IMG/VR virus record: IMGVR_UViG_3300029305_004519
Coordinates: 1 to 13,540 of that record
Reading direction: 5' to 3' (one strand)
Source of the DNA: a virus
DNA: 13,540 nucleotides
Shown here: piece after piece, positions 1-13,540 of the stretch
Layout of the letters: the number at the start of each line of letters is the position of its first letter
How positions within the stretch are numbered: the first letter of the stretch is position 1
Made by a program: the position numbers and the translations under genes
The notes under the pieces: generated by a model
What the model saw: the letters and a program-made list of their open reading frames with translations, nothing else
Told to the model about the DNA's origin: nothing
Database searches by the model: none

Positions 1-183
1 TTTGCGGCTTCTCAAGCAAATCAAAATGCATTTATCACTGCAAATCAAGAAGCTCAAACTGCAGAGTTAATTCGCAGACTATCAACTCCGTGCCCAGTGC
101 CAGCATATGTGGTACCAAACCCTAATTGCTGCTACGATTACCAAATCAGTCGCAACGTAGGCTGCGGTTGCGGAAACTTCTAA
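1..183 (+). CDS. C-terminal fragment of a hypothetical protein (5' partial). Q/N/A-rich, then a Cys-rich tail ...PNPNCCYDYQISRNVGCGCGNF. Stop TAA at 181-183.
   Basis: Frame 1 is open from the window edge to TAA at 181-183. No internal stops. The next gene's RBS lies downstream. Confidence 0.5.
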   Translation, partial: FAASQANQNAFITANQEAQTAELIRRLSTPCPVPAYVVPNPNCCYDYQISRNVGCGCGNF

Positions 184-210
184 TTAAATCAATGGAGGCT
201 TTGAATAAGA

Positions 211-630
211 ATGGAATTAACAGCTAATGCTCTACAAACAGTAGAGGTTAATCAAAATGTGTTATTTACTGACACACCCGTATGCGGAAGTTGCTCCATT
301 CTCCATCGTGAAGGTAGTGGTCAGGTGACTCTTCGCGGAATCACCAACCAATGCCGCGCAAGATTTAAGGCATTCTTCAGTGGGAATATTGCTATTCCCG
401 CTGAAGGTACTGTTGAAGCAATCTCAATTGCTCTTGCGGTAAATGGAGAAGCGATAGCTTCTACAACAATGATTCAGACACCTGCGGCAGTGGAAGAATT
501 TGCTAATGTAGCTAGTGCAGTATATATCGATGTACCTGCTGGTTGCTGCATTACCGTAAGTGTAAGAAATACAAGCACTCAAGCTATTGATGTTCAAAAT
601 GCAAATTTAATCGTAGAAAGGGTGGCGTAA
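211..630 (+). CDS. 139-aa protein resembling the BclA (exosporium) C-terminal C1q/TNF-like domain. Possibly the distal tip of a fibre or adhesin.
   Basis: ORF with GGAGG at 195-199 upstream. C-terminus ...ITVSVRNTSTQAIDVQNANLIVERVA and central ...IALAVNGEAIAST... resemble my recollection of the BclA CTD (ending ...SIIIEKVA; ...TIQVNGVPVPGT...). Stop TAA. Confidence 0.5.
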   Translation: MELTANALQTVEVNQNVLFTDTPVCGSCSILHREGSGQVTLRGITNQCRARFKAFFSGNIAIPAEGTVEAISIALAVNGEAIASTTMIQTPAAVEEFANVASAVYIDVPAGCCITVSVRNTSTQAIDVQNANLIVERVA

Positions 631-631
631 T

Positions 632-1330
632 ATGGATAAGCTAAAACAGATGAAGGAATGCTTAGTTGGCATGGTTGAAGGCCAAGTTTATGGAAACATA
701 GACAAGGTTGACGCGCAAGAGCTAGGCGCCGCCGTGGATATGATTAAAGATTTAAGCGAAGCAATTTATTATTGCACTATTACTGAAGCTATGAAAGATG
801 AGGGCGAAGATAAAGAAAAAGAGGGTAAAGGTAAACATGGCATGATGTATTATCCTCGTACTACTCCTATGTATCATCTTCCTTATCCTATTGAAATGTA
901 TGATCCTCGTATGCGTGAAAGATATAATGATCCCATGTATGCGCAGGGCAATGGTGGATACAATTCAACAAGCACTTCTGGAGGCAATAATGCCCGTGGC
1001 GGCGGTACCCGTGGCTATCGTGAGGGAATGATGCCTATGGATTATTACCCAATGTATAACGATGGTACTATATATGAACAGGGAAATGGTCGTGGTAGCA
1101 ATCGTAATTATTCTGACATGAGAGACCCTCGTGAAGGTCGTAGCGGCGAGCGCCGTAAGATGTACATGGAAGGAAAAGGCATGAAAGATAAAACGCATCA
1201 AATGAAAGAGTTGGAAGCTTACATGCAAGAATTAACGCAAGATATGACTGAAATGATTGCTGACGCAACTCCTGAAGAAAAACAGATGTTGCAGCAAAAG
1301 ATCAGCACTCTTGCTACAAAAATTAAATAA
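632..1330 (+). CDS. Hypothetical 232-aa protein. Helical N- and C-terminal regions flank a low-complexity Met/Tyr/Pro/Gly/Arg/Asn-rich core with repeated PMY / MYD / YYP motifs.
   Basis: ORF with AGGGTGG RBS 7 nt upstream. Stop TAA overlaps the next ATG (TAATG at 1328-1332). Strong compositional bias is visible in the translation. Confidence 0.6.
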   Translation: MDKLKQMKECLVGMVEGQVYGNIDKVDAQELGAAVDMIKDLSEAIYYCTITEAMKDEGEDKEKEGKGKHGMMYYPRTTPMYHLPYPIEMYDPRMRERYNDPMYAQGNGGYNSTSTSGGNNARGGGTRGYREGMMPMDYYPMYNDGTIYEQGNGRGSNRNYSDMRDPREGRSGERRKMYMEGKGMKDKTHQMKELEAYMQELTQDMTEMIADATPEEKQMLQQKISTLATKIK

Positions 1331-1653
1331 TGTTTACTATTAATGGAGAACAATGGTGGATAGTTTTAGTAATGCCATACGACGTTGCACTTTTAATGCC
1401 AAACGGTAACTATGCTATTGGGGCGTGTAATGACTCTACTAAAACTATATATATCAGTAATGAACTTCATGGTGAGGCATTTGAGAAAGTATTGTGTCAT
1501 GAGTTAGTGCATGCCGCGATGTTTGCTTATGATGTCATGTTAGAGCACGATGAAGAGGAGCTAATTGCAGAAATAATTGCAACTTTTGGAGAAGAGATAA
1601 TTGATATTACTGATATAATGTTCGACAAAATAAGAAGAGGAAGATATTATTAA
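1330..1653 (+). CDS. Small (107 aa) putative zinc metallopeptidase-like protein with an HExxH motif (CHELVHAAMF). SprT/WLM-like minimal fold.
   Basis: HELVH motif preceded by ...IYISNEL...EAFEKVL. TAATG translational coupling with the upstream gene. Stop TAA at 1651-1653 lies inside the terminator hairpin. Confidence 0.55.
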   Translation: MFTINGEQWWIVLVMPYDVALLMPNGNYAIGACNDSTKTIYISNELHGEAFEKVLCHELVHAAMFAYDVMLEHDEEELIAEIIATFGEEIIDITDIMFDKIRRGRYY

Positions 1654-1669
1654 TATCTTCCTTTTTTTT
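1638..1669. terminator. Rho-independent terminator shared by the convergent + and − gene blocks.
   Basis: Perfect 12-bp inverted repeat AGGAAGATATTA (1638-1649) / TAATATCTTCCT (1651-1662), followed by T8 on the + strand (1662-1669). On the − strand the same hairpin is followed by a CTTCTTATTTTG tract. The ruvC TAA stop is at 1668-1670. Confidence 0.6.
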
Positions 1670-2174
1670 ACCATGCAGCTGCACTATAATCTTTTTCTTT
1701 TTTTGGATGTAAAAATGCATGACCAATACATACAGCATCGGCTGTGTCATCACTAGTTAAAGATAATCCATATGTTCGATTTGCAAATTCTATATCCTTT
1801 TGTTTTTTCTATTCACGCTTTGAGGCGCGCCCATCCTCAATGCCGCATGTTGAGCGCCAAGAGCTTGGATACACCATTTCAATCTAAACTTCAGGATGTT
1901 TATCATGCATTTCAATATGAATAAACGCCTAAAGATACATAAGTGCACGAAAGGTATTAGTATTTTTACTATGATCTGGAATAACTTCTTCCATCACTAT
2001 TTTTTCAATTTTCATTTGTTCAACTATTGTTAAAATGCCGTCAACCATTTTATGGATTCTTTTATATAAATCGGTTGATGATGCGGTAATACAATTGCAT
2101 ACAAGCAAGTCTTTATCTTTAAACACTGCAAAACCAGTTGCTTTAGTTGAGCAATCTAACGCTAATAAGTACAT
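1668..2174 (-). CDS. ruvC: RuvC-like Holliday junction resolvase, 168 codons, with three in-frame TAG sense codons (plus-strand CTA at 1929-1931, 1884-1886, 1809-1811). Terminates at TAA 1668-1670.
   Basis: N-terminus MYLLALDCSTKATGFAVF is the RuvC fold catalytic Asp motif. After TAG the same frame continues ...AFIHIEMHDKHPEV[TAG]IEMVYPSSWRSTCGMRMGRASKRE[TAG]KKQKDIEFANRTYGLSLTSDDTADAVCIGHAFLHPKKEKDYSAAAW. The C-terminal DDTADAVCIGH matches the conserved RuvC C-terminal acidic/His motif (E. coli DAADALAIAITH). RBS GGAGGTG lies 5 nt upstream of the ATG at 2174. The standard-code ORF track gives only the 81-aa N-terminal piece. Confidence 0.75.
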
Positions 2175-2197
2175 AAATGCACCTCCATTCTAGGTAC

Positions 2198-2226
2198 ATT
2201 ATACTTAAAAATTTTTATTAAGTCAA
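2198..2226 (-). promoter_or_regulatory. Sigma70-like promoter P(ruvC): TTGACT-17-TATAAT.
   Basis: − strand -35 TTGACT (plus 2221-2226 agtcaa), 17-nt spacer (2204-2220), -10 TATAAT (plus 2198-2203 attata). The -35 is contiguous with the T6 tail of the upstream terminator. RBS and ATG of ruvC follow about 20 nt downstream. Confidence 0.5.
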
Positions 2227-2227
2227 A

Positions 2228-2252
2228 AAAGAGCAGATTAATTCTGCTCTTT
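2228..2252 (-). terminator. Rho-independent terminator ending the dut-containing operon. The stop codon of the upstream small ORF sits in the loop.
   Basis: Stem AAAGAGCAGA (2228-2237) / TCTGCTCTTT (2243-2252), loop TTAAT. On the − strand it is followed by TTTTTT (2225-2230 as aaaaaa on plus) running into the TTGACT -35. Confidence 0.55.
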
Positions 2253-2468
2253 CTATTGTTCTTGTTCTTTTTGAAGTTCTGTATTATATTTTTGAAGTGC
2301 TGTGTTATATTCAAGCTAAGCTTGCATTTGCGCCTCGTTATAGAGATCTTTTAAAATGATTGCCGCTTGATAAATAGGCAAGTGTAAGTCATTAATACCA
2401 TAATTAATAACACGAGCGACTTCTTGTTTAATCTATTCAAAAGCAACCTACTCAGGCATAATAGGCAT
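2238..2468 (-). CDS. Hypothetical 76-aa Gln/Glu/Lys-rich, probably coiled-coil, protein containing four in-frame TAG sense codons (plus CTA at 2448-2450, 2433-2435, 2316-2318, 2253-2255). Ends at TAA 2238-2240.
   Basis: − strand ATG at 2468 preceded by GAGGTG (overlapping the dut TGA). Translation is MPIMPE[TAG]VAFE[TAG]IKQEVARVINYGINDLHLPIYQAAIILKDLYNEAQMQA[TAG]LEYNTALQKYNTELQKEQEQ[TAG]KEQN. There is no TAA/TGA over 77 codons in about 33% GC DNA (chance about 0.015). It has nucleotide-level tandem repeats (TTTTGAAGTnCTGTnTTATAT x2) that correspond to heptad-like NTxLQK repeats. It is invisible to standard-code ORF calling. Confidence 0.5.
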
Positions 2469-2479
2469 TAAACTTCACC

Positions 2480-2965
2480 TCACTTATTTCCGCTAGATCC
2501 AAAACCTCCTACACCACGGGCTGTAGTGCCAATAGAAGTTGTTTCATTGAAAACAATAGGATTGAAGGGTTGAACAATAAGTTGGGCAATTCGTTCTCCA
2601 TGCTCAATTACTTGAATTTGATCTGAAGTATTTTTAAGTGCGACTATTACGGCACCTCGATAGTCTGCATCGATAATGCCTACAGTATTTGCAAGCACAA
2701 GACCGCGTTTTGTTGCATTGCCGCTACGAGGATAGATTGCGCCAAATGTGCCTTGAGGAAGCGCAATGGCAATGCCTGAAGAAATCTTACGTACCTCTCC
2801 CGGCGCCAAAGTAACGCGACTGGCGCCTTCAAGATCTGCATGCAGGTCATATCCAGCCGCCCAATCACTTCCATGAGTTGGCTCTTGCGCAGTCGGCGAA
2901 AGTTTTACATAATCAACAATAGTCGCATAATAATCAATTTGTGGAATAAAATTCATTTCAGTCAT
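2480..2965 (-). CDS. dut: dUTP diphosphatase (trimeric dUTPase).
   Basis: All five dUTPase motifs: AGYDL, PRSG, GIIDADYRG, GERIAQL, RGVGGFGSSG. Stop TGA. Confidence 0.9.
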   Translation of the reverse strand: MTEMNFIPQIDYYATIVDYVKLSPTAQEPTHGSDWAAGYDLHADLEGASRVTLAPGEVRKISSGIAIALPQGTFGAIYPRSGNATKRGLVLANTVGIIDADYRGAVIVALKNTSDQIQVIEHGERIAQLIVQPFNPIVFNETTSIGTTARGVGGFGSSGNK

Positions 2966-2967
2966 TA

Positions 2968-3219
2968 TTAAAACGCTCCAATCTTATATTCAACACTAGC
3001 TTCTCCGACGGGATCTTTAGGGTCATCAAAAGTCTTTACTAAAGTTACAATATAATATTCGTCAATAATTTCTCCTTTTGCTTTACGCTCTTTCTTTACT
3101 GAAGAATATTTTGATAAAATATATCTATTATCAGCCTTTGCTGCGTTGATTAATTCAGTCGCTTCTAATTCACTATCTGCGCGATGCTCTTCTGTTGTTT
3201 TTAATAAATATTTAGCCAT
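2968..3219 (-). CDS. Hypothetical protein (83 aa).
   Basis: ORF with AAGGAG RBS 9 nt upstream (GAGACTAAGGAGATAAAAGGAATG). Stop TAA 2 nt before the dut start. Confidence 0.6.
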   Translation of the reverse strand: MAKYLLKTTEEHRADSELEATELINAAKADNRYILSKYSSVKKERKAKGEIIDEYYIVTLVKTFDDPKDPVGEASVEYKIGAF

Positions 3220-3238
3220 TCCTTTTATCTCCTTAGTC

Positions 3239-3508
3239 TCACTTTACAAAACTAAATTTTAATTTAGCTTTGCCATAGCGAATTACTTGTCCATTCTCTG
3301 CATCTTCTAGGATCTTTGCACCATAAGAAGTAGATCCAGAAAAATCAATCTCTACGATATTGTATTTATCTGCAAGAGCATATACAATATCTCGAATATC
3401 ATCTGGTTTTACGCCCATTTGATCAACCAGAGTTCCATCTTTAATTACATAAATCTTTTGAAATGGTGCAGTAGGGCTAGTCCATACAATAATTTTATTA
3501 GTTTCCAT
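3239..3508 (-). CDS. Hypothetical protein (89 aa). Start moved to the internal ATG (METNKIIVW...).
   Basis: The long 127-aa ORF overlaps the upstream gene by 104 nt. The internal ATG at 3508 has a perfect RBS AAGGAGAG plus 5 nt (plus 3514-3520 ctctcctt) and removes the overlap. Stop TGA. Confidence 0.55.
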   Translation of the reverse strand: METNKIIVWTSPTAPFQKIYVIKDGTLVDQMGVKPDDIRDIVYALADKYNIVEIDFSGSTSYGAKILEDAENGQVIRYGKAKLKFSFVK

Positions 3509-3518
3509 TTTTCTCTCC

Positions 3519-3947
3519 TTAATATTCAAGCACTGCTTCTCCATAGGGGAAGAGATAATATGCAAAACATCCTTCAGAGTTACGAATCCACAACTCCCAT
3601 GTATTAGCCTCTTGTTCATCAATTACTAAAATTTCTCCACGATTAGACATACATTCAAGAATATCATTAACTGCGCTCATAACCGTCACTGGAGGAGCTG
3701 ATTTCCAAGTGCTTGTTTTATCAAGATTAAAGACAGTATAATCCTTTAATTCATTACATAAAAGCATTAGATATTTTTGATGGAAGTTATGCGTTACCCA
3801 TTGGCGTAAATGATTTTTAGCCAAGTCAAGCTCAGCTTCTGTAATTACTGGCTCATTTGCCATGAGTTGCTTATTCATTTCATATAAATTACCAAGACTC
3901 ACTTCTGATGTTTGCTTTGGAATTTTATCTTTATAATTAGCTTTCAT
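3519..3947 (-). CDS. Hypothetical protein (142 aa). First gene of the P2 transcription unit.
   Basis: ORF with RBS TAAGGAGCAAGATATG. Stop TAA. Confidence 0.6.
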   Translation of the reverse strand: MKANYKDKIPKQTSEVSLGNLYEMNKQLMANEPVITEAELDLAKNHLRQWVTHNFHQKYLMLLCNELKDYTVFNLDKTSTWKSAPPVTVMSAVNDILECMSNRGEILVIDEQEANTWELWIRNSEGCFAYYLFPYGEAVLEY

Positions 3948-3977
3948 ATCTTGCTCCTTAAATTACTTTATATAATA

Positions 3978-4006
3978 ATTATAATTTAATTTTTTTTAGT
4001 TGTCAA
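3978..4006 (-). promoter_or_regulatory. Consensus sigma70-type promoter P2: TTGACA-17-TATAAT.
   Basis: − strand -35 TTGACA (plus 4001-4006 tgtcaa), 17-nt spacer (3984-4000), -10 TATAAT (plus 3978-3983 attata). It lies about 30 nt upstream of the RBS and ATG at 3947. Confidence 0.55.
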
Positions 4007-4197
4007 TTATCTGTTTTTATATACATTCCGCAAGTGCAAATTGCGCCGATGGGCGCCTCACGAAACTCTTTACACATACATTTAGTATCCTCATTGCGGA
4101 AAATCTCAAGCACGCATGGGCAATGACCTTGCGCCTCTTTTATAGCCGCACGAATTTCTGCAGCCAATTCTGCACTGGCATATTGTCTTATTTTCAT
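4003..4197 (-). CDS. Small (64 aa) Cys-rich protein (HCPC...CMC...CTC), possibly metal-binding. Last gene of the nrd operon.
   Basis: ORF whose ATG (4197-4195) overlaps the nrdG TAA stop (TAATG). RBS AAAGGA upstream. Six Cys and one His in 64 aa. Stop TGA overlaps the P2 -35. Confidence 0.5.
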   Translation of the reverse strand: MKIRQYASAELAAEIRAAIKEAQGHCPCVLEIFRNEDTKCMCKEFREAPIGAICTCGMYIKTDN

Positions 4198-4679
4198 TAG
4201 CTAATCCTTTCCGCATATTGGTTTTGAGAAGCCAACTTTACGCCAAGTATTTTATCATAATGTGATTCGCTATTGGGGATATAGCGCCCAAATTTTATTA
4301 TGATGTTTGGAAATTGTTTTAATTCAATTAATTGATTTTCAATCTCATTTTTATTATAACCCGTATAAATAACAACATCGTCCATTATAGAATAACAATT
4401 GCGAAAAACAAAAAGGAAGTCGCGCAGGCCGTCGAATGTGTCAAACGGCTCTAATCCCTGGAAGCATACGGCGCGCGCAATTGGATTTGATTTGTAAAGA
4501 TTAATAATTGAGTCTATTGAGTATTCTTTAGTTGGGGCGGTAGCCAGTATGCTATTTTGACACACTGGCTGGCCGCACTCTTTATCACATTTAAAGCCTT
4601 TACAGATAGGAGATTCTATTGTCATACAAGGTGTTTTATAATTGACGAAATCTGTATCTATAATACCTTTCACTTTCAT
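4197..4679 (-). CDS. nrdG: Anaerobic ribonucleotide reductase activating protein (radical-SAM NrdG, short phage-type).
   Basis: Immediately downstream of nrdD with an ATGA overlap (4676-4679). ...VIYTGYNKNEIE resembles T4 NrdG ...VWTGYKLDEL. FQGLEPF resembles the GGDP(L) motif. N-terminal Cys cluster CKGFKCDKECGQPVC, with non-canonical spacing relative to CxxxCxxC. Stop TAA. Confidence 0.75.
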   Translation of the reverse strand: MKVKGIIDTDFVNYKTPCMTIESPICKGFKCDKECGQPVCQNSILATAPTKEYSIDSIINLYKSNPIARAVCFQGLEPFDTFDGLRDFLFVFRNCYSIMDDVVIYTGYNKNEIENQLIELKQFPNIIIKFGRYIPNSESHYDKILGVKLASQNQYAERIS

Positions 4680-6613
4680 TTATTAATTGGCTCCCATTTT
4701 CTCATTTTATATTCATTAGTACGCTCTTTAGACCATGTCTTAATAGGTGTATAAAATCCAACGATGCGAGTATATTCTGTTTCTATTGGTTTACCGCAGC
4801 AAGGACACGTTGTACCATAGAAAGCGTGATTATTCTCGCAGGCTTGAATCTTTGTGTTAAATGCAAAATAGGTTACTCCAGCATCAGAGATATAATTTAC
4901 CATATCCCAAGCTTTCTCGAAGCTATCAAAAGGAGAGTCGATATTCGCATGAAGAATAGATCCTCCATTGCAATAGCCATCAAACTCTGCGGCAATGCGT
5001 ACGCGTTCAGCAAGAGTTGTTTGAATGCCAAGAGGAATAAATTGGTTGCCATAAAGCGGAAGATCAAATACCTCTGCCTCGGGATAGAAGAATTTATCTT
5101 TTTTCATTAACTTAGCGGCAGCGCTTTCTCCTGGTATCTGCTCTGTATTTACATGATAATCAGCACCTGTTTCCAAAATAAAATCATCTGCCACTTGGCG
5201 CATGGTTTCAAAAATTTTCTTGCCAAGATTAGATGCTTGTTCTGTATAATAGACATTGCCAAATTCATCTGTACGAGTATAGCCAAAACGCTTCATTGTT
5301 TCATAAACTCCAATAAACCCAATGGTGTTATAAAGATGTTCAAAATCAACCAGCCCATTGGAAAAATTTGGTAAAAGCCCCTTCTCAACATTTCGCTTAA
5401 TAATATTTCTAACGCAGTGTAGAGCTTCAAGATTTAATCTTGTGCGATACTTAAGTTGTTCTAAATATTCTTCTTCGGTATCTACATCAAGCGCAAGGCG
5501 CGCAAGATTGATTGTAGACACCTTAACAGAGCCTACTTTAAGTGCTGTGCCGCCAATTGAGTTAAAGTAGCCTAAATCTTTAATGTCACTCTTCAAACGG
5601 CAACAGTTAGAAAGTGAAGTTACTGAATCGTCAATAAATAAATTACTGTCAGACCAGCGCATATTATGCTTTACGGCCCAGCGTGCAAATTCCTCATCCT
5701 GGAACTTACCTTCTTGTTTTAGAAGTGAGATTGAAAGCACTGGAAAAGTAAACATGTTCTTATCTCTAATATCCGCAACAGTCTCCATGTACCATTTTTG
5801 GAATTCAATAACTTCTTCCTCATAGTCAATCATAAATTCTCCATTCGGGAACTCACTGCCGCCAAATAGAGCTTCATAATAAGGTCTATCAAATACACTG
5901 GTATTCGTAAATGCAGATTGTGATCCATCACGAACATAGGGCTGATTCACTGCATAAACAAAGCGTTGGAAATTTTGGCGTGCGTATTTCTCTCCATTTC
6001 CGCTACTCTTGATACCAAGATAATCTTCTTCTATATCTTTATGCCAGAAGTAATACATATATGGAATAAGATTAGGAAGTCCGACCGCACCCGAAGAGCG
6101 ATTAGAAGCATAGCTAATAAACTCCTTAACAAAATCAACAAAAGTAGTTAAATGTTGAGCTGGCTCTGGATTAAACGGTGCGCCGATGAAGTACAATCCT
6201 TTTTCAGCTAGGTCTTTGAGATCATAAGCAAAACAATAATGTTTAAATGTTGAGGTATCAGCGTCATGCATATAAAGTTGACCAATCCACTCTGCGCGCA
6301 GCCATTCGTTTGCGCGTTTGAATCCAAAGTGTTTTTGCATTTCATAGTGAATTTTGTTATAAGCTAATAATTTTCTATGAGGTTTAGGCATTTCGTTTAA
6401 GAGAGTTACGATATCCTTTTTACTTACATTGCTATTGCCATCAATGCTTGCGTTAGCGACGACTTTAGTATCGATAAAGTTATCTATGAAATCGGTATAT
6501 GATAATTGATCATCATCAAAACCATTTAACCTAGCTAAATCAGTTCCGTACTCTCCCTAAAGTTTATTATAAGCAGTAACAAAATTCTTTTTTAATCTAA
6601 CATTAATTTCCAT
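4676..6613 (-). CDS. nrdD: Anaerobic (class III) ribonucleoside-triphosphate reductase NrdD, 645 codons, with one in-frame TAG sense codon at codon 19 (plus CTA 6557-6559). The track ORF 4676..6391 is only the portion after the first downstream Met.
   Basis: Strong RBS AAGGAGCAACAAAAGAATG at 6613. Frame reads MEINVRLKKNFVTAYNKL[TAG]GEYGTDLARLNGFDDDQLSYTDFIDNF...NEMPKPHRK... continuous with the 571-aa ORF. The ATG at 6391 has no SD. C-terminal Zn ribbon (C...CPCCGKP) and glycyl-radical motif TRIVGFY (resembling RVCGY). Stop TGA. Confidence 0.85.
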
Positions 6614-6818
6614 TCTTTTGTTGCTCCTTAATCCATTTGATAGCTTCAGTAAATTTATAAGTTACATTATCAACCTGTAAAATAGGTGCAGAACGGAACC
6701 CCATTGCCGCCATTACTGCTTGATCAGATACTGTGGTATATTGAATCTAAGCGGCATCTAATTTTGTTTTAAGAACTTTACATTGCGGGCAACCCGTTGA
6801 GTATAAAGTAATATTCAT
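6603..6818 (-). CDS. nrdH: NrdH / glutaredoxin-like redoxin (71 codons) with one in-frame TAG at codon 24 (plus CTA 6747-6749).
   Basis: RBS GGAGAAAATCAAATG. Translation is MNITLYSTGCPQCKVLKTKLDAA[TAG]IQYTTVSDQAVMAAMGFRSAPILQVDNVTYKFTEAIKWIKEQQKNGN. The CPQC active site lies N-terminal of the TAG and the cis-Pro region (SAPIL) C-terminal of it, so both halves of the thioredoxin fold need readthrough. It overlaps the nrdD start by 11 nt. Stop TAA. Confidence 0.7.
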
Positions 6819-6899
6819 TTGATTTTCTCCTTTTTATTTCATTTTAATTGTTTCATATTATAATAAAAATTATAATAGATAAATTATTTAATATTGACC
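6819..6899 (-). promoter_or_regulatory. AT-rich promoter region upstream of nrdH, with two TATAAT hexamers on the − strand (...CTATTATAATTTTTATTATAATATG...).
   Basis: 81-nt non-coding gap between the gmk-like stop and the nrdH RBS. -10-like hexamers are clear. The -35 is only weakly matched (TCAATA). Confidence 0.35.
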
Positions 6900-7529
6900 T
6901 TATTGTTCCATACGAGTAGGATGGATGCTATTTTTATATTGCTCAATATCCCCAAGCTGATACCAAATGCGTTCAAGTACAATTTCCATTGAGTGTCCAG
7001 AATGAGTTAAGTCTATACATCCATAATCATGATTATCAAGAATATAATAGTCAAAGTCTAGGTCTGCAAAATCCTCTTCATCAGTAAAATATCTTCTACA
7101 CATCTCTGCGCAATCAGGATTATCCTCTCTTGATAGATAACGCATTAATCTCTCTTTATCTGATGCATTTACATATACTACAGTAACTGCAATATCAGGA
7201 GATTCCAATAAAGCAGAGATACCTGCTGGATTAAAAACACCTAAATTAATTTTGTCTGGCGCCAAGGCTTCAATGGAAGTGCCATAAAACCAATCTCTAA
7301 ATTCGGTTGCTTCAAGCATTTCTCCATTAAGGACTTTGCGAGTAAATTCATTTAGTGTTAAAAAGTGATATGCTTCACCATCAATTTCTCCTTCTCTTGG
7401 TGGCCGAGTGGTGCAGCTTATAATTGGATTAAAAATATCTGGATGGGCCTTACAAGTGGCTCGTTGAATAGTGTCCTTGCCTGCGCCCGCTTTCCCAATG
7501 AGTGCAACTACTTGATATTTAGTTTTCAT
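6900..7529 (-). CDS. gmk: Guanylate-kinase-like nucleoside monophosphate kinase.
   Basis: P-loop IGKAGAGKDT. GMP-kinase motif ISCTTRPPREGEIDGEAYHF (resembling S.TTR.PR.GE.DG.DY.F). RBS AAGGAGAAAATAAAAATG. Stop TAA. Confidence 0.75.
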   Translation of the reverse strand: MKTKYQVVALIGKAGAGKDTIQRATCKAHPDIFNPIISCTTRPPREGEIDGEAYHFLTLNEFTRKVLNGEMLEATEFRDWFYGTSIEALAPDKINLGVFNPAGISALLESPDIAVTVVYVNASDKERLMRYLSREDNPDCAEMCRRYFTDEEDFADLDFDYYILDNHDYGCIDLTHSGHSMEIVLERIWYQLGDIEQYKNSIHPTRMEQ

Positions 7530-7701
7530 TTTTATTTTCTCCTTTTGTAAATTTCCTTATCCAAGCTTTATATTCTTCTTGAGCTTGAGCGAGATGCTTT
7601 AAAATAATATCTCGCTCAATGCTGCTATCTGTTCCTACTAAAATATGATACATAAACTCATTTTCATAAGTTTCTTCAGTGTAATCTTTTTGAATCATCA
7701 T
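7519..7701 (-). CDS. Hypothetical protein (60 aa), translationally coupled to dnaE.
   Basis: Its ATG overlaps the dnaE TGA (ATGA at 7698-7701). Stop TAA 8 nt into the gmk-like start region. Confidence 0.5.
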   Translation of the reverse strand: MMIQKDYTEETYENEFMYHILVGTDSSIERDIILKHLAQAQEEYKAWIRKFTKGENKNEN

Positions 7702-10700
7702 TCTTCCATATCCTTCCTTTCATGGACTAACTCCATATCTCTTCCATCGTTGAAAAGTGAAATCTTATAGATTTGATGAGTAGGAGTATGCTTGTAGGTT
7801 TTGGTTACGAACTGGTCACCACGCCTATAGCCCGTTAAGAGTAGCATCGTTCCTCTTTTGAACCAGCCTTTTTCCGTCACTTTCTTGCTTCCATCATCTT
7901 GAAGCTCCGACAATTGTTTCTTGTATTGCGCGTAGTATTCCTTCGTAAACTTAACAGTTACAACACCGCTTGGAGTTAACAAAGTGATGGACGCTTTATT
8001 ATCATTCTTTGCGATTACTGTTCCGATAATCTTATAGGTTTTCCAAATTGGAATTTGTTGGCCATTACGCTTGAAATAATATTCTGCTTCCGGGTTTTCA
8101 GGCAATGCAAAGAAATTTGAAATACCGTACTTATGGGTATTAATATTTGCTAATTCATGCTCATGATAGTAAAAACATAACGATTCCATTTCCCAAGAGG
8201 ATAAAGAACCTTGAGCATATTTATTCCAAGTATCCATAAAGAGCTGCGTATTAAGTTCGCGCAAAACTTCGCTCTGATTCTCCTTTAACCAGTCTCTGGC
8301 GCCGTCCATTTGTTTTTGATAAATTCCATCCCAAGTCTTCTGTTGAATACAAGTTAAACCATTAATAACTTCTAATTTTTCAATATCAAAGTTATCTTTA
8401 TAGAATTTATAGCAAGGTTCGTCAAATACAAAGTATTTTCCAACTTTTGTATTTGCTTTGAGATATTTATTAAATTCAAATACTCTACGCTCAAAGTCAA
8501 GTGACTCTGGAACCAATCCACGCTGAATAAGCCCATTAAAGTTTTGTAAAGTCAGTTTGCTCTTAGGCTCACAAGCCTTTGATAAATAATATGCCATGAC
8601 AACAAAACGAGGATGAATATTTAACTCTTTACCCCATTCTGTCTCAAGTCTATCAAAGGCGCCCGCCTTAATTAGAGAAATCATCTGCGTTTTATTAAGC
8701 GGACAACGCGTCATAAAATCGGCGATATTAGCATAAGGTCTGCCGCTTATTATCTGCTCAATTACTTCGCTATTGATTCCGCTCAATGCTTTCATACCGA
8801 AGAGGATTTGATTATTCTCAATATCAGGCTTAAAGCTAAATTGAGATTTATTTATATCAACTAAAGATACATTAATACCTGCTGACAAAATATCACCAAG
8901 TGCCTTTGCTAGTTTGGTATAATCTGTCTGCTTATCTTTTGCTTCTTCATCGTCATCTTCATTATCATATCCTTCAAGCGAACCACTATTAACGATTAAG
9001 TTTGCAGTATTCCAATAAATAGGATTCCATCTTGTGGCGGCGTATGCTGTCTGAAAACCAATAAAGCTATAAGCAAGCGCATGGATAATGGAAAACGAGT
9101 ATCCCATTTGCGGGCCGATACCATGCTTCCAAACGTAATGACCCATACATGGGGAGCTAGCCTGGTCAAGAACTTGTTGTTGCAAAGCAGGGATCTTAGA
9201 CATTTGCTTCTTTCCGACGATTTTTCTGGCGGCGTTGGCGTCCGCAAGGCTAAACCCACAAATCTTAGGATCCATCAACATCTGCATCATCTGCTCCTGA
9301 GAAGGAGGAACACCATGAGACTTTAAGAAGTAAGGTTTTAATACTTCTTGTTCCTCTTTAGTAAGACCAAATTCATCCATTTCTTTATACCAAAGGTTGA
9401 TATTATTTTTGAAACGAACATACTTTTCCATTGGTGTTTCTTGACCTTTTTCATTAGTCATAAGTCGCATCAAACCATTGGCATCCGCCAGCTCAAGAAT
9501 ACTTGATGGACGAATCTTCTTAGCGGCTTGGGCGCCCACATCTGAATCAAATTGGAACAATCCTAAAACTTCAACATTTTGAATTGGCTTCCAATACTTT
9601 TCTTCTTCAATAGGTAATACATTTGGATGAAAGTATTTATCATATATTTGGCGCAAGGTCATATCTGACTCTAATTCACCAGTCTCTTGCAACATGTTAA
9701 TGGTTTCTACGAGTTTATCTTGTACTTCCGTTACGAGGAAGTCGTATTTTACCATTCCAAGCGCCTCACAAGTGTGAAGGTCAAACTGCGTTATAACCTC
9801 TCCTTTTGGAGTTCTCATGAAAGCGCCAAATTCATATGGATCTTCATCAAACAAAATAACTCCAGATGCGTGAGATGAGCGCTTGTTCTTAAGACCTTCA
9901 ATCGAAGTCATAATTTCCAAAAGCCCAGGATAATGATTTACTTCTCTAACGAACGAGGCCACTGGCTTACGATCTTTATCTGGGTTACCATTAACCACAT
10001 CATTGATACTCCACAAGAATCCTCTCTCTTGCGGAACAAGAGAAGTAAGATATTGCGCCATATCAACATCAATACCGTCTGGATATTCTTCACTACGATA
10101 GCCGCGGCAAGCGGTCAATATTGCGCTCTTTGTGGTTTCTGTACCAAAGGTTGCAATAAGTGTACAACCTAAGTTAGCGCGAGACAGTTCATCAATATCT
10201 GCATTAAACTTGGCGCCACGCTCTTCCTTAATCTTTTTAAGAATGTAAGGTCTTTTGCTTGGACATAGATCTAAGTCTATATCGCCGAGCTCGATACGTT
10301 CCTTATTAAGGTAGCGCCAGAAGGGAAGGTTCCACTCTATAGGATCAAGTTGGGTAACTCCAAGCAGATAATGGTTTAGACCTGAGCAACTTGAACCACG
10401 ACCGGCGCCAACCATAGAACCGCACTCCCAAAACAGATCAATATAATGCTGAAGTGTAACAGGATATGCGAACATATTTGTTTCCAGTTTTTCACTAATC
10501 GTTCTTTTGATATCCGCCTCTTCTTCAAGTCTATCCAAATATTGTGAATGATCATTAACCAAATCATAAAGAGTTGCTTGTTTTTTATCGCTCAAACTCT
10601 CCAAACATTGATTTACCCAATACCTCTCCACTTGATTATCAGAATTTAGCAATTCGGTTAAAGTTGGATAGTGTATCGCAATAAAGTATTCTTCTTCATT

Positions 10701-11672
10701 ACAAGGCTTTGTTAAATCAACCTTAGGATACTCTTTTACTTCAACTTTGGGAATTCTTTGCTTATGACGAATACTATAATTTTCAATTTTATCATAGATA
10801 GATAAGCTATTTTTAAATAAATTGCTAATATAATAATCATCATTGAAAGATTTTCGTAAGTTTTCAAAAATCTCTTCTTCAGTTTGGAGATAAGAATATT
10901 CATAGAAACTATCTACTTCTCTTTCTCCGCCTTTGGAATTAAGATATGCTTTATGAACATATCTATCTTCCTTTGAGAGATAGTGTGCGTCACTGCCAAT
11001 TACCATTGGAATTCGCATTGCATCAGAGATTTGACGCAACTTTTTATTAACTACTATCTGATCTCTTGAAGCGGCGGGCGCACACTCCAAATAAAAGTCA
11101 TCTCCAAAAAGATTCTTACACCAAGAGATAAAATCAACTATATGGTTATATTCTCGTTGTCTTGTTTCCATATCAAACATAGCTTCTGCATTTATCATAT
11201 TTGCAACTGCTGTTGATAACTCTCCACCGAGACAAGCAGTTGTTGCTATAAGTGAATCTGGATATTTATTTACGATTTCTTTAAGGTCTGACTTAAGAGT
11301 TACCACTCTCTCCATACCACGATCCCAATAGCTATTGAGCCAAGCGCGCGATGATAATTCTCTTAATGCGCGCCATCCGACGGAATTCTTAGCCAAAAGT
11401 ATAAAGTGATAATACTTTTGACTCATGTCTCTTGTATCGCAGAGATATATTTCATTTCCAAGAGCCACCTTAAAATCAGGATGCTCTTCTCTTATCTTTT
11501 CACCGTAGAAACTTGCGGCGGGCAGGTTACTTAAACATTCATGATCAGTAATACTTACACCGGCAAGTCCAATCTTCACGGCTTTATCAATTAAATCTTC
11601 TACACGGTTAATACTATCAAGCAGTCTTGTGTTTGAAGTATCAGTATGCGTGTGGATTTCAAATCGAAGCAT
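7698..11672 (-). CDS. dnaE: DNA polymerase III alpha subunit-like (C-family, DnaE-type) replicative polymerase, 1324 aa. It contains no TAG codon.
   Basis: N-terminal PHP domain (FEIHTHTDTSNTRLLDS...GLAGVSITDHECLSN). Length and C-terminal OB-fold-like region are typical of DnaE. RBS GAGAGGAGTAAAAGATG. Stop TGA. Confidence 0.85.
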   Translation of the reverse strand: MLRFEIHTHTDTSNTRLLDSINRVEDLIDKAVKIGLAGVSITDHECLSNLPAASFYGEKIREEHPDFKVALGNEIYLCDTRDMSQKYYHFILLAKNSVGWRALRELSSRAWLNSYWDRGMERVVTLKSDLKEIVNKYPDSLIATTACLGGELSTAVANMINAEAMFDMETRQREYNHIVDFISWCKNLFGDDFYLECAPAASRDQIVVNKKLRQISDAMRIPMVIGSDAHYLSKEDRYVHKAYLNSKGGEREVDSFYEYSYLQTEEEIFENLRKSFNDDYYISNLFKNSLSIYDKIENYSIRHKQRIPKVEVKEYPKVDLTKPCNEEEYFIAIHYPTLTELLNSDNQVERYWVNQCLESLSDKKQATLYDLVNDHSQYLDRLEEEADIKRTISEKLETNMFAYPVTLQHYIDLFWECGSMVGAGRGSSCSGLNHYLLGVTQLDPIEWNLPFWRYLNKERIELGDIDLDLCPSKRPYILKKIKEERGAKFNADIDELSRANLGCTLIATFGTETTKSAILTACRGYRSEEYPDGIDVDMAQYLTSLVPQERGFLWSINDVVNGNPDKDRKPVASFVREVNHYPGLLEIMTSIEGLKNKRSSHASGVILFDEDPYEFGAFMRTPKGEVITQFDLHTCEALGMVKYDFLVTEVQDKLVETINMLQETGELESDMTLRQIYDKYFHPNVLPIEEEKYWKPIQNVEVLGLFQFDSDVGAQAAKKIRPSSILELADANGLMRLMTNEKGQETPMEKYVRFKNNINLWYKEMDEFGLTKEEQEVLKPYFLKSHGVPPSQEQMMQMLMDPKICGFSLADANAARKIVGKKQMSKIPALQQQVLDQASSPCMGHYVWKHGIGPQMGYSFSIIHALAYSFIGFQTAYAATRWNPIYWNTANLIVNSGSLEGYDNEDDDEEAKDKQTDYTKLAKALGDILSAGINVSLVDINKSQFSFKPDIENNQILFGMKALSGINSEVIEQIISGRPYANIADFMTRCPLNKTQMISLIKAGAFDRLETEWGKELNIHPRFVVMAYYLSKACEPKSKLTLQNFNGLIQRGLVPESLDFERRVFEFNKYLKANTKVGKYFVFDEPCYKFYKDNFDIEKLEVINGLTCIQQKTWDGIYQKQMDGARDWLKENQSEVLRELNTQLFMDTWNKYAQGSLSSWEMESLCFYYHEHELANINTHKYGISNFFALPENPEAEYYFKRNGQQIPIWKTYKIIGTVIAKNDNKASITLLTPSGVVTVKFTKEYYAQYKKQLSELQDDGSKKVTEKGWFKRGTMLLLTGYRRGDQFVTKTYKHTPTHQIYKISLFNDGRDMELVHERKDMEE

Positions 11673-11707
11673 CTTTTACTCCTCTCTGTTAGTTTTTATA
11701 TATAATA

Positions 11708-11736
11708 ATTATAACTTATTTTTTACAAAAAATCAA
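11708..11736 (-). promoter_or_regulatory. Sigma70-like promoter P(dnaE): TTGATT-17-TATAAT.
   Basis: − strand -35 TTGATT (plus 11731-11736 aatcaa), 17-nt spacer, -10 TATAAT (plus 11708-11713). The -35 is formed from the tail of the upstream terminator. RBS and ATG of dnaE lie about 30 nt downstream. Confidence 0.5.
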
Positions 11737-11758
11737 GCCGTATCACCTGATACGGCTT
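11735..11758 (-). terminator. Rho-independent terminator after the helicase-side operon.
   Basis: Stem AAGCCGTATCA / TGATACGGCTT with a 2-nt loop. On the − strand it is followed by GATTTTTTG. On the + strand it is preceded by A6 and followed by TTTT, so it is potentially bidirectional. The TGA of the upstream ORF lies in the loop. Confidence 0.55.
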
Positions 11759-11943
11759 TTATCATTATAAAGTGCGGTATAATATTGTTCTAAATCAGAA
11801 AAAGATTCTTGAACGCGTAAATGTTTTGAAATAGTTTCGATAAAACATCCGCCTCCTCTTAAATCAGAGGCGTCTGATATTGAAATCACATGGTTAAGAT
11901 TTAATAATATTGGGCCAGTTGTAGTAGTAACCTCAATAAACAT
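11743..11943 (-). CDS. Hypothetical protein (66 aa). Start placed at the second ATG.
   Basis: The first ATG (11958) has no SD. The second ATG has GGAGGT plus 7 nt, just after the upstream TAA. Stop TGA inside the terminator hairpin. Confidence 0.5.
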   Translation of the reverse strand: MFIEVTTTTGPILLNLNHVISISDASDLRGGGCFIETISKHLRVQESFSDLEQYYTALYNDKSRIR

Positions 11944-11944
11944 A

Positions 11945-12232
11945 TTACCAACCTCCATTTATAGTGGGTTCAGGATCATATGGATTGGTTGAATAGGGAT
12001 TTGTGACATATGGTTGTACGCTGGGCGGGTAAGTTTCAGGTTTGTCATAAAATGCTTTGAGCTTTTGCACTATAGCTTCTATACTTTCTTGCACAGAGAA
12101 ATCGTGATCTTCTGTAGTGGTGCTAATAGTAGTAGTTTTATTTTTCATGTTATAATAAACTTGTGCGATAGTTTCATGATGGATCCACATTTCTCCACCA
12201 TCAATTAAAGTTGTTTTAATATATGGAAACAT
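11945..12232 (-). CDS. Hypothetical protein (95 aa) with a Pro/Tyr/Asn-rich C-terminus. Start placed at the internal ATG.
   Basis: RBS GGAGGGAAAAATAAAATG before MFPYIKTTLIDGG... The ORF as listed would overlap the upstream gene. Stop TAA. Confidence 0.5.
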   Translation of the reverse strand: MFPYIKTTLIDGGEMWIHHETIAQVYYNMKNKTTTISTTTEDHDFSVQESIEAIVQKLKAFYDKPETYPPSVQPYVTNPYSTNPYDPEPTINGGW

Positions 12233-12233
12233 T

Positions 12234-12470
12234 TTATTTTTCCCTCCAAATATGAATTGGTAAATTATTTTGTTCAGGATATACTGCAATTGATATACAG
12301 GCTTTATTATATCTGCATTTTACATTAAACCCTCGTTTTTTCATTTGGCGTTCGATAATCTCATCTTTTACCAGTCCTAAATGCGAATAGTTCTTAGCTT
12401 TTTGATCTGCGATACATTTATCGAGATACTCAAAAGTTTCTTTTATTGCTTGTTCATATTTTTCTATCAC
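12234..12470 (-). CDS. Hypothetical protein. Uncertain start: GTG at 12470, or TTG at 12479.
   Basis: No ATG near the 5' end of the ORF. AAGGAG lies 10 nt before the GTG. It overlaps the 3' end of the previous ORF in the +1 frame. Stop TAA. Confidence 0.4.
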   Translation of the reverse strand: MIEKYEQAIKETFEYLDKCIADQKAKNYSHLGLVKDEIIERQMKKRGFNVKCRYNKACISIAVYPEQNNLPIHIWREK

Positions 12471-12666
12471 CTTGTCCAAACTCCTTTATATCTATAAAAT
12501 TAGCTAATAATTTTTTATTATAGTCTCCTGCAGCGTTTTTAAGAAATGGCTCCATATCAGCGTATATTTCATTCCAATAAAATCTTAAAAAGATAGGAAG
12601 TGGTTGAGGAGGGCGAAGTGCTGCATATCGAGTCTTCCATTTGGTTATAAATTCTTCTTGTGTCAT
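12454..12666 (-). CDS. Hypothetical protein (about 70 aa). Start placed at the internal ATG that overlaps the upstream TGA (ATGA).
   Basis: MTQEEFITKWK... ATG preceded by GGATGGTGG. Stop TGA. Confidence 0.5.
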   Translation of the reverse strand: MTQEEFITKWKTRYAALRPPQPLPIFLRFYWNEIYADMEPFLKNAAGDYNKKLLANFIDIKEFGQGDRKI

Positions 12667-12941
12667 GCAAAATTCCACCATCCTTCAATATAATCCGCAA
12701 TAGGCTGTTCATTTTCAAAAACAACCTTGATTGGCTTTTGAAGTTCGCTTACATCAAGTATCCAAAGTGATTTGGGATCTAGTCTCTCTGGGTCGTAGTA
12801 CACTTCAACAGGTATCTGTTTTTCTTTTATTTTTTGCCTTAATAAGAGATACGCTTCTTCAAAAGATAACTCTCTTACATCAGTTGTTGCTTTGATATTT
12901 TCAATTAAGTCATGTAATTCCGCTTCTATATATGGTTTCAT
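12663..12941 (-). CDS. Hypothetical protein (92 aa).
   Basis: ORF with RBS GTGAGGATGATATG. Stop TGA. Confidence 0.55.
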   Translation of the reverse strand: MKPYIEAELHDLIENIKATTDVRELSFEEAYLLLRQKIKEKQIPVEVYYDPERLDPKSLWILDVSELQKPIKVVFENEQPIADYIEGWWNFA

Positions 12942-12948
12942 ATCATCC

Positions 12949-13540
12949 TCACTTCCGCACTATTACGAGTTTTTGAGCAGCTCTCGTCGCACATGTGTAT
13001 AACCATCTGGCATGCTCTTCTTTTCCAAATGGAAAATTCTCTTCTATGACCAAGACCTTATCCCACTCTGATCCTTGCGCTTTATGCCCCGTCACAGCGT
13101 AGCCGTAAGTGAATTCCATCGGTACCATCCAGCTGAGCTTTTTATTCTTCATTAGGCGCCATTCAATAGTTGAAGGTAAGCTTTTTTGGCCTTCTACTAT
13201 AAGTCGCTTATCCATCATTAAATCAGAATAAGTGGCGCCGGCATCTGACATAAAACTGCCATCTATCACTTCAAAACTACCGCCGCCGTTAATATAAGAT
13301 GGATATCGCATCTTTCTGGGGTATCCATTTTTAAGATAGCCTATTGTCCCATTTACCAGAGGATCTCCATTTGAGTCTAGCATTCCCCAGTAATTTCTAA
13401 GACATATGAGTTTTTCTCCATCCTTAGGAGTTCCTTCATTTCCAAGCATTTGACGCATCTGGTTATTGATGCCAATGCGTGTTTCGTTTTTTGCGCAAAG
13501 TATCTGGTCTGCCCAAGTGTACATACCATCTACTAAATCG
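12949..13540 (-). CDS. C-terminal part of a Dda/RecD-like SF1B DNA helicase. It continues upstream beyond the window edge.
   Basis: Helicase motif VI-like FTYGYAVTGHKAQGSEWDKV and ...LYTCATRAAQKL (resembling hAhTVHKSQGSE / YVAhSRA). The frame stays open upstream of the first Met to the window end (DLVDG MYTW...). Stop TGA. Confidence 0.8.
   Translation of the reverse strand, partial: DLVDGMYTWADQILCAKNETRIGINNQMRQMLGNEGTPKDGEKLICLRNYWGMLDSNGDPLVNGTIGYLKNGYPRKMRYPSYINGGGSFEVIDGSFMSDAGATYSDLMMDKRLIVEGQKSLPSTIEWRLMKNKKLSWMVPMEFTYGYAVTGHKAQGSEWDKVLVIEENFPFGKEEHARWLYTCATRAAQKLVIVRK

What the first reader, a model, noticed from the sequence alone, without database searches (positions are those of the whole stretch)
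1668..6818. TAG is a sense codon here: nine in-frame TAGs in four genes, zero TAG terminators
Direct reading of the − strand shows ruvC (3 TAG), a 77-codon ORF (4 TAG), nrdD (1 TAG) and nrdH (1 TAG) continuing in frame through TAG to a TAA/TGA. In each case conserved protein elements lie on both sides of the TAG. RuvC has the N-terminal Asp motif and the C-terminal DTADAVCIGH. NrdH has the CPQC site and the cis-Pro region. The nrdD RBS and nrdH coupling sit upstream of the TAG. Every one of the 23 genes in the window terminates at TAA (14) or TGA (9), never TAG. The interruptions are exclusively TAG, never TAA or TGA. That pattern argues against pseudogenisation or sequencing error and for stop-codon reassignment of the kind reported for genetic-code-15 phages (TAG to Gln). 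The Q/E-rich contexts, for example EQEQ[TAG]KEQN, fit Gln, but this window alone cannot fix the amino acid.
Basis: partly seen in the sequence, partly recalled or inferred. Interest (0 to 1): 0.9.

Follow-up and report, generated by a model that had tools for sequence, protein, structure and literature searches.

The report
Phage reads TAG stop as glutamine
This stretch of a roughly 130-kb gut or rumen phage uses the stop codon TAG as a glutamine codon, a known phage trick, but its sister lineages appear to read TAG as glutamate or TGA as tryptophan.

Summary
With only TAA and TGA as stops, the − strand carries intact ruvC (3 TAG), a 76-aa ORF (4 TAG), nrdD (1 TAG) and nrdH (1 TAG). No gene has an in-frame TAA or TGA. 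None of 22 genes ends in TAG.

Solved structures or a confident fold model match across every TAG in RuvC, NrdD and NrdH. In relatives the TAG columns hold CAA/CAG. Pooled over 66 TAG sites in the window's lineage, Gln scores +27.7 nats, Lys −27.0 and Glu −72.7.

A relative with DnaE 93% identical encodes a tRNA(CUA) with its own promoter-like site. This tRNA resembles the published tRNA-Sup-CTA of phage phAss-1. TAG use is gene-specific: 0 in 100,409 DnaE codons across 77 relatives, against 18 per 1000 in RuvC.

The window is therefore a new member of a known kind, a code-15 phage. It has no GenBank phage closer than about 40% DnaE identity.

The unexpected part lies outside the window. A sister lineage places TAG at invariant Glu positions (296 sites: Glu +230.8, Gln −344.6) and carries a different tRNA(CUA). 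A third lineage reads TGA as Trp. I found no report of TAG→Glu in phages.

The parts
1668..2174 (-). ruvC-type Holliday-junction resolvase gene, 168 codons, with sense TAGs at 1929-1931, 1884-1886 and 1809-1811
   Evidence: Pfam DUF3882 matches residues 3-150 and RuvC matches 4-96. The AF2 model of a 92%-identical homologue has pLDDT 89.9. Its top PDB hits are RuvC of D. radiodurans, P. aeruginosa and T. thermophilus and of Lactococcus phage 67, over about 160 columns. Codon 82 aligns with CAA/CAG in 23 of 23 non-TAG orthologues.
2238..2468 (-). 76-codon ORF of unknown function with four sense TAGs (2448-2450, 2433-2435, 2316-2318, 2253-2255)
   Evidence: Orthologues in L001, L008 and L009 are collinear at 40-44% identity. 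Codons 12 and 51 align with CAA. No Pfam family matches.
2198..2226 (-). sigma-70-like promoter match (TTGACT-17-TATAAT) in front of ruvC
   Evidence: Consensus scan, 11 of 12 matches. This is a pattern match only, not a tested promoter.
2228..2252 (.). G+C-rich hairpin just after the orf76 stop and before the ruvC promoter-like site
   Evidence: The terminator-like scan reported it on the + strand. The palindrome followed by a T-run also reads on the − strand. Its function is inferred.
4197..4679 (-). nrdG-like activating enzyme gene with no TAG
   Evidence: Weak Pfam Fer4_12 match and a position directly downstream of nrdD.
4676..6613 (-). nrdD (class III anaerobic ribonucleotide reductase), 645 codons, with a sense TAG at 6557-6559 (codon 19)
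   Evidence: Pfam NRDD E=4e-92. Residues 3-639 align to T. maritima NrdD 4COI residues 3-642, E=1.7e-147, across codon 19. Codon 19 aligns with CAA/CAG in 13 of 16 sequences placed in that alignment column. In the printed alignment all 13 collinear NrdD orthologues read Q there.
6603..6818 (-). nrdH-like redoxin gene, 71 codons, with a sense TAG at 6747-6749 (codon 24). Its stop overlaps the nrdD start.
   Evidence: Residues 1-54 align to NrdH-redoxin 1R7H residues 1-61, across the TAG. Sixteen orthologues are collinear. The TAG column is variable (G, N, K), so it does not identify the amino acid.
7698..11672 (-). dnaE-type DNA polymerase III alpha gene, 1324 codons, no TAG (the contrast case)
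   Evidence: Pfam PHP, DNA_pol3_alpha, finger and HHH_6 domains. It holds 54 CAA/CAG and 0 TAG. There are 0 TAG in 77 orthologues, 100,409 codons.

Best explanation
The window comes from a large (about 130 kb) tailed phage, probably of gut or rumen Firmicutes, in which TAG is a glutamine codon (genetic code 15).

Shown: nine TAGs lie inside intact, conserved genes. In relatives these positions hold CAA or CAG. No gene here ends in TAG. Close relatives encode a tRNA with a CUA anticodon. It has its own promoter-like site and hairpin and sits about 29 kb upstream of dnaE, among TAG-free genes.

Inferred: after infection this tRNA is transcribed, charged through the host's glutamine pathway, and outcompetes release factor 1 at TAG. 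Genes without TAG, such as dnaE, the topoisomerase and ligase genes and the genes upstream of the tRNA, can be translated at once. TAG-rich genes, above all the ruvC resolvase, yield full-length protein only once the suppressor has built up. The recoding would then act as a translational timer or safety catch for a nuclease that would harm replicating DNA if made early.
For: Anatomy of the ORFs and absence of TAG terminators.

Collinearity across the TAGs. NrdD matches 4COI over residues 3-639. NrdH matches 1R7H over residues 1-54. RuvC matches Pfam families, and its AF2 model (pLDDT 89.9) hits RuvC structures.

The amino acid. RuvC codon 82 aligns with CAA/CAG in 23 of 23 orthologues and NrdD codon 19 with CAA/CAG in 13 of 16. 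TAG and Gln codons interchange between the window and relatives L001, L002 and L009. Pooled over 66 TAG sites in the window's lineage, Gln scores +27.7, Lys −27.0 and Glu −72.7. Of the sites where at least 90% of homologues share one residue, 7 of 9 are Gln.

The tRNA. A tRNA(CUA) lies at L101:281-355, on the same contig as L008, whose DnaE is 93% identical to the window's. It is also on two further contigs. It has TTGACA-17-TATAAT upstream and a hairpin downstream. Its acceptor stem, anticodon arm and T-loop match phAss-1 tRNA-Sup-CTA, which its authors typed as Gln with tRNAscan-SE (PMC10607447).

Gene specificity. RuvC plus orf76 have 7 TAG against 11 CAA/CAG, while DnaE has 0 against 54 (Fisher p=2e-5). 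Across the clade RuvC has 18 TAG per 1000 codons and DnaE has 0 in 100,409. The 16 genes upstream of the tRNA in the relative hold only 2 TAGs.

Precedent. Borges et al. describe standard-code replication genes and recoded late genes in such phages (10.1101/2021.08.26.457843).
Against: The window has no tRNA, and the source genome was not recovered. There was no match in IMG/VR or in GenBank phages. The tRNA link therefore rests on relatives at 93-95% DnaE identity.

Four of the nine TAG columns are uninformative or hold other residues: NrdH codon 24 (G/N/K), RuvC codon 97 (E/K/Q), and orf76 codons 7 and 72.

Overall sequence similarity could not assign the tRNA's amino-acid identity.

The timing model does not fit neatly. 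nrdD and nrdH are usually early or middle genes, yet each carries a TAG. The structural genes next to ruvC carry few or none. There are no expression or proteomic data.
Confidence: 0.88

Rival explanations
1. TAG is a sense codon here but encodes glutamate, as it appears to in the sister lineage of the same clade, rather than glutamine.
For: In about 20 or more related contigs TAG sits at invariant Glu positions. RuvC codon 97 of the window aligns with GAA/GAG in some close relatives. If the host is a Firmicute without GlnRS, a Gln-type suppressor would first be charged with Glu. This last point rests on general knowledge of the GluRS/GatCAB pathway, not on a test here.
Against: In the pooled likelihood for the window's lineage, Glu scores −72.7 against +27.7 for Gln. 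RuvC codon 82 is Gln in 23 of 23 orthologues, including those of the Glu lineage, which use CAA/CAG there. The tRNA(CUA) of the window's lineage belongs to a different family from the one on Glu-lineage contigs.
Confidence: 0.05
2. The TAGs are genuine stops. The four genes would then be pseudogenes or split genes, or the TAGs would be assembly or sequencing errors.
For: Under code 11 the genes fragment. Metagenomic assemblies do contain errors.
Against: Only TAG interrupts genes, never TAA or TGA. Independent assemblies from other samples show in-frame TAGs in the same genes, at shared and at different positions. Protein conservation continues after each TAG. A matching tRNA(CUA) exists in the lineage.
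Confidence: 0.02
3. TAG remains a stop codon in principle, and the genes are expressed through leaky, partial suppression. That would be programmed read-through by a phage or host suppressor, not a full change of code.
For: In an infected standard-code host, decoding must compete with host RF1. TAG is rare (9 against 163 CAA/CAG in the window) and concentrated in a few genes. No RF1 inhibitor or RF2 gene was seen in the roughly 52 kb examined in a relative.
Against: No gene in the window ends in TAG. In the rough clade-wide count, TAG is the first stop after an aligned C-terminus in 3% of genes in the window's lineage, against 8.5-13% in relatives without TAG recoding. Three or four TAGs in one short gene would give almost no full-length product unless suppression were efficient. 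This rival differs from the best explanation in degree rather than kind.
Confidence: 0.05

Closest known systems
Genetic code 15 phages: TAG→Gln recoding in crAss-like, Lak and the 'gemstone' clades (Borges et al., 10.1101/2021.08.26.457843; proteomic validation in PMC9523058)
   Same: In-frame TAG at Gln positions, no TAG terminators, a phage-encoded tRNA(CUA), and a replication polymerase kept in standard code while other genes are recoded.
   Different: The most heavily recoded gene here is the ruvC resolvase, not a lysis or structural gene. nrdD and nrdH also carry TAG, while the neighbouring structural genes carry few or none. The clade has no GenBank phage closer than 39.6% DnaE identity (SPbeta YorL).
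Agate phages of Borges et al.: 154±27 kb, a ~127 kb TGA-recoded lineage from cattle and pig, and closely related TGA-recoded and standard-code members
   Same: Similar contig sizes (120-146 kb), animal gut or rumen sources, homing endonucleases inserted in early genes, a mix of TGA-recoded, TAG-recoded and apparently standard-code relatives, and replication genes in standard code.
   Different: Membership could not be tested, because no Agate sequence was available. Borges et al. report only TAG→Gln and TGA→Trp. This clade also has a TAG→Glu lineage.
Phage phAss-1 and the proposed genus Phassvirus (OQ749652, PMC10607447)
   Same: A siphovirus-type genome of about 136 kb from the human gut. It uses code 15 and has dnaE, nrdD/nrdG, dUTPase and RuvC-like genes. 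One of its tRNA-Sup-CTA genes shares acceptor stem, anticodon arm and T-loop with the tRNA found in the window's lineage.
   Different: It is only distantly related: DnaE 36% and RuvC 22% identical, with no nucleotide-level match. Gene order differs. In phAss-1 the suppressor tRNAs sit next to nrdD, which is not so here.
Peritrich ciliate nuclear code (NCBI table 30, TAA/TAG→Glu). Cited from memory.
   Same: It is the only established code I know of in which TAG means glutamate, as inferred for the sister lineage.
   Different: It is a eukaryotic nuclear code with both TAA and TAG reassigned. It is unrelated to phage suppressor-tRNA systems and does not apply to the window itself.

Membership tests
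Code-15 (TAG→Gln) recoded phage | In-frame TAG inside conserved genes, with homology continuing on both sides | tested here: met
   Nine TAGs in four genes. NrdD aligns to 4COI over residues 3-639, NrdH to 1R7H over residues 1-54, and the RuvC fold model matches RuvC structures.
Code-15 (TAG→Gln) recoded phage | TAG columns occupied by Gln codons (CAA/CAG) in homologues | tested here: met
   RuvC codon 82: 23 of 23. NrdD codon 19: 13 of 16. orf76 codons 12 and 51: CAA. Pooled over 66 sites: Gln +27.7, Lys −27.0, Glu −72.7.
Code-15 (TAG→Gln) recoded phage | TAG not used as a terminator | tested here: met
   0 of 22 genes in the window. The rough clade-wide count gives 3% in this lineage against 8.5-13% in relatives without TAG recoding.
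Code-15 (TAG→Gln) recoded phage | Genome encodes a suppressor tRNA with anticodon CUA | tested here: inconclusive
   None in the window. One is present on three contigs of the lineage, including the contig whose DnaE is 93% identical to the window's. The window's own genome was not recovered.
Code-15 (TAG→Gln) recoded phage | The suppressor tRNA has glutamine identity | tested here: inconclusive
   It resembles phAss-1 tRNA-Sup-CTA, typed as Gln by tRNAscan-SE in PMC10607447. It has U1·U72, G2-C71, G3-C70, G73 and G10, which match the E. coli tRNAGln identity set as I recall it. Overall similarity to typed tRNAs gave no clear isotype.
Code-15 (TAG→Gln) recoded phage | Gln detected at TAG positions in the protein | not testable with these tools
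   This needs metaproteomics of the source sample.
Agate clade (Borges et al.) | Placement within the Agate clade on the large-terminase tree | not testable with these tools
   No terminase lies in the window or the fetched loci, and no Agate reference sequence was available. The resemblance rests only on size, source and mixed codes.
Phassvirus (phAss-1 group) | Nucleotide similarity and synteny with phAss-1 | tested here: not met
   No megablast match in GenBank phages. DnaE is 36% and RuvC 22% identical, and only 6 of 22 window proteins match at all.
RuvC-type resolvase (RNase H fold, DEDD site) | RuvC fold and conserved acidic catalytic residues | tested here: met
   Foldseek probability is 1.00 to RuvC structures 7W8D, 6LW3, 4LD0 and 4KTW, with TM 0.7-0.83. 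D7, E62/E63, D142/D143 and D146 are invariant in 24 homologues.
Class III ribonucleotide reductase NrdD | Full-length similarity to a solved NrdD, including the C-terminal glycyl-radical and Cys-rich region | tested here: met
   E=1.7e-147 to T. maritima NrdD over residues 3-639. The RIVGF and CPCCG motifs align to RIVGY and CPVCG.

The most novel reading that the evidence does not exclude
The window belongs to a phage clade in which stop codons have been reassigned at least three ways. The window's lineage reads TAG as Gln, a third lineage reads TGA as Trp, and a large, mostly rumen-derived sister lineage reads TAG as Glu. I found no report of TAG→Glu for any virus or prokaryotic system. The Gln and Glu lineages carry two unrelated tRNA(CUA) families. 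If the hosts are Firmicutes that make Gln-tRNA from Glu-tRNA through GatCAB, switching between the two meanings could need only a change in whether the suppressor is amidated. That would make this clade a natural experiment in how a codon changes meaning.
Probability: 0.55. Interest if true: 0.85.

Novelty: new member of a known kind. Interest (0 to 1): 0.5.

Why it matters
For the window itself the value is practical. Annotating it with table 11 truncates RuvC, NrdD and NrdH, so this phage needs table 15. It also represents a large clade with no GenBank phage nearby: at least 80 IMG/VR contigs and more than 100 database RuvC clusters.

Two points go beyond routine. First, recoding is sharply gene-specific. 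The polymerase never carries TAG, while the resolvase carries it heavily in both the Gln and the Glu lineages. This gives a concrete, testable case for the idea that recoding delays translation of proteins that are dangerous early in infection.

Second, close relatives give the same codon different meanings and use different suppressor tRNAs. If TAG→Glu holds up, it adds a code not yet in the tables used for phage annotation. Tools that assume TAG=Gln would then place the wrong residue at catalytic glutamates. It would also supply a naturally occurring amber-suppressor tRNA that may insert Glu, which could interest genetic-code engineers.

Tried and rejected
1. Finding the source genome. An exact 40-mer search in IMG/VR gave nothing, and megablast against GenBank phages gave nothing.

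2. Reading residues from database homologues. The database called these genes with code 15, so its 'Q' can be a TAG. I switched to codon-level alignments.

3. A first likelihood test on all TAA-delimited ORFs. It was swamped by wrong-frame conservation, which produced spurious Y, L and C signals. I repeated it on real-frame ORFs with HSPs of 25-65% identity.

4. tRNA search near dnaE. There was none in 85 loci or in 11 GTDB loci.

5. Walking along a contig with an exact-match search. It gained only 543 bases, because stored stretches are chunked.

6. tRNA search near gyrB and dnaE in the Glu lineage with ARAGORN and Rfam. Nothing was found. The tRNAs turned up only through a degenerate anticodon-loop plus T-loop pattern.

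7. Assigning tRNA isotype by global similarity. The result was inconclusive: 65-76% identity to many isotypes.

8. PDB sequence search with RuvC. It gave no meaningful hit. Fold prediction was needed.

9. Pyrrolysine. ARAGORN prints 'tRNA-Pyl' for any CUA anticodon. I rejected this reading because the TAG columns are Gln or Glu, and no pyl genes were seen in the regions examined.

10. Stop-codon census after aligned C-termini. The trend is in the expected direction, but the method is crude. It undercounts TGA and counts contig ends as TAA, so I give it little weight.


Full report
**Observation.** I re-called ORFs with only TAA and TGA as stops.
- A 168-codon ORF at 1668-2174 has TAG at codons 82, 97 and 122.
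- A 76-codon ORF at 2238-2468 has four TAGs.
- A 645-codon ORF at 4676-6613 has TAG at codon 19.
- A 71-codon ORF at 6603-6818 has TAG at codon 24.

I count 22 genes, of which 13 end in TAA, 9 in TGA and none in TAG. No gene has an in-frame TAA or TGA. Coding density rises from 89.9% under code 11 to 95.9% with TAG as sense. The window has no tRNA gene.

**Are these real genes that run through the TAGs?** Pfam identifies NrdD (E=4e-92), dUTPase, guanylate kinase, a four-domain DnaE and a RuvC/DUF3882 protein whose match spans residues 3-150, so it covers all three TAGs.
- The full NrdD aligns to the solved T. maritima enzyme over residues 3-639 (E=1.7e-147). The 74 residues upstream of the code-11 start, including codon 19, therefore belong to the conserved protein.
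- NrdH aligns to NrdH-redoxin 1R7H over residues 1-54, across codon 24.
- An AlphaFold model of a 92%-identical RuvC homologue, built with 23 further homologues, has pLDDT 89.9. Its best PDB matches are bacterial RuvC and the RuvC of Lactococcus phage 67. The acidic catalytic residues are invariant.
- The 76-codon ORF has collinear orthologues in three relatives but no known family.

**Which amino acid?** A protein search found 120 full-length RuvC relatives with Q at the TAG columns. The DNA of five of them showed that the database had translated TAG as Q. I therefore worked at the codon level.

I fetched 80 IMG/VR loci around DnaE relatives (60-95% identity, contigs up to 146 kb) and aligned orthologues codon by codon.
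- RuvC codon 82 aligns with CAA/CAG in 23 of 23 non-TAG orthologues.
- NrdD codon 19 aligns with CAA/CAG in 13 of 16.
- orf76 codons 12 and 51 align with CAA.
- NrdH codon 24, RuvC codons 97 and 122, and orf76 codons 7 and 72 lie in variable columns.

Relatives carry TAG where the window has Gln, and the reverse.

A likelihood test used real-frame ORFs and alignments of 25-65% identity, pooled over 66 TAG sites in the window's lineage (WIN, L001, L002, L008, L010, L024). Gln scores +27.7 nats, Lys −27.0 and Glu −72.7. Nine sites have at least 90% of homologues sharing one residue, and seven of those are Gln.

**Mechanism.** No tRNA lies within 10 kb of dnaE in any relative. I walked upstream along IMGVR_UViG_3300029705_000054, whose DnaE is 93% identical to the window's. 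This found a tRNA with anticodon CUA about 29 kb upstream of dnaE. The same gene lies on two further contigs.
- It has TTGACA-17-TATAAT about 110 nt upstream and a hairpin after it.
- It sits just before gyrB-like, gyrA-like and ligase genes.
- The 16 genes upstream of it hold only 2 TAGs.
- Its acceptor stem, anticodon arm and T-loop match one of the three tRNA-Sup-CTA genes of phage phAss-1. Those authors typed that tRNA as Gln with tRNAscan-SE (PMC10607447).

My own attempt to type the tRNA by overall similarity was inconclusive.

Charging by the host and competition with RF1 are inferred. So is the timing role.

The timing idea rests on a strong gene bias. In the window, RuvC plus orf76 have 7 TAG against 11 CAA/CAG, while DnaE has 0 against 54 (p=2e-5). 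Across the clade, DnaE has 0 TAG in 100,409 codons and RuvC has 18 per 1000. A promoter-like site and a hairpin set ruvC apart from the genes upstream.

This agrees with the model of Borges et al., in which standard-code replication genes are translated first and recoded genes later. The fit is imperfect. nrdD and nrdH each carry a TAG, and the adjacent structural genes carry few or none.

**Comparison with what is known.** TAG→Gln recoding in gut phages is well established (Borges et al.; PMC9523058; PMC10607447). The window is a new member of that kind.

It is not close to any GenBank phage. The best DnaE match is SPbeta YorL at 39.6%. phAss-1 is only a distant relative, with DnaE 36% identical.

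By size, source, inserted homing endonucleases and mixed codes, the clade resembles the 'Agate' phages of Borges et al. I could not test membership.

Relatives also appear in MAG bins labelled uncultured Bacilli, Clostridium, Erysipelotrichaceae and Endomicrobiaceae. This hints at Firmicutes hosts but proves nothing.

**The unexpected finding outside the window.** In about 20 of the DnaE loci, and in dozens of loci around gyrB, TAG does not sit at Gln positions. It sits at Glu positions.

Examples:
- The catalytic 'MEEV' of RuvC reads 'IM##V' in L067, 'LE#V' in L079 and 'VM#DV' in L075.
- The invariant Glu of the guanylate-kinase motif (34 of 34) is TAG in L077 and L080.
- Three Glu columns (43-45 of 46) of an 83-aa protein are TAG in the same two loci.
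- In the NrdD N-terminus, the window has TAG at the Gln column, while L074, L077 and L080 have TAG at the adjacent Glu column.

Pooled over 296 sites, Glu scores +230.8, Lys −265 and Gln −344.6. Of the sites where at least 90% of five or more homologues share one residue, 43 of 45 are Glu. The gyrB region gives the same answer.

A pattern scan for CUA anticodon loops found tRNA arrays on two contigs of this lineage, the contigs of L131 and L041. These arrays hold a tRNA(CUA) unrelated to the Gln-type one, with C1-G72, G2·U71 and A73.

A third set of relatives has in-frame TGA at Trp positions.

Borges et al. state that they saw only TAG→Gln and TGA→Trp in phages whose code differs from the host's. 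Five literature look-ups found no report of TAG→Glu in phages. The searchable library is incomplete, so prior description cannot be excluded.

**Verdict.** On its own it is a known phenomenon in an undescribed clade, which makes it moderately interesting. The clade context is the part worth following up: resolvase-focused recoding, two suppressor tRNA families, and probable TAG→Glu in the sister lineage.

Noticed in passing
Related loci L077, L080, L079, L074, L067, L075, L037, L044, L048, L054, L160, L122, L129 and others. For example, L080 ruvC at 19065-19547.: A sister lineage (DnaE about 60-66% identical to the window's) has in-frame TAG at invariant glutamate positions, including the catalytic Glu of RuvC and the guanylate-kinase motif. 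Pooled over 296 sites, Glu scores +230.8 and Gln −344.6. This looks like TAG→Glu, which I could not find reported for phages.
   Followed up: partly
L201:4138-4213 (contig of L131) and L261:1532-1607 (contig of L041); also L228, L249, L254 and L289: Contigs of the Glu lineage carry tRNA arrays with a tRNA(CUA) family unrelated to the Gln-type suppressor. It has C1-G72, G2·U71, A73 and a 10-nt D-loop. Its amino-acid identity could not be assigned from sequence.
   Followed up: partly
L051, L050, L085, L056, L014, L033, L031, L030, L026, L082, L015, L032: A third group of relatives has in-frame TGA at tryptophan positions (for example L051: Trp +108 nats). The clade therefore also contains TGA→Trp recoded phages. 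Other relatives show no recoding signal.
   Followed up: partly
L261:2898-2972: ARAGORN calls a tRNA with anticodon UUA (labelled 'tRNA-Stop', an ochre-suppressor type) in the tRNA array of a Glu-lineage contig. I did not check whether TAA is ever in frame there.
   Followed up: no
L001:1-3105; also L058, L059, L191 and L193: In some relatives dnaE is interrupted. In L001 it is called as 838-aa and 492-aa pieces with a GIY-YIG endonuclease gene between them. Several loci have 5.1-kb dnaE matches instead of 3.9 kb. This looks like intron or homing-endonuclease insertions. The window's dnaE is uninterrupted.
   Followed up: no
window 3978-4006 (− strand): A perfect sigma-70 consensus (TTGACA-17-TATAAT, 12 of 12) lies between the 64-codon ORF (4003-4197) and the 142-codon ORF (3519-3947). 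This suggests an internal promoter within the − strand gene block.
   Followed up: no
window 632-1330 (+ strand): A 232-aa protein with a long low-complexity middle rich in G, N, R, Y and M, and no Pfam match. It lies in the short + strand block (211-1653) that converges on ruvC. These three genes have no TAG here but carry a few in relatives.
   Followed up: no
L184-L194 (GTDB genome contigs): Phage contigs of this clade, up to 139.6 kb, are binned into species-representative MAGs named uncultured Bacilli (rabbit gut), Clostridium sp., Erysipelotrichaceae, Gastranaerophilales and Endomicrobiaceae. This is either a hint at the host or bin contamination.
   Followed up: no
window 3239-3622 and 3519-3947 (− strand): The mechanical ORF 3239-3622 (TTG start) overlaps the upstream gene by about 100 nt. 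A later start near 3508 is more likely, so the true start of this gene is uncertain.
   Followed up: no

What the first reader, a model, noticed from the sequence alone, without database searches (positions are those of the whole stretch)
1668..11672. TAG usage is strikingly gene-specific: none in the replication genes, concentrated in ruvC and the adjacent small ORF
dnaE (1324 codons), gmk-like (209), dut (161), nrdG (160) and the helicase fragment (191) contain no TAG. In contrast, ruvC has 3 in 168 codons and the small ORF has 4 in 77. If TAG were used uniformly at the rate seen in the four recoded genes (about 1%), roughly 20 would be expected in the TAG-free genes. ruvC also sits in its own transcription unit, with a terminator and a dedicated promoter at 2198-2252. 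This is the signature proposed for recoded phages: genes needed early avoid the recoded codon, and later-acting genes (a resolvase for concatemer processing) require suppression. Here it can be seen at single-operon resolution.
Basis: partly seen in the sequence, partly recalled or inferred. Interest (0 to 1): 0.7.

Follow-up and report, generated by a model that had tools for sequence, protein, structure and literature searches.

The report
Amber codons concentrated in phage resolvase gene
This is part of a phage that reads the stop codon TAG as glutamine but keeps it out of its DNA-replication genes and packs it into its DNA-cutting resolvase gene, a known kind of pattern thought to delay some proteins until late in infection.

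Summary
Observation confirmed. With TAG read as sense, the window has 21 genes and 9 in-frame TAGs. Seven lie in ruvC (3 in 168 codons) and the adjacent 76-codon ORF (4). nrdD and a glutaredoxin-like gene have one each. dnaE, gmk, dut, nrdG and the helicase fragment have none. TAG aligns with conserved Gln at four sites. Relatives carry the argument. In 26 recoded relatives DnaE has 0 TAG in 34,075 codons. RuvC carries TAG in 12 of 12 and has the highest TAG share of any well-sampled gene family. In the closest relative the virion module has 14.8 TAG per 1000 codons against 2.2 in the DNA module. A tRNA-Gln-like CUA suppressor sits in that relative's nearly TAG-free early region. The ruvC terminator and promoter are conserved. 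This is the published pattern of standard-code replication genes and recoded late genes, here in a siphophage distantly related to Phass-1 and EF1. Timing is untested, and the probable capsid and tail-tube genes also lack TAG. The new detail is the resolvase as preferred target. In passing: two related clades appear to read TAG as glutamate.

The parts
1668..2174 (-). ruvC-like Holliday junction resolvase, 168 codons, with 3 in-frame TAG (codons 82, 97, 122 = window 1929-1931, 1884-1886, 1809-1811). Last gene of the minus-strand DNA-metabolism array.
   Evidence: ORF and TAG positions. PHROG phrog_159, 827 and 1770 at 1e-19 to 1e-13. Pfam RuvC and DUF3882 just below cut-off. Weak profile hit to E. 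coli RuvC 1HJR. D7, D142, D143 and D146 invariant in 13 orthologues. Codon 82 aligns with Gln in 19 orthologues.
2238..2468 (-). Small ORF of 76 codons, function unknown, Gln-rich and probably coiled coil, with 4 in-frame TAG (codons 7, 12, 51, 72 = 2448-2450, 2433-2435, 2316-2318, 2253-2255).
   Evidence: No Pfam or PHROG hit. A 75-aa orthologue in L003/L004 (45% identity) has CAA at the positions of codons 12 and 51 and no TAG. GAGGTG ribosome-binding site upstream.
2228..2252 (-). Terminator-like stem-loop (AAAGAGCAG-AATTAAT-CTGCTCTTT followed by a T run). It overlaps the stop codon of the small ORF.
   Evidence: A hairpin plus T run at the same place in most relatives.
2198..2226 (-). Sigma-70-type promoter of ruvC: TTGACT, 17 nt, TATAAT (11 of 12), followed by a GGAGGTG ribosome-binding site at 2180-2186.
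   Evidence: Conserved upstream of RuvC in relatives: 12 of 12 in standard-code relatives, 10-11 of 12 in most recoded ones; L005 lacks it.
4676..6613 (-). nrdD (anaerobic ribonucleotide reductase), 645 codons, with one TAG at codon 19 (6557-6559) in the N-terminal extension. Standard-code gene calling starts it at 6391.
   Evidence: The TAG aligns with CAA or CAG in 13 orthologues. The public call is 571 aa.
6603..6818 (-). Glutaredoxin/NrdH-like gene, 71 codons, one TAG at codon 24 (6747-6749).
   Evidence: The Pfam Glutaredoxin hit is weak and below cut-off (E=0.0016, 19.0 bits against 22.9). The aligned column is variable (G, K, N) in relatives.
7698..11672 (-). dnaE (Pol III alpha-type polymerase), 1324 codons, 54 Gln codons, no in-frame TAG (18 and 20 TAG in the two other frames).
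   Evidence: 77 orthologues covering 100,660 codons have no TAG. 26 distinct orthologues from recoded relatives, 34,075 codons, have none.
6900..7529 (-). Guanylate-kinase-like gene, 209 codons, no TAG.
2480..2965 (-). dUTPase, 161 codons, no TAG.
4197..4679 (-). nrdG-like activating enzyme, 160 codons, no TAG.
   Evidence: Only a weak Pfam Fer4_12 hit, below cut-off. No TAG in 12 orthologues from recoded relatives.
12949..13540 (-). C-terminal part of a UvrD-like helicase (191 codons from the first ATG; the reading frame runs off the window), no TAG.
   Evidence: Full-length orthologues (395 aa) have 0 TAG in 6849 codons of 18 recoded relatives.
11708..11758 (-). Hairpin (11735-11758) and promoter (TTGATT, 17 nt, TATAAT; 11736-11708) upstream of dnaE. 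It carries the box TATAATTATTATATA, shared with the g142 promoter.
3978..4006 (-). Consensus promoter (TTGACA, 17 nt, TATAAT; 12 of 12) upstream of g142 (3519-3947, TAG-free), with the same TATAATTATTATATA box.
1638..1662 (.). Palindromic hairpin between the converging ends of the plus-strand genes (SprT-like gene ends at 1653) and ruvC (ends at 1668). Probable two-way terminator.
211..1653 (+). Last three genes of the plus-strand (virion-side) module: g139, g232 and an SprT-like 107-aa protein. None has TAG in the window.
   Evidence: Orthologues in recoded relatives carry a few TAG.

Best explanation
The window is the end of the DNA-metabolism module of a siphophage of about 135 kb. The phage is distantly related to Phass-1 and Enterococcus phage EF1 and reads TAG as glutamine.

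Proposed mechanism:
1. Decoding is by a phage-encoded tRNA-Gln-like suppressor with anticodon CUA. It has been found only in the closest relative, where it has its own consensus promoter inside a nearly TAG-free stretch of early genes.
2. The host is assumed to use the standard code. A gene containing TAG then gives only truncated product until enough suppressor has accumulated.
3. Genes of the core replisome and nucleotide supply are kept free of TAG by purifying selection, because they must be translated before that point. These are dnaE, helicases, primase, ligase, gyrase and nrdG.
4. Genes whose products are needed, or only tolerated, later carry TAG. These are most virion-assembly genes, homing endonucleases, the RecJ-like exonuclease and above all the RuvC resolvase.
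5. For ruvC the codons would act as a translational delay or safety lock on a structure-specific nuclease. The gene is transcribed from a strong sigma-70-type promoter of the same kind as its TAG-free neighbours.

Shown: the codon distribution, TAG = Gln, its conservation across relatives, the suppressor tRNA in the close relative, and the conserved transcription unit.
Inferred: the host's code, the order of expression, and that the distribution is adaptive for ruvC.
For: - TAG = Gln. nrdD codon 19, ruvC codon 82 and small-ORF codons 12 and 51 align with CAA or CAG in orthologues. In the close relative TAG replaces CAG: tape measure CAA 89, CAG 13, TAG 82; dnaE CAA 30, CAG 28, TAG 0.
- Conservation in recoded relatives: DnaE 0 TAG in 34,075 codons (26 orthologues), helicase 0 in 6849, primase 0 in 5141, nrdG 0. 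RuvC has 63 TAG in 1937 codons, present in 12 of 12.
- RuvC exceeds the rest of its own locus in 12 of 12 loci.
- In the Gln-type clades RuvC has CAA 8, CAG 0, TAG 25, so TAG is 76% of Gln-type codons (hand sum). The tape measure protein has 41%.
- TAG positions in RuvC differ between lineages (32 alignment columns), so the enrichment is maintained or re-created rather than inherited once.
- Module contrast in the closest relative: 14.8 against 2.2 TAG per 1000 codons. A further 20 kb of early genes has only 5 TAG, on a rough ORF call that includes one doubtful 129-aa frame. That stretch holds gyrB, gyrA, ligase, RNase H and a sigma factor.
- Suppressor tRNA(CUA) at L271:8496-8570. Rfam tRNA score 58.9 bits. 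Its acceptor end is of tRNA-Gln type (my own reading of the sequence) and it is similar to a Phass-1 suppressor tRNA.
- RuvC identity.
- The ruvC terminator-promoter unit is conserved.
- The model matches published work on other recoded phages.
Against: - No expression data exist. Promoter type does not separate TAG-free from TAG-containing genes.
- The suppressor tRNA has a 12 of 12 promoter, so it may be made from the first minutes of infection, which would shorten any delay.
- Several virion-module genes, including the probable major capsid and major tail proteins, are TAG-free. Timing alone therefore cannot explain the distribution.
- Standard-code relatives run the same ruvC promoter unit without any TAG, and Phass-1 RuvC has none. 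The lock is therefore not essential.
- The suppressor tRNA was found in a relative (DnaE 93% identical), not in the window's own genome.
- The host and its genetic code are unknown.
- Orthologues are related sequences, so the counts are not independent events.
Confidence: 0.6

Rival explanations
1. Permissive drift combined with ordinary codon bias. Once a suppressor exists, CAG decays to TAG under AT-biased mutation wherever this costs little. TAG is purged only from genes under strong translational selection, meaning highly expressed or very long essential genes. The pattern then has no timing function, and ruvC is simply a short, weakly expressed gene that drifted far.
For: - TAG-rich genes have almost no CAG, while TAG-free genes keep it.
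- The probable capsid and tail-tube genes are TAG-free and CAG-rich, as in Phass-1.
- Phass-1 RuvC has no TAG.
- Standard-code relatives need no lock.
- The small ORF is TAG-rich in the window but TAG-free in the nearest relative.
Against: - DnaE, primase and the helicases are not abundant proteins, yet show 0 TAG in about 46,000 codons.
- The tape measure gene carries 82 TAG in 3142 codons, so suppression must be efficient and length as such is no obstacle.
- RuvC exceeds even the tape measure gene. Pooled over both kinds of recoded clade it has 63 TAG of 101 Gln-type codons against 220 of 538, Fisher p=8e-5.
- RuvC is TAG-rich in every recoded lineage examined, including clades that seem to read TAG as a different amino acid.
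Confidence: 0.25
2. Dosage attenuator rather than timer. Read-through of TAG is incomplete throughout infection, and several TAGs keep the amount of a potentially toxic resolvase low.
For: - A resolvase is needed only in catalytic amounts (general knowledge).
- It has a near-consensus promoter and a good ribosome-binding site, which might otherwise over-produce it.
Against: Genes with 20 to 82 TAG (tail proteins, tape measure) could not yield full-length product unless read-through per codon were close to complete. At that efficiency, three TAGs would attenuate ruvC very little once the suppressor is present.
Confidence: 0.08
3. The ruvC and small-ORF cassette was acquired horizontally from a more heavily recoded phage, so its TAG content reflects a foreign origin.
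For: - The cassette is a self-contained unit with its own terminator and promoter.
- Phage genomes are mosaic (general knowledge).
Against: - RuvC sits at the same place behind the same promoter in relatives. In the Gln-type clades its identity to the window falls in step with DnaE: 81/93%, 62/73%, 45/67%. In more distant relatives it is 31-50% against DnaE 60-68%.
- The TAG positions differ between lineages.
- The small ORF of the nearest relative has no TAG.
Confidence: 0.04
4. Local degradation or error. ruvC and the small ORF are pseudogenes, or the TAGs are assembly errors.
For: Standard-code gene callers report only fragments here: ruvC as 81 aa, the glutaredoxin-like gene as 36 aa.
Against: - ruvC has no in-frame TAA or TGA before its terminal stop, while its other two frames have 10 and 13.
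- Catalytic acidic residues are invariant.
- The same TAGs appear in independent assemblies.
- TAG-bearing RuvC is found in 12 divergent lineages.
Confidence: 0.01

Closest known systems
Alternatively coded gut phages of Borges et al. (bioRxiv 10.1101/2021.08.26.457843): crAss-like, Garnet, Topaz, Agate, Jade, Sapphire, Lak
   Same: - Hosts are predicted to use the standard code.
- Suppressor tRNA is encoded in a standard-code region.
- Structural genes are recoded. DNA replication machinery is in standard code in the crAss-like and Agate representatives, and its use of the alternative code is variable across clades.
- Only a few gene families are preferentially recoded.
- A homing endonuclease inserted in an early gene is strongly recoded. 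Here, GIY-YIG endonucleases in the DNA module likewise carry TAG.
   Different: - Their preferentially recoded families are lysis proteins, tail proteins and an intron endonuclease. Resolvase, RuvC and major capsid are not mentioned.
- Here the top family is a RuvC resolvase inside the replication module.
- No lysis cassette was identified in the 90 kb examined.
- This is a different phage group: a DnaE-type polymerase and a tape measure protein of about 3100 aa.
Phass-1 and the proposed Phassvirus group (Babkin et al. 2023, PMC10607447; GenBank OQ749652)
   Same: - Genome of about 135 kb and a tape measure protein of about 3150 aa.
- TAG read as Gln, with tRNA-Sup(CTA) genes.
- nrdD/nrdG, dut and DnaE present.
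- Part of a monophyletic group that includes Enterococcus phage EF1 and mixes recoded and standard-code members.
- In my own count of Phass-1, DnaE, helicase, primase, the capsid-like protein and the major tail protein have 0 TAG, and the tape measure has 110.
- One of its suppressor tRNAs resembles the one in the window's close relative.
   Different: - Only distant: DnaE 36%, major tail 44%, capsid-like protein 46% identity, and no nucleotide match.
- Phass-1 RuvC has no TAG.
- Phass-1 carries 36 tRNAs, two of the suppressors next to nrdD. The window has no tRNA.
- That paper does not analyse codon use gene by gene.
crAss-like phages using code 15 (Yutin et al. 2021, PMC7886860; Peters et al. 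2022, PMC9523058)
   Same: TAG is read as Gln mostly in late genes, suppressor tRNAs are present, and the code switches at short phylogenetic distance. The abstract of Peters et al. reports proteomic proof of TAG = Gln.
   Different: - Unrelated podophages of Bacteroidota with block-wise code use.
- Here the contrast is visible gene by gene within one module, and related clades appear to use a second meaning of TAG.
Late-acting phage junction resolvases such as T4 endonuclease VII (gp49) (own knowledge, not tested here)
   Same: A branch-cutting nuclease is needed to clear concatemer junctions before packaging, and it is potentially harmful to replicating DNA if made too early.
   Different: Control of those enzymes is described at the level of transcription and protein isoforms, not through codon meaning. 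They belong to a different protein fold family from RuvC.

Membership tests
Phage with TAG reassigned to Gln (translation table 15) | In-frame TAG in conserved protein-coding genes whose reading frames are otherwise intact | tested here: met
   ruvC, nrdD, the glutaredoxin-like gene and the small ORF. Apart from its terminal TAA, ruvC has no TAA or TGA in frame, against 10 and 13 in its other frames.
Phage with TAG reassigned to Gln (translation table 15) | TAG aligns with conserved Gln in homologues | tested here: met
   nrdD codon 19 (13 orthologues CAA or CAG), ruvC codon 82 (Q in 19), small-ORF codons 12 and 51. The window is placed in the Gln class.
Phage with TAG reassigned to Gln (translation table 15) | TAG not used as a terminator | tested here: met
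   All 21 genes of the window end in TAA or TGA. The sample is small, and the gene ends were defined with TAG read as sense.
Phage with TAG reassigned to Gln (translation table 15) | Suppressor tRNA with anticodon CUA of Gln type in the genome | tested here: inconclusive
   None in the window. Present in the closest relative (DnaE 93% identical) at L271:8496-8570, of tRNA-Gln type by my own reading of its acceptor end. The corresponding region of the window's own genome is not available.
Phage with TAG reassigned to Gln (translation table 15) | Peptide evidence for Gln at TAG | not testable with these tools
   Needs proteomics.
Stop-codon recoding as a late-gene switch (Borges et al. model) | Replication machinery encoded in standard code | tested here: met
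   DnaE, helicases, primase, DnaB, ligase, gyrA, gyrB and nrdG are TAG-free in the window and in relatives.
Stop-codon recoding as a late-gene switch (Borges et al. model) | Structural genes use the recoded codon | tested here: met
   In the closest relative: tape measure 82 TAG, tail fibre 32, tail protein 20, portal 8; 20 of 33 virion-module genes carry TAG. However, 13 are TAG-free, including the probable capsid and tail-tube genes.
Stop-codon recoding as a late-gene switch (Borges et al. model) | Lysis genes most strongly recoded | not tested
   No lysis cassette was identified in the 90 kb of the relative that was examined.
Stop-codon recoding as a late-gene switch (Borges et al. model) | Recoded genes are expressed later than standard-code genes | not testable with these tools
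   Promoter type does not discriminate. Needs a transcript or protein time course.
RuvC-like Holliday junction resolvase | Profile match to the family | tested here: met
   PHROG phrog_159, 827 and 1770 at 1e-19 to 1e-13. Pfam RuvC at 19.8 bits is below its 22.2 cut-off. E. coli RuvC 1HJR at E=0.0075 with a 13-sequence profile.
RuvC-like Holliday junction resolvase | Catalytic acidic residues | tested here: met
   D7, D142, D143 and D146 are invariant. The Glu aligned to E66 of E. coli RuvC (E62 of the window's MEEV) is E in 19 of 21 orthologues and TAG in two.
RuvC-like Holliday junction resolvase | RNase H-like fold | not tested
Proposed genus Phassvirus (Phass-1) | Nucleotide similarity and shared synteny at genus level | tested here: not met
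   No megablast match. Protein identities are 36-46%. Gene order around dnaE differs. It belongs to the same broad group, not the same genus.

The most novel reading that the evidence does not exclude
The RuvC resolvase is a specifically selected target of code-based translational gating. The same rule (core replisome free of TAG, resolvase with the highest TAG share) appears in clades of this phage family that recoded TAG separately, and apparently to two different amino acids: Gln in the window's clade and Glu in two other clades. If so, the window shows one instance of a convergent way of locking a DNA-cutting enzyme until the code switch. The family would also contain a TAG-to-Glu code, which I did not find reported for phages in the library searched.
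Probability: 0.35. Interest if true: 0.8.

Novelty: new member of a known kind. Interest (0 to 1): 0.45.

Why it matters
It adds a clean, gene-level example to the idea that recoded phages use the meaning of a stop codon as a clock.
- Within one module, enzymes that build DNA are written in the host's code, while enzymes that cut or trim DNA are written in the phage's code. The second group comprises the resolvase, a RecJ-like exonuclease and homing endonucleases.
- This gives a small, testable target. Swapping three codons in one 168-codon gene asks whether recoding controls timing or is only tolerated drift.
- Practically, standard gene callers break these genes into fragments, so resolvases and reductases of such phages are under-annotated.
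- The family mixes standard-code clades, Gln-type clades and apparently Glu-type clades at 60-75% DnaE identity. That makes it a useful system for studying how stop-codon reassignment starts.

Tried and rejected
- Nucleotide search of GenBank phages: no match.
- tRNA search of the window and of the first 268 loci: no suppressor tRNA.
- Rfam on the window: nothing.
- Pfam on the probable capsid, scaffold, tail-tube, terminase and 586-aa proteins: nothing. 'Major capsid' therefore rests on position and size only. 'Major tail' rests on annotated Bacillus phage homologues.
- Using promoter class to infer timing was rejected, because consensus sigma-70-type promoters precede both TAG-free and TAG-containing genes. 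The phage also encodes its own full-length sigma-70-family factor.
- I first argued that recoded RuvC doubled its Gln content, so that TAGs were added rather than substituted. I withdraw this. The pooled set mixed Gln-type and apparent Glu-type clades. In Gln-type clades alone the rise is small, about 5.5 against 4 codons per gene.
- Pseudogene, assembly error and horizontal acquisition were considered and rejected (see the rival explanations).
- A theta ribozyme next to the suppressor tRNA (Kienbeck et al. 2024) was considered. Rfam found only the tRNA there, and I did not pursue it.


Full report
**1. What is in the window**

With TAA and TGA as the only stops, the window resolves into a compact gene array.

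- Three plus-strand genes at 211-1653: g139, g232 and an SprT-like protein.
- A minus-strand array converging on them: ruvC (1668-2174), a 76-codon ORF (2238-2468), dut, three small genes, nrdG, nrdD, a glutaredoxin-like gene, gmk, a 60-codon ORF, dnaE (7698-11672), five small ORFs, and the C-terminal part of a UvrD-like helicase that runs off the end.

Pfam supports dut, nrdD, gmk, dnaE and the helicase. The nrdG and glutaredoxin hits are weak and below their cut-offs. RuvC is below the Pfam cut-offs but matches three PHROG resolvase families at 1e-19 to 1e-13. It also has invariant D7, D142, D143 and D146. The window has no tRNA and no Rfam match.

**2. The observation**

- There are nine in-frame TAGs in 4265 codons: three in ruvC, four in the small ORF, one in nrdD (codon 19) and one in the glutaredoxin-like gene (codon 24).
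- There are none in dnaE, gmk, dut, nrdG or the helicase fragment.
- ruvC plus the small ORF hold 7 TAG among 18 Gln-type codons, against 2 among 153 elsewhere (Fisher p=1.4e-6).
- The 'about 20 expected' is circular, because the 1% rate comes only from genes chosen for containing TAG. At the window-wide rate the five named genes expect 4.3 TAG (P of none = 0.013), and dnaE alone gives P=0.054.

Inside the window, then, the clustering is solid but the emptiness of the replication genes is only suggestive.

**3. TAG is a sense codon, and here it means Gln**

- nrdD codon 19, ruvC codon 82 and small-ORF codons 12 and 51 align with CAA or CAG in orthologues.
- Apart from its terminal stop, ruvC has no TAA or TGA in frame, while its other two frames have 10 and 13.
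- The same TAGs occur in independent assemblies from other samples.

Degradation and assembly error are therefore excluded.

**4. Relatives**

IMG/VR holds a large family with DnaE 60-95% identical to the window's. By walking along the 135-kb contig IMGVR_UViG_3300029705_000054 (DnaE 93% identical), I assembled 90 kb with no mismatch in the overlaps that were checked.

Its layout, in window orientation:
- terminase, portal, a scaffold-like 453-aa protein and a probable capsid protein of 350 aa;
- head-tail genes and the major tail protein (307 aa);
- a 3142-aa tape measure protein, a 1654-aa fibre with chaperone domain and further tail genes;
- the window's g139, g232 and SprT-like genes;
- then, on the other strand, ruvC through dnaE, followed by helicase, RecJ-like exonuclease, primase, DnaB, ThyX, ligase, gyrA, gyrB, RNase H and a sigma-70-family factor.

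TAG counts in this relative:

| Region or gene | TAG | Codons | Source |
|---|---|---|---|
| Virion module | 193 (14.8 per 1000) | 13,009 | |
| DNA module | 27 (2.2 per 1000) | 12,012 | |
| Tape measure | 82 | 3142 | |
| Fibre | 32 | 1654 | |
| 738-aa tail protein | 20 | 738 | |
| Portal | 8 | 534 | |

TAG is neither evenly spread nor confined to this locus.

TAG replaces CAG in particular. The tape measure has CAA 89, CAG 13, TAG 82, while dnaE has CAA 30, CAG 28, TAG 0.

**5. The gene-level rule is conserved**

Among loci from recoded relatives, with duplicates removed:

| Gene family | TAG | Codons | Orthologues |
|---|---|---|---|
| DnaE | 0 | 34,075 | 26 |
| Helicase | 0 | 6849 | 18 |
| Primase | 0 | 5141 | 14 |
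| nrdG | 0 | 1901 | 12 |
| RuvC | 63 | 1937 | 12 (TAG present in all 12) |

- RuvC has a higher TAG share than the rest of its own locus in 12 of 12 loci.
- In the Gln-type clades RuvC has CAA 8, CAG 0, TAG 25 (hand sum). TAG is thus 76% of Gln-type codons, against 41% in the tape measure gene.
- The TAG positions in RuvC differ between lineages (32 alignment columns).
- GIY-YIG homing endonucleases and the RecJ-like exonuclease in the DNA module also carry TAG.

Within the DNA module, enzymes that synthesise DNA are therefore TAG-free, and enzymes that cut or trim it are not.

One possible bias: the DnaE loci were retrieved with DnaE as the query. However, a TAG would only split the tblastn match, not hide it. 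Phass-1, analysed independently, also has a TAG-free DnaE.

**6. The decoding machinery**

- Its ends read UGGGG...CCCCU-G-CCA. This matches tRNA-Gln identity features by my own reading, and it resembles one of the Phass-1 suppressor tRNAs.
- It has its own TTGACA-17-TATAAT promoter and a hairpin terminator.
- It lies among early genes that are almost free of TAG.

The equivalent region of the window's own genome is not available, so for this phage the suppressor is inferred.

**7. The ruvC transcription unit**

The hairpin, the near-consensus promoter and the ribosome-binding site upstream of ruvC are conserved in nearly all relatives. The promoter matches 12 of 12 in standard-code relatives and 10-11 of 12 in most recoded ones.

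- The same promoter type precedes TAG-free g142 and dnaE and the TAG-containing portal gene.
- The phage encodes its own sigma-70-family factor.
- One small difference exists. The dnaE and g142 promoters share a TATAATTATTATATA box that the ruvC promoter lacks. Its meaning is unknown.

**8. Limits of the early/late reading**

- Thirteen of 33 virion-module genes in the relative have no TAG. They include the probable capsid protein, the scaffold-like protein, the major tail protein and two fibre-like proteins.
- Across the recoded relatives sampled, the capsid-like family has 0 TAG in 2412 codons and the major tail family 7 in 4336. Phass-1 shows the same.
- These genes prefer CAG, so selection on highly expressed genes also shapes the pattern.
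- Phass-1 RuvC has no TAG, and standard-code relatives use the same ruvC unit without any lock.
- On the other side, 82 TAG in one gene means suppression must be nearly complete late in infection. Inefficiency therefore cannot explain why low-abundance replisome genes avoid TAG completely.

**9. What is known**

- Borges et al. describe exactly this pattern: the alternative code in structural and lysis genes and standard code in the replication genes of their crAss-like and Agate representatives. Suppressor tRNAs lie in standard-code regions, and a few families are preferentially recoded, including an intron endonuclease in an early gene. They do not mention resolvases or capsid genes.
- Yutin et al. 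report reassignment mostly in late genes of crAss-like phages.
- Babkin et al. describe Phass-1 and a monophyletic group containing EF1, with both recoded and standard members. The window's phage is a distant member of that group.
- I found no paper reporting a resolvase as a preferred target.

The finding is therefore a new member of a known kind, with one new detail.

**10. Seen in passing: a second meaning of TAG**

I tallied TAGs at alignment columns that are conserved in standard-code relatives. The recoded loci then split into two classes.

| Class | Loci | TAG at conserved Gln | TAG at conserved Glu |
|---|---|---|---|
| Gln type |: L098, L113, L124, L127, L148, L155; one search also places the window, L001, L003/L004, L005, L019, L082, L086, L087 here | 44 | 5 |
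| Glu type | L032-L050 and L062-L075, plus loci found later | 0 | 54 |

Further evidence for the second class:
- A RecJ column that is Glu in 94% of 32 standard orthologues is TAG in nine sequences.
- The column of the catalytic Glu of RuvC is TAG in L062 and L070.
- Composition agrees. In these clades RecJ has Glu codons 5.3% plus TAG 1.4%, against 7.1% Glu in standard relatives, while Gln is unchanged at 3.3% against 3.4%.
- By DnaE similarity the two Glu-type clusters, the window's clade and L019 are interleaved with standard-code clusters. This is average linkage, not a proper tree.
- In the L062-L075 cluster RuvC is again TAG-rich (24 of 45 Glu-type codons) and DnaE is again empty. RuvC was not captured in the loci of the L032-L050 cluster.

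No suppressor tRNA was found for these clades. In the library searched I found no report of TAG read as Glu in phages. The Lak paper saw some TAG aligned with E but read them as Gln.

This lies outside the window and rests on alignments only. If it holds, it is more surprising than the finding itself, and it strengthens the case that the resolvase is a selected target.

**11. Verdict**

The pattern and its fit to the published model hold, but timing and adaptive value are untested.
- Ordinary in kind, with a useful new detail and a promising side lead.

Noticed in passing
Loci L032, L035, L036, L039-L043, L048-L050, L062, L069, L070, L072, L074, L075, L268, L298, L308, L317, L318, L332, L343 (for example RuvC of L062 and L070; RecJ-like gene of L032, L039, L040, L042, L049, L268): In two clades of relatives (DnaE 60-66% identical to the window's) in-frame TAG falls only on columns that are conserved Glu in standard-code relatives: 54 Glu against 0 Gln. 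In the window's class the split is 44 Gln against 5 Glu. The sites include the column of RuvC's catalytic Glu. Amino-acid composition agrees with TAG = Glu. I found no report of this for phages in the library searched.
   Followed up: partly
L271:8357-8620 (contig IMGVR_UViG_3300029705_000054, about 48.7 kb): Suppressor tRNA(CUA) of tRNA-Gln type with its own 12 of 12 promoter and a hairpin terminator, lying between an RNase H gene and a small ORF upstream of gyrB. There is an unexplained leader of about 110 nt between the promoter and the tRNA.
   Followed up: partly
L271:1102-2037: The close relative encodes a full-length sigma-70-family factor (regions 1.2, 2, 3 and 4) in the nearly TAG-free early region. 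The many consensus -35/-10 promoters in the phage may therefore be read by the phage's own sigma factor.
   Followed up: no
window 3954-3994 and 11684-11724: The g142 and dnaE promoters share a near-palindromic box, TATAATTATTATATA, overlapping the -10 element. The same box precedes three TAG-free operons in the relative and is absent from the ruvC promoter. It may be an operator or the mark of a promoter class.
   Followed up: partly
window about 6234-6241, compared with L003:16097-17227: The relative's nrdD reads through an in-frame insert of about 1.1 kb (1049 aa against 645 aa), which looks like an intein with an endonuclease. The window's nrdD lacks it.
   Followed up: no
ref contig genes next to dnaE, RecJ, ThyX (L003, L182, L189); window 11743-12941: Relatives carry GIY-YIG and other homing-endonuclease genes between replication genes, each with 1-4 TAG. 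The window has five small unrelated ORFs at the corresponding place.
   Followed up: no
L081 (JGI 3300032167, identical to the window over the shared part): Public standard-code gene calls fragment the recoded genes: ruvC as 81 aa, nrdD as 571 aa and the glutaredoxin-like gene as 36 aa. A 160-aa gene with 6 TAG lies about 1.2 kb left of the window and is split into pieces of 44 and 35 aa.
   Followed up: yes
Phass-1 OQ749652: 62445-62610 and 57681-58190: In Phass-1 two of the three suppressor tRNAs lie directly upstream of nrdD, and its RuvC homologue has no TAG and no CAG (CAA 8).
   Followed up: partly
RecJ-like gene (ref 58637-60430; orthologues in 15 recoded loci): The RecJ-like exonuclease has one TAG in the window's nearest relative. 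The 15 orthologues from recoded relatives carry 112 TAG in total, most of them in the apparent Glu-type clades (73 in nine orthologues). This makes it a second DNA-processing enzyme that is recoded inside the replication module.
   Followed up: partly
window 211-1330: g139 matches an uncharacterised phage family end to end (phrog_20016, 7e-59). g232 is a low-complexity protein rich in Gly, Asn, Arg, Met and Tyr with no family match.
   Followed up: no

What the first reader, a model, noticed from the sequence alone, without database searches (positions are those of the whole stretch)
1668..2174. Full-length RuvC-like resolvase that standard-code annotation reduces to an 81-aa stub
Under code 11 only the N-terminal third (81 aa) is called, and the catalytic C-terminal half (…DDTADAVCIGH…) is lost. 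With TAG read as sense the gene is a complete 168-codon RuvC. It ends in the shared convergent terminator and has its own promoter. This is a concrete example of an annotation artefact, and it shows the resolvase is probably functional and requires suppression.
Basis: partly seen in the sequence, partly recalled or inferred. Interest (0 to 1): 0.55.

Follow-up and report, generated by a model that had tools for sequence, protein, structure and literature searches.

The report
Amber-recoded phage RuvC-like resolvase gene
This is a complete, conserved phage DNA-junction-cutting enzyme gene in which the stop codon TAG is read as glutamine, a known phage trick, so standard annotation wrongly cuts it to an 81-residue stub; within this phage family the gene is unusually rich in such codons.

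Summary
Confirmed. On the minus strand, 2174..1668 is a 168-codon frame ending in TAA. It has three in-frame TAGs, at codons 82, 97 and 122. Code 11 calls only 1929..2174 (81 aa, about half the protein, not a third).

- **Full-length gene:** the TAG-as-Gln translation matches phage RuvC-like resolvase profiles end to end. A 91%-identical proxy folds as RuvC. dN/dS is about 0.09 after the first TAG.
- **TAG means Gln:** relatives swap TAG and CAA at the same codons, and Gln is 10-fold enriched opposite TAG. No window gene ends in TAG.
- **Known kind:** this is code-15 recoding in a large phage with an SPbeta-like polymerase, from rumen/gut samples. A public protein collection already holds full-length relatives, so the artefact is real but understood.
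- **Added here:** RuvC carries 63% of its Gln codons as TAG, against 0-5% in adjacent replication genes. It ranks first in 7 of 8 loci. TGA-recoded relatives put TGA at its Trp codons. The gene sits in a conserved terminator, consensus promoter and RBS cassette.
- **Inference:** translation of the resolvase is held back until the code switch.
- **Gap:** no amber-suppressor tRNA was found in the window or in 77 kb of a 135-kb relative.

The parts
1668..2174 (-). RuvC-like Holliday-junction resolvase CDS: 168 codons plus a TAA stop, read with TAG as Gln
   Evidence: Translation. Full-length matches to PHROG 159/827/1770, Pfam PF07066 above its cut-off and NCBIfam RuvC, residues 2-157. RuvC fold of a 91%-identical proxy. 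dN/dS 0.12 in the N-terminal half and 0.09 in the C-terminal half.
1929..2174 (-). The 81-aa stub that code 11 calls (ATG to the first TAG)
   Evidence: the ORF listing. The same 81-aa gene call appears in JGI record L012.
1929..1931 (-). In-frame TAG, codon 82. It encodes the family-invariant Gln of the YLQA motif.
   Evidence: Q82 is invariant in alignment A1. The codon is CAA in L002 and TAG in 7 others. It aligns to the Gln of E. coli RuvC LGQA.
1884..1886 (-). In-frame TAG, codon 97
   Evidence: TAG in 6 of 8 close relatives, GAA or GGT in the others.
1809..1811 (-). In-frame TAG, codon 122
   Evidence: TAG in 7 of 8 close relatives.
2154..2156 (-). Codon D7, predicted catalytic Asp (strand beta-1)
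   Evidence: Invariant. Aligned to E. coli RuvC D7 by hhalign.
1989..1991 (-). Codon E62, predicted catalytic Glu (VMEEV)
   Evidence: Invariant. Aligned to E. coli RuvC E66 (AIEQV) by hhalign.
1737..1748 (-). Codons D143-T-A-D146, predicted catalytic Asp pair. They lie downstream of all three TAGs.
   Evidence: Invariant D143 and D146. They sit at the N-terminus of helix 142-155 in the model. The correspondence to E. coli D138/D141 (DAADA) rests on the motif and my knowledge of RuvC.
2198..2226 (-). Sigma-70/sigma-A-type promoter-like site: TTGACT (2226..2221), 17 nt, TATAAT (2203..2198)
   Evidence: 11 of 12 consensus matches. The arrangement is conserved in 7 of 8 relatives. Function not measured.
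2182..2186 (-). Ribosome-binding site GGAGG, 7 nt before the ATG
   Evidence: Read from the sequence. GGAGGTG is conserved in relatives.
2228..2252 (-). Hairpin plus T-run after the upstream small gene. It insulates the RuvC unit, and its T-run runs into the -35 box.
   Evidence: The scan reports this inverted repeat (on the + strand) at these coordinates. Read on the gene's own strand it is followed by a run of T. Relatives keep the hairpin with different but still complementary stem sequences.
1638..1662 (.). Hairpin between the convergent genes (p107 stop at 1651-1653, RuvC stop at 1668-1670): a bidirectional terminator-like element
   Evidence: RNA fold -12.5 kcal/mol, z = -4.0, 0 of 200 shuffles as good. 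Conserved in 8 of 8 relatives. The T-run is clean on the + strand and interrupted (CTTCTTATTTT) on the RuvC strand.
2238..2468 (-). Upstream small ORF (76 aa) with 4 in-frame TAGs. Context evidence that TAG is a sense codon.
   Evidence: No family match.
4676..6613 (-). NrdD (645 aa) with one in-frame TAG at codon 19. Context evidence that TAG is a sense codon.
   Evidence: The relative L006 has a standard Gln codon at that position (YNKLQGEYG). The JGI record calls only 571 aa.
6603..6818 (-). NrdH-like glutaredoxin (71 aa) with one in-frame TAG. Context evidence.
   Evidence: Glutaredoxin Pfam hit on the orthologue.

Best explanation
The locus is an intact gene for a phage RuvC-like Holliday-junction / branched-DNA endonuclease of the lactococcal-phage bIL67 type. 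It belongs to a roughly 100-140 kb phage of rumen/gut Firmicutes whose replication polymerase resembles that of Bacillus phage SPbeta.

The phage uses genetic code 15, in which TAG is read as glutamine. The three in-frame TAGs are sense codons, and one of them encodes a family-invariant Gln.

Without TAG decoding the ribosome would stop at codon 82 and make a fragment lacking two of the four catalytic acidic residues. Active enzyme therefore needs TAG decoding.

Proposed mechanism (inferred):
- The gene is an insulated transcription unit with a near-consensus host-type promoter and a strong ribosome-binding site.
- Its neighbours, the replication and nucleotide-metabolism genes, are written almost free of TAG and can be translated by the unmodified host.
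- RuvC, like the tail genes and the homing endonucleases, is heavily written in TAG.
- Translation of the debranching nuclease is therefore held back until the infected cell starts decoding TAG, which is when concatemers must be debranched for packaging.

Shown: gene integrity, RuvC fold, TAG read as Gln, and gene-specific TAG enrichment. Inferred: the timing role, promoter activity, and the identity of the decoder.
For: **Integrity and family**
- PHROG 159/827/1770 match residues 1-159 (E 1e-19 to 3e-13), and the C-terminal 86 aa alone match (E 3e-5).
- PF07066 scores 23.9 bits against a cut-off of 22.1.
- NCBIfam RuvC NF000711 aligns residues 2-157.
- The AlphaFold model of the 91%-identical P0003 has pLDDT 91.7.
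- Foldseek top hits are RuvC structures and phage bIL67 RuvC 4ktw (TM 0.77-0.80, about 160 columns).
- D7, E62, D143 and D146 are invariant.
- dN/dS is 0.12 before and 0.09 after codon 82.

**TAG read as Gln**
- TAG and CAA interchange at codons 53, 58, 82 and 125 among relatives.
- Across all genes of 8 loci, the residue opposite TAG is Gln in 153 of 417 cases (37%, against a 3.5% background).
- Four window genes carry in-frame TAGs.
- None of the 20 window genes ends at TAG. A TGA-recoded relative does use TAG as a stop.

**Gene-specific recoding**
- In the TAG-recoded relatives, RuvC has 78 TAG out of 123 Gln codons. The comparison genes are DnaE 1/562, Gmk 1/73, NrdD 14/302, NrdG 0/101 and dUTPase 2/91.
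- RuvC has the highest TAG fraction of all genes with at least 4 Gln codons in 7 of 8 loci.
- There are 29 different TAG columns among 29 distinct orthologues.
- TGA-recoded relatives have 12 TGA out of 16 Trp codons in RuvC, against 4/76 in DnaE.
- Tail genes are similarly recoded: the tape measure has 82 TAG out of 184 Gln codons.

**Cassette**
- The terminator, TTGACT-17-TATAAT promoter and GGAGG are conserved in 7 of 8 relatives.

**Literature**
- The model of early standard-code genes and late recoded genes, including recoded homing endonucleases, is published for such phages (bioRxiv 10.1101/2021.08.26.457843).
Against: - **No suppressor found:** there is no amber-suppressor tRNA in the window or in 77 kb (50,298-127,560) of a closely related 135-kb contig. 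None appeared in about 3.8 Mb of related loci. The same program does find the phAss-1 suppressors. The decoder is therefore unknown.
- **No expression data:** promoter, terminator and timing are inferred.
- **Below bacterial RuvC thresholds:** scores fall below the bacterial RuvC cut-offs.
- **Non-independent counts:** the enrichment counts come from related genomes, and the number of Gln codons per gene is small (4-8).
- **Alternative to timing:** TAG richness could simply mark a low-abundance late protein rather than selection for timing.
- **An awkward relative:** L088 encodes the catalytic Glu position with TAG, which fits poorly with TAG read as Gln there.
Confidence: 0.85

Rival explanations
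1. TAG is a sense codon and the gene is functional, but the TAG richness of RuvC has no regulatory meaning. It is a late or low-abundance gene, so TAG, which may be decoded inefficiently, drifts in freely. Early genes and highly expressed genes purge it.
For: - Other low-copy late proteins are equally TAG-rich: tape measure 82/184, tail proteins 13/22 and 11/19.
- A capsid-like 350-aa protein has 0 TAG.
- Homing endonucleases, which are selfish and expressed at low levels, are also TAG-rich.
- TAG positions turn over fast, with 29 distinct columns.
Against: - RuvC ranks first in TAG fraction in 7 of 8 loci, above the tail genes.
- It is the only core gene so recoded inside the standard-code block.
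- The same gene is hit in both TAG-recoded and TGA-recoded lineages.
- An invariant Gln is kept as TAG in most relatives.
Confidence: 0.3
2. No dedicated suppressor exists. Low-level natural readthrough of TAG by host tRNAs keeps a toxic nuclease at trace levels throughout infection, so the TAGs attenuate expression rather than time it.
For: No suppressor tRNA was found in 57% of a closely related genome. About 60% of TAG-recoded phage genomes in the published survey lack a detectable suppressor.
Against: - Three to six TAGs per gene, and 82 in the tape measure, would give essentially no full-length product by natural readthrough.
- Essential structural genes are recoded too.
- A TGA-recoded relative carries a matching tRNA(TCA).
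- 58 kb of the related genome was not searched.
Confidence: 0.07
3. The frame is a decaying pseudogene of a RuvC-like gene with three nonsense mutations. Only the 81-aa fragment, or nothing, is made.
For: Under the standard code the frame is interrupted three times. Open TAA/TGA-free frames of this size arise by chance in 17% of shuffles.
Against: - All interruptions are TAG, none TAA or TGA.
- dN/dS is 0.09 downstream of the first TAG.
- The catalytic residues are invariant.
- More than 100 full-length homologues exist.
- TAG and CAA swap at the same codons in relatives.
- The first TAG is at codon 26 in some relatives, so no conserved truncated product exists.
Confidence: 0.02
4. TAG encodes something other than Gln, such as pyrrolysine or Glu, supplied by the host.
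For: ARAGORN labels CTA-anticodon tRNAs as Pyl. Glu is the second most common residue opposite TAG (14%, 1.9-fold enrichment). In L088 and L097, TAG sits at invariant Glu columns.
Against: - Gln is enriched 10.5-fold opposite TAG, and no other residue exceeds 2-fold.
- The invariant Gln82 is encoded by TAG.
- Early genes avoid TAG, which argues against a host that decodes it.
Confidence: 0.03

Closest known systems
Lactococcus phage bIL67 RuvC-like resolvase (PDB 4KTW; Pfam PF07066 'Lactococcus phage M3 protein' / PHROG 159)
   Same: Same size class (about 160-170 aa) and the same RNase-H-like RuvC fold: TM 0.77-0.80, rmsd 2.3 A, 22% identity. The profile match is above the Pfam cut-off. It has an acidic catalytic set and is encoded by a phage of Firmicutes.
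   Different: Only about 22% identical. The gene here is written with 3 in-frame TAGs and sits in a 100-140 kb phage with an SPbeta-like replication module. Activity is untested.
Bacterial RuvC (E. coli 1HJR; TIGR00228 / NF000711 / PF02075)
   Same: Same fold. D7 and E62 align to D7 and E66. There is a full-length but weak profile alignment. The DxxD motif is in the last catalytic helix.
   Different: Scores are far below the equivalog cut-offs: 22.9 against 163 bits, 21.7 against 100.65 bits, and 20.6 against 22.2 bits for Pfam. It is a phage enzyme with no adjacent RuvAB.
Stop-codon-recoded (code 15, TAG read as Gln) gut and rumen phages, especially the 'Agate' clade of Borges et al. (bioRxiv 10.1101/2021.08.26.457843) and phAss-1 (PMC10607447)
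   Same: - In-frame TAG read as Gln.
- Replication genes in standard code, with tail genes and homing endonucleases recoded.
- Genome size about 100-140 kb.
- Close relatives use standard, TAG-recoded or TGA-recoded codes.
- Firmicutes/Clostridia hosts are predicted.

   Different: - Neither paper mentions a resolvase among recoded genes.
- phAss-1 is only distantly related: DnaE 36% identical, RuvC-like 23% identical and annotated without interruption.
- Membership of the Agate clade was not tested phylogenetically.
- No suppressor tRNA has been found here yet.
Phage T4 endonuclease VII (gene 49) temporal control (from my own knowledge, not checked here)
   Same: A phage debranching nuclease whose translation from early transcripts is blocked, in T4 by an RNA hairpin over the start region, so that the enzyme appears late, before packaging. 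The logic is the same as the gating proposed here.
   Different: The protein fold is unrelated, and the mechanism differs: mRNA structure in T4, in-frame stop codons plus a code switch here.

Membership tests
Phage RuvC-like resolvase (PF07066 / PHROG 159, bIL67 type) | Sequence profile match above the curated threshold over the full length | tested here: met
   PF07066 scores 23.9 bits against a cut-off of 22.1, covering residues 3-150. PHROG 159 E 1e-19, residues 1-159. 29 of 38 family members hit PF07066 and 36 of 38 hit PF02075 at E<0.01.
Phage RuvC-like resolvase (PF07066 / PHROG 159, bIL67 type) | Complete RNase-H-like RuvC fold | tested here: met
   The model of the 91%-identical, same-length P0003 has pLDDT 91.7. 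Foldseek against the PDB gives RuvC and bIL67 RuvC as top hits, TM 0.71-0.82 over 158-174 columns. The window protein itself could not be submitted.
Phage RuvC-like resolvase (PF07066 / PHROG 159, bIL67 type) | Four catalytic acidic residues | tested here: met
   D7, E62, D143 and D146 are invariant in 38 sequences. D7 and E62 align to E. coli D7 and E66. D143 and D146 are assigned by the DxxD motif at the start of the last long helix and by knowledge of RuvC. Their 3D clustering was not measured.
Phage RuvC-like resolvase (PF07066 / PHROG 159, bIL67 type) | Mg-dependent cleavage of Holliday junctions or branched DNA | not testable with these tools
   Needs a biochemical assay.
Bacterial RuvC equivalog (TIGR00228, NF000711, PF02075) | Score at or above the curated cut-off | tested here: not met
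   NF000711 22.9 against 163 bits; TIGR00228 21.7 against 100.65 bits; PF02075 20.6 against 22.2 bits. It works like RuvC but is not a member of the bacterial equivalog.
Genetic code 15 (TAG read as Gln) phage | In-frame TAG in several conserved genes, with homology continuing past them | tested here: met
   RuvC has 3, NrdD 1, the NrdH-like gene 1 and the small ORF 4. The same holds in 8 or more relatives.
Genetic code 15 (TAG read as Gln) phage | TAG aligns with Gln in homologues | tested here: met
   Gln in 153 of 417 TAG-aligned positions, a 10.5-fold enrichment. TAG and CAA interchange. The invariant Q82 is encoded by TAG.
Genetic code 15 (TAG read as Gln) phage | TAG not used as a terminator | tested here: met
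   The 16 TAG-free window genes end in TAA or TGA, and the 4 TAG-containing genes continue by homology. A TGA-recoded relative uses TAG as a stop in 6 genes.
Genetic code 15 (TAG read as Gln) phage | Phage-encoded suppressor tRNA(CUA), often with RF2 | tested here: inconclusive
   None in the window or in 77 of 135 kb of a close relative. Rfam found nothing either. The positive control worked. A TGA-recoded relative has tRNA(TCA). RF2 was not searched. Only about 40% of published TAG-recoded genomes have a detectable suppressor.
'Agate' clade of recoded phages (Borges et al.) | Phylogenetic placement by large terminase | not tested
   No terminase lies in the window or was analysed. The resemblance rests on genome size, a mix of three codes among close relatives, standard-code replication genes and recoded homing endonucleases.

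The most novel reading that the evidence does not exclude
The resolvase is a specifically selected target of the phage's code switch. The gene is transcribed from a host-type consensus promoter, but its translation is locked by in-frame stop codons until suppression begins. This acts as a translational timer that keeps a debranching nuclease away from replication intermediates. The same solution would have been reached repeatedly, with 29 different TAG positions and both amber (TAG to Gln) and opal (TGA to Trp) versions in sister lineages. That would extend the 'recoding controls lysis timing' model to control of DNA processing.
Probability: 0.45. Interest if true: 0.6.

Novelty: new member of a known kind. 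Interest (0 to 1): 0.42.

Why it matters
**Practical.** This is a clean, checkable case where standard-code annotation destroys a core enzyme. A public JGI record of the same phage carries the 81-aa stub and an N-truncated NrdD. It argues for code-aware gene calling on rumen and gut viromes.

**Biological.** If the gene-specific enrichment is selected, it names a new class of function that phages place under the stop-codon 'late switch': DNA debranching before packaging, besides the structural, lysis and homing-endonuclease genes already reported.

**Experimental.** It gives a small, easily assayed protein for testing that model. Swap TAG for CAA and look for premature cleavage or toxicity.

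Tried and rejected
- **Near-identical annotated phage:** megablast of the whole window against 50,697 phage records found nothing.
- **phAss-1 as the same group:** rejected. DnaE is 36% identical and the RuvC-like gene 23%.
- **Window's own contig:** Lookups with TAG-free neighbouring proteins returned only short contigs.
- **Sequence-only PDB search:** it does not reach the C-terminal half, and hhalign to E. coli RuvC stops at residue 95. Only the fold search covers it.
- **Suppressor tRNA hunt:** I ran ARAGORN on the window and on 297 related loci, and walked a 135-kb relative from 50.3 to 127.6 kb. That used all viral, metagenome and genome scans plus two contig lookups. No tRNA(CUA) was found. 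Rfam found no RNA family in 97 kb.
- **Prophage and host search in species genomes:** one hit only, a 130-kb contig binned with a sheep-rumen Clostridia MAG. It is probably the phage itself, so it is weak host evidence.
- **Pseudogene, TGA-sense and TAA-sense readings of the window:** rejected.
- **Frame openness as evidence:** rejected as weak.
Full report
**1. The observation**

The finding lies on the minus strand. Reading 2174 down to 1668 gives 168 codons and a TAA stop. There are exactly three internal stops, all TAG, at codons 82, 97 and 122. The mechanical ORF list under code 11 gives 1929..2174, 81 aa. That stub is 48% of the protein, not a third.

Reading TAG as sense also extends or repairs three other genes in the window:
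- a 76-aa ORF at 2238-2468, with 4 TAGs;
- NrdD at 4676-6613, with a TAG at codon 19;
- an NrdH-like glutaredoxin at 6603-6818, with 1 TAG.

A TAA/TGA-free frame of this length with three TAGs is not rare by chance: 52 of 300 dinucleotide shuffles had at least one. The window also contains one obviously spurious example, antisense to 632-1330. The case therefore has to rest on homology and conservation.

**2. Is it a full-length RuvC-like gene?**

With TAG read as Gln, the protein matches several profiles over its full length:
- Three PHROG families annotated as (RuvC-like) Holliday junction resolvase match residues 1-159 (E 1e-19, 3e-18, 3e-13).
- The 86 residues after the first TAG match the same three families on their own (E 3e-5 to 6e-4).
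- Pfam PF07066 (Lactococcus phage M3 protein) is above its gathering score, covering residues 3-150. PF02075 (RuvC) is just below its score.
- NCBIfam's bacterial RuvC model aligns residues 2-157, but far below the equivalog cut-off.

tblastn finds annotated RuvC-like resolvases in 88 phage genomes, each covering at least 80% of the query.

I therefore modelled P0003, a database homologue of identical length and 91% identity, with 36 relatives as the alignment. The model has pLDDT 91.7 and pTM 0.87. Foldseek against the PDB returns RuvC from four bacteria and the lactococcal phage bIL67 RuvC (4ktw: TM 0.77/0.80, rmsd 2.3 A) as top hits over about 160 columns.

D7, E62, D143 and D146 are invariant in 38 family members. 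hhalign places D7 and E62 on E. coli D7 and E66. D143 and D146 form the DxxD motif at the start of the last long helix, and both lie downstream of all three TAGs.

**3. Is TAG really decoded, and as what?**

IMG/VR, ENA and Logan contigs of 67-135 kb carry orthologues at 62-94% identity. Every one has 3-6 in-frame TAGs, and never TAA or TGA.

- **Codon interchange:** TAG positions differ between relatives and interchange with CAA. Codon 82 is TAG in seven relatives and CAA in one. Codons 53 and 125 are CAA in the window and TAG elsewhere.
- **Invariant Gln:** Gln82 is invariant in the family.
- **Selection:** Nei-Gojobori dN/dS is 0.12 upstream and 0.09 downstream of codon 82. The part that the standard code discards is under purifying selection at least as strong as the part it keeps.
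- **Residue opposite TAG:** over all genes of eight loci, it is Gln in 37% of cases against a 3.5% background (10.5-fold). No other amino acid exceeds 2-fold.
- **Stop usage:** none of the 20 window genes terminates at TAG. A TGA-recoded relative does use TAG as a stop.

This is genetic code 15 (TAG read as Gln), a known property of many gut and rumen phages. The pseudogene reading is excluded.

**4. The annotation artefact**

A JGI metagenome record of the same phage, L012 (Ga0224413_10073911), has identical neighbouring proteins. It calls exactly the 81-aa stub, a 571-aa N-truncated NrdD and a string of 33-45-aa fragments in the adjacent structural gene.

The large protein collection, in contrast, already holds more than 100 full-length 168-169-aa homologues. 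Their loci do not translate to them under code 11, so a code-aware gene caller was used. The artefact is real in some public records and already solved in others.

**5. What phage is this?**

The window is a replication and nucleotide-metabolism block on the minus strand, meeting three small plus-strand genes head-on at the RuvC end:

| Gene | Position or note |
|---|---|
| Helicase-like fragment | minus strand, cut by the high-coordinate end of the window |
| DnaE-type polymerase | 7698-11672 |
| Guanylate kinase | minus strand |
| NrdH-like glutaredoxin | 6603-6818 |
| NrdD | 4676-6613 |
| NrdG | minus strand |
| dUTPase | minus strand |
| Small ORF | 2238-2468 |
| RuvC-like resolvase | 1668-2174 |

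- **Polymerase:** it is 39.6% identical over its full length to YorL of Bacillus phage SPbeta. Relatives carry YorF and YorH domains.
- **Family size:** IMG/VR holds 169 contigs with this polymerase, the long ones 100-144 kb.
- **Host evidence:** the only hit in species genomes is a 130-kb contig binned with a sheep-rumen Clostridia MAG. This is weak.
- **phAss-1:** it is only distantly related.
- **Three codes in one family:** the family contains standard-code, TAG-recoded and TGA-recoded members. This matches the description of the 'Agate' clade. I did not test that placement.

**6. Gene-specific recoding**

Within the TAG-recoded members, the fraction of Gln codons written as TAG differs sharply between RuvC and its replication-block neighbours:

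| Gene | TAG / Gln codons | Fraction |
|---|---|---|
| RuvC | 78 / 123 | 63% |
| DnaE | 1 / 562 | 0.2% |
| Gmk | 1 / 73 | 1% |
| NrdD | 14 / 302 | 5% |
| NrdG | 0 / 101 | 0% |
| dUTPase | 2 / 91 | 2% |

- In the window itself DnaE has 0 TAG among 54 Gln codons, and RuvC has 3 of 5.
- RuvC has the highest TAG fraction of all genes with at least four Gln codons in 7 of 8 loci, and ranks second in the eighth. It is above the tail genes.
- Tail genes are heavily recoded: tape measure 82/184, others 13/22 and 11/19. So are homing endonucleases inserted in early genes, with 5-7 TAGs each.
- Among 29 distinct RuvC orthologues there are 29 different TAG columns, so TAGs were gained many times.
- In four TGA-recoded relatives, RuvC carries TGA at 12 of 16 Trp codons, while DnaE has 4 of 76.
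- Standard-code relatives have neither.

The published survey lists structural genes, lysis genes and a homing endonuclease as preferentially recoded. It does not mention a resolvase, and neither does the phAss-1 paper.

Caveats: the genomes are related, the counts per gene are small, and I did not apply a phylogenetic correction.

**7. The expression cassette**

Upstream of the ATG there are, in order:
- a hairpin with a T-run (2228-2252) ending the small gene;
- TTGACT (2226-2221), a 17-nt spacer, then TATAAT (2203-2198), 11 of 12 consensus matches;
- GGAGG (2186-2182).

The whole arrangement recurs in 7 of 8 relatives, with different but still complementary stem sequences in the hairpin. 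In the eighth relative, a GIY-YIG endonuclease gene has replaced it.

Downstream, a hairpin (1638-1662; -12.5 kcal/mol, z = -4.0) lies between the two convergent stop codons and is conserved in all eight. Its T-run is clean for the plus-strand gene and interrupted for RuvC. 'Shared convergent terminator' is therefore reasonable, but stronger for the neighbour.

**8. Mechanism**

*Shown:* an intact, selected RuvC-fold gene whose catalytic C-terminal half can only be made if TAG is decoded as Gln. It sits among TAG-free early genes and is as TAG-rich as the tail genes.

*Inferred:* the host can transcribe it from a consensus promoter, but translation stops at codon 82 (codon 26 in some relatives) until the infected cell decodes TAG. 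This delays a nuclease that would otherwise cut replication and recombination intermediates. It then becomes available when concatemers must be debranched for packaging.

This is the published code-switch model applied to a DNA-processing enzyme. It parallels the translational delay of T4 endonuclease VII (my own knowledge, not checked here). The main rival is that TAG richness merely reflects a low-abundance late gene.

**9. The gap**

I could not find the decoder. ARAGORN finds no tRNA in the window and no tRNA(CUA) anywhere in about 3.8 Mb of related loci. That includes a walk over 77 kb (57%) of a 135-kb close relative. Rfam finds nothing in 97 kb. The program does detect the phAss-1 suppressors.

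A TGA-recoded relative (L246) has a tRNA array with a tRNA(TCA) about 9 kb upstream of its gyrB-like gene. Only about 40% of published TAG-recoded genomes have a detectable suppressor.

**10. Verdict**

The phenomenon is a known kind, code-15 phage recoding and its annotation artefact, so the base finding is ordinary.

The added result is new to the two recoding papers I read here, and a literature search turned up no paper linking resolvases to recoding. RuvC is the one core gene in the standard-code block that is heavily and repeatedly recoded, in both amber and opal lineages, behind a conserved host-type promoter. It is modest in scope, and it is testable.

Noticed in passing
window 4676-6613 (-): NrdD has a single in-frame TAG at codon 19 (YNKL-TAG-GEYG; the relative L006 has a standard Gln codon there). 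Code 11 therefore yields an N-truncated 571-aa protein starting from an internal ATG. The JGI record L012 carries that truncated call.
   Followed up: partly
window 2238-2468 (-) and 6603-6818 (-): A 76-aa ORF of unknown function, directly upstream of RuvC, has 4 TAGs among 13 Gln codons. Relatives have 0-1 there. The NrdH-like glutaredoxin has 1 TAG, at a position where relatives have Gly.
   Followed up: partly
window 7698-11672 (-); relatives L006 1-3105, L004/L005 1-2562, L007 3011-6232, L011 1794-4765: The window's DnaE-type polymerase (1324 aa, 39.6% identical to SPbeta YorL) is uninterrupted and has 0 TAG among 54 Gln codons. In relatives, DnaE and NrdD are split by GIY-YIG, HNH or TnsA-like endonuclease genes, and several of those inserted genes are themselves TAG-rich (up to 7 TAGs).
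   Followed up: partly
L056, L060, L061, L065 (RuvC orthologues); L246 5-2105: Sister lineages of the same phage family are TGA-recoded, with TGA at Trp positions in RuvC. One 140-kb relative has a tRNA array containing a tRNA with anticodon TCA (an opal suppressor), next to tRNA-Trp(CCA) and tRNA-Gln(TTG).
   Followed up: partly
L088 and L097 (RuvC orthologues, about 40% identical): In L088 the invariant catalytic Glu column (VMEEV) is written TAG-TAG. In L097 it is E-TAG. If TAG is Gln there, the L088 enzyme would carry E-to-Q at a catalytic residue. Unexplained: it could be a sequencing error, a dead copy, or a different decoding.
   Followed up: no
window 1330-1653 (+), 632-1330 (+), 211-630 (+): Three conserved plus-strand genes converge on RuvC:
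- a 107-aa protein with an HELVH (HExxH) metalloprotease-like motif (phrog_1233/87);
- a 232-aa low-complexity, Gly/Met/Tyr-rich protein with no family hit;
- a 139-aa protein of phrog_20016 (unknown function).

They have few or no TAGs, although the tail-like genes beyond them in relatives are TAG-rich.
   Followed up: partly
L107 1091-10519; L164 2095-3147: In the 135-kb relative the tape measure is 3142 aa, with 82 TAGs among 184 Gln codons. A capsid-like 350-aa protein has 0 of 11. This suggests TAG is avoided in the most highly expressed late genes.
   Followed up: no
window 783-1301 (-): A 173-codon TAA/TGA-free frame with 6 TAGs lies antisense to the low-complexity gene at 632-1330. It is a spurious 'recoded ORF', which shows that frame openness alone is unreliable here.
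   Followed up: yes
L295 6921-9049; L296 7494-7883: In relatives, a holin (and in L295 also a large endolysin with GH25, CHAP and PG-binding domains) lies just upstream of the gyrB/gyrA-like topoisomerase genes. That places the lysis genes next to the early replication block.
   Followed up: no

What the first reader, a model, noticed from the sequence alone, without database searches (positions are those of the whole stretch)
2238..2468. Hidden small gene with four TAG codons whose TAA stop sits in a terminator loop
The 240-nt region between dut and the terminator looks non-coding under the standard code. With TAG read as sense it gives a clean 76-aa Gln/Glu/Lys-rich protein. It has an SD (GAGGTG) and heptad-like NTxLQK(Y/E) repeats that are also visible as a tandem DNA repeat. 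Its TAA is exactly in the loop of the operon terminator. At about 5% TAG it is the most TAG-dense ORF in the window.
Basis: seen in the sequence. Interest (0 to 1): 0.55.

Follow-up and report, generated by a model that had tools for sequence, protein, structure and literature searches.

The report
Hidden TAG-recoded small phage gene
The apparently empty stretch after the dUTPase gene holds a real 76-residue phage gene that is visible only when TAG is read as glutamine. Its stop codon inside a terminator loop is an inherited, ordinary packing arrangement in this phage group, not a special device.

Summary
Window 2238-2468 (- strand) is a genuine gene in a TAG-recoded phage that is distantly SPbeta-like and probably infects Bacillota.

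- **Family.** With TAG read as Gln, the 76-aa product belongs to an unannotated small-protein family. There are 25 representatives at E<=1e-3, the best non-self at 1.7e-17.
- **Synteny.** In all 11 distinct loci examined the gene lies directly after dut and before a terminator, a promoter and a ruvC-like gene.
- **TAG = Gln.** Two of the four TAG codons fall on columns where Gln is the commonest residue. dN/dS against the closest relative is about 0.19.
- **Structure.** AlphaFold gives a confident helical hairpin with a long C-terminal helix (pLDDT 96). No informative fold or Pfam match was found.
- **Stop in the loop.** This is real but not special to this gene. All 11 orthologues share it, whether they carry 0 or 4 TAGs. 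The same hairpin follows dut directly in two relatives that lack the gene. Another gene in the window, and SPbeta yorZ and yoqU, show the same arrangement.
- **TAG load.** Four TAGs is the family maximum; the others carry 0-2.
- **Most likely consequence (inferred).** The protein is made only once TAG suppression is active, like the neighbouring TAG-rich ruvC.
- **Function.** Unknown. It is probably a dispensable, fast-evolving factor that works through protein-protein contacts.

The parts
2238..2468 (-). Coding sequence of the small gene. It has 76 codons plus TAA, and TAG is read as Gln. The product is MPIMPEQVAFEQIKQEVARVINYGINDLHLPIYQAAIILKDLYNEAQMQAQLEYNTALQKYNTELQKEQEQQKEQN.
   Evidence: Searches give the ORF. 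Searches give an identical database protein (P0001) and 24 further homologues. One search gives dN/dS of about 0.19 against L092. One search gives the AlphaFold model: pLDDT 96, helices at residues 6-26 and 32-75.
2448..2450 (-). In-frame TAG, codon 7.
   Evidence: Read directly from the sequence. TAG occupies the same aligned position in P0005 (L099) and P0007 (L101). The closest relative, P0002, has CAA (Gln) here.
2433..2435 (-). In-frame TAG, codon 12.
   Evidence: The aligned column is Gln in 14 of 25 homologues.
2316..2318 (-). In-frame TAG, codon 51.
   Evidence: The aligned column is Gln in 11 of 25 homologues. P0002 has CAA here.
2253..2255 (-). In-frame TAG, codon 72, lying immediately 5' of the terminator stem.
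   Evidence: Read directly from the sequence. The column is variable, with Gln in 3 of 23 homologues.
2476..2481 (-). Shine-Dalgarno GAGGTG, 7 nt upstream of the ATG. It overlaps the dut stop codon TGA at 2480-2482.
   Evidence: L092 and L099 have the same TGAGGTG arrangement. L090, L095 and L101 instead have an overlapping dut stop and small-gene start.
2268..2311 (-). Tandem repeat of 21 bp, 2.1 copies, 91% match. It encodes two heptads, NTALQKY and NTELQKE.
   Evidence: The corresponding heptads in L092 are not alike at the DNA level, so the repeat is specific to this lineage.
2228..2252 (-). Intrinsic-terminator-like hairpin with a 10-12 bp stem and loop AUUAA at 2238-2242. The 5' arm encodes the last four codons (K-E-Q-N). 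The TAA stop at 2238-2240 lies in the loop. A U-tract follows.
   Evidence: -14.9 kcal/mol, z = -4.3. An equivalent hairpin with the stop in the loop is present in all 10 other gene-bearing loci. It is also present in L006 and L008, which lack the gene.
2198..2226 (-). Sigma-A/sigma-70-like promoter TTGACT-17-TATAAT (11 of 12 matches). Its -35 box overlaps the terminator T-tract. It serves the downstream ruvC-like gene.
   Evidence: TTGAYT-17-TATA(A/T)T is conserved in all 10 loci compared.
2480..2965 (-). dUTPase gene (dut), the upstream neighbour in the same operon. It has no in-frame TAG.
   Evidence: Pfam PF00692, E = 4.9e-27..
1668..2174 (-). RuvC-like resolvase gene, the downstream single-gene unit. 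It has 3 in-frame TAGs, which is 3 of its 5 Gln codons.
   Evidence: DUF3882/RuvC; 2-6 TAGs in every recoded relative, aligning with Gln or TAG.

Best explanation
Window 2238-2468 (-) is a real protein-coding gene of a phage that decodes TAG as glutamine. The phage is distantly SPbeta-like and probably infects gut Bacillota.

**The gene and its place.** It is the last cistron of the nucleotide-metabolism operon (dNMP kinase, Grx, NrdD, NrdG ... dut). It is translated from its own Shine-Dalgarno sequence, 11 nt after the dut stop.

**The protein.** The product is a 76-residue acidic protein rich in Gln, Glu and Lys. It folds as a helical hairpin whose second helix extends about 20 residues beyond the hairpin. 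It belongs to an unannotated small-protein family found only at this position in this phage group.

**The 3' end.** The last four codons double as the 5' arm of the operon's intrinsic terminator, and the stop codon lies in the loop. This is an inherited, space-saving overlap. The terminator is the older and primary element, because it follows dut directly in relatives that lack the gene.

**The TAG codons.** The four TAGs are synonymous replacements of Gln codons. Their practical effect (inferred, not shown) is that ribosomes stop at codon 7 until the phage's TAG-suppression state is established. The protein would then be made late, in step with the adjacent TAG-rich ruvC-like resolvase.

**What the protein does (inferred).** It most likely acts through helix-helix or coiled-coil contacts with a partner protein. 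It looks like a dispensable, fast-evolving accessory factor rather than an enzyme or a DNA-binding protein.

**Confidence by part.** About 0.93 that this is a real gene read with TAG as sense, and that the terminator overlap is an ordinary inherited arrangement. About 0.5 that the TAGs delay its translation in a way that matters. About 0.4 for the proposed mode of action of the protein. The single figure of 0.85 refers to the first claim together with the ordinary reading of the overlap.
For: **Shown**
- **Homology.** phmmer against 1.84 billion representatives gives 25 proteins at E<=1e-3. The best non-self hit scores 1.7e-17 at 60% identity over the full length. A profile search finds further members. 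The family alignment has conserved N22, E45 and a hydrophobic pattern.
- **Synteny.** The order dut -> small gene -> hairpin/promoter -> ruvC holds in L007, L086, L087, L089, L090, L092, L095, L098, L099 and L101.
- **Coding constraint.** Against L092, dN/dS is about 0.19 and differences by codon position are 28/14/38.
- **TAG = Gln.** The TAG columns are enriched for Gln. TAG positions in ruvC and NrdD align with Gln or TAG in relatives. None of the 22 genes in the window ends in TAG.
- **Compensatory change.** In L101 the terminator arm reads GAG-TAG with a matching CTACTC partner, where others have GAG-CAG/CTGCTC. The stem is kept while CAG becomes TAG.
- **Bias among stop triplets.** The frame holds four TAGs and no internal TAA, although the gene's standard Gln codons are 8 CAA and 1 CAG.
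- **Structure.** The AlphaFold model has pLDDT 96.
- **Terminator.** z = -4.3. The hairpin plus TTGAYT-17-TATAAT is conserved in 10 loci, including L006 and L008 which lack the gene.
- **Phage lineage and host.** The Pol III alpha-like protein is 39.6% identical to SPbeta YorL. Relatives lie in metagenome bins labelled Bacilli, Clostridium and Erysipelotrichaceae.
- **Accessory and fast-evolving.** The gene is absent from L006 and L008. It is 35-45% identical in loci where neighbouring genes are 70-96% identical.

**Inferred**
- Late, suppression-dependent translation follows the model of Borges et al. (bioRxiv 10.1101/2021.08.26.457843).
Against: - **No direct evidence of expression.** There is no peptide, ribosome-footprint or transcript 3'-end evidence.
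- **No suppressor tRNA found.** None was found in the window or in the roughly 100 kb of related loci held. The decoding machinery is therefore assumed.
- **Gating is not conserved.** Six of 11 orthologues have no TAG at all, so TAG-gating is not a conserved property of the gene. It may be neutral drift in a genome where TAG and CAG are synonymous.
- **PHROG link is indirect.** The window protein itself does not reach E<0.01 against any PHROG; only relatives do.
Confidence: 0.85

Rival explanations
1. **A terminator gated by the state of the genetic code.** The ORF would work mainly as a sensor. Before TAG suppression, ribosomes release at codon 7 and the hairpin forms, so the dut operon terminates. 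After the code switch, ribosomes run into the hairpin, because the stop is in its loop. They prevent it from folding, and transcription reads through into ruvC.
For: - The stop codon lies inside the hairpin, and two TAGs lie within the first 12 codons.
- In E. coli, moving a stop codon from 28 to 5 bp upstream of terminator tR2 lowered termination from about 90% to under 10%. Uncoupling translation restored it (PMC4824070).
- The downstream gene, ruvC, is itself TAG-rich.
- TAG at aligned codon 6/7 recurs in three divergent family members.
Against: - The stop-in-loop layout is identical in six orthologues with no TAG, so it did not evolve as a TAG sensor.
- ruvC has its own near-consensus promoter, conserved in all 10 loci, directly after the hairpin.
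- The probable hosts are Bacillota. In B. subtilis, RNA polymerase outruns ribosomes (runaway transcription, PMC13323073). A ribosome would therefore seldom be at the hairpin when it forms.
- The protein sequence is under purifying selection, so the ORF is not just a leader.
Confidence: 0.06
2. **A decaying pseudogene.** The gene is dispensable in this phage group. In this lineage the four TAGs would be true nonsense mutations in an operon otherwise written in standard code, so only a hexapeptide is made.
For: - The gene is absent from L006 and L008.
- The rest of the operon is nearly free of TAG, with 2 TAGs among 55 Gln codons. The gene's 4 of 13 differs from this at Fisher p = 0.01.
- Its TAG count is the highest in the family.
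Against: - There is no frameshift and no internal TAA or TGA in 76 codons. The gene's standard Gln codons are mostly CAA, and one C->T change turns CAA into TAA.
- All conserved family positions are kept, and the model is highly confident.
- dN/dS is about 0.19.
- NrdD and Grx in the same operon each carry one in-frame TAG and are clearly functional genes.
- Five identical copies were recovered from independent samples.
Confidence: 0.04
3. **A chance open frame in a non-coding spacer, or a non-coding RNA.** The region would hold regulatory RNA or nothing at all.
For: - A TAA/TGA-free run of this length arises in 4-10% of shuffles.
- Spurious TAG-sense ORFs of similar size exist elsewhere in the window.
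Against: - There are protein-level homologues down to E = 1.7e-17 with conserved synteny.
- The substitution pattern is biased to the third codon position.
- Rfam gives only sub-threshold hits, on the opposite strand: sraA at 26.8 bits against a gathering score of 56, and L20_leader at 21.7 against 58.7.
- No ORF of 40 aa or more covers the region on the + strand.
Confidence: 0.01

Closest known systems
TAG->Gln (genetic code 15) recoded gut phages. Sources: Borges et al., bioRxiv 10.1101/2021.08.26.457843; metaproteomic validation in crAss-like phages, PMC9523058; the phAss-1 / 'Phassvirus' group of about 136-kb phages with a Pol III alpha subunit, NrdG and dUTPase, PMC10607447.
   Same: - In-frame TAGs sit at Gln positions of conserved genes.
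- TAG is never used as a terminator.
- TAG use differs sharply between genes. The replication polymerase has 0 TAGs among 54 Gln codons, while ruvC and the small gene are TAG-rich.
- Orthologues differ in which genes are recoded, as reported for phAss-1 relatives.
   Different: - The window has no megablast match (a search that finds only roughly 85% identity or more) in the deposited phage collection. Its nearest deposited polymerase is SPbeta YorL at 39.6%.
- The recoded genes seen here are not structural or lysis genes. They are a small accessory gene and a resolvase.
- No suppressor tRNA lies in the sequence held.
PHROG families phrog_19373 and phrog_11105, small phage proteins of unknown function.
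   Same: 12 and 8 of the 26 family members match these profiles, with best E-values of 4.7e-5 and 2.8e-5.
   Different: - The window protein itself does not reach E<0.01.
- The PHROGs carry no annotation, so they add no functional information.
Intrinsic terminators that overlap the 3' end of the upstream coding sequence. Examples are the SPbeta yorZ and yoqU stem-loops. Ribosome effects on such terminators are described in Li et al. 2016 (PMC4824070), and ribosome-controlled termination at mccA in PMC4231749.
   Same: - The stop codon lies inside the terminator hairpin.
- SPbeta yorZ has its TAA in the loop of its annotated stem-loop, and yoqU has its TGA within its stem-loop.
- The window's own gene at 1330-1653 (+) ends at the apex of hairpin 1638-1662.
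   Different: - Here the overlap is conserved across 11 orthologues of 20-60% identity.
- The terminator T-tract also overlaps the -35 box of the next promoter.
- No regulatory role of the ribosome has been shown here.
[not shown]
   Different: - Sequence identity is only 4-16%.
- Foldseek E-values are all above 0.5.
- The fold is too simple to carry functional or evolutionary meaning.

Membership tests
Gene of a TAG->Gln (code 15) recoded phage | In-frame TAG codons in genes with clear homologues. | tested here: met
   ruvC has 3, NrdD 1, Grx 1 and the small gene 4.
Gene of a TAG->Gln (code 15) recoded phage | TAG positions align with Gln in homologues. | tested here: met
   Small-gene columns 12 and 51 hold Gln in 14/25 and 11/25 homologues, against an 11.8% background. 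TAG positions in ruvC and NrdD align with Q or TAG in 19 of 24 comparisons. The Grx position aligns with Gly.
Gene of a TAG->Gln (code 15) recoded phage | TAG is not used to end genes. | tested here: met
   0 of 22 genes in the window end in TAG; all end in TAA or TGA.
Gene of a TAG->Gln (code 15) recoded phage | A suppressor tRNA(CUA) is encoded by the phage. | tested here: inconclusive
   ARAGORN finds no tRNA in the 13.5-kb window or in 11 related loci. These cover only a small part of genomes of about 125-140 kb.
Gene of a TAG->Gln (code 15) recoded phage | Peptide evidence for Gln at TAG. | not testable with these tools
   This needs metaproteomics of the source samples.
Unannotated small-protein family following dut (alignment A2) | Significant full-length sequence similarity. 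| tested here: met
   phmmer E-values run from 1.7e-17 to 5e-4 for 24 non-self representatives. The profile matches the L007 ORF at 1.2e-11.
Unannotated small-protein family following dut (alignment A2) | Conserved position between dut and the terminator/promoter/ruvC module. | tested here: met
   This holds in 10 of 10 other loci examined.
PHROG 19373 / 11105 | The window protein matches the profile. | tested here: not met
   There are no PHROG hits at E<0.01 for the window protein. 12 and 8 of its relatives do match.
Intrinsic (Rho-independent) terminator | A stable G+C-containing stem-loop followed by a U-tract. | tested here: met
   The stem has 10-12 bp, folds at -14.9 kcal/mol with z = -4.3, and is followed by UUUUUU. 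The consensus scan listed the palindrome on the + strand only.
Intrinsic (Rho-independent) terminator | The structure is kept through sequence change in relatives. | tested here: met
   Stems differ between loci but always form 10-12 pairs at -15 to -17 kcal/mol. The arms are GAGCAGA/TCTGCTC, GAGCGAGA/TCTCGCTC, GAAGTAGCA/TGCTACTTC, GAGTAGGA/TCCTACTC and TGCGGAGA/TCTCCGCA.
Intrinsic (Rho-independent) terminator | Transcripts end at the U-tract. | not testable with these tools
   This needs Term-seq or 3' RACE.
Ribosome-controlled termination / attenuation | The stop codon lies within about 10-15 nt of the hairpin. | tested here: met
   The stop lies in the loop. The distance rule is taken from PMC4824070.
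Ribosome-controlled termination / attenuation | The downstream gene depends on read-through, with no promoter of its own. | tested here: not met
   A conserved TTGAYT-17-TATAAT promoter lies directly after the hairpin in all 10 loci.
Ribosome-controlled termination / attenuation | The gating element (an early TAG) is conserved together with the layout. | tested here: not met
   6 of 11 orthologues have no TAG but the same stop-in-loop layout.
Coiled-coil protein | A heptad hydrophobic seam and oligomerisation. | tested here: inconclusive
   The model has a long helix at residues 32-75, and conserved Tyr residues lie 7 apart at positions 54 and 61. No coiled-coil predictor or multimer model was available.

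The most novel reading that the evidence does not exclude
The early TAG codons and the stop-in-loop terminator might together form a switch that reads the phage's genetic-code state. While TAG still terminates translation, ribosomes leave at codon 7 and the dut operon terminates cleanly. Once TAG is suppressed, ribosomes invade the hairpin, termination weakens, and transcription from the strong early operon floods into ruvC. This would be a natural attenuator driven by codon reassignment rather than by amino-acid supply.
Probability: 0.06. Interest if true: 0.7.

Novelty: new member of a known kind. Interest (0 to 1): 0.3.

Why it matters
- **Annotation.** Standard-code annotation leaves real genes invisible in recoded phages. 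Translating with TAG as Gln and testing for homology recovers them. The family found here is absent from Pfam and NCBIfam and could be added to annotation resources.
- **A natural comparison series.** The orthologues carry 0, 1, 2 or 4 TAGs in the same gene, next to the same terminator and promoter. A consistently TAG-rich ruvC lies alongside. This series could be used to test whether recoded stop codons really time protein production during infection.
- **A general caution.** A stop codon inside a terminator loop should not by itself be read as a regulatory device. In this phage group it is a common, inherited consequence of tight gene packing.

Tried and rejected
- **Deposited phages.** Megablast of the whole window gave no match. 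tblastn of the small protein and of two relatives (P0019, P0013) gave no match even at E<=1-10. No annotated phage carries a detectable homologue.
- **SPbeta synteny.** In SPbeta, dut (yosS) is followed by yosT, a 149-aa regulator, and the resolvase yotM lies elsewhere. The locus is therefore not syntenic there.
- **Viral-contig scans with the small protein.** The search for related loci with the protein alone found nothing. Relatives were reached through dut instead.
- **Identical copies.** The five contigs carrying the identical protein are 100% identical in DNA, so they give no comparative information.
- **Functional ideas considered and dropped.** I considered a uracil-DNA-glycosylase inhibitor (Ugi/p56-like) and a Gam-like nuclease inhibitor, because the protein is small and acidic and lies beside dut and ruvC. 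No fold or sequence support appeared, so neither is proposed.
- **RNA families.** Rfam gave two sub-threshold hits on the + strand over 2159-2261, judged to be chance.
- **tRNAs.** Scans of the window and 11 loci found none.
- **Hairpin alignment.** A gapless MAFFT alignment of the hairpins (A3) was out of structural register. The hairpins were therefore folded one by one, and the count of structure pairs was not used.
Full report
**1. What is in the sequence**

On the - strand, dut (2480-2965; Pfam dUTPase, E = 4.9e-27) ends with TGA. Eleven bases later an ATG at 2468 opens a frame that runs to TAA at 2238-2240. The frame has 76 sense codons, four of them TAG (codons 7, 12, 51 and 72). It contains no internal TAA or TGA.

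- **Shine-Dalgarno.** GAGGTG lies 7 nt upstream of the ATG and overlaps the dut stop codon.
- **Repeat.** A 21-bp tandem repeat (2268-2311, 2.1 copies, 91% match) encodes NTALQKY/NTELQKE.
- **Hairpin.** A stem of 10-12 bp with loop AUUAA spans 2228-2252. It folds at -14.9 kcal/mol, z = -4.3, and 0 of 200 shuffles fold as well. The TAA is the last three loop bases, and the last four codons (AAA GAG CAG AAT) are the 5' arm.
- **Downstream.** The U-tract runs into TTGACT-17-TATAAT (11 of 12 matches). Then come GGAGGTG and a RuvC-like gene (1668-2174; DUF3882/RuvC) that has three in-frame TAGs.

ORF length alone is weak evidence. An open run of this length arises in 4-10% of shuffles, and spurious TAG-sense ORFs of similar size occur elsewhere in the window.

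**2. The window is TAG-recoded**

- None of the 22 genes ends in TAG.
- In-frame TAGs occur in ruvC (3), NrdD (1), a glutaredoxin-like gene (1) and the small gene (4).
- The 1324-aa Pol III alpha-like gene has none among 54 Gln codons.
- TAG positions in ruvC and NrdD align with Gln or TAG in relatives.
- The polymerase is 39.6% identical to SPbeta YorL over its full length. Relatives at 62-79% identity lie in metagenome bins labelled Bacilli, Clostridium and Erysipelotrichaceae.
- The strong Shine-Dalgarno sequences and TTGACA/TATAAT-type promoters also fit a Bacillota host. This last point is an inference.
- No tRNA lies in the sequence held.

**3. The ORF is a real gene**

- **Database copy.** The Gln-substituted translation is present verbatim in the protein collection (P0001). 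The five contigs that carry it are identical in DNA, so they add nothing.
- **Homologues.** An exhaustive phmmer search found 25 representatives at E<=1e-3. The closest are P0002 (1.7e-17, 60% identity, also 76 aa) and P0003 (8e-14). Lengths range from 57 to 99 aa.
- **Alignment.** It shows a conserved N-terminus (IPQNxAFEQxKQEL), a nearly invariant N22 and E45, an LPxY turn and an ILKDLYxEV helix.
- **TAG columns.** Columns 12 and 51 hold Gln in 14/25 and 11/25 homologues, against an 11.8% background. Column 7 is Gln in the nearest relatives.
- **Selection.** Against L092 (P0002) the two 228-nt genes align without gaps. Differences are 28/14/38 at codon positions 1/2/3, and dN/dS is about 0.19, with dS near saturation.
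- **Other explanations.** No ORF of 40 aa or more covers the region on the + strand. Rfam gives only sub-threshold hits there.

**4. Synteny**

Relatives were reached through dut and through family members. They give 10 further distinct loci with the gene: L007, L086, L087, L089, L090, L092, L095, L098, L099 and L101.

- In every one the gene directly follows dut. In L090, L095 and L101 the dut stop and the small-gene start overlap.
- In every one it precedes a hairpin, a promoter and ruvC. L087 has an extra 258-aa gene before ruvC.
- Two relatives lack the gene: L006 (75% dut identity) and L008 (52%). There dut is followed directly by the same kind of hairpin and promoter.
- The gene is thus an accessory cistron inserted, or retained, just upstream of a pre-existing terminator.
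- It evolves faster than its neighbours. It is 35-45% identical in loci where dut, ruvC, NrdD, NrdG and the 83-aa gene are 70-96% identical.

**5. The stop in the loop**

- **Conserved layout.** In all 11 gene-bearing loci the stop codon (TAA, or TGA in L090) lies in the hairpin loop or at its apex, and the last codons form the 5' arm.
- **Stems vary but persist.** The stems differ in sequence yet always form 10-12 pairs at -15 to -17 kcal/mol.
- **A compensatory change.** In L101 the arm reads GAG-TAG-GAT with partner CTACTC, where others have GAG-CAG and CTGCTC. A C-G to U-A change turned CAG into an in-frame TAG. This fits CAG and TAG being synonymous here.
- **C-terminal motif.** The recurrent endings (KEQN, KEQE, KSEN ...) therefore probably reflect the RNA stem as much as the protein. 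L006, without the gene, keeps AAAGAGCGAGAT.
- **Not unique to this gene.** The + strand gene at 1330-1653 ends at the apex of hairpin 1638-1662. In SPbeta, yorZ has its TAA in the loop and yoqU has its TGA within its annotated stem-loop.

The arrangement is an inherited packing feature of this phage group.

**6. TAG load**

| Locus | In-frame TAGs in the small gene |
|---|---|
| Window | 4 |
| L101 | 2 |
| L007, L098, L099 | 1 each |
| L086, L087, L089, L090, L092, L095 | 0 each |

- The window therefore has the family maximum.
- Within the window, 4 of its 13 Gln codons are TAG. The rest of the operon has 2 of 55 (Fisher p = 0.01). ruvC has 3 of 5.
- TAG at aligned codon 6/7 is shared by the window, L099 and L101.
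- ruvC carries 2-6 TAGs in every recoded relative and none in L008.
- This matches the published picture in which replication genes tend to stay in standard code and particular genes accumulate recoded stops (bioRxiv 10.1101/2021.08.26.457843; varied recoding among orthologues in PMC10607447).

That TAGs delay production of this protein until suppression is active is a reasonable inference, not a result. Because six orthologues lack TAGs, it is not a conserved requirement of the gene.

**7. The protein**

- **Model.** AlphaFold2 with the 25-sequence alignment gives pLDDT 96.2. Helix 1 spans residues 6-26, a short turn follows, and helix 2 spans residues 32-75.
- **Composition.** The protein is acidic (11 Asp+Glu against 6 Lys+Arg) and has no hydrophobic segment long enough to span a membrane.
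- **My best guess.** It is a small oligomerising or partner-binding helical protein with an accessory role, possibly at the phage-host interface given its fast evolution. This is explicitly an inference.

**8. Rivals**

- **Code-state-gated attenuator.** This is the most interesting reading that remains open. Li et al. showed that a stop codon 5 bp before a terminator nearly abolishes termination when translation is coupled to transcription (PMC4824070). Against it:
  - the layout is the same in TAG-free orthologues;
  - ruvC has its own conserved promoter;
  - Bacillota such as B. subtilis show runaway transcription (PMC13323073).

  I give it about 6%.
- **Pseudogene.** This reading is contradicted by the intact frame, the absence of internal TAA despite CAA-dominated Gln usage, retention of the conserved residues, and the low dN/dS.
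- **Chance ORF.** This is excluded by the homology.

**9. Verdict**

It is a new, unannotated member of a known kind: a TAG->Gln recoded phage gene whose 3' end overlaps an intrinsic terminator. The terminator overlap is ordinary for this lineage. The unusual point is only the lineage-specific accumulation of four TAGs. Function remains unknown.

Noticed in passing
window 1668-2174 (-), with promoter 2198-2226 and hairpins 2228-2252 and 1638-1662: The RuvC-like resolvase is a single-gene unit boxed between two hairpins. It has a conserved near-consensus promoter whose -35 box overlaps the upstream terminator's T-tract. It carries 2-6 in-frame TAGs in every recoded relative and none in the non-recoded L008. 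It looks like a constitutively transcribed gene whose translation is gated by TAG.
   Followed up: partly
window 1330-1653 (+) and hairpin 1638-1662: This convergent gene, peptidase/SprT-like and 107 aa, also ends with its TAA at the apex of a hairpin. The hairpin lies 5 nt beyond the ruvC stop on the other strand, so it is probably a bidirectional terminator shared by the two convergent units.
   Followed up: partly
L101:1195-1260 (P0007 locus): The terminator 5' arm reads GAG TAG GAT with a complementary CTACTC in the 3' arm, where other loci have GAG CAG and CTGCTC. This compensatory stem change created an in-frame TAG.
   Followed up: yes
window 2448-2450; L099 codon 6; L101 codon 7: TAG occupies the same aligned position near the N-terminus in three family members that are each only about 41-42% identical to the window protein. 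This is either an old shared TAG or recurrent CAG->TAG change at one site.
   Followed up: no
L006:1188-4262; L087:1-1889; L089:20-2689; L008:182-4380; L098:292-1008; L087:5340-6116: Relatives carry insertions that the window lacks. NrdD is enlarged to 1024 aa in L006, and it is split by extra genes of about 315 aa in L087 and L089. L098 has a GIY-YIG gene between the 83-aa gene and dut. L087 has a 258-aa gene between the promoter and ruvC. These are presumably inteins, introns or homing endonucleases.
   Followed up: no
window 3239-3622 (-) versus 3239-3508: The mechanical 127-aa TTG ORF overlaps the 142-aa gene at 3519-3947. Relatives have an 85-90-aa gene here, so the true start is probably internal, near 3508. 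This gene is the other fast-evolving member of the operon, at 31-56% identity.
   Followed up: no
window 6603-6818 (-), codon 24: The single TAG in the glutaredoxin-like gene aligns with Gly, not Gln, in three relatives. It is the one TAG position in the window that does not fit a simple Gln-for-Gln replacement.
   Followed up: no
window 2268-2311: The two heptads are 91% identical in DNA in the window. The corresponding heptads in the 60%-identical relative L092 are not alike, and the two proteins have the same length. This suggests a recent intragenic conversion rather than an added duplication.
   Followed up: partly

What the first reader, a model, noticed from the sequence alone, without database searches (positions are those of the whole stretch)
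6540..6818. Single TAG placed near the 5' end of both nrdH (codon 24) and nrdD (codon 19)
The first two genes of the class III RNR operon each carry exactly one TAG within their first 25 codons. The remaining roughly 620 codons of nrdD, and all of nrdG, have none. A lone recoded codon at the 5' end would make production of the whole oxygen-sensitive RNR system conditional on suppressor availability. It would act as a cheap translational gate, and early termination there would also uncouple the downstream overlapped genes. This is speculative but testable.
Basis: inference. Interest (0 to 1): 0.5.

Follow-up and report, generated by a model that had tools for sequence, protein, structure and literature searches.

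The report
Amber codons read as glutamine
The two early TAG codons are real, but they are ordinary glutamine-coding TAGs of a phage that has reassigned this stop codon; close relatives lack them, so they are not a conserved switch on the ribonucleotide reductase genes.

Summary
Observation confirmed. On the minus strand, the nrdH-like redoxin gene (6606-6818) has one in-frame TAG at codon 24, and nrdD (4676-6613) has one at codon 19. The rest of nrdD and all of nrdG have none.

Both TAGs lie inside folded, conserved protein. The window belongs to a monophyletic clade of about 120-140 kb gut or rumen phages. In this clade, in-frame TAG aligns with Gln, and replication genes are TAG-free while tail and resolvase genes are TAG-rich. 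Two sister lineages carry an amber-suppressor tRNA(CUA) with its own sigma-70-like promoter, at the head of the replication module. This is the known TAG-to-Gln (code 15) phage recoding.

The proposed 5' gate is not supported by conservation:
- nrdD codon 19 is CAA or CAG in 66 of 71 relatives and is never TAG.
- nrdH codon 24 is Asn or Gly in relatives and is never TAG.
- Three of five lineages in the window's own clade have TAG-free nrd operons.
- TAG sites show no general 5' bias within genes.

One residue of the idea survives. Other lineages carry TAG at nrdD codons 21 and 25, so sites cluster at 19-25 (post-hoc p about 0.004-0.015).

Side findings:
- Related clades appear to read TAG as Glu.
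- The suppressor tRNAs carry an extra arm that resembles a tRNA-Gln anticodon loop.

The parts
6606..6818 (-). nrdH-like small glutaredoxin-fold redoxin gene (70 aa, CPQC motif), first gene of the nrd cluster. Its TAA stop overlaps the nrdD start by 8 nt.
   Evidence: Translation. The Pfam Glutaredoxin match is weak (E = 8.6e-4, 19.9 bits, below the 22.9 cutoff). 76 homologues sit at the same position upstream of nrdD.
6747..6749 (-). In-frame TAG, codon 24 of the nrdH-like gene. Best read as Gln.
   Evidence: The aligned residue in relatives is Asn (42), Gly (30), Asp (2) or His (1). No relative has TAG here, and relatives in the window's clade all have Gly.
4676..6613 (-). nrdD, anaerobic (class III) ribonucleoside-triphosphate reductase, 645 aa.
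   Evidence: Pfam NRDD E = 4.1e-92. PDB 4COI/4U3E E = 1.7e-147 over residues 3-639.
6557..6559 (-). In-frame TAG, codon 19 of nrdD, read as Gln.
   Evidence: It aligns with the nearly invariant Gln of the YNKLQ motif: CAA or CAG in 66 of 71 relatives, never TAG.
4197..4679 (-). nrdG-like activase gene (160 aa), no TAG. Its ATG overlaps the nrdD TGA (ATGA).
   Evidence: The Pfam Fer4_12 match is below cutoff (E = 4.8e-4). The Cys cluster is CKGFKCDKECGQPVC, not a canonical CxxxCxxC. The gene is conserved downstream of nrdD in 78 loci.
6624..6629 (-). AAGGAG Shine-Dalgarno sequence of nrdD, 10 nt before its ATG and inside the 3' end of the nrdH-like gene.
   Evidence: Upstream sequence printed and sequence.
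6819..6899 (-). AT-rich intergenic region upstream of the nrdH-like gene. It holds the -10-like motif ATTATAATAT (6855-6864) and the GGAG ribosome-binding site.
   Evidence: The same motif precedes dnaE (11700-11709) and both suppressor tRNAs of sister phages. Function is inferred only.
1668..2174 (-). RuvC-like Holliday-junction resolvase gene with three in-frame TAGs (1929-1931, 1884-1886, 1809-1811). It is the only other TAG-bearing gene in the window.
   Evidence: PHROG 159/827, E = 1e-19. The family has about 30 TAG per 1000 codons in both kinds of recoded relatives.
7698..11672 (-). DnaE-type DNA polymerase III alpha gene (1324 aa), TAG-free. It serves as the contrast class.
   Evidence: 0 TAG in 21,403 aligned codons of recoded relatives. 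The best GenBank phage hit is SPbeta YorL at 39.6%.

Best explanation
The window comes from a large phage, related to contigs of about 120-140 kb, of gut or rumen Firmicutes. This phage uses genetic code 15, in which TAG encodes glutamine. The two TAGs are ordinary, lineage-specific Gln codons in a part of the genome (replication and nucleotide metabolism) where TAG is rare.

They are decoded by a phage-encoded amber-suppressor tRNA(CUA) that competes with host RF1. Full-length redoxin and NrdD therefore appear only once that tRNA is present, but this dependence is a by-product of the code change. It is not a conserved, position-specific gate.

Shown: the TAGs are in frame and internal; TAG means Gln in this clade; a suppressor tRNA exists in sister genomes; the TAGs are not positionally conserved.

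Inferred: the window's own genome carries the same tRNA; that tRNA is expressed early; any delay in NrdD synthesis is short.
For: 1. Both TAGs are internal to conserved folds.
2. The window's clade (WIN, L001, L002, L003, L061, L062, L066, L077) is monophyletic on an NrdD tree. In it, TAG aligns best with Gln: BLOSUM sum for Q is 80 against 43 for E, and Q wins 1999 of 2000 bootstraps. Six of the eight distinct TAG sites that clade relatives carry in the window's gene families fall on a residue that is Gln in the window. At columns conserved in standard-code relatives, the conserved residue is Q in 2 of 2 cases. nrdD codon 19 is a conserved Gln.
3. Standard-code relatives have 0 TAG in 33,579 nrdD codons and use TAG as the real stop of the nrdH-like gene.
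4. Amber-suppressor tRNAs occur in two lineages of this clade: L322 3000-3096 and L338 1351-1449. Their anticodon loop is CUCUAAA, and they score 55.5 and 56.3 bits on the Rfam tRNA model. The L338 acceptor stem has U1-A72, G2-C71, G3-C70 and G73, which is the E. coli tRNA-Gln identity set (from my own knowledge). L322 resembles a suppressor tRNA of the published TAG-to-Gln phage phAss-1 (PMC10607447).
5. TAG density differs by gene class: 0 in DnaE and the helicase, 1.5 per 1000 codons in nrdD, about 28 per 1000 in the resolvase, and 27 per 1000 in the L001 tail protein.
6. The two TAGs are not conserved, and TAG sites show no general 5' bias.
Against: - The window itself contains no tRNA and its full genome was not available, so the suppressor is inferred from relatives with 87-94% NrdD identity.
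- nrdH codon 24 aligns with Asn or Gly, not Gln, so Gln there rests on the clade-wide inference.
- The absence of TAG stops in the window is not significant on its own (P = 0.10).
- TAG sites at nrdD codons 19, 21 and 25 in separate lineages cluster more than a composition-weighted null predicts (p = 0.0045 for at least 3 of 8 sites in the first 25 codons; p = 0.015 for any 3 sites within 7 codons). A purely neutral reading does not predict this.
Confidence: 0.78

Rival explanations
1. Selected 5' gate. A start-proximal TAG is kept in nrdD, and sometimes in the nrdH-like gene, because it makes the oxygen-sensitive RNR conditional on suppressor tRNA at little cost per aborted chain.
For: - Distinct TAG sites at nrdD codon 19 (the window), codon 21 (10 loci, two separate tree clades) and codon 25 (8 loci, two clades) lie within 7 codons, out of 8 TAG sites known in the family. 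The composition-aware p is 0.0045 to 0.015.
- Core replication genes are TAG-free.
- In phAss-1, two suppressor tRNAs sit directly upstream of nrdD on the same strand.
Against: - No TAG is conserved at codon 19 or at nrdH codon 24.
- Three of five lineages in the window's clade, and the Glu-type relatives L021, L027 and L075, have TAG-free nrdD.
- The cluster statistic is post hoc. Without the window's own site it is only about 0.03-0.04 by my rough estimate, not a tool result, and it does not survive correction for about 20 gene families.
- TAG sites in other genes show no 5' bias.
- The suppressor tRNA looks like an early, host-RNAP-transcribed unit.
- TAGs in the nrdH-like gene in relatives are spread over codons 17-58.
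Confidence: 0.12
2. The TAGs are true stops. The genes would then be pseudogenes or sequencing errors, or NrdD would start at the next ATG (codon 75, window 6391).
For: A standard-code gene caller split the genes exactly this way: L081 has a 571-aa NrdD and a 36-aa fragment.
Against: - The sequence is identical in the separate JGI contig L081, which ends where the window continues.
- Each gene has only one stop, and the reading frame is fully conserved on both sides.
- Residues 3-85 align with the solved NrdD structure.
- No Shine-Dalgarno sequence precedes the codon-75 ATG.
- The CPQC motif would be separated from the rest of the redoxin fold.
- The same clade has TAGs in many other conserved genes, and carries suppressor tRNAs.
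Confidence: 0.04
3. TAG is a sense codon here but encodes something other than Gln, for example Glu as in the related Glu-type clades.
For: - Related clades of the same family show TAG aligned with Glu.
- nrdH codon 24 does not align with Gln.
Against: - The window falls inside the monophyletic Gln-type clade.
- Its nrdD TAG sits on an invariant Gln, while the Glu-type clades keep CAA at that very codon.
- The likelihood favours Q.
- The sister suppressor tRNA has tRNA-Gln-like acceptor features.
Confidence: 0.05

Closest known systems
Code-15 (TAG to Gln) recoded gut phages: crAss-like, Lak, and the Agate, Jade and Sapphire clades (Borges et al., bioRxiv 10.1101/2021.08.26.457843; Peters et al., PMC9523058)
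   Same: - In-frame TAG at Gln positions.
- A phage-encoded tRNA(CUA).
- Replication genes kept in standard code while structural, lysis and homing-endonuclease genes are TAG-rich.
- Standard-code and recoded members within one clade.
- Genome size and habitat (about 127-154 kb, cattle and pig gut) resemble the Agate clade.
   Different: - Membership of a named clade was not tested, because no terminase tree was built.
- In that model recoding gates late genes. Here the TAGs sit in early or middle nucleotide-metabolism genes at very low density (1-2 per 1000 codons).
Phage phAss-1, proposed genus 'Phassvirus' (Babkin et al. 2023, PMC10607447; GenBank OQ749652)
   Same: - A 136 kb TAG-to-Gln phage encoding DnaE-type polymerase, dUTPase and class III RNR genes.
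- A long-arm suppressor tRNA almost identical in design to the one in L322.
- Variable TAG presence in nrdG and dUTPase among its species.
   Different: - Only distant kinship: DnaE is 36% identical, and its NrdD was not detected by tblastn at E <= 1e-5.
- Gene order differs.
- phAss-1 has 36 tRNA genes, with two suppressor tRNAs directly upstream of nrdD. In the window's clade the suppressor lies about 26-28 kb from nrdD.
SPbeta-like Bacillus phages and Clostridium botulinum phage c-st
   Same: - The closest cultured relatives of the polymerase (YorL, 39.6%) and of NrdD (41.8%).
- Similar genome size.
   Different: They use the standard genetic code and are only about 40% identical at the protein level.
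Thermotoga maritima class III RNR NrdD (PDB 4COI, 4U3E)
   Same: Full-length homology (E = 1.7e-147), including the N-terminal segment that carries codon 19.
   Different: It is a bacterial enzyme with no recoding. Codon 19 corresponds to Leu there.
Classical amber suppression by tRNA-Gln(CUA), E. coli supE (from my own knowledge)
   Same: A Gln-type tRNA with a CUA anticodon reads UAG in competition with RF1.
   Different: - Here the tRNA is phage-encoded and serves a genome-wide reassignment.
- It carries a roughly 25-nt extra arm that is absent from cellular tRNA-Gln.

Membership tests
Genetic code 15 (TAG to Gln) recoded phage | In-frame TAG inside conserved protein-coding genes that are otherwise intact | tested here: met
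   The nrdH-like gene, nrdD and the RuvC-like gene in the window. Many genes in the seven other loci of the window's clade.
Genetic code 15 (TAG to Gln) recoded phage | TAG positions correspond to Gln in standard-code homologues | tested here: met
   nrdD codon 19 is Gln in 66 of 71 relatives. Clade-wide likelihood favours Q, which wins 1999 of 2000 bootstraps. nrdH codon 24 is an exception, aligning with Asn or Gly.
Genetic code 15 (TAG to Gln) recoded phage | Phage-encoded suppressor tRNA with anticodon CUA | tested here: inconclusive
   Not present in the 13.5 kb window. Present in two sister lineages, L322 and L338. The window's full genome was not obtainable.
Genetic code 15 (TAG to Gln) recoded phage | TAG not used as a terminator | tested here: inconclusive
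   0 of about 21 genes end in TAG, but the expected rate is only 10.5%, which gives P = 0.10.
Genetic code 15 (TAG to Gln) recoded phage | Recoded codon concentrated in late genes and spared in core replication genes | tested here: met
   TAG per 1000 codons: DnaE 0, helicase 0, nrdD 1.5, resolvase 28, tail protein 27. Gyrase, ligase, DnaB and primase carry 0-1 TAG each.
Genetic code 15 (TAG to Gln) recoded phage | Gln actually incorporated at TAG (proteomics) | not testable with these tools
   Needs metaproteomics or a reporter assay.
Class III (anaerobic) RNR operon nrdD-nrdG | NrdD catalytic subunit with a C-terminal glycyl-radical and Zn-ribbon region | tested here: met
   Pfam NRDD E = 4.1e-92. 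Full-length match to 4COI. The C-terminus has CPCCG and RIVGFYTP.
Class III (anaerobic) RNR operon nrdD-nrdG | Radical-SAM activase NrdG with a CxxxCxxC cluster | tested here: inconclusive
   The downstream 160-aa protein hits Fer4_12 only below cutoff. Its Cys spacing is C-x4-C-x3-C-x4-C. The assignment rests on position and size.
NrdH redoxin | Small thioredoxin-fold protein with a CxxC motif that is the dedicated reductant of class Ib NrdEF | tested here: not met
   The CPQC motif and a weak Glutaredoxin match are present, but the partner here is class III NrdD, not NrdEF. 'nrdH-like redoxin' is the safer name. Redoxin-dependent class III RNRs are known (my own knowledge, not tested here).
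Programmed or regulatory stop-codon gate (a conserved, position-specific recoding site) | The stop codon is conserved at the same position across relatives | tested here: not met
   No relative has TAG at nrdD codon 19 or nrdH codon 24.

The most novel reading that the evidence does not exclude
This one phage family may hold two different amber reassignments: TAG to Gln in the window's clade and TAG to Glu in related clades. I found no report of a TAG-to-Glu code in phages in three literature searches. Codons 19-25 of nrdD acquired TAG under both codes.

A possible route, by inference only: the suppressor may be a tRNA-Gln-like molecule that is glutamylated by the non-discriminating GluRS of Firmicutes. 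It would then end up carrying Gln or Glu depending on whether GatCAB transamidates it.

The probability given is for TAG to Glu being real in those relatives. A selected nrdD 5' gate on top of that is about 0.1.
Probability: 0.55. Interest if true: 0.75.

Novelty: new member of a known kind. Interest (0 to 1): 0.35.

Why it matters
For the finding itself:
- The window should be annotated with translation table 15. Standard-code callers truncate NrdD to 571 aa and split the redoxin gene.
- The two early TAGs need no special mechanism beyond the known amber-to-Gln recoding of gut phages.
- The window is a clean example of how sparsely TAG penetrates early and middle genes. DnaE, the helicase, ligase and primase have none, while the RNR genes have the occasional lineage-specific one. 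This helps date and order the spread of a reassigned codon through a genome.

The larger value lies in what the comparison exposed:
- Standard-code, TAG-as-Gln and apparent TAG-as-Glu phages sit intermixed in one family at 70-90% protein identity. That makes it a natural system for studying how a stop codon changes meaning.
- A widespread suppressor tRNA design was found, with 54 exact motif hits in IMG/VR. Its extra arm looks like a tRNA-Gln anticodon loop.

Tried and rejected
- Megablast of the whole window against GenBank phages found no match.
- No tRNA turned up in the window, in 80 nrdD-centred loci apart from ordinary tRNAs in a few standard-code loci, or in 60 of the 61 RecJ-anchored loci.
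- A guessed Gln-derived suppressor pattern returned 0 hits.
That scan was wasted.
- The suppressor was finally found by walking with RecJ and then LigA as anchors.
- A third walk with an RNA-ligase anchor, plus Rfam at E <= 1, still found no tRNA at all in the Glu-type contigs. In total, 53 kb of IMGVR_UViG_3300037400_003528 were covered.
- A metagenome scan for the L338-type tRNA gave one related contig (L503) whose flanks differ, so it could not be tied to the window's phage.
- The look-up of encoding contigs with the DnaE protein found nothing on record.
- I considered an internal restart at Met75 of NrdD and rejected it: there is no Shine-Dalgarno sequence, and the N-terminus is structural.
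- I considered a general preference for cheap early termination and rejected it, because TAG sites show no 5' bias across 458 unique sites.
- I treated 'no TAG stops in the window' as evidence for recoding and downgraded it (P = 0.10).
- A 514-aa TAG-rich ORF next to gyrB in the Glu-type loci was checked as a possible synthetase. By sequence inspection it is a GH25/CHAP-type endolysin.
Full report
**What is there.** The genes of interest are on the minus strand.
Its only internal stop is TAG at codon 24 (6747-6749), after the CPQC motif.
- nrdD runs 6613 to 4676 (645 aa). Its only internal stop is TAG at codon 19 (6557-6559).
- The nrdG-like gene (4679 to 4197) has none.

The stop of the nrdH-like gene overlaps the nrdD start by 8 nt, and the nrdD stop overlaps the nrdG start (ATGA). 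nrdD also has its own AAGGAG 10 nt before its ATG.

It is a RuvC-like resolvase at 1668-2174(-), with three TAGs at codons 82, 97 and 122.

**The TAGs are internal sense codons, not gene ends or errors.**
- NrdD aligns from residue 3 to 639 with the solved T. maritima enzyme (4COI, E = 1.7e-147), straight across codon 19.
- 71 phage relatives align without gaps from the first residue.
- In the redoxin, the CxxC motif lies before the TAG and the rest of the fold after it.
- JGI contig L081 is 100% identical over window 1-7411 and ends where the window continues. A standard-code gene caller had cut NrdD to 571 aa there.

**Context.** The window is a phage replication and nucleotide-metabolism module. 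It encodes a Dda-like helicase, a DnaE-type polymerase (best cultured hit SPbeta YorL, 39.6%), guanylate kinase, the nrd genes, dUTPase and the resolvase. No GenBank phage is close at the DNA level. IMG/VR holds 80 related loci on contigs of up to about 165 kb. Related contigs were binned into Clostridia and Lachnospiraceae MAGs from ruminant, rabbit and other gut samples.

**Three coding states in one family.** I translated all loci with TAG as a marker and aligned them to one another.
- Most relatives have no in-frame TAG at all: 0 in 33,579 nrdD codons and 0 in 27,846 dnaE codons. They use TAG as the true stop of the nrdH-like gene. These use the standard code.
- The window forms a monophyletic NrdD clade with L001, L002, L003, L061, L062, L066 and L077. 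In this clade TAG aligns with Gln. Q is the majority aligned residue at 18 of 60 unique sites. The BLOSUM sum is 80 for Q against 43 for E, and Q wins 1999 of 2000 bootstraps. Six of the eight distinct TAG sites that clade relatives carry in the window's gene families fall on a residue that is Gln in the window.
- A third set of 19 loci, in several tree clades, has TAG aligned overwhelmingly with Glu: E 130, D 36, K 26 and Q 13 of 315 unique sites. The BLOSUM sum is 632 for E against 282 and 258 for the next two, and E wins 2000 of 2000 bootstraps. At columns conserved in standard-code relatives, the residue is E in 5 of 5 cases.

**The suppressor.** The window has no tRNA, and neither does any recoded nrdD locus. 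I walked along the contigs with RecJ and then LigA as anchors. This found a tRNA with anticodon loop CUCUAAA in two lineages of the window's clade:
- L322 3000-3096, on the contig of L002;
- L338 1351-1449, on the contig of L001, the window's closest relative at 94% NrdD identity.

Both score about 56 bits on the Rfam tRNA model. The L338 acceptor stem (U1-A72, G2-C71, G3-C70, G73) matches the tRNA-Gln identity set known from E. coli (my own knowledge). L322 closely resembles a suppressor of phAss-1, a published 136 kb TAG-to-Gln phage.

Each tRNA has a 10/12 sigma-70-like promoter just upstream, and in L338 a terminator just downstream. Each sits at the head of a co-oriented run of nearly TAG-free genes that includes gyrB, gyrA, ligA, dnaB and primase. 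If the contigs are circular, the tRNA lies about 26-28 kb from nrdD. This placement points to early supply of the suppressor, which is an inference.

- At nrdD codon 19, relatives have CAA (51) or CAG (15) of 71, and never TAG. L001, L002 and L003 in the window's own clade have CAA.
- At nrdH codon 24, relatives have Asn (42), Gly (30), Asp (2) or His (1), and never TAG. Relatives in the window's clade all have Gly.
- In the window's clade, the L001, L002/L003 and L066 lineages have no TAG anywhere in the three nrd genes. L061, L062 and L077 have TAGs at nrdD codons 153 and 492 instead.
- Across all genes, TAG sites are not biased toward the 5' end (window's clade n = 90, KS p = 0.74; Glu-type set n = 368, p = 0.24).

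The two TAGs are therefore lineage-specific substitutions. Dependence of NrdD and the redoxin on the suppressor is real, but it looks like a consequence of the code rather than a maintained control point.

What is conserved is the gene-class pattern already described by Borges et al.. Core replication genes are TAG-free, RNR genes are TAG-poor (1.5-2.4 per 1000 codons), and the resolvase, tail, lysis and homing-endonuclease genes are TAG-rich.

**What keeps the idea alive.** In the Glu-type relatives, nrdD carries TAG at codon 21 (10 loci) and at codon 25 (8 loci). Each of these sites occurs in two separate clades of the NJ tree, often as the only TAG in the gene. Together with the window's codon 19, three of the family's eight nrdD TAG sites fall within seven codons.

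A simulation weighted by the residue preferences of each code gives p = 0.0045 for at least 3 of 8 sites in the first 25 codons. It gives p = 0.015 for any three sites within seven codons. This is post hoc. It drops to roughly 0.03-0.04 by my rough estimate if the hypothesis-generating site is removed. It concerns one of about twenty gene families, and the tree is too weakly resolved to count independent gains. I treat it as a lead, not a result.

**Comparison with known systems.** This works like code-15 phage recoding and, on the features testable here, belongs to it. The caveat is that the tRNA was seen only in sister genomes. It is not a conserved programmed-recoding site. 'NrdH' is a loose name, because the protein is a small CxxC redoxin next to a class III enzyme rather than a class Ib one. 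The nrdG-like gene is assigned by position and a sub-threshold match.

**Novelty.** The finding itself is a new member of a known kind. Two by-products deserve follow-up.
- The apparent TAG-to-Glu relatives. No such phage code appeared in three literature searches, which is a limited check. No tRNA at all was found in 53 kb of one such contig.
- The suppressor tRNA design. Its extra arm has the loop CUCUGAA, which resembles a tRNA-Gln(CUG) anticodon loop. The composite motif has 54 exact IMG/VR hits against about 0.2 expected by my estimate, and the short stem covaries.

Noticed in passing
Related loci L007-9, L012, L013, L016, L018-21, L027, L042, L045, L063, L071, L072, L075, L078, L080 (e.g. 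L042 298-21933): In these relatives, in-frame TAG aligns with Glu rather than Gln: E 130, D 36, K 26 and Q 13 of 315 unique sites. Glu wins 2000 of 2000 bootstraps, and the residue is E at 5 of 5 columns conserved in standard-code relatives. This is a candidate TAG-to-Glu phage code sitting next to TAG-to-Gln and standard-code relatives. No suppressor tRNA was found in 53 kb of one such contig.
   Followed up: partly
L322 3000-3096; L338 1351-1449; L408 2749-2835; OQ749652 62445-62532; 54 IMG/VR loci L442-L495: The amber-suppressor tRNAs carry a roughly 25-nt extra arm. Its 7-nt loop is CUCUGAA (GUCUGCU in L338), which resembles a tRNA-Gln(CUG) anticodon loop. The 3-bp stem covaries. The composite motif has 54 exact hits on 80-195 kb viral contigs. 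It may be an identity-mimic or a relic of a duplicated anticodon arm.
   Followed up: partly
L061, L062, L077 and L066 nrdD (e.g. L062 8384-11569), insertion at the site equal to window nrdD codon ~136: A roughly 405-aa in-frame insertion has intein hallmarks. It starts with Cys, contains LAGLIDADG-type motifs, and ends in SHN followed by Cys. It splits FKHYC|FAYD. The window's allele is intein-free.
   Followed up: partly
window 1668-2174 (-): The RuvC-like Holliday-junction resolvase gene has three in-frame TAGs. Standard-code ORF calling breaks it into fragments. In relatives of both recoding types it is the most TAG-dense family of the module, at about 30 per 1000 codons.
   Followed up: yes
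window 6855-6864, 11700-11709, 3970-3979 (-); L322 ~2975-2985; L338 ~1316-1326: A -10-like motif, ATTAT(A/T)ATAT, precedes the nrdH-like gene, dnaE and the 142-aa gene at 3519-3947 in the window. It also precedes the suppressor tRNAs of sister phages. This hints at one shared promoter class for the suppressor and the replication and RNR genes.
   Followed up: partly
OQ749652 (phAss-1) 60190-62703: In this published TAG-to-Gln phage, two tRNA-Sup(CTA) genes and a tRNA-Leu lie directly upstream of nrdD-nrdG on the same strand. The suppressor and the anaerobic RNR are therefore adjacent, which is not the case in the window's family.
   Followed up: no
L299 1-2024; L282 928-2681: The Glu-type relatives carry a tRNA-repair-like trio (an RNA ligase with a KIDGS motif, a P-loop kinase and a metallophosphatase). 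They also carry a holin plus a GH25/CHAP-type endolysin (9 TAGs) immediately upstream of gyrB. All of these assignments are by sequence inspection.
   Followed up: no
L011 13209-13290, L014, L036, L041; L053 14999-15335; L060 583-873: Standard-code relatives carry ordinary tRNA genes (Leu-CAA; Pro, Gly, Ser and Gln) within a few kb of nrdD. The recoded relatives have none there.
   Followed up: no
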